A stretch of 35,097 bases of DNA from Octopus bimaculoides (Eukaryota): contig NC_068981.1 in the NCBI RefSeq assembly GCF_001194135.2, positions 14,074,670 to 14,109,766 on the forward strand, given 5' to 3'. Each line of letters opens with the position of its first letter. Position 1 is the first letter of the stretch. Shown piece after piece: positions 1 through 35,097 of the stretch. The translations under genes were made by a program, and so were the position numbers. Under the pieces are notes generated by a model. The model saw only the letters and a program-made list of their open reading frames with translations, ran no database searches and was not told the DNA's origin.

Positions 1-34
1 TCTTCTTCTTCTTCTTCTTCTTCTTCTTCTTCTT

Positions 35-105
<71 letters not shown>

Positions 106-108
106 TGT
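1..108. repeat. Compound trinucleotide microsatellite (CTT)n then (ATT)n; another (ATT)n tract at about 245-296
   Basis: Directly visible tandem repeats. Confidence 0.98.
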
Positions 109-246
109 TATAGTTATTTATACTTTTGTTAGTATTACTGCTATAGTATTATTATTACTAATGTTAATATAATTGGCATTTTTATACTAAAAACAACAAT
201 ATTAATATCAAAAATAATAATAATGAATTACTATTATTATCATTAA

Positions 247-306
<60 letters not shown>

Positions 307-924
307 TATTACTAACATCACGATTATTGTTATTGTTGCTTTTGTTAGATAAATAAGCAAATCAAAACACAATCACCAAAATAATCTTTTAGGGGATTAA
401 TTTAGAACGAATGGCTTCAAGTACAAGACAGTAAGGCTGTCAAAGTTAATCTCTTAAGTGAAGATTGAAGAAATCAAGTATGGAACTAACAAAAATGCTT
501 GGAAGAATGTTAGAATGGCATCGTGTGCACATACACACACACACATTCACATACATACGCACACGCAAGGAATCGTATATCCGAGGGGATATACATACGT
601 CCATACGTGCAATGACATGCTAATAGGCACAGAAACATGCATACGTTTAAATACATAAAGTGATACTTATATATACGCAAATACACACACACACACTCGC
701 ATATACATATAAACACACATACATGCATACATATGTACACATTCATTCACAAATACATGCGTCACTAGATTTTTCGTGTTGTTTAAATTTCGTTGTTCCT
801 GTGTAAAGGACCACAGTTTTCTCTAGAAGAAGGTGCTTAAATTTATATACGCCTATAGGAGCAGTAGTCGCCCCTTACGTGCATTACTACCATGATTCTA
901 TCTTGAAATGTGGGTAATTCTAAA

Positions 925-1113
925 TAATGACCATCGCCACAAGAACTGACGAAAATATTGGTTTCAAAGATTGGTCCAAAACCAGGAACTTTGTGGGAAT
1001 GCTCAACAAGCACTTTTTTCAACTAAGGCAAAGATAACTTCGGCGGAATTTGAACGTAAAGACAGACAAAACGCCACTAAACATTTTACCTATTCTGCCA
1101 GCTCACCGCCTTA
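925..1113 (-). mobile_element. Degenerate tRNA-derived SINE, same head as the 7158/8886/31487 family; boundaries approximate
   Basis: Minus strand reads taaggcggtgagctggcagaat...gttcaaattccgccgaag, matching the heads of other copies in this window (A-box and B-box-like segments). Confidence 0.8.
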
Positions 1114-1376
1114 CAACGGTCGATTATATTAAAACTAACACATTCCTGTTTTAGAATCAGATAATTACATACGTTGATATCTGAATATCACAAAAATAAT
1201 TACAATCTACGCAAATATGTCTAACGTCGTACGTTTGTATTATTTCACGCCATCACTTAGCTTCTTGAATTAGTTTCTGGAATATATTTTTGAAAACATC
1301 TAAATTCTTAGGTTCCATAGAGCATTGAACTTTTCATATACATTCTATTCCATTCTAGAATAAAATAGCCAAGTAT

Positions 1377-1670
1377 ATGTGTTGTTGTTGTTTGTTCCCT
1401 CTCGAGCCATTCCTGGCTCATAATGGCCGGTTTCCGGTTTCATTGGCGCATAGATTCCCCACCTGGACGGGACGATGGTCCGTCACAGGTGAACTGTTAG
1501 ATGTAGGAGGAAAGAATGAGAGAAAGTTGTGGCAAAAGAGTCAGCAGAAGTTTTCCATTACCTTCTGTTGGAGCCGCGTGGAATTTCAATGATTCTCTTA
1601 TAAACACACACATCACCCGGCCTGAGATTCTACCCCGCGATCCCGCCGCTCTAACCACTAGGTCATGTGG
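1377..1670 (-). mobile_element. tRNA-derived SINE of a different family; boundaries approximate
   Basis: Minus strand starts with a tRNA-like head (tagtggttagagcgg A-box; gg..gaatctc B-box-like). The body gagccattcctggctcataatggccggtttcc resembles a common octopus repeat as I recall it. Confidence 0.65.
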
Positions 1671-1844
1671 TTCAACCCTAGTATATAGATAGATAGCTAG
1701 ATAGATAGATAGATAGATAGATATATGTGTGTGTATGCGTATATAATACTTTTACTTGATTCAGTCAGACGACTGCGGTCATGCTTGAGCACCATCATGG
1801 ATACGAGAGCAGTATGTGTGTGTATGTGTGTATAATGAGAGAGA

Positions 1845-1885
<41 letters not shown>

Positions 1886-2324
1886 GGGGAGAAATAAAGA
1901 CGGAGGGAAAGAGACATCATAAAGAAGAGTAGAGAATTATACATCCTAAAAATATTTTTATTACTCATTAAACTCCAGTCCGACAGGTGTTTCTCTTGGA
2001 TAAGTGTCCTAATGTCCTTTCATGTAGCTATGTGTATTTAGGTGATTCAATATACATTTATCCGAAGCAGACATTTCTACGCAGCTTCGTTCAAAGTTTT
2101 TCCCATGCCGGGAGATCGAACTGAGGATTCAAGTGTAAAATAGTCCTTAAAGTATATTCTAGATGAGAGATCATAAAGCCTTGGAGTACATGACACTACG
2201 AATCAGTTTGATTCGTTTCAAATGCAATATTTTTTTAGAATTTTAGGAAATAATTTAATATATATACACTTAATTGTAGTAAAAAATCCTTAGGTCAGGA
2301 ATCGAAAGAAGAGGAAATAAATAA

Positions 2325-2445
2325 ATACCGTACAGGGTATCGAGACCGGTCCATAGGAGTAAAATTTTATATATATGTTATTTTTTATCGTGTCAATCTC
2401 TTTTTTACTGAGTTCTACCTGTAGCCTCACAGGATCATCAGGAAG
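2325..2445. mobile_element. Two opposed remnants of Penelope-type minimal hammerheads
   Basis: Plus strand: hairpin ATACC-gtacag-GGTAT (2325-2340), then C-GAGA-CCGG-T-C; this is stem II, a mutated GAAA, the palindromic stem III and the UH site, with no CUGANGA. Minus strand: CTGATGA (2441-2435), then hairpin CCTGT-gaggct-ACAGG, with a degenerate GAAA. Confidence 0.45.
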
Positions 2446-2642
2446 GTTATGATTAAAAATTGATAGAACAAGTAAACCTAGTTTTCTTGAGAGTCGTGGT
2501 AGAAAGAATGTGTGATAAAATGGTATTCGTGTGCGTGTATGTGTGTGTGTGTTCAATTATTAATTTTACATTAATCTGATGGATTACTCTGTACTTTTGT
2601 ACAGTGCAAATCTATTATTCTGAAATAACATTATTGTTCATA

Positions 2643-3000
2643 GGCGTAGGAGTGGCTGTGTGGTAAGTAGCTTGCTTACCAACCACATGGTTCCAGGTTC
2701 AGTCCCACTATGTGGCACCTTGGGCAAGTGTCTTCTACTATAGCCTCGGGCCGACCAAAGCCATGTGTGTGGATTTGGTAGACGGAAACTGAAAGAAGCC
2801 CGTCGTATATATGTACATATATATGTGTGTGTGTATATGTTTGTGTGTCTGTGTTTGTCCCCCAACATCGCTTGACAACCGATGCTGGTGTGTTTACGTC
2901 CCCGTAAAGAGGCCGATAGAATAAGTACTAGGCTTACAAAGAATAAGTCGTGGCCACAGCCAAATCACTGAAACAAGTAAAAGATTTAAAGAGTAAAAGA
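2643..3000 (+). mobile_element. tRNA-derived composite SINE (ggagtggctgtgtggtaag family)
   Basis: Head ggagtggctgtgtggtaagtagcttgc...ggttcagtccc; homologous copies at 20124 (+) and 33762-34183 (-); internal (TG)n tract. Confidence 0.9.
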
Positions 3001-3483
3001 TTATTTATAGATCCATAATCTTATAAAATGACTTCGAATTTTCGGTTAGCGCGCCTGCATCAAACTATCTAATGAAGATGAGAAAGTAGAAACTTTCAAT
3101 CAATGTGCACTCTCCTCAAACATATTTAGTAATCTTTCAATATACTACCGAATGTTTGAATACATATTTTGTCTAACTCAACATCAAAGTAAACATTGTG
3201 CAAGAATTTATAAAGAATATAATAAACAAATGGAGTTATGTAAGATCCAACAGAGCAAATGTCTAGAAATATGCGGAAACAACAGATTCCAGATTTTTCC
3301 TTTCTATGAATAGCCAAGGGATGATCCAAAATACCGGAAGGAAATGGAAATACATTTTATAAAAAACAAAATTTCACCAAAAGTAAATCTATAAAAAAAT
3401 ATATAAAATCATGAGAAATTTTTATTAGATAAAAAAATATTTCCGGGTGAACAAAACCAAATAATTCGATATTGTTGATATTG

Positions 3484-3689
3484 NNNNNNNNNNNNNNNNN
3501 NNNNNNNNNNNNNNNNNNNNNNNNNNNNNNNNNNNNNNNNNNNNNNNNNNNNNNNNNNNNNNNNNNNNNNNNNNNNNNNNNNNNNNNNNNNNNNNNNNNN
3601 NNNNNNNNNNNNNNNNNNNNNNNNNNNNNNNNNNNNNNNNNNNNNNNNNNNNNNNNNNNNNNNNNNNNNNNNNNNNNNNNNNNNNNNNN
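3484..3689. other. Assembly gap; other gaps at about 15992-16079, 17543-18326, 21842-22387, 29785-30109, 33335-33344 and 34211-34220
   Basis: N runs, most flanked by microsatellites. Confidence 0.99.
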
Positions 3690-5515
3690 ATATATATTTG
3701 TGTGTGTGTGTAAAACTTAGATAAAACTTAGATTTGTTTCAACCAAAGATTGGTCCCGGCCATGTCTAACTTAATAGCACCACCTGATAGGGTTATCTAA
3801 ATCCTTTTTACAGTCAAGTTTGGTCTATGGTCCATTCAAGTAGTGAGTTCTTATTGAGTGAGTTGTATCCAGGTATACATATAAATCCAGTGAACATTTA
3901 AACACATAAGAGATGGTCATAACAGGACATCTAACCCGCTAGAAATAGTGATTAAGTTCAAAACCACTATTAGGTTAATTTCGAAAAGGAATGAATAATA
4001 AAAACGTTGTCCTATTATGGCCATCTCTTATGTGTTGTTTAAATGTACACTGTATTTATATGAATAATACATAGTTAGTCTATTGACTAGTTTTTTTCTT
4101 CTCGCTAGACCACTGGTAGCAAAATATTTCTTTTTTTTTTTTTTTTTTTTTTGCTACTCTGAAATTTATTAATATATATATATATATTTCATATTCTGTA
4201 TTTTTTTCTACAAACTTCAGCATATTCTGAGTTCTGTATTCTTGTTATTTTCTAGTATACAGCTATGATCAACACACTATGACTTCCAACCACATCTATC
4301 CCTTTTCCTGTAGCTTTCTTCAATTACGCATGCATAATCTACTCGGAAAACACGACAAGCCAAAACCTTAGATTTTCTGTGAGCGTTGACCTCGAAGATA
4401 ACCTCTAATGCGGATGTGCTAATCGTGTCATTTCGGCAGCAATAATACACAAACACTAATTATATATTTAAAGTGGTATCACATAACAACCCGCAGCATC
4501 ATATTCAGCATGAAAGCGGAGCACTCACAGTTACTCTCTAAATATTGAATCATACGACGATTACACATAGTGAAAGGACAACCCGAATATCGCTAGAATT
4601 GCTTCCATACCATCGTTTTTATCTATGCAGTGTGAGAAGATATTTCCACCTGCAATAATTATGAAGATACCTATGGATGTGTATTCCCCCCGCATCAAGG
4701 ACGGCACAGATGCAATTTCATATAGGCATTTTGGACTGATTGATTTAAACACACGCACAGCCTCACATTAACATGTGGAACATATGCGCGTTTTTTCACC
4801 TCTAGCTTTTCTATCTATATTCTGTTGGACACTGCTTCTTGTTGTGTCTACTCCATCAAGAGGCCGCACAAAGCAACACGTTCAGTCTCTCCTTCTCAAG
4901 AATTTTACCATCTGCAAAGGAAATTTAACTGCGAAATACACGAGCAACACCGTTACGTTCTGATCCAGCAATTGAGATACGTGTGTATGTGTGTGTGTGT
5001 GCGCGAAGGACAGTGACGGATGTATGCCTCATTATAAAGAAATGGTCAAATCAGATTTTCTATTTCCTAAGTATAACTCCTCGCAGCTTGTGTTTTTGGT
5101 CGTATAGTGCAATTTGAATCTTAAGAATTAAAAAGCTGTTAAGCTCTAGCATTTACAGCATTAAGAAGACTAAAGCACTCGATCTAAAAGAGACAGCATA
5201 TCAACCAGCAACAAAAATATTACCTTCATAATCTAACTTCATCGCCATTCGCCAAGTAACCATAGCAAATTTGAAACAAAATTTCTGAGGATACATGTTG
5301 TCTATAAGTCTAAACACGATGTTTAGGATCTATTGCAAGGATGCGATTACGAGAAAGTAAAAATAGGTCCATTAGAAATATCTACACATTATCCAGTCTA
5401 CTACAGAGATAACACAATGGCTGAAATTTCTGCTGTATAATCTTAAGGTATGCTTTATGTATTTATATTTACGTAACATTAGTTCCTTATTGCATTATTT
5501 GTACACTCAGACACA

Positions 5516-5552
<37 letters not shown>

Positions 5553-5553
<1 letters not shown>

Positions 5554-5840
5554 CCTTTTTGTTTGTTTATTTCACCGTTTCGTTTTCCTGTCTTGTTTTC
5601 CGTCCGCCACTACCCTCCACGAAAACAATTTAATTTGTGTTCGTGGGAAGAGCCATTTTAACGATGCGTACTGCCTTAATTCTTCGAAACGCCGGAGTTT
5701 TAATGGTGGCAGCTGATGAAGGGGATGTTTCTATGTGGCCTGCTTGTTTGTTGCACCTTTTTTTACCATTTTGTCCTTGTTCTTTTTCCACGTCATGTAC
5801 CCAGTTATGTATCTATATGTACATGTAGATGAATGTATAT
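5553..5840 (+). mobile_element. Penelope/retrozyme-like repeat carrying the permuted hammerhead; inserted next to (TA)n; boundaries approximate
   Basis: Homologous to 13315-13468 (-) and 34240-35089 (-). Shared blocks: taccctcc...atttaatttg...tttta.cga, ctgatgaa, ttct.tatgt.g..tg, catgtac. Confidence 0.7.
5666..5725 (+). ncRNA. Hammerhead ribozyme core with non-circularly permuted strand order (predicted cleavage after GUA, A5670)
   Basis: GCG-U-A (5666-5670), CUGCC (5671-75), UUAAU linker, UCUUC (5681-85), GAAA (5686-89), CGC (5690-92), 15-nt linker, GGCAG (5708-12), CUGAUGA (5713-19), A, GGGGA (5721-25). Stem I is CUGCC/GGCAG, stem II GGGGA/UCUUC, stem III CGC/GCG plus A15.1-U16.1. All conserved core nucleotides are present. 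Confidence 0.7.
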
Positions 5841-7031
5841 ACATACATGTACATATATATGCATATACTCATATATTGTTTATATATATATATACATACA
5901 TACATATGTGTATATATATGCACATATGTATACATATTTATACACACACACACACATACATGTGTGTATGTATGTGTGTGTATATACGCACATGTGTACG
6001 TATATGCGTGTCTGCGTTTAGGGGCATACATGTATTGCGTCTCTCACATCGTCTATTTGTTGTTTCTCATCCACACATCCACTCCTTGTCTTTCTGTCTG
6101 TCCTTTCTGTCTGTCTGTCTGTCTGTCTCATCAACTCTGCATATATATATATGTGTGTGTATGTGTGTACGTGTGTGTACGTGTGATTTAATGACATCTT
6201 CGTATGAAACCTCTTATGCCTTTATTATTATTTAGTGTGGAGTATTAACTCTTTTGTTGTAATAACTTGGCTCTGTGAAAATCGATTTTATAATGAATAG
6301 GCCGTGTAATTACAGTAGCCTCACAACGTCCGCAAAGAAGATTTCAATTGAACTCTTCCATTATTGAATATCAGAAGGAATTTCATTGCTAGAATAAAAT
6401 TGATTCAAAATAGGCGCAAATGTTTCGAAATTTCGAAATCAATTTCATAACCACGTTATTATACGCGCTTAAAAATGGAGAAAGAAAATGTAATGACATA
6501 GGCAAGTATAAGAAAAGAGAAAATAGGACGGGTAGAAAGAGAACAATGGATATTATGAACGATATACTAAGCACATCCCATACACAGTCACACGTACATG
6601 CAATCACTTTGTATTTTCTTTAAGATTGTTTCCTAGTCAACAGAATCTCAAGCGCCCTTTTTTCTTCTTCATATTAATCTCATTTAAGCCTTACCCAAAC
6701 AATAGCTACCTTTCTTTAAAATAGTATTCGGACGTGTGTCTTGATCATGAATATGCCCTGATTCAAGGTATATTGTGTATACCTTGAATTTACATTATTG
6801 GGGACACACTATACATTAATTTGAAATAGGCTTGCATCGCAAGGAATATATCGGTGACGACCTTATTTCAACTAATTTACAGTGTTTCTTCTTTTTTTTC
6901 TTTCTGGTAGATATCAATATACACCTATTCAATCTATTTTATGTAATTATGCATCATTTTCTAAACTGCATTGAAGCATGCAACTCTTCTATATAGATTA
7001 CCTCTTTGTACCTGTTCTAACAACAATCCTC

Positions 7032-7157
<126 letters not shown>

Positions 7158-7377
7158 GGGAGGCGAGCTGGAAGAAGCGTTATCACGCCGGGCGAAATGC
7201 TTAGCGGTATTTTGTCTGCCGTTACGTTCTGAGTTCAAACTCCGCCGAGGTCGACTTTGCCATTCATCCTTTCAGGATCGATTAAATAAGTACCAGTTAC
7301 GCACTGGGGTCGGTGTAATCGGCTTAAACCCTTTGTTTGTCCCCTCTATGTTTAGCCCCGCTGTGGGCAATTAAGAA
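7158..7377 (+). mobile_element. tRNA-derived SINE (aggcgg/cgagctggcagaa family)
   Basis: Head ggcgagctgg...gttctgagttcaaactccgccgaggtcgactttgcc; close homologs at 8886 and 31487; flanked by (AAT)n. Confidence 0.9.
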
Positions 7378-7424
7378 TTTCATAATAATAATAAAAATAA
7401 TAGCAATGATAATGATAATGATTT

Positions 7425-8313
7425 CATTTATTTGCCAAGAGGGCGAAGGATGAAGGGGCAATAAGACGACAGACATAAACTGTGGCGGTTTACATATAAC
7501 GAAATGATAAAGAGAAATAAATATAAAGTAAATATGTACGGAATATGCTGAAAAAGAAGAGACATGCATAGCATACAAAAGTTCAAAAATAAAAATAAAA
7601 ATCTGAGGAGAGGATGATAGAGAAGTGGCCTTCCAGATACAGAAATATCTCTAGTGATAATCATGGAACCACACTGTCCGAGATTTCCCTGAAACCCCAA
7701 GTGCGCTCTCCAATTTCTTCTCTCCGACTCACAAGTCTACACTTAGAGAGGTACCATCCACTTTTGCCATTTTCGCAACTTTCGCCCACCATTCAATAAA
7801 CTCACTCGAGGGCAACAATTCCCTCTCCACTATCAATTTCCTTTTCGAGTGAAACTTGAAAATCTCAATTAAAGCTATACAAAAGAGGAGTGTATCTGTC
7901 CTTATGCCTTTCAGCCTTGTCCACCAAACAAACCCTTTCGTCACAGCCGCACAGGCAAAGAGATACTGTCTTACCTGCCCAATTGAAGGATGGTGGTGGT
8001 GCGATCATCAACTACAGACTCGGCCGACAAACAGATCCGTTCCACACGTGACAGCAGCCATTCGACATAGCCTCACAATTCAGCAATGCCCGAACGAAGG
8101 CGTGCAGAACGGTTTCATCAGTCTGCGCACACCTCGGACAAGCCCATCTGACAGCACATCCGTGCCTGTAGAGTTTATCTCGAACCGGTAGCGCACCCCA
8201 CCCCCGGTAGCCCTGCCAGGTCAAGGACATCTGGAAATTATCCATGATCATTCCCGACCGGAAAATCCTCCAGAACACACAAGCCAGTTCGTTCTCGTCA
8301 GTGCCCAGAGTCT
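7425..8313 (-). mobile_element. 5'-truncated Tx1-like (L1 clade) LINE: ORF2 C-terminus with zf-RVT-type zinc finger, plus 3' UTR
   Basis: Frameshifted translation ...DNFQMSLTWQ...GALPVRDKLYRHG...ACPRCAQTDETVLHAF...KGFVWWTRLKG...FKFHSKRKLIVERE...VDL* (stop at 7729). CxxC...H finger; AATAAA and an (ATTATC)-like tail near 7430-7400. Confidence 0.8.
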
Positions 8314-8852
8314 TCCACTCTCACCTGTCATATCTGTCGACATTTCTTTATTTCTTATCGCATGCCTTGTTGTCAGCTGGGCATGCTATATCTATGATCC
8401 AGCATTCTTTGTTTCTTTCTTAATTAACATTATGTCTGGTTTCCTATACTCTATCTCTGGTCGTACTGAGCCATAACACTTCATAGGTTCTTTGCATTAT
8501 CATTTTTTTTTTATACTTTGGGTATATATTCCTACCACTTTTTTGCTTTGTCAAGTCCACACTTGTTGCAAAGTGTCAAATAGACAATCCTTGCTATATT
8601 GTCATGAGGTCTCGTATACTCTTTCTGGGCTAGTGGCGTACATTGATTGGTAATATGCCATACGGTTTCACCATTTTGTGAACAGATTCTGCACTTATCA
8701 CTTTCTGTATTTGATGTAATTCGTTCTTAGTGCTTGCTCTTGGGCAGCACAGATTAGAGCCTCCGTTTCCGGTTTTAAATCAATTTTAGTCTTATCACCA
8801 ACATCCCTATGAGATTGTCCATGCACTCTTTTCTTTATATACCTATTTTCAG
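8314..8852 (-). mobile_element. Fragment of an RLE-type (R4/Dong-like) non-LTR retrotransposon: CCHC finger and restriction-like endonuclease
   Basis: Degenerate translation HGQSHRDV...KPETEALICAAQEQALRTNYIKY...CRICSQNGETVWHI...HDNIARIV...RKPDIMLI...VDRYDR, motifs typical of this LINE group. Confidence 0.85.
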
Positions 8853-8885
8853 TTATTATTATTATTATTATTATCATTATTATTG

Positions 8886-9204
8886 AATGCGGTGAGTTGG
8901 CAGAATCGTTAGCACGCCGGTATTTCGTCTGCCGCTTGGTTCTGAGTTCAAATTCCGCCGAGTTCGACTTTGCCTTTCATCTTTTCGGGGTCGATAAAAT
9001 AATTACCAGTTACGAACTGCAGTCATGTAATCGACCAGCCCCCTTCCCAAAAAAATTTCAAAGCATTGTGCAAATCTGTAGTATTGAGCAGAATATTTAC
9101 TGTAGTGCATCTTTTATACCAAGACAAATCAATGTACATGATAATACTTCCAATCAGTTAAGATCAGAAACCACGAGAACCACTGTCTGGTACTGCATCA
9201 GGGC

Positions 9205-9207
<3 letters not shown>
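8886..9207 (+). mobile_element. tRNA-derived SINE, same head family as 7158; a second short copy at about 9238-9345
   Basis: gcggtgagttggcagaatcgttagcacgcc...gttctgagttcaaattccgccgag; flanked by (ATT)n. Confidence 0.85.
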
Positions 9208-9235
<28 letters not shown>

Positions 9236-10812
9236 GTATGAGCTGAGAGAATTGTTTGCACACAGGACAAAACACTTAGCAGCATTTGTTGTCTAATTAG
9301 GTCCTGAGTTCAAATTCTGAAGCTGCCGACTTTGCGTTGTTTTTTTCTGTAGAGAAATACATCCTTATTTCGTCGAAATAAAAAAAAGGAAATATGTATG
9401 CATGAAGACCAAATTAAAGCGACGAGTTTTCGTCCCTTGGCATAATGGCTATGTTGACAAATGCCCAACATTTAGAATGCTGTTGAAGGTCTTATTGCTT
9501 TCCTTTTCTTGTTAATAATGTGAATTCCCCATCGCAGGAAGAGCATCATTCATTATCTCTTGAAACTGAGGCTGGATTGTATCCTGAGGCCGGAAACGTG
9601 TCTGAAGTTTTACAACAGAGTGTACTCGTCTAAAGGCAGTAACTTTAGTTTAGACGAGTGAGAGATCAAACGTAACATCCATTGTCTAGATGGAGTTAAC
9701 ATTAATTAATTACCGAGGTATAAAGAAGGCTTCGGAATTATAGGGATAATGAATTGTGGTGAATTTTATTCTTTGATGTATGAGATTTGATTTACCAAGT
9801 ATATTCTACTGAAACGGAGGAACCTGATCTGTCTTTCATAAAAAAAAAAAAAAAATAGCTATCTCACTTTCTGATTACAGTTTTCGAATCACTAACAGAA
9901 ACAAGAAATTAGAAGTGACGGACCATGTCGCTGTTATAAATGGCTTCAATTAAGCAGTGAAAATATGTGTTATTCTCAGTTATGTTCCTATTTTTCACAG
10001 CCTCCAGGACATATGTATTGACTTTGGATAGATGTACTTCACACTGATGTATCAATCTCATAGTAAATAATGTATTTCTTGGAAGCACAGCCTAGTTATC
10101 TCCCGTTTTCATTTACTGTGAAAAATATTTCAGTAATTGACTTTGTCAGTATCTGTGTCAGTAACATTACTTGCACGTAAACAAATATCGATTTTTTTTT
10201 TTTATAATGTAGCACAAGAGCAATCATGTAGTACAAATGGTAAATACGATTATTTGATATTCTTAAGTGTTGCATTAAGCATTACAAACTCAGAAAAATC
10301 TGCATCTAAATATCACCATAAATTCAACAGCGAAATTTTCTAAAGGGTATACAGCAAAAGCTTATATATTTCAAGAAGTTATAGCTAAATTGTTAAAATG
10401 AATAAATATATCAGCACTATATGCCATAAATATCATCTGAATTCTCTTTATATACATGTGATATTAATGCCTATAATGATACTCTTTGCCTAAGACTTAT
10501 TATGCTAGAAGACGAGCTAAAGACAAAGAAATACATAACATTATATATGAGAGTTGATCAATGTAATCTGAATGTGTAGGTTATCTATCAACACCCTATA
10601 CATTATCAACTCATAATAACATTGGATATATATTTCAAGACGCAGAGCGTAATTTATAAAAGAGATGATAACATTTATAACGTGACCTCATCAATAGGTT
10701 ATATTTTCGGCTAATATATCTATTACACAAGCAAAATGTCTACACTTTCATAAACATGTGTACGAATAATTTAAAGCTACTGTCTCTGCCTCTCTCCATC
10801 GCGGACTATTTA

Positions 10813-10848
10813 CACACACACGCACACGCACGCACACACACACACACA

Positions 10849-10913
<65 letters not shown>

Positions 10914-11000
10914 TAGAGAGAGAGAGAGAGAGAGACAGAGAGAGAGAGAGACAGAGAGAGAGAAAGAGAGAGAGAGAGAGACAGAGAAAGAGAGAGAGAG
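10813..11000. repeat. Compound dinucleotide microsatellite (CA)n(TA)n(GA)n; similar tracts at 15670-15721, 16080-16200, 19631-19670, 20525-20680, 23180-23360, 29270-29340 and 33955-34030
   Basis: Directly visible; these tracts produce most of the spurious THTH/VCVC/YIYI ORFs. Confidence 0.98.
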
Positions 11001-13314
11001 GAATATAAATGTATAGGCAAGATATATATCATGAAAACACAAACATATAATTGTGGGTATGTAGTCTCGGACAGGTATCGGTAATTACTCACATCAACAC
11101 AAACCCACGTCTACTTACATTATCTGGCGTGAGGGTAGGGTATGGAAATCGAAAAAGAAGAGTGGAAAATCTCAGGATAAAATTGTTTCGATCGTTTTAT
11201 CATATGGAATATCCGGTATAAAGAAAAAGTTAACTAAAACTAATTATGTTCTCAGGAAAGATAGCAATATTAATAATTTCGGAATATTTTAATTATTTCA
11301 ACAAGTAAATTATCTACACGGGCCTTACGTAGTTCTTATTACAAAATCATTTATATGAGATTGACTCCATTGTAACTTCAGAATTCGCGACGAAATCATC
11401 GTTTCCTGAGTGCTCAACTTTGTACAGAGGTCATTTTGGGGGTACATTTTAATTGGCTAATGACAAATGTATGTTTGACTTATTTGATTATATATAATCT
11501 AAGAGAGGCATTGAAACATAAGGATTCATTCAAAATATTTACAAGTAGATAATCGTTACGAGCAGATGTTAGAAAACAAAATTCTAACACTACAGTGGGT
11601 AATTCCAAAGATAAAATACATTTGATATTTAGAGTAATTTTTATCACACACCATTTATAAAAATCATCACCAGTGAATCGTAAACCTGGTTTTTGTTGAT
11701 GCATGTAATAATATGCATGATTTTAATGCAAGCGACTATGTTTGCATTAATGATGAAAGATCACACATAAACGAGTGAACTTTCATCATTGTAAAACTCA
11801 TCCTACATAATACTGCTCAGAATAAAATTAACTTTATTTGTAATTTCTTTCTATGATTATATGTTGCCTTTCTTATTTAGACCGAAGTGAGCCTTGCTCG
11901 AGCAGACGTGATATGTTGTCCTAGTATTTAATTAGCATATTTTAGGATATAGTTTATCTCGTCATTGTTTGGAATTTTTTTCTTACAGAACCACTGAACC
12001 TCGATACATGCTAGTAATAGAAGAGCCCCATTGGCTACTCTGCTACTAAATTGTATCAAGAGGAGATGAAAGTATTCATATTTTACGAGATTTGCTCAAG
12101 GGAATGTTCATTCATTTCTCCATGCGCATTCTCTGGTTAATGCATGTAAAATTTTCTCAACTTGAAATTAATGTTGTTGTACCCCTGCGTTTCTTTCGCA
12201 CATTAGATATTGATCAGACGCTTGGTCACGTTTTCTCCTGAATAGATTGAACCTGGGATATTTAGATTGACTTATATAAACATATAAATGTATTTAACGA
12301 TAGTTTCTAATAATTCTGTCTTCTAAAGCTTATACATTGTGAGACTTATACACTTTTGTGTCATCCAAATAATGAAGGCCCTTAAAAGTCACTTTAAGAC
12401 ATTCAGTACTTGGATGGCACGAATCTATCGGCCCAAAACATATGAAACTGAAAATCAATCGTGACAGGAAGTAAACTCATTAACTAGGCAGACACACCTA
12501 AACACCGAAAGAAATGTTATCTGGCGCTTTACCGATTTAACCTCCCCACAATAATAAAAATATTGAACACTCGTGTTTGATAAATAAATGTGTGAATTGG
12601 TATGTTGAAAAGTGAATCACTTGAAATGTTTGTGTCAATTTGTGTGATCTTTTGTGAATAACAGATTAAAAACTATCGATATTTTTGAAGCTGTGAATGC
12701 AAACACATCTGAAGCGATAATGATTTAGATAAACAATTCAGCCATACAATAATCTATCTAGACCGCTTGATACCAATTGTAAATTAGTAAACTGAGATGA
12801 CTATATATATATCTAATGTTGAAAACTACAATGCCATCTTGTTGCCCAATTAGTCATTTATTGACCATTCATTTTGCATTGTAAAAGGGTCAGGTAGAGT
12901 TAATTAGAATCAGCTGTAGCTTGCCTTATTTATAGAATATCTGATTTCGCAGATGTTACATAAAACGAATTTTCTTAAAAGTATTTCATGGTAGAAAATA
13001 TCACAAAGTATCACTTGTGCATTGGGTTTCTTTAGAGCCACAAGATAATAACTGGTTTTCTTTTCAAAATACATTCTTTATAAAAAATAAAAATAGTTGT
13101 GTTCAATTACAGAAGACAAAAGGCGGTGTTATATTTTCACAAAAGATCAACTTCTTTAAAATACAATAATTACATTAAATGTAATGGCGAATTAAATGTT
13201 GGGAAATACCTTTAGCATATGACTAAAAATTATATTGAAGTTATAGGTCTAAATGATACCATTTGTGATTATCCTTTTAATGAATTTGATAATCCTTATA
13301 GGGGAATATATATA

Positions 13315-13468
13315 ATGATTACAGAACATAAATCGAGCAACAGAACGTCACAAAATATCGTGGACAAAATGAAAAACAGAACATAAGTAGAGCATAGAAA
13401 CACACAAGCCACCTAGAGAACGTTTCCTTCATCAGCTGCCACCATTCTAGAACTAAGCGTCTCGAAGG
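13315..13468 (-). mobile_element. Truncated, decayed copy of the permuted-hammerhead repeat
   Basis: Minus strand: ccttc-GAGA-cgc-ttagttctagaatggt-GGCAG-CTGATGA-a-gga..., followed by a tail homologous to 5726-5810. The GUA-CUGCC strand is missing and GAAA has become GAGA. Confidence 0.75.
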
Positions 13469-15684
13469 CGCACACACACATGTATGTGTGAATGCGTTCA
13501 ATTCTGTGAAAGACTATATGATACACTTTCACAGTACTGAAAATATTTTATGAAAAATAAGAGCAATAAAATAAGAGAATTACATTACGATAAGGGATGT
13601 ATTGTTCAAAAAGTCATTCTTCTATGAAAATTAGCTTTAATATAACTAGGACTAAGACAATTTAACGACAATGATAGCGATAAGGAAGAGAAAGATTATG
13701 TTGAGAAGCAGTGATGATGAGGAGTATGATCAGTGTAACTGTAGTAGAAATCCACATTATTCACTGGAATCCTTTGGATTTAAGAGTGGACCTGACGGAG
13801 GAAATTTACCCATTGTCTGTATATGTCTATAAACAGCAAATTCATATGATGTATATATAATTATCTAAATAATTATGACGTGCATTCTAATCAACTAATT
13901 TCATAATTAGGAAAACTAGATGAGTAAATTCAAAATAAACTCTCAAAATGCAATGATTGTTTCTTTCTCTAGATATAAGTCTTCGTTTCAATCTCCTCTT
14001 AATTGTGTAGTCACTGAACAGGTAAAATATTCACCGTATTAGCAAGTGCAATTAATATTGGTTTGAAATTAGTCAATATCGTCATTTTGTCAACGTTGTT
14101 TGATATATGTTTAACAAATATTACTCTTACAAATAGTAGTGCTGCAGTCACTCCAATAATTATGAAATATGTTTTTGTTAAATGTATTAACTTTATATTT
14201 TAGACAGTTTGATATGTTTGGTCATCATAATTCTTTGCTGCATATTTAAATATTTTGTACGATGAAGACGCTATCACCTTATCATGATAAATTTTTGTTT
14301 TGAGGCAAATTCAAATGTGTTAAAGAGAGAAAAAAATACAATCCTAATCTATCCTGTTTTCATGCTAGATAATCCACTGATTATGATACACGCCAGCTGA
14401 CTCAAGAATATCATTCTCAATGTTTAGCATACTGTTAACAAAATTTTAATACAGAATATTCAAAGATAGTATCAAAAACAATTCCTCACAAAACCATTAA
14501 CTGTTTACTGATCTGCTTTCAGATATGACAACTTCCAACGGTTACCACAACTTCCCACGAGTATTCAGAGAAATTCGATTTTATTGATAAAAGACTTAAA
14601 TTTTAAACAAGGATATGAAAGTTAAATGCAAGACGGATTATAAATTGACAATACAATTTAAGCCAGTAGGGGAAAAAAGAAAAGAAAGAAATCCAAATAA
14701 AAGTTGCCATATTTTAATACAATATCTTTTTCTGTATTCTCAAGTGACATCAAGTTTGATGAAGAACAAAACAAAAACGTGTTTTGAACTACTTTAGCGA
14801 AGTAGTTACTATAGTAGAAATCAGGAGATATTAAAGGAATTAACATTGTTGTTGCGATTAGAAACGGAATGTTACTTTTATAATATATTTTTAATATATA
14901 TATTTTTTAAATCCTTCACTGTGTTAAATGGTAAAATTCAAACCATTCAGAAAACAGGTGAAAATAAATATGATACCCGTATTGTATTAATTTTCATAAT
15001 TCTCATATAAATATAGAAGAAAAAGCTTGTTCCCATTCATCAACATTAAAAGGGTGCTTAATGATTGTTAAGTGACATACAGAAAATGATAATATCACAA
15101 CGAGAGGTGCTATTACGGAGCTTTTATCTGGTTATGAATTAAATTTCAGTTGGTTATCACCTTCAGATTGATGTACAACTGACATTCACCTTACTCTCAT
15201 ATAAATTTTATGGTCTTTCAGCACATGGATGAAATGCTACTGAAGTATGGTGAAATGTAAATTCATTTCTTAAAATACACAAAGAATCGCTAGGCGTGTA
15301 CGGGATAAAAATGCGAGATAAAAAACTGAAAGTAAAAATTCCCCCGTAAATTATTGAAAGCCTTTGCAGGAAGTTCGTCAAATTTTTCTTCGTTAATGGG
15401 GAGAGAGTAAGAGAGGGAGAGCATTTTCTCACTAAAGATGTAATGCACAAGAAGCTGCAATAGACCTATAATATTAATAGTATTACAGTAAACATTTGCA
15501 TAATCTGATGGCGAAAAAGGAATTTACATCTACCTTGAACCTTAAATGACGACGTTTTATTTCATGAAATTAAACGAAGTTTCGAAGATAACATTTGAAG
15601 CCGCCAAACCTAGACCTCTTATAAATGCTTTTAAATTAACGGAAGAGATAATAATTCACGTGCATGCATACATACACACACACA

Positions 15685-15722
<38 letters not shown>

Positions 15723-16079
15723 AAAAAATAGAAAAGAAACTGACGCAGTTTCTCCAGGGCCAATATAATAGTGACATAACGAAAATTTATAAGACGTTGC
15801 AAATATTCTTCATGTGAGATTCTTATGTAAGTAGTTGCATACGCTTGTGTGTATGCTTCGACAGTTCATCCAACTCACTAACTCAGCCACGTGTTTACAA
15901 ACAAAGAAAAGTCTCTTAACTTAAAAAGTGTAGTTACTTTGTTAGCAACCAGACTGAACTTTCGCAAGCGTATGTGCATAGAATTCCGTCCNNNNNNNNN
16001 NNNNNNNNNNNNNNNNNNNNNNNNNNNNNNNNNNNNNNNNNNNNNNNNNNNNNNNNNNNNNNNNNNNNNNNNNNNNNNN

Positions 16080-16158
<79 letters not shown>

Positions 16159-16659
16159 GTGTGTGTGTGTGTGTCTGTGTGTGAGTGTGTGAGTGTGTGT
16201 GTGTATACGCATGCATGTATGTTAATACGTGTGTGTATATATGATGTCTAAATCCACACCGAGATTGCAAAAAGTCCGTTTTCTCTTTCTTGTTTACGAT
16301 AACATATTTTCAACCAGAAATACAGTTAATGATTTTTATGTAAGATTTTGCTATTTCTATCAAAAGAGTAGTTTAAAATAATCTTATCCAGCAACAATAA
16401 CACTTTCTTTTACAATACATATAACTTTAATAATACTGCTTGCCTAAACAGCAGTAATTGTGCTTTTAAAAGTATAAAGTTTTGTGCTACACAGCTATAT
16501 ATGCAAAAATAAAATTGCCTTTAAATATAATTTTATCAACTTATTTAGAAACCTGAAACAAAACATTAGCCATTCAAATATATATGGTCTTGGAAATATC
16601 AAGTGATTAATATGCAGTTCTTTCCCTTCTTTTGAGACATATTAGTTTTGAATAAATGA

Positions 16660-17037
16660 TAAAACTATTCACATTGGACGGATGTGTCCGCATCTCGTTT
16701 GTTGTTGCCACACCGTTTCGGCTGCTTGACACACCAGGTGTCCTGGTGGAATTTTGAACCCAATTTTTTGCTGTTGTTACTATTATTATTATTTATTCAA
16801 GGCATTGCCTGGAATTGAACTTGGAATCAGTAGACCACGCGCTTAATGATTACGCTATATGCCCATGGGCAATTATAGAGTGAATTTTAGGGCTTATAAC
16901 CCTAAGATGTTGGGTTCAAAATTCCACTTGGACACCTGATGAAGGCAGAAGGGTAAATCAGCCAAAACGATGTGGTAACAACAGACAAGATGTGGACACA
17001 TATCCGTCCAATGTAAATAATATACAATATTGCTCAT
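16660..17037. mobile_element. Inverted pair of Penelope-like terminal-repeat copies (about 110-130 bp arms), each with a dead minimal type I hammerhead
   Basis: The left arm (about 16660-16765) is the reverse complement of the right arm (about 16910-17037). Right arm: GACAC-CTGATGA-A-GGC...GCC-AAAA-CG-A-T-GTGGT (16931-16976). Left arm on minus: GACAC-CTGGTGT...GCC-GAAA-CG-G-T-GTGGC. Confidence 0.8.
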
Positions 17038-19072
17038 CTCAAAAATATAGAACAAATGATAAAATATTGCTATTTTTTCAAAGTGATATTGATTGAAATT
17101 TACATTGAGAAATATATTCCGACGGGTGAGCAAAGAAAATACAAGGACGCGATGAATACGACAGCATTTCGAATCCTCTAGTGTAAATAAATTTGATTAA
17201 CTATTATAGAGACACATATGTAAGGAAGTATATGTATGCTTCTGTTTCTTAACTATATATTGTTTTGATATCGCTATGTCTGTATGCGAATCTTATTAGT
17301 GTGTGCAAACCATCACTATTTTTACTTTAACATGCGTGAAATGTTCTCATTTATACAGAGCAAAGTCTTAATTAACAAAGAAAATTTCCCTTGTTATTCC
17401 ATATAAACCAAAGTGTATTCTCTGATATTCAAAAAATCTAAACAGCTAACTTCTTTTATATCAATTTTATTTTCAACTTCTTATAATTGTTTAGAGGTCA
17501 GAAACAAAACTTAGAGTAATGACCTGGAAGATTTAATTTTCCNNNNNNNNNNNNNNNNNNNNNNNNNNNNNNNNNNNNNNNNNNNNNNNNNNNNNNNNNN
17601 NNNNNNNNNNNNNNNNNNNNNNNNNNNNNNNNNNNNNNNNNNNNNNNNNNNNNNNNNNNNNNNNNNNNNNNNNNNNNNNNNNNNNNNNNNNNNNNNNNNN
17701 NNNNNNNNNNNNNNNNNNNNNNNNNNNNNNNNNNNNNNNNNNNNNNNNNNNNNNNNNNNNNNNNNNNNNNNNNNNNNNNNNNNNNNNNNNNNNNNNNNNN
17801 NNNNNNNNNNNNNNNNNNNNNNNNNNNNNNNNNNNNNNNNNNNNNNNNNNNNNNNNNNNNNNNNNNNNNNNNNNNNNNNNNNNNNNNNNNNNNNNNNNNN
17901 NNNNNNNNNNNNNNNNNNNNNNNNNNNNNNNNNNNNNNNNNNNNNNNNNNNNNNNNNNNNNNNNNNNNNNNNNNNNNNNNNNNNNNNNNNNNNNNNNNNN
18001 NNNNNNNNNNNNNNNNNNNNNNNNNNNNNNNNNNNNNNNNNNNNNNNNNNNNNNNNNNNNNNNNNNNNNNNNNNNNNNNNNNNNNNNNNNNNNNNNNNNN
18101 NNNNNNNNNNNNNNNNNNNNNNNNNNNNNNNNNNNNNNNNNNNNNNNNNNNNNNNNNNNNNNNNNNNNNNNNNNNNNNNNNNNNNNNNNNNNNNNNNNNN
18201 NNNNNNNNNNNNNNNNNNNNNNNNNNNNNNNNNNNNNNNNNNNNNNNNNNNNNNNNNNNNNNNNNNNNNNNNNNNNNNNNNNNNNNNNNNNNNNNNNNNN
18301 NNNNNNNNNNNNNNNNNNNNNNNNNNATATATATATATATATATATATATAATATAAACACACAAAGAAAAAGAGAGAGAGAATGAGAGAGATTCGCATT
18401 TATCTTGAAAGTAACTTGTAACATAAGAGTAGATAAATAACAAGGGTGAACTGTAGATATATGTATTCAACCGTAAACGCTTCTGATCAACTCCTGGCAG
18501 TCAGATGGGTGTTAACTTAAGTGATATTCTTTGCTCAAGTATCGGAGAACATTTGTTCCTGACAATTATGTTGGAATTGTTATCTGTTCAACTCTCAGAG
18601 TAAATATTCGGACACATTGTAATAATATCAGAAGGCTAATAGGTTTCAATTGCAAAAAAAGACAATTGTAATCTATCTGACTATATTTTGATGCTTCTGT
18701 TCATAGAACGAACATAGTGTAAACGTATTTGCCTATGGTCTATAGAACAGTGTGTTACATTCACTCTAAAAATCGAAAAGATACCTATAAAGCTAAAATC
18801 TAGATTACATTAAATAGATACTAAAGGTGATACAAATATATTATCAAATTTCTATTTGACTACAGAGTCGCATTTACGGACGAAAAGGGAAGCAAGGAAG
18901 AAAAGAAATGGCAGACAGAGTAAACAATAGTAGCCTCATAAATAGTTACATCTACAAAACCTTTTACAAAGGAAATTTGGCATCGAAGGCACAAAAAAAA
19001 AAACACGCTCATATATACAAATTAGTTGAATGCGAATGTGTGTGTGTGTATTTTTCAGAATTTGGGTATATT

Positions 19073-19260
19073 AGCCAATCAGAAGCGAGTATTTTACACA
19101 TAACCGTGAATTTCGGTTTGCAACTATTTGCAAAAAACTCTTTTTTCGTAATAGTCAAAGATGCTGCCCATGGGCGCACGGAGTAGAGCTACCACGTGTT
19201 CCATAATTGTTTGTGACATAATGGAAGAGGCAGCGAACGCCCTATTTTCTCATTGGCTGA
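19073..19260. promoter_or_regulatory. Possible promoter/enhancer: two opposed CCAAT boxes flanking an E-box
   Basis: agCCAATcag (CCAAT 19075-79), CACGTG (19193-98), cATTGGctga (19252-56); more CpGs than the flanks. Motif evidence only. Confidence 0.3.
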
Positions 19261-19630
19261 AAATTCTGAAAGTTATCGAACTTTGAACATCTACAACATT
19301 TTCGCAAAATATTTTCTGGAATAAATTAATGACAAATTCAGATTCAGCGTCAGAAATTACATCTATATGCTACATTAAAATTTTATTTAAAGATTGCGAC
19401 GTTCAGTGACTCAAAGCACAAACATCCGACTTTTGAGATTTCGTTAAAAAGAAATACATTTCTTAGGAAATTTTCACTTCTTTTTTTTTTTTTTCATTGT
19501 TTACAGCTTCTTTTCTTTTTTTTTTACTTCCTTAAGTTATTATATTTCATCTACTTCCTTTGCCTTTCTAACTTCTAGTAACGCTGCTATCCTGCTTTGT
19601 AACTATACTATTTGTAGGAAATACATCTTA

Positions 19631-19676
<46 letters not shown>

Positions 19677-20022
19677 TTATGAGAACGTCATTATCAAAAC
19701 ATGAAAGCTAATTCATTGTCCAAAAACTTGAACAATATAACGCCAAGCATGTGCTATATTCCGGGTATTTCTAGTTCAACTGGCCCATCGAGGTGTTGCT
19801 GACATGTGAAATGCATGTGATCCATGGCAGCCAACGAGATTGGTAGTGAAGATGAGGGTTATTTAAGGAAATTAGTAAGGGGGAGATGAAAAATGTGGTG
19901 AGAAGGTGAGAGAGGGAGAGAAATAGATGAGGTGTACATTTAGAAGCCCGACTGACATCAAGTTGGCTCCATAGTTCGTTGTATTCTATAAATGCTAAAG
20001 AGCTTCTCACTCTCTCCCTCTT

Positions 20023-20059
<37 letters not shown>

Positions 20060-20123
20060 CTATTTATGTATCTAACTGCATCTCTCTCACTCATACATAC
20101 ACACATATATACACATATATAAA

Positions 20124-20275
20124 GACGCAGGAGTGGCTGTGTAGCAAGAAGCTTGCTTCCCAATCACATGGTTCTGAGTTCAGTCCCACAGTGTGGCACC
20201 TTCAGCAGGTGTCTTCTACTATAGTCGTGGGCCTTATGAGTGCATTTGGTAGACGAAAACTATAAAGAAGCTTAT
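20124..20275 (+). mobile_element. tRNA-derived SINE, same family as 2643, 3'-shortened
   Basis: gcaggagtggctgtgtagcaagaagcttgc...gttcagtccc...gtggcacc...gtgtcttctactatag. Confidence 0.88.
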
Positions 20276-20430
20276 ATATATACTCAGTTAATTTATTATA
20301 TTCGTCCGATGTTGACTACTGTGGACTGCATATTCATTTAATATTTGGCAAGAATACAGGATAAGGGAAACACTCTTAAAAGACTCATTGAAGTTTCTCA
20401 CAAATATGGATGTATATCATATAGGCGATT

Positions 20431-20487
20431 GACGCCTGATGAACGTATTATTAGTAGCGCGACGAACGGTAACGTGAAACTTTGAGT
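20431..20487 (+). ncRNA. Near-intact minimal (Penelope-type) type I hammerhead
   Basis: GACGC (20431-35), CTGATGA (20436-42), ACGT...ACGT stem II (20443-46/20472-75), GAAA (20476-79), CT-T-T, GAGT (20484-87; 3 of 4 pairs with ACGC). Confidence 0.5.
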
Positions 20488-20537
20488 ATCAGTTTGCGAA
20501 GCATTTTTACAGCTGTAATAAAAGTACACACACACAC

Positions 20538-20636
<99 letters not shown>

Positions 20637-20796
20637 TTTGTGTGTGTGTGTGTGTGTGCGTGTATGTGTGTATGTGTGTCTGTAAACTCCATAATCATTC
20701 CACATACGTATATGTATACGTATATGCATATGTAAATGCATAGATGCATACATACATATACATTATATACATGTATATATATATATATATAAATAT

Positions 20797-21621
20797 GCTG
20801 GGTGCGGTGAGTATACTGTCGTCTAAATTACGCAGAAATTAAAATAACACTGACATCTCATTTTAAGACATGTATTTACCTAAATTACATAAAAATATCT
20901 TGAAGCACTAAAGAATAACTTTATTAATATAAATCGCCATTGGCTTATACTCGTCTGGACAGTCTCCTTGTTTAAGTTGGTGAACGCTGCCATAATTCTT
21001 GCCTTCAGTTCATCTTTTGTGCATAAGAAATTTTTGTTGGTCTCCCGCTCAGCACATAACGACCAAGGGAGCTGCAGTCTGGGAAGTTAGATGGCCAGAT
21101 ATTCGGGGTGGTCGCAGACATTGTCTGACAGCCATGACTGGGTTCTCTTGCTTGTGTAGCATGGTGCAGAGTCTTGTTGCCAGACATAGTGTCTTCCAAC
21201 AGCCACGCTCTTGACCCAGGCTAGCACTACCACCTCCAGGCACCTGACGTAGGTCTCCGTGTTGAGTCTGAGGCCGTGTGGGGAGATGAATGGAGGAATA
21301 ACGTCATCACTAGTGATCACTCCAAACACCATGATGTTGATTGGATGTTCGATTTTTATCGCTCCCGGTATATGCACTGTCCTCAGATTGACACCCAAAT
21401 ACTCTGAAATGTTCATATTGGAGTTTCCGCCCCGAATATCAAGGAGTACAGCATGTCGTTTCCAAATTTTCGGCAGAGTGAAGTACATCATGGTGCAATT
21501 TTCTCACAAAACGGTGCTCAACTGACCCTACTATACTCTGTAGTTGATAAAATAAAATGAAACAGTTCACATGCGTGAAATTAAAACTATAAAATGGAGA
21601 CAATTTACCGAACGCACATTA
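20797..21621 (-). mobile_element. Internally deleted Tc1/mariner DNA transposon, DD37D (maT) type
   Basis: Translation IMVFGVITSD...YVWQQDSAPCYTSKRTQSWLSDN...PNIWPSNFPDCSSL matches the QQD...WPxNSPDxNPLD region; restoring the small indel gives about 37 residues between the second and third catalytic D. The N-terminal HTH (ISEYLGVNLRTV) joins this directly, so the first-D region is deleted. Degenerate TIRs at about 20801-20820 (gtgcggtgagtatactgtc) and 21599-21618 (rc gtgcgttcggtaaattgtc); TA-rich flanks. Confidence 0.85.
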
Positions 21622-21734
21622 TATATGTATATGTTTGTGTATGCTTTCTTACGCACATTTATATACGTATATGCATACATGCATTATGTATATATAATTC
21701 TTCTTATACAAATACACAAATACACATTCTCTGT

Positions 21735-21761
21735 AATAATAATAATAATAATAATAATAAT

Positions 21762-21841
<80 letters not shown>
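21735..21841. repeat. (AAT)n microsatellite running into a gap
   Basis: Directly visible. Confidence 0.98.
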
Positions 21842-22387
21842 NNNNNNNNNNNNNNNNNNNNNNNNNNNNNNNNNNNNNNNNNNNNNNNNNNNNNNNNNNN
21901 NNNNNNNNNNNNNNNNNNNNNNNNNNNNNNNNNNNNNNNNNNNNNNNNNNNNNNNNNNNNNNNNNNNNNNNNNNNNNNNNNNNNNNNNNNNNNNNNNNNN
22001 NNNNNNNNNNNNNNNNNNNNNNNNNNNNNNNNNNNNNNNNNNNNNNNNNNNNNNNNNNNNNNNNNNNNNNNNNNNNNNNNNNNNNNNNNNNNNNNNNNNN
22101 NNNNNNNNNNNNNNNNNNNNNNNNNNNNNNNNNNNNNNNNNNNNNNNNNNNNNNNNNNNNNNNNNNNNNNNNNNNNNNNNNNNNNNNNNNNNNNNNNNNN
22201 NNNNNNNNNNNNNNNNNNNNNNNNNNNNNNNNNNNNNNNNNNNNNNNNNNNNNNNNNNNNNNNNNNNNNNNNNNNNNNNNNNNNNNNNNNNNNNNNNNNN
22301 NNNNNNNNNNNNNNNNNNNNNNNNNNNNNNNNNNNNNNNNNNNNNNNNNNNNNNNNNNNNNNNNNNNNNNNNNNNNNNNNNNNNNNN

Positions 22388-22737
22388 TATTGTCATAGGT
22401 GCCCTGGGAATGACAGCGAAACGGGCTGATTACTACCTAGCTCAGATACCAGGAAACCCCAAAATGGCTGAAGTCCAAAAGATAGTGCTCATGGGAACTG
22501 CCCATATCCTACGTAAAATACTGTCTATGTGATCTCAAATTTTAAAGCAAACATAATTTTCTTATGGTTTCTTAAACATTCACTTGAACAAAACTGTACA
22601 AATCCAAATATATGGTACCCTAGGCATAACACCTACATGAACTTCTAACTTGTTGTCTCTTGAGGTCTCTGGGTGAGACTTGGATCCAACTTGTACAAAT
22701 GCAAAACAAAAGTCAAACATAAAATAATAATAAAATA
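22388..22737 (+). mobile_element. 3' end of an R4/Dong-like RLE non-LTR retrotransposon with 3' UTR and short (AAT) tail
   Basis: IVIGALGMT...EVQKIVLMGTAHILRKILSM* (stop at 22532) is the characteristic C-terminus of this group; ends aaaataataataaaa. Confidence 0.85.
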
Positions 22738-23272
22738 GCCCCTTACTTCATTTCCCTCCATTTACCAATGATGTATACGTCGTTTTATTCGCAGGGATAC
22801 ATTTGGTAAACTATACAAAATACCAAGAATATTTACCATAAGTCTATGGGAATATAAGCTTTAGTAACCAAACCCATTGAGAATAGAATGTAGAACATAT
22901 AAAATCGATAATACATTGATATATGTTATCATTATCAAATCAACGAAACAGTCGATAAAATATGCGACTCATACAGGTGGTGATGTTTGCATTCAGAGCA
23001 TTTTCAAATCGTTTGTGTGTTGGTGGAGATATGAATGAAGGCATTAACGAAGCTGTTGGTCTTTCTTTCTTAATATGCAGTGTGTTAGTAGTGCTTTGTG
23101 ATAACTACAGCACAGTTGTCATGGCAATTGTTCTCTGAATAACATAGAAGCTGACACAGTTGCTAAAAATATGCTGTGTATTGTCATACATACGTACATG
23201 CATACATACATAAATACATACATATATACATACATACATACATAAATACATACATACATATACAAACACTTT

Positions 23273-23329
<57 letters not shown>

Positions 23330-23330
23330 C

Positions 23331-23364
<34 letters not shown>

Positions 23365-24292
23365 CATACACGCACGCACACATACATGCACAAACGCTAA
23401 AACAAACATACATACATGTGTATGCTGAGTTGAAATCGGGGCTATATTTATTCCTTTTTCTTTCTTTCTTTCTTTCTTTTTTTTTTACATAACCCCTTAT
23501 ATGTCCTTCTCGTGTATTTGTAGCAGTAAATTTCTCTGGAATTAGCATTGGAAAAGTAGAGCACGTTGCGTTTTTGAATGCCGCATGTCAAAACGTACAG
23601 GAATTCTACATTCTGCATTCAGGAAAATATAATTCTGTGCAATGACACAGTAAAAAAAAAAAAAAAAAGAATAAGAAAAAAGAAATACACGAAAACGCAC
23701 GCTGGAAATCAGGAAGTAATTGATGGAACTATAAATAACAGATGCAACTCAAGAAATGGCGATTTTGAAGAGGAATTGCTACAGCTATAGATACACATTG
23801 ATGGTGATGGAATGACGAAATTTACTCTTCCGAACAAACTGCAACGAACTCATCCGAAATTATGCAAAAATAAATAAAACAGAAATATATAAAACAGCAA
23901 AAATGAACCTTATCTATTTTATAGTCTATTCACATACCTATATCCTCACACACAGACACGCATACACACATTATTAGAATGGAATCTCCTGCGACTTCGA
24001 AGTAAGAGGGACATATAGCTAATATTATAGCTGCTAAACTACCCACACAGCAGTCTTGTTTTTAATCCTGAAGGCCTGAGGTGTGTAAGATTTTGGAAAT
24101 GATAGCAGAAATTTAGTGCAAATGTTTACCACAAAATCCATAAACATCCTTAGCGTTTTCTTTTTTCTTTTTTCTTTTAGAGTTCTTCCATATCCTGAAT
24201 TAGATCTCTTCGCCACTGCTTAAGTTTCAATGTAACTTAGTGGAATAAATGCACACTTGGGCCTACACCAGAAATTTCTAATTCATTGTGAA

Positions 24293-24330
<38 letters not shown>

Positions 24331-24849
24331 ATGTATATAAATTGCCATTGACACTCTTGAGTTCAGACGCCTATTGACGGATTTTGGTTTCCATCCTACA
24401 GGCTGTCCAAAAGCCACACTACTCACAAAACGAACTTGGGGCTGTTACTGTTTTAATCACCCATGACTTACCGAGAAATAGGTTATACAGCGTTACAAGT
24501 TACCAGTGAGCGACGTAGATATTTCATTGAAGGAAATTGTCTTCCTACACTAACTTCTCACCTAATTTTTATCTAGTATTTATAGGTATACAACAATATG
24601 TGTGTATTTCTGTTCCTATGGGTATTTGTAATAGACATCTGGGTGGTACTGACCTGTGCAACTTGGCTGAACACGTCCATATTTTTGTAATTACCTTTTT
24701 GTTATTCTGGTGTTAGATGTAATGTGAAACTCGACTGTGTGAAAAATTAACCGTCGAGAATTAATCTTTGATGATTAACCATATATGTAATAATCAGTCT
24801 GATTTTATTTATAATAACTACAATATACAGTATATATTTATATATATGT

Positions 24850-25262
24850 TGGACTGGACATCTTATTAGTATAAAGGATAGCAAGATCCGTAACCAGATG
24901 CTATATGGAGAACTTGTTAATGGAAAAAGACCCCAGCAGAAACCAAGGCTGCGATTTATGGACTGTGTCAAGTCCTCATTAAAGACCTGTGATATGCACA
25001 GATGGAGGAAGCAGGTTAAGGAGTCGACATCTTTAAGAGAGCACATATTCTGCATGAAGAACTTAAGTGTGCTTCTCGAAAGTGCATCGCTGCTGTAATG
25101 AATAGGGAAAGCTTGGTGTGCAATGTGTAAGCTTGTCAAGAGCAGGGCTCATTAGCTACTAACGGAGCCTCAAATACAAAATATAAGTTAGTCCTCGAGA
25201 GCACAGTGTTCCTGAAGGTCAGCAATGGTCTTCCTCGGTCACCAGTGGATGACCATCATATG
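24850..25262 (+). mobile_element. 3' fragment of an RTE-clade LINE
   Basis: IRNQMLYGELVNGKRPQQKPRLRFMDCVKSSLK matches the RTE post-RT motif (KQLLYGELxxGKRxxGxPKKRFKD); then a degenerate CNVC...SRAG finger and a 3' end ggtcttcctcggtcaccagtggatgaccatcat. Confidence 0.8.
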
Positions 25263-28200
25263 AGAAAGAGTTATAAGGTGATACTGAAGCACTCAACTAT
25301 CAATCCACTTTGTCGTCTCATTTTCTAACTACTGTTCTGTACTCTGCTAGCGCTTCATTCTGAAATCTATCGAGTTCTACACCAGGGTTTTAGCATCGCA
25401 ATGCCTAAGCAAAATATATATCTATATGATTTACTGGACTAATTCTTTCCATGACAATACTAGCAGGTTCTGTGCTCTACACCATTCAAGTTAAATTATA
25501 AATGACAACGGAAAGCTACGCACATTGGCTCAGATATGCCTTGTGTATCTTGCACATAAAATGAAGATGTGAGAACCGGCACAAAATGAATTAAAGGAAG
25601 ATAATTCACGCATCCAAATAAAATAGTTACTTCAAAGAATATAATTGGGGGTTGAACATTGAAGCTAAAAGAGTGTAATAATTAAAAGTGTGATAACATT
25701 AAAGTTAGCGTAATTTTAAGAAGTGGATAACTTAGATATTTCTAGATGAAAGAGTAGTAAATGTAATTGAATAAAAATTGTTAAATGGGAGTAATTAAAA
25801 ATAGGGATACCATAAATGATACCTAATGTCGAACAGGAAAATTCCCGTTAGTGAGAATCAAAGGGAAGTAATTCATTACAAGGGGAGTAATTAAATTCAC
25901 AAATTACAGACTTGAAGCTAGATGTCATGATTCAAGTATCTTAGCAGTACAACCGCATATATTCTTAGTATAATCACGCGATTACTTTGGATAAATTTAT
26001 ATAAAGTGACTTGAGCGGAATCAATCCTGCAACGAGTACATATAATTTCTCATTCTACTAACGCAATATTTCTTTGTAATTGTGAATTACTTCATTCATG
26101 TAACACACTATTAGAGATATTATTGCGAATTATCTTAATTATCTTCATTTTCTACAGCGTCATAACATGATTTTATGTGCATATCTCACGCGATCTGAGT
26201 CAGCTAATGAAGTGATGGTCGGGCGTCATCTTGAATGTCAATTAGATTGCGCTTTTCATAAAACATTACAGTCTTCTAATGCATACAAGACACTGAACAT
26301 ACAAATAACAGTTTATATGGTATCGTGAATATATATATATATAATTATACTCTCCATATATATATGTTCGTATGTTTCTATAAAAATGTATCTATTTAAT
26401 CCACTGAATGCCTTATTCTCTCTTGTATCTGTGCAATCTCTTCAGTTTTCTTCGCTTCATTGGCCGCTCATCAAAACCATTTCTGGTTATTTCTATTCTG
26501 TTTCTTGTTTCTTTTTCTGCATAGCATTTCTCTTTTGCATATTCTTGAAGATAATTTATGCATTGCTAACCGAAACTTCTTTGTTCTCTCTCTGAAGAAA
26601 AGCAACGCCCGAAAAGTCAAAATAACCGTCAATCTCATTTGCATTTAATTTTTTTTTTTTATTTGACATATTTTATTAAATGGCTTTCGTAAACGAAAAC
26701 TACACCAATTTCATGGACGATGCACTCTAACTTCTTAAGCATTAAAATGTTGTCGCTGCTATTGTTTAGTGCAAGTCAGCTTGAGGAAGCAGACGTATTC
26801 TTTTAATTTGTTGCGATGTTTGCCTGAGAGACACGAACAGTAACCTGGAATGACCTCCAAGGGAAGTGCAATCGACACGGTTATGATAGTCTTGAGATGT
26901 TTAAATACTGCAGAAAAATATGGTCAGAGAATTACAGAAGCCCGATTTCTGAAAAATAAAAAGCGGGTATGGGCGTATTGATAAACGCTTGCATGAATGG
27001 AAACAATATGAATGCCCAGAGGAAAGAAAAAAAAAGACAATGGAAGATGGAGTACTTCAGTGGGTATGGTATAATACCAAGCAGTTCCATAAGTAGAGTG
27101 ATGAGGCAACACATTAACACATTGTGAACTGGAGGGTGTAGAGATTTGGTGATTGACTCTATAAACGTCAGTTTGGAGGAGATCTTATATTTTTAGTGCT
27201 ATCTATGATATCTGTGTGTAGCTGTATCAATGACCTACACATCGGAGTAGGTTTCCAGTCTCTGTCTTAACAAAGCTTTGCACAGAATTATCACTTAAGG
27301 GCTGCAGTTTTTTCTGAACTTAAAATCGTTGCTGTATTCAGGAACTACGTCCGCACTCAGAGGACTTCAGTAGCAACGATAAGTTTTGTAATTGTGTGAT
27401 ATTCATTTTTGGTAGGAACTGCATGCGATATTTTGTGAACGTGTTTATTGGTTGCTTGTTTGCCCTTCCGAAACAGTGAATATTGCAAGACTCAATTGGT
27501 GCATGATTTTGAAGACCCTGTTTGTAGAATAATTGCAGGTTTCGTGTGAAGCATGCGGATTATGTTTGGTAATAAGCATCAAGCTTTGTAATAAGTATCA
27601 GGCTTTAAAAAAATATGCACAGGGGTAGATTTATCTGCAGTTCAATGATTGAAACAAACAAGTAAGAGATACCAGTACTATATAACAGACTAAAGTGCAG
27701 ATCATTGAGACAGTACCATCAGTTACACACTACATTTAATTGAGAGTTAGTAATCCAAGTAGCGGGAGAAAGCTGACGGCCATAAGCAGACAATATTGAT
27801 GATGAAATCGCATACATGGAATGGCTGATGTTTTACTTGTATTGAATGTGACAACAATATTCCTACCTAATTTCTCGAGGTGTTTGACAAAGTGTAGATA
27901 CTTAATTGATAAGATTTTACGAAAACCCCGGGCGTTCAAATATAATCAACTCCTTCAACATAGTAGCATTTAATTAACCGAGAAAAATGAATTACGAATT
28001 ATAAAACGAAAAATATTTCTTGTCATTTGCACGAAATAGCTGAATGTGTGTGTGTGTGTGTGTGCGTGTGTGTGTGTGTGTACTTTTTTTTAATACAAGA
28101 TTATGAGATGCCATATCAGGTGATTTCACAGATTCATACCTTGAAGCGCCGTATATGTTTACATTTAGTTTAGTATGATACGCGGAGAGCGAAACCCCAG

Positions 28201-29268
28201 CTTATACACACACACTTATATGTACGTCATTTATGTATATAAATATACACACATGTATATATGTGTGGGGGGAGGCACGTTCCTGCGTGGATGAATAGAT
28301 GCTTGTGAATGTGTGTATTTAAGAAGCTTCTACTGCAACGACGCAGACTCGAGTTCGTTGTCACGGTGGAGCAATTATGATATCTGTCATAACATTGATA
28401 TAGCAACATGTAAATGAAGTTTGCTAAACTGAAATTGTCCAGAAACTCTCAAACGATATATATATATATGCACTTGTATATGTTTCCATCATGCTGGAGG
28501 TTAAAAAATAGTTGTTTTGTAAGAACATGCCTTGTGGTCTGAAGTTTCGCATTAGTTAGTTACATCGCACGTGCGCCTTACGTTTTGCCTTCAAAAATCA
28601 ATGAAACAAATATCGAAGTTCTACAGATCACTATAATCGAATAAAGCCCTTAAAGGCCGAGCCCTCACAATGACCGCAGTCCATTGGCAGACATTAGCGA
28701 AATAATATAATAATGAAATGATACAAATCACTAGAAATGCTACGAACACCGTTTTTTGTAAGTATTACCAAAATAGTATAGTTAAATTAACAGACAACAC
28801 TGCGTCTTTGAGTCAACCTGGTATTCTGTTAAACTGTATACATCAATAACAGTTCCAATTATTCTTCAATCATTGTAGCTGAAGGCACATAATTGTCAGT
28901 GGCTGTTGTTTTCTGTCTCATTTTTTTTCGTTTTTTTCCCCCCAGTTATCTGCCATTATAGTATTTCTCTTTTCTTTTATTCGCCTGTGTTCAACAATTT
29001 TGTCCTTCTGGTAATTAAGTGCAGACAAATATTTATAAGCAAACGCTCAAACACAGACGCATAAATCATACATATACACATACGCGTGTGTATGTGTATC
29101 TGTGCACATGCGTGTATGTGTGTGTGTGTGTGTGTGTGCGTGAGAGTGTGTGTGCATGTGTGTATATGTGTATTTTCCTCTTTTCCTTGTTTCAGTCATT
29201 AGACTGCGGCCATGCTTGGACACTGCTGTGAAGAATTCTTCTACGCATATATACATACATGTATAAAT

Positions 29269-29338
<70 letters not shown>

Positions 29339-29340
29339 GT

Positions 29341-29754
29341 GTGGAGGAGATGTCTTCCTGGGGCTAGAAACAATAGTAGCACTCTCCTGTACAGCACGCC
29401 ACACTTAGCTGGAAGATATATGTTACGATTCCGTACTGCTACTGTTTATACCTCGCTCAGAGATTTAATAGAACTCATCTCTCTCTTTTACATTACCAGT
29501 GACAGTGAGTCGCTAGAAAAGTATATAGCAATTTGCGAGTGGAATGAGCTTTCATTACTAGCTATTGATTAATACACGCTGAGGATGGGTAACCACCCAG
29601 AAACACGAGTCCGTGTGTATCATTAGAGATGGGAGCTATGACCTGCTCAGCAAATACTATTCGGACACAGACTGTATGTCGTTAGACAGCTTTGGGCTAT
29701 AAACAACAGTAGCCCTGTCCTGTATAGGATGACACACTTAGTTGGCAAATATAT
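29341..29754 (+). mobile_element. Retrozyme-like element: about 1.2 units of a 333-bp monomer containing a type I hammerhead, flanked by (TA)n
   Basis: Direct repeat 29361-29421 vs 29694-29754 (50/61 identical by my count, no gaps). No coding capacity I can recognise. Confidence 0.75.
29562..29626 (+). ncRNA. Complete type I hammerhead ribozyme, predicted cleavage after GUC (C29611)
   Basis: ACACG (29574-78), CUGAGGA (29579-85), UGGGU-aacc-ACCCA (29586-99), GAAA (29600-03), C-acga-G, U-C (29610-11), CGUGU (29612-16). Stem I extends with U.G and A-U, a 2-nt bulge, UGAU/AUCA and CUA/UAG. Confidence 0.9.
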
Positions 29755-30831
29755 ATATATATATCATATGCATATCTATATTTTNNNNNNNNNNNNNNNN
29801 NNNNNNNNNNNNNNNNNNNNNNNNNNNNNNNNNNNNNNNNNNNNNNNNNNNNNNNNNNNNNNNNNNNNNNNNNNNNNNNNNNNNNNNNNNNNNNNNNNNN
29901 NNNNNNNNNNNNNNNNNNNNNNNNNNNNNNNNNNNNNNNNNNNNNNNNNNNNNNNNNNNNNNNNNNNNNNNNNNNNNNNNNNNNNNNNNNNNNNNNNNNN
30001 NNNNNNNNNNNNNNNNNNNNNNNNNNNNNNNNNNNNNNNNNNNNNNNNNNNNNNNNNNNNNNNNNNNNNNNNNNNNNNNNNNNNNNNNNNNNNNNNNNNN
30101 NNNNNNNNNATATAATTATGTGTATTTCTTCTATCTTTTTGACAATGAATTCAAAGTTTCGGTTTCCCGTTAGCAAACTGTTGAGCTACTTAAATTTTTC
30201 AGTTGAAAATTTACTTAAAGCAAGTCTTGAACACTAACAACAAATTTGACCTCCACTTGACCTATGCGTTCATGAAAATTGAAGCAGCCACACTTGTTTA
30301 TTAGTAATTTGTTTATAAGCCTAAAATTATACCATACCATTTTAACCTCTTACACTAACGAAACTATATAACATATTCTGATTCGTCTTTAAAAAACCTT
30401 CAACCAACACAAACTTTGACCCCAAAGTGACATATCTAACTTGCAGCACCCAATTTTGCATTCATGCTTGTCACAACCAAAACACTAATAGCGCAACGAA
30501 GGAATTTCGCTTTCATTTAACCAACTAACTGTTGCTTCCAAAGAACACAAACTTATTTTGCCAAACCAGAAATATTATATTATTATTTTTTCTTCCAAAC
30601 ACAGTAATGTGTCACCATATCGCCGTTCACCTATCGCGCACACTGTACGTTGCGGATTTTTTTTGGCTCATATATGTAAATTTATATCGCAGACTCCTCA
30701 GTATATTGTGGGTTTCTGCGGTCGATAGGCAGTTCGATAAGATTCGATGACCCATATTAATCTAAGTCTTATGGTGGCATGAGAACCGAAACTTTGAAAT
30801 TACAGTAAACTTTTCCTGTGTTTGTTTGCAA

Positions 30832-30965
30832 GTACACTTACATTAAATATGTGCGTGTATATGTTTGTACACTTACATTAAATATGTGCGTGTATACGTT
30901 TGTACACTTACATTAAATATGTGCGTGTATATGTTTGTACACTTACGTTAAATATGTGTGCGTAC
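30832..30965. repeat. Minisatellite, 35-bp unit, about 3.8 copies
   Basis: gtacacttacattaaatatgtgcgtgtatatgttt starts at 30832, 30867, 30902 and 30937. Confidence 0.97.
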
Positions 30966-31321
30966 ATGCAGGTGTGTATGTGTGTGAGAGAGTGTGTGAA
31001 AAATGGGTTCCGTCGCCTTCGACGACGCAAATTTGTTTGATCAAGTCAATGACCTGCTCATTGAATTAACGGGCAAGTTGGTGAGCATTCCTACATGTTT
31101 ATCCACCATCCGCAGGACACTGTGTGATACACATGTGATTTTGAAATAAACAATCCATCTGACGATAAATTCATCTGTTGTCTTCTTCCCATTATCTCTC
31201 ACAAGTGATAAACCGACTCACGAGTATAGAAAGTGACATTCGCTCACGCTGCCGCTTAGTTAGATGGAACGCAAGATGTCGTATTTTCAAAGTAAACATT
31301 TAAACCACTCGACTAGAAATA

Positions 31322-31486
<165 letters not shown>

Positions 31487-31720
31487 AAGGCGGTAAGCTG
31501 GCAGAAACGTTAGCACGCAGGATGATATGCTTAGCGTTATTTCTTCTGCCGTTACGTTCTGAGTTCAAATTTCGCCGAGGTCGATTTCGCCATTCATCCT
31601 TTCAGCGTCGATAAATTAAGTACCAGTTACGCACTGGAGTCGATGTAATCGACTTAATCCCATTGTCTGTCCTTGTTTGTCCCTTCTATGTTTAGCCCCT
31701 TGTGAGCAATGAAGAAATAA
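31487..31720 (+). mobile_element. tRNA-derived SINE, same family as 7158; a further decayed head at about 31740-31900
   Basis: aaggcggtaagctggcagaaacgttagcacg...gttctgagttcaaatttcgccgaggtcg...aagtaccagttacgcactgg. Confidence 0.9.
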
Positions 31721-33460
31721 GAAACGATAGCACTGTAGATGGAATGTTCGGTGGTAATTAGCCCGTTACTACGTTCAAAGTTCAAATTCCGCCCTGGTCA
31801 ACTTAGCTTTTCCAACCTTTTAGGATTAATAGAAATAAAACTCAGTGATGCTATACTATACACAACTAACCTACTTTCCCTAAAATTACTAGTCATGTAC
31901 CACAATTTGAAAGAGTTAATATCATAGTTGTTTTCGTTATTAATGTTATCACTATTCTTCTTGTTTTTGACATATTACCTTCAAATCATCACCAATACAA
32001 CTAATAGTTGTTTCTATCAATACAAAGAAATTTCGAGGAATTAATCGATTAAAGTGAGCCCATTCTTTCGCTGGTAATTTATTTTACGATTGGAAATATA
32101 TTTTATCAAGACCATAGAGATTTAATGTCAAAAGAAGACCTCGGCGATATTTGAACTCAAAATATTATGGGCAACTGAAGAAAACTGAGTAGTTAATACA
32201 TATTTTGTATGCTGTATTAAAAGAAATTCATTTGAGTCTCTCCCACCAAAAAAATATACAATACTCAAAGCACAGTAATAATTGTACTGTTTGTATTGAT
32301 ATGTAACCACCCCGATGATATCGTAGCAATATCGAAAAGAAAAACGATCATCCAACAAGTTTCTCAACTCGCATTCTTAAATTGAAATGATTCACTAGAT
32401 CTTCCTCCAGACATAAACATGTTATGCGTGTAATTAAATGTATATCTAAATTAATATATCTCGACGAATATCGTGAAATGTATGCTTATTTATAAATCAA
32501 TTTGGAAACCTTTTGTTATTAGAAAATTTTCTGTGGCGATATCGAGACAGAATGGTGAACTATAGAATTCTCTAGCTGAAAATATTGAATCAAATTCCTC
32601 AGGTATTTTCATATCTTTTGCAAAATAATTATTTAAACATAGACATATTGACATCCGAAACTACAATCTATTTTATGAATCTTTGAGAATGTGTCTCCAA
32701 TTCGTCGATTTTGAAAAACCAAATAAAAGAGAAATATTAATATTCGGTTCTAAAGATCGTTTTGTTTTTGTAGAATAGCAGCGCTGTAGGCAAACATGGA
32801 AATTTCTTTTGATATGTGTGTTGGCAATTTATTTCCAACAAATAATAAACATAAAGTTTTTTTTATTATTTACGAATGACCTACAGGTATCGTATACTTA
32901 AAAAAAAAATATCAAGCTATATATCGTTTCCAAATAAGAGATTAAGGCGAAAAAAACATTAATAGCTACCATTGATAGCCATCGATACAAATATGAACAG
33001 AAAGAAAACGTATTTATACTTACAATGATATTCATGTCTAGATGTATTTTTGTTTTTATTATACTTTAAATGGATCGGTATATTTTTAAATGTGCATGCC
33101 TCAATCTGCATAAACAATCGTAAAATATTGAGTATCTATGAGATCAGACAAATATACAAACGTACATACACGCATACATAAATAAACACAATTAAGAATA
33201 TAACTGTCTATATCGGTATCTATGCTACGTGCCACTATAGCAGGTAACATAAATATATCTTTGTCTACATATTTGTACATATACAAATTTACACTGCGGC
33301 ACACACTCCCTGCGTTTCTGTCCCTCTCACTTTANNNNNNNNNNTATAATAGTCTACACAATTTTCTACTCCCCAGTCTCATCTGCACCTCTAGATACCA
33401 CTAAATTTGGAAGACTTACTTCTTTGGAATGTATAAAACAAACGCTACCATCATTTACCA

Positions 33461-33545
33461 ACTTCCGGTCAAATTATATGAGAGCCAATTATGACGTCAC
33501 GGATGCTATACAAGGGTGTGCTCAACGAGAAAAAAGCCTTTAGTT
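33461..33545 (+). promoter_or_regulatory. Probable Pol II promoter-like motif cluster
   Basis: ACTTCCGGT (perfect ETS site, 33461-69), gCCAAT (33485-89), TGACGTCA (full CRE, 33492-99), TATACA (33507-12), TTAGTT Inr-like (33540-45), all within 85 bp of non-repeat sequence. Confidence 0.5.
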
Positions 33546-33725
33546 CAACAGCGGTTATTGCGGTGACTAGTAATATCGTTGCACCGCAGTAGAGCATGTG
33601 CTGTAAATTACATATATTTTGAAAACATTAGGTTTATTTTCTCTTAGTTTCTTTAATTCACGAAAGCATATTCAAAGCACTGCGCAGATCAAGACTGATC
33701 TTTTGCATTCTAACATTATACACAC

Positions 33726-33761
<36 letters not shown>

Positions 33762-33764
<3 letters not shown>

Positions 33765-33952
33765 TGTTTCAGTTATTTAACAGCGGCCATGCTTGAGACA
33801 CTGCCTTTAGTCGAACAAATCGAACCCAGGAATTATTCTTTGTAAGCCTTGTACCTAATCTATCGAACTCCTTTGCAGAACCGCTAAGTTACGGGGACGT
33901 AAGCATTCCAACATCGGTTGTCAAGCGATGGTGGGGTGAAAAACACAGACAT

Positions 33953-33989
<37 letters not shown>

Positions 33990-34183
33990 AACACACACAC
34001 ACACACATACACACACACATATATATATGACGGGCTCCTTTGTGTTTCATTCTGCTGAATCCACTCATAAGGCTTTGGTCGACACAAGGCTACAATAGAA
34101 ATCACGTATCCAAGGTTCCCTGCAGTAGGATTGAACCCGGGAACACGTGGTTAGTAAGCAAACTACTTACCACCCAGCCACTC
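33762..34183 (-). mobile_element. tRNA-derived composite SINE, same family as 2643
   Basis: Minus strand: gagtggctgggtggtaagtagtttgc...ggttcaatcc...ggaaccttggatacgtg...caacc gatgttggaatgctttacgtccccgtaac. Confidence 0.88.
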
Positions 34184-34239
34184 ATATATATATATATATA
34201 TATATATATANNNNNNNNNNATATATATATGCATATATA

Positions 34240-35089
34240 CATACGTTTATGTACATACTTACATCTATACTTATATGCATATGTGGGCACAGGGCGTCAT
34301 GAAACGTGTACAACATAAAAATACGAAGTACGAGTACATGGAATATGAACTAGCTTTCGGACAACGAAATATAAAAAAGGAAAACAAGACAAACAACATA
34401 AAGAACGACCGTTCATCAGTTGTTGGCTGTTTTTCTACTCTCGTACTTTGAACATTTAACTACGATATAGGCCTTCGATAAAACAGTTGCTCTCTCAAAG
34501 CAAATTAAATAAAATTTGGTATTTTGCGGAGGGTAAAAATTGGTAACACAAACAGGACAGTGAAAACAAACAGGAAGGGCTGCTAAGCCTATACGAGGTT
34601 GTGGTGACGAATGCATAAATCAAGCTTGGACAGGAGACAGACTAGAACACGTCTTCCTTGTTCTATTTACAACGGAGAGAAAGAATCACAAGTTAGGAGA
34701 AGAAAGAAAGATGGCCGGTTGTCACATGGGAGCCATGTGAGCATGGGAGGAGGAGTGAGGTAGAGAGAGTGACAGAGTAATAGGATAGAATACTGGGAGA
34801 AGAGGTGGTAAAAGAATAAGTCTGAGAAAAAGGAAAAAACGAATGAGTATAAAGATCCTATAGAGTGCGCATCGGAATTATCAAGATAAAACTTACTTGG
34901 ATGCGCGGCGTTCAATCATAGAATAATATAAATAATATATGTATGCATATATAGGTACTATATGTACATACTTACATCTACACGTGTACAACAAAAAGTT
35001 ACGTGGTAAGAGTACATGGAATATGAACTATTTTTTGGAACGAAAGACACAAATAGAAAACAAGACAAAAGAACGACCCTTCATCAATT
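34240..35089 (-). mobile_element. Partial tandem (about 670-bp period) of a diverged relative of the permuted-hammerhead repeat
   Basis: Segment 34240-34420 recurs at 34955-35089 (tcatca at 34413 and 35081). Minus strand has ggcctatatcg...gttc-aaag-tac...caacaa-CTGATGA-acgg, in the same order as the 5666 motif; the upstream flank is homologous to 5553-5665. Confidence 0.7.
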
Positions 35090-35097
35090 ATATATAT

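What the first reader, a model, noticed from the sequence alone, without database searches (positions are those of the whole stretch)
5666..5725. Hammerhead ribozyme with a non-circularly permuted (rearranged) strand order
Seen in sequence: all three hammerhead strands are present with intact core bases and complementary stems. Strand A is GCG-U-A|CUGCC, strand C is UCUUC-GAAA-CGC, and strand B is GGCAG-CUGAUGA-A-GGGGA. The order is A-C-B. Established: types I, II and III are the circular permutations B-C-A, C-A-B and A-B-C, so A-C-B fits none of them and standard type I/II/III descriptors would miss it. Inference: the linkers fit the known 3D fold. A 5-nt linker joins the distal ends of stems I and II, which lie side by side in the active ribozyme. 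A 15-nt linker spans from stem III back to stem I. The extra A after CUGAUGA also appears in the Penelope-type HHR at 16936-43. As I recall, natural non-circular HHR permutations were reported only recently (Weinberg lab); whether this family is already catalogued needs checking.
Basis: partly seen in the sequence, partly recalled or inferred. Interest (0 to 1): 0.92.

Follow-up and report, generated by a model that had tools for sequence, protein, structure and literature searches.

The report
Permuted hammerhead look-alike in a repeat
Every piece of a hammerhead self-cutting RNA is present here in a rearranged order first described in 2023, but it sits in one copy of a decaying genomic repeat, lacks a helix the proven examples need, and is missing from the sister copies, so it is most likely a look-alike and not a working ribozyme.

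Summary
At 5666-5725(+) lie GCG-U-A|CUGCC, UCUUC-GAAA-CGC and GGCAG-CUGAUGA-A-GGGGA, joined by 5-nt and 15-nt linkers. This order (site block, GAAA block, CUGAUGA block) is the "type SGC" hammerhead of Eckert et al. 2023, so the permutation is already catalogued. That paper found it only in metatranscriptome RNAs, never in the genome of a known organism.

The match is rare: about 1e-6 to 2e-5 per window for an SGC-shaped descriptor, or roughly 0.03-0.6 per Gb.

It lies in the least-diverged of four copies of a ~280-330-nt interspersed repeat. None of the other copies keeps the motif:
- c2 has GAGA and no alignable site block.
- c3 has CAAA, AACAA in stem I, and the CUGCC strand mostly deleted.
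- c4 has UUGAUGA and is cut off 5' of the core.

Stems I and II show no compensatory change. [quoted passage not shown] Stem II is weak and a competing register is slightly stronger.

No further copies could be retrieved. Best reading: fortuitous, non-functional motif (~0.7). Genuine SGC ribozyme in an animal repeat: ~0.17.

The parts
5666..5675 (+). Block S (site strand): GCG (stem III 3' side), U16.1, A17 (predicted cleavage 3' of A5670), CUGCC (stem I 5' side)
   Evidence: Read directly and found by the descriptor scan. Not retained in copies c2 or c3.
5676..5680 (+). Linker 1 (UUAAU), joining the distal end of stem I to the distal end of stem II
   Evidence: It is 5 nt here against 3 nt in my 5-bp-stem parse of SGC-1, SGC-2 and SGC-3; the paper says 'typically three'.
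5681..5692 (+). Block G: UCUUC (stem II 3' side), GAAA, CGC (stem III 5' side)
   Evidence: c2 has CTTCGAGACGC and c3 has TGTTCAAAGTACG.
5693..5707 (+). Linker 2 (CGGAGUUUUAAUGGU). [quoted passage not shown]
   Evidence: Its best duplex with the 25 nt 3' of block C is -4.6 kcal/mol, equal to the shuffle mean (49% of shuffles as good). The only Watson-Crick partner, ACCAUU at 5766-5771, lies 40 nt downstream and is not significant.
5708..5725 (+). Block C: GGCAG (stem I 3' side), CUGAUGA core, one extra A, GGGGA (stem II 5' side)
   Evidence: The 21-mer AATGGTGGCAGCTGATGAAGG is identical in c2. c3 has AACAA-CTGATGA-A-CGGTC and c4 has TTGATGA-A-GGGTC.
5553..5831 (+). Repeat copy c1, the least-diverged of four copies. 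It starts directly after (TA)16 at 5521-5552 and runs into a TG/TA-rich simple-repeat tail.
   Evidence: Smith-Waterman z=9.4 against c2 and z=9.7 against c3, each versus 500 shuffles. nhmmer on the family profile places it at 5561-5831. Site patterns are and the (TA)n coordinates.
13301..13605 (-). Repeat copy c2. It has GAGA instead of GAAA, block C is intact, and a (TG)n run stands where block S would be.
34300..34619 (-). Repeat copy c3. CTGATGAA is kept, but GAAA has become CAAA(G), the stem I strand is AACAA, and CUGCC is mostly deleted.
34982..35087 (-). Repeat copy c4, cut off 5' at the core by (TA)n and the window end. The core reads TTGATGA.
5616..5647 (+). Hairpin of the repeat upstream of the motif (arms CCACGAA / TTCGTGG). 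It is kept in c2 with three pairs changed on both sides.
   Evidence: c1 folds at -14.4 kcal/mol (z -3.5) and c2 at -11.7 (z -3.3); c3 is weak.

Best explanation
A complete hammerhead constellation (core CUGAUGA, GAAA, U-A cleavage dinucleotide, three complementary stems) is present in site-GAAA-CUGAUGA order. This is the topology of the already described type-SGC hammerhead. It most likely is not an evolved or working ribozyme. It is a fortuitous arrangement inside one copy (c1) of an old, roughly 280-330-nt interspersed repeat in a repeat-rich, AT-rich eukaryotic genome.

Shown: the motif itself, its rarity, the four-copy repeat family, the absence of the motif in the other copies, and the missing fourth helix.

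Inferred: that the RNA, if made at all, does not fold into the active pseudoknotted junction efficiently, because nothing clamps stems I and II and stem II is marginal.
For: 1. Sister copies do not keep the motif.
   - c2 has GAGA (A14 to G) and no alignable block S.
   - c3 has CAAA in place of GAAA, AACAA in place of GGCAG, and 4 of the 5 CUGCC bases deleted.
   - c4 has UUGAUGA.
   - No change in any copy is compensated across stems I or II, and a search around c2 found no block S.
2. [quoted passage not shown]
   - In SGC-1, SGC-2, SGC-3 and every alignment row I could read it is 4-12 bp. It abuts or lies 2 nt from the stem I 3' strand, and follows stem II after 1-2 nt in most rows.
   - Disrupting it abolished SGC-3 cleavage and restoring it rescued cleavage.
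   - In nested folding it is the dominant helix of the validated ribozymes (pair probability 0.77-0.99).
   - Here, linker 2 against the 3' flank gives -4.6 kcal/mol, the same as the shuffle mean.
3. Stem II is weak.
   - It scores -1.9 kcal/mol with tandem G.U pairs, against -7.1 and -4.8 in SGC-1 and SGC-3.
   - The alternative register GAAGG/UCUUC, which consumes G8 and A9, scores -2.3 and is available in both c1 and c2 (sequences).
4. The competing nested fold is as good as the hammerhead stems. At -16.3 kcal/mol it pairs CUGCC with GGUGG and CUUCG with CGGAG, and the region is no more stable than shuffles (z -0.2). A nested fold shared by c1 and c2 pairs GCAGCUG, including C3-G5, with downstream GUGGCYUGC.
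5. About one match of this shape is expected by chance per animal-sized genome (0.03-0.6 per Gb).
6. Eckert et al. searched RefSeq with SGC descriptors and found no such RNA in genomes of known organisms.
Against: 1. The per-window chance probability is low: 1e-6 to 2e-5 for an SGC-shaped descriptor and about 2e-4 for any block order.
2. The architecture resembles the validated SGC ribozymes beyond block order. Stems I and II are both 5 bp, exactly one extra nucleotide follows CUGAUGA, and a short linker joins stems I and II.
3. c1 is the least-diverged copy: only 24 sites are unique to c1, against 61 for c2 and 51 for c3. Most core positions of c1 are shared with at least one other copy. The family ancestor could therefore have carried the full motif and the other copies could simply have decayed.
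4. The repeat starts at a (TA)n tract, shows 5' truncation and has same-orientation and inverted neighbours. Craig et al. 2021 describe these traits for Penelope-like elements, whose canonical clades carry hammerheads near their 3' ends. That link is only an analogy; no PLE reading frame was found.
Confidence: 0.7

Rival explanations
1. It is a genuine type-SGC hammerhead encoded by the repeat family. The master element's sense RNA self-cleaves 3' of A5670, for example to process read-through or multimeric retroelement transcripts as proposed for Penelope-like elements and retrozymes. Under this reading c1 is a little-decayed copy and c2-c4 are dead copies.
For: - Low chance probability.
- The dimensions match validated SGC ribozymes: 5-bp stems I and II, one extra nucleotide after the core, and a short I-II linker.
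- c1 is closest to the family ancestor.
- GAAA, CUGAUGA-A, GGCAG and GCGU are each supported by at least one other copy.
- A stem-III-like hairpin persists in c3 as UCGUA...UACGA, with its outer pair changed on both sides.
- The motif lies on the strand that carries the simple-repeat 3' tail, and 5' truncations end at (TA)n, as for PLE-type insertions.
- Craig et al. noted hammerhead core halves in non-canonical arrangements in Naiad PLEs.
Against: [quoted passage not shown]
- Stem II is weak and out-competed.
- Stems I and II show no covariation in any copy, and c3 and c4 (a separate subfamily) have no hammerhead at all.
- The cleavage site lies about 113 nt inside the repeat, not at a unit boundary.
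- No SGC hammerhead has been reported in any cellular genome despite a RefSeq-wide search.
- No PLE reading frame lies nearby.
Confidence: 0.17
2. It is an accidental but catalytically competent hammerhead limited to this one locus. The sequence happens to satisfy the minimal requirements and would cleave slowly in vitro, with no biological role. This would resemble the lone GCS-1 sequence of Caballeronia peredens.
For: - All invariant core bases are present and all three stems can form.
- Stem I is strong, at -6.8 kcal/mol.
- GCS-1, a single sequence without covariation support, did cleave partially in vitro.
Against: The same structural weaknesses apply: no clamp helix, a marginal stem II, and competing folds. 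In SGC-3, loss of any one of the four helices gave no visible cleavage.
Confidence: 0.08
3. The conserved segments (CTTCGARACGC, AATGGTGGCAGCTGATGAAGG, the upstream hairpin) serve some other role in the repeat, such as a nested RNA structure or a protein-binding site for its mobilisation. In that case the hammerhead resemblance is incidental.
For: - The upstream hairpin is kept in c1 and c2 with three pairs changed on both sides.
- A nested fold shared by c1 and c2 uses block C.
- A 21-nt stretch is identical between c1 and c2 against about 79% background identity.
Against: - Only two to four copies are available.
- Apart from a 4-pair upstream helix that rests on a doubtful alignment, the pairs of the nested fold are invariant or changed on one side only, so it has no convincing covariation support.
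- A 21-nt identical run is not unusual at 79% identity (my estimate).
- No Rfam family matches.
Confidence: 0.05

Closest known systems
Type-SGC hammerhead ribozymes (HRIMA-1 motif and type-SGC variants), Eckert, Friedrich, Weinberg & Weinberg, Nucleic Acids Res 2023 (PMC10085705)
   Same: - Same 5'-to-3' order of site block, GAAA block and CUGAnGA block.
- All invariant core nucleotides are present.
- Stems I and II are 5 bp.
- One unpaired nucleotide sits between CUGAUGA and stem II.
- A short linker goes directly from stem I to stem II.
- The predicted cleavage site is near the 5' end of the motif.
   Different: - No helix joins the outer ends of stems I and II.
- The linker is 5 nt, not 2-4.
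- The extra nucleotide is A, not U.
- Stem II has tandem G.U pairs.
- Stem I is not the conserved AUGUU/AACAU of HRIMA-1.
- H17 is A where the three tested ribozymes have C.
- It sits in eukaryotic genomic DNA inside an interspersed repeat. Known members come from metatranscriptome RNAs, associated with hairpin ribozymes and proposed to be circular.
- There is no covariation support.
GCS-1, the single candidate type-GCS hammerhead in Caballeronia peredens (same paper)
   Same: It is a lone genomic sequence that fits a non-circular hammerhead permutation, with no homologues to give covariation. The authors called it a weak candidate of unclear biological significance.
   Different: GCS-1 was tested and cleaved partially in vitro. 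It has long stems (7 bp or more in the printed structure) and no extra nucleotide. The present motif is untested and has shorter, weaker stems.
Canonical hammerheads of animal retroelements: type I motifs in Penelope-like element pseudo-LTRs and in retrozymes (Cervera & de la Pena 2014, Lunse et al. 2017, from my own knowledge; Craig et al. 2021, PMC8557442)
   Same: The motif lies in a short, 5'-truncating, (TA)n-associated repeat, on the strand carrying the 3' tail. That is the kind of place where animal hammerheads are normally found.
   Different: - Those hammerheads are type I (order C-G-S), and Rfam has hammerhead models, none of which matches this window. No canonical hammerhead can be drawn here.
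- No PLE reading frame was detected in the window.
- The assignment of this repeat to PLEs is an untested analogy.
'HHR_core' and 'HHR_half_core' annotations in Naiad PLEs (Craig et al. 2021)
   Same: CUGANGA and GAAA are present in a retroelement 3' region in an arrangement that fits no canonical descriptor, with GAAA allowed on either side of the core.
   Different: Those annotations are string matches with no claimed stems or activity. Here all three stems can be drawn. I could not compare sequences because the supplement is not held.

Membership tests
Type-SGC hammerhead (Eckert et al. 2023) | Blocks in the order S (site), G (GAAA), C (CUGAnGA), each block uninterrupted | tested here: met
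   The same descriptor recovers SGC-1, SGC-2 and SGC-3 and this site, all as order SGC.
Type-SGC hammerhead (Eckert et al. 2023) | Invariant core: C3 U4 G5 A6 N7 G8 A9, G12 A13 A14, the A15.1-U16.1 pair, and H17 not G | tested here: met
   CUGAUGA at 5713-5719, GAAA at 5686-5689, U5669, A5670.
Type-SGC hammerhead (Eckert et al. 2023) | Stems I and III can form | tested here: met
   CUGCC/GGCAG gives -6.8 kcal/mol and GCGU/ACGC gives -3.4 kcal/mol, comparable to or stronger than in SGC-1 and SGC-3.
Type-SGC hammerhead (Eckert et al. 2023) | Stem II can form with a G10.1-C11.1 closing pair | tested here: inconclusive
   Five pairs are possible, but two are tandem G.U. The helix scores -1.9 kcal/mol against -7.1 (SGC-1) and -4.8 (SGC-3). 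The competing register GAAGG/UCUUC, at -2.3, uses G8 and A9.
Type-SGC hammerhead (Eckert et al. 2023) | One extra nucleotide between CUGAnGA and stem II | tested here: met
   One nucleotide is present (A5720). It is U in SGC-1, SGC-2, SGC-3 and in nearly all alignment rows I could read; one garbled row shows none. That this is a family trait is my reading of the printed sequences; the authors do not state it.
Type-SGC hammerhead (Eckert et al. 2023) | Short linker, 'typically three nucleotides', from stem I directly to stem II | tested here: inconclusive
   It is 5 nt here (UUAAU), against 3 nt in my 5-bp-stem parse of the validated examples and 'typically three' in the paper. It is sterically plausible but outside the observed range.
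Type-SGC hammerhead (Eckert et al. 2023) | A helix joining the other sides of stems I and II (the flanks of block C), required for SGC-3 cleavage | tested here: not met
   Linker 2 against the 25-nt 3' flank gives -4.6 kcal/mol, equal to the shuffle mean. The only 6-bp Watson-Crick partner lies 40 nt downstream (11.7% of shuffles do as well) and has pair probability 0.015. The helix is present in all readable published sequences.
Type-SGC hammerhead (Eckert et al. 2023) | Homologues conserve the core and show covariation in stems I-III | tested here: not met
   Three other copies in the window: c2 has GAGA and no S block; c3 has CAAA, AACAA, and CUGCC deleted; c4 has UUGAUGA. Stems I and II show no compensated change; only a stem-III-like hairpin persists in c3. 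With only four copies this test has low power.
Type-SGC hammerhead (Eckert et al. 2023) | Site-specific self-cleavage, abolished by mutating G5 | not testable with these tools
   This requires in vitro transcription and cleavage assays.
Type-SGC hammerhead (Eckert et al. 2023) | Context: metatranscriptome RNAs associated with hairpin ribozymes and proposed to be circular; not found as DNA | tested here: not met
   The window is eukaryote-like genomic DNA with microsatellites, assembly gaps and LINE- and SINE-like repeats. Rfam finds no hairpin or other ribozyme. The paper reports no SGC RNA in genomes of known organisms.
Canonical hammerhead types I, II and III (Rfam hammerhead families) | Three-way junction without pseudoknots, in block order C-G-S, G-S-C or S-C-G | tested here: not met
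   No Rfam hammerhead hit at gathering score or at E<=10. The descriptor scan over all six orders finds only the SGC arrangement.
Penelope-like element 3' end or pseudo-LTR | Adjacent reverse transcriptase / GIY-YIG endonuclease frame or pseudo-LTR tandem structure, (TA)n target preference, 5' truncation | tested here: inconclusive
   (TA)16 abuts the c1 start, c4 is truncated at (TA)n, and c3 and c4 lie in the same orientation. These fit the traits listed. The only reverse-transcriptase-related Pfam hit is a zf-RVT fragment at 8012-8278, just below the curated cutoff, and no GIY-YIG domain was found.

The most novel reading that the evidence does not exclude
The repeat is a non-autonomous retroelement, possibly mobilised by Penelope-like elements. 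Its master copy encodes a working type-SGC hammerhead that dispenses with the stem I-II clamp helix. That would be the first non-circularly permuted ribozyme found in a cellular (animal) genome and in DNA form. It might also explain why some retroelement lineages appear to lack canonical hammerheads.
Probability: 0.15. Interest if true: 0.85.

Novelty: not a real feature. Interest (0 to 1): 0.3.

Why it matters
If the motif were a real ribozyme, non-circular hammerhead permutations would extend from metatranscriptome RNAs (proposed to be circular and virus-like) into animal genomes and transposable elements. It would also show that the SGC fold can work without its clamp helix, and give a reason to re-scan retroelements that "lack" hammerheads using permuted descriptors.

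As things stand, the useful results are narrower:
1. The topology is already catalogued as type SGC.
2. A descriptor this loose is expected to hit about once per animal-sized genome by chance, so single-sequence matches need family-level or experimental support.
3. The locus is one copy of a definable repeat family, which makes the decisive test cheap.

Tried and rejected
More copies from outside the window. All attempts failed:
- The 21-mer shared by c1 and c2 had no exact match in metagenome, prokaryote-genome or viral contigs.
- A protein search with a transposase-like ORF found nothing.
- An exact-protein contig look-up found nothing.

More natural SGC ribozymes for a profile: the HRIMA-1 pattern had no match in metagenome or viral contigs. 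I therefore used the three validated sequences rebuilt from the oligonucleotide table, plus the alignment rows printed in the supplement.

Canonical hammerhead using sequence outside the span: rejected. No usable GAAA lies downstream of the core in any copy, and the scan over all six orders finds only SGC.

Opposite strand: no core there (read).

Coding exon: frames are open for 60-63 codons in c1 and c2, sharing 'MVAADEG' and 'WWQLMK'. However, the shared frame is broken by an indel upstream and by stops in c2, so this is not coding.

Terminal inverted repeats of one DNA transposon (c1 and c2 are inverted, 7.5 kb apart): rejected. The interior is a mosaic of other repeats, and c3 and c4 lie elsewhere.

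C/D-box snoRNA (UGAUGA as box C): no CUGA box D downstream (read).

Tandem, retrozyme-like array of c4 and c3: rejected. The intervening 355 nt is not repeated after c3 beyond the simple-repeat tail.

Correction to an early conclusion. I first concluded that the repeat starts exactly at block G, which would have made block S flanking DNA. That was wrong. c3, and the hairpin shared with c2, show that the repeat extends more than 100 nt further upstream.
Full report
**What is in the sequence**

- Site block (S): GCG-U-A|CUGCC at 5666-5675.
- Linker 1: UUAAU at 5676-5680.
- GAAA block (G): UCUUC-GAAA-CGC at 5681-5692.
- Linker 2: CGGAGUUUUAAUGGU at 5693-5707.
- CUGAUGA block (C): GGCAG-CUGAUGA-A-GGGGA at 5708-5725.

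Stem I has five Watson-Crick pairs. Stem III has three Watson-Crick pairs plus A15.1-U16.1. Stem II has five pairs, two of them tandem G.U, once the extra A is left unpaired. Rfam finds nothing in the whole window at gathering thresholds. It finds no hammerhead in 5300-6100 even at E<=10. That is expected, because in this block order all three stems cross one another.

**Is it more than chance?**

I wrote a descriptor with these features: 5, 5 and 3-bp stems with G.U allowed; CUGANGA; 0 or 1 nucleotide after the core; GAAA; U followed by a non-G; any of the six block orders; span up to 120 nt.
- It hits only this site on both strands of the window.
- Among 1500 dinucleotide-preserving shuffles, 4 had any hit and none had one as good.
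- Keeping the real sequence and replacing the core words with 2519 composition-matched decoys gave 2 loose hits and none as good.
- A planted-core simulation gave 2.7e-4 loose and 1.1e-5 equally good hits per CUGAUGA site, spread evenly over the six orders. The window has 7 CTGATGA and 20 CTGANGA sites.

For a descriptor fixed in advance from the validated type-SGC ribozymes (order SGC, linker 1 up to 6 nt, linker 2 up to 20 nt, exactly one extra nucleotide), the expectation is 2e-5 (loose) or 1e-6 (as good) per window. That is 0.6 or 0.03 per Gb. The match is very unlikely for one window, but about one is expected in an animal-sized genome. Eckert et al. likewise expected false positives from such pattern searches and required covariation.

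**What is already known**

Eckert, Friedrich, Weinberg and Weinberg (2023, PMC10085705) divide the hammerhead into blocks S (site), G (GAAA) and C (CUGAnGA). Types I, II and III are CGS, GSC and SCG.

They report 583 type-SGC sequences (407 HRIMA-1 motif, 176 variants). Features they describe include a linker of 'typically three nucleotides' from stem I straight into stem II, and a further helix that binds the other sides of stems I and II. In SGC-3, disrupting any of the four helices abolished cleavage and compensatory changes restored it. They found no such RNA in genomes of known organisms, apart from one unsupported type-GCS sequence in a bacterium. The RNAs come from metatranscriptomes and are associated with hairpin ribozymes. 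No later paper in the library reports type SGC in an animal genome.

**Comparison with validated SGC ribozymes**

I rebuilt SGC-1, SGC-2 and SGC-3 from the oligonucleotide table. My descriptor recovers all three as order SGC. Parsed with 5-bp stems I and II, each has a 3-nt linker 1, a 9-11-nt linker 2 and exactly one extra nucleotide (U) after CUGAUGA. The HRIMA-1 alignment rows printed in the supplement show the same extra U in nearly every row (one garbled row shows none). Every row also has a 4-12-bp helix whose 5' strand abuts, or lies 2 nt from, the stem I 3' strand. In most rows its 3' strand follows stem II after one or two nucleotides.

Its linker 1 is 5 nt.

It has no clamp helix.
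- Linker 2 against the next 25 nt gives -4.6 kcal/mol, exactly the shuffle mean.
- The only Watson-Crick partner (AAUGGU with ACCAUU at 5766-5771) lies 40 nt away and is not significant.
- In nested folding the clamp helix is the dominant element of the validated ribozymes (pair probability 0.77-0.99). The candidate has nothing equivalent.

Stem II here scores -1.9 kcal/mol, against -7.1 and -4.8 in SGC-1 and SGC-3. It is slightly weaker than the alternative register GAAGG/UCUUC, which would consume G8 and A9. The region's minimum-energy fold (-16.3 kcal/mol, z -0.2) pairs CUGCC with GGUGG and CUUCG with CGGAG.

**The surroundings: a four-copy repeat**

The flank of the core is identical at a second CTGATGA site on the minus strand at 13435. 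The 21-mer AATGGTGGCAGCTGATGAAGG occurs exactly twice in the window.
- c1-c2: Smith-Waterman z=9.4 against 500 shuffles.
- c1-c3: z=9.7, where c3 is a third copy at 34619-34300(-).
- c2-c3: no detectable similarity to each other (z=1.0).
- c4: a profile of the three copies finds a fourth copy at 35087-34982(-) with E=4e-7.

Site patterns make c1 the least-diverged copy: 24 sites are unique to c1, against 61 unique to c2 and 51 unique to c3.

The repeat starts at 5553, directly after (TA)16 at 5521-5552. It runs about 280-330 nt into a TG/TA-rich simple-repeat tail that c3 and c4 share. c4 is cut off 5' at the core, next to (TA)n.

The window is eukaryote-like, with abundant microsatellites, seven runs of N, tRNA-like SINE copies and a zf-RVT fragment. 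By recollection the SINE sequences look cephalopod-like, but I could not test that.

**What the other copies say**
- c2 keeps GGCAG-CUGAUGA-A but has GAGA for GAAA, GGAAA for the stem II strand (three pairs at best), and a (TG)n run where block S would be.
- c3 keeps only CUGAUGA-A. GAAA is CAAA(G), the stem I strand is AACAA, and four of the five CUGCC bases are deleted. The upstream strand has no matching change.
- c4 has UUGAUGA.
- A directed search around c2 found no block S.

Two caveats apply. There are only four old copies. And because c1 is closest to the ancestor, and most of its core bases are supported by at least one other copy, an ancestral motif that decayed in c2-c4 cannot be excluded. 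A stem-III-like hairpin does persist in c3 (UCGUA...UACGA).

**What the repeat might be**

Its (TA)n association, 5' truncation, and same-orientation (c3 and c4) and inverted (c1 and c2) neighbours recall Craig et al.'s description of Penelope-like elements. Canonical PLE clades carry hammerheads near their 3' ends. For Naiad elements the authors noted hammerhead core halves that fit no descriptor. This raises the prior for a real ribozyme somewhat. It remains an analogy: no reverse-transcriptase or GIY-YIG frame of that kind was found, and no sequence comparison was possible.

**Weighing it**

For a real ribozyme:
- The rarity of the match.
- The SGC-like dimensions.
- The least-decayed host copy.
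- The plausible retroelement setting.

Against:
- The missing clamp helix, which is experimentally needed in the one SGC ribozyme where it was tested.
- The marginal stem II, which a competing register out-competes.
- No support from three sister copies, including a whole subfamily without the motif.
- A cleavage site in the middle of the unit.
- The absence of any SGC hammerhead from cellular genomes in a RefSeq-wide search.

My estimates:
- About 0.7 that this is a fortuitous, non-functional constellation.
- About 0.17 that it is a genuine family-encoded SGC hammerhead.
- About 0.08 that it is an accidental but active single-locus ribozyme.
- About 0.05 that the conserved segments serve another role.

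**Limits**

No additional family members could be obtained from any collection. No additional natural SGC sequences could be obtained either. The decisive family census and the cleavage assay therefore remain to be done.

Noticed in passing
This arm has CTGATGA but AAAAC. The other arm has GAAAC but CTGGTG and a 10-nt deletion. Rfam gives no hammerhead hit at E<=10. A weak tRNA-like match (16.6 bits, below threshold) lies just upstream, so it looks like a tRNA-derived SINE pair.
   Followed up: partly
window 5616-5647 (+); 13504-13534 (-); 34494-34529 (-): A hairpin about 35 nt upstream of the GAAA block is kept in the repeat copies with different stems: c1 CCACGAA/TTCGTGG, c2 CTGTGAAAG/CTTTCACAG, c3 GCAAA/TTTGC. 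Three pairs are changed on both sides between c1 and c2. Fold z-scores are -3.5 (c1) and -3.3 (c2); c3 is weak. This may be a real structural element of the repeat.
   Followed up: partly
window 5521-5552, 34185-34210, 35088-35097: Copies of the repeat abut (TA)n tracts, and one copy (c4) is truncated 5' at such a tract. This resembles the (TA)n target preference and 5' truncation described for Naiad and Neptune Penelope-like elements. No matching reading frame was found.
   Followed up: partly
window 7156-7342, 8918-9024, 31486-31672; also 9281-9340, 31753-31812, about 34000-34180: There are several copies of tRNA-derived SINE-like repeats (GAGTTCAAATTCCGCCGAGGTCGAC...). A second SINE-like family occurs at 1725-1787, 29156-29218 and 33733-33795. 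By recollection they resemble cephalopod SINEs; this was not tested.
   Followed up: no
window 8012-8278 (-): An ORF fragment matches Pfam zf-RVT, the zinc-binding region of reverse transcriptases (E=1.2e-5, 26.4 bits, just under the 27.5-bit cutoff). It is probably a LINE remnant.
   Followed up: partly
window 21087-21491 (-): A 134-aa ORF contains '...WQQDSAPCYTSKRTQSWL...', which by eye resembles the DDE region of Tc1/mariner transposases. Pfam gave no hit at E<=0.01, and the protein database shared almost no words with it.
   Followed up: partly
window 3484-3689, 15992-16079, 17543-18326, 21842-22387, 29785-30109, 33335-33344, 34211-34220: Seven runs of N (assembly gaps), mostly inside microsatellite tracts. 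The window comes from a draft assembly, and repeat copy numbers and boundaries near the gaps are uncertain.
   Followed up: no
window 30797-30964: A short tandem array with a 35-nt period (GTACACTTACATTAAATATGTGCGTGTATATGTTT), four to five units at 95-98% identity.
   Followed up: no
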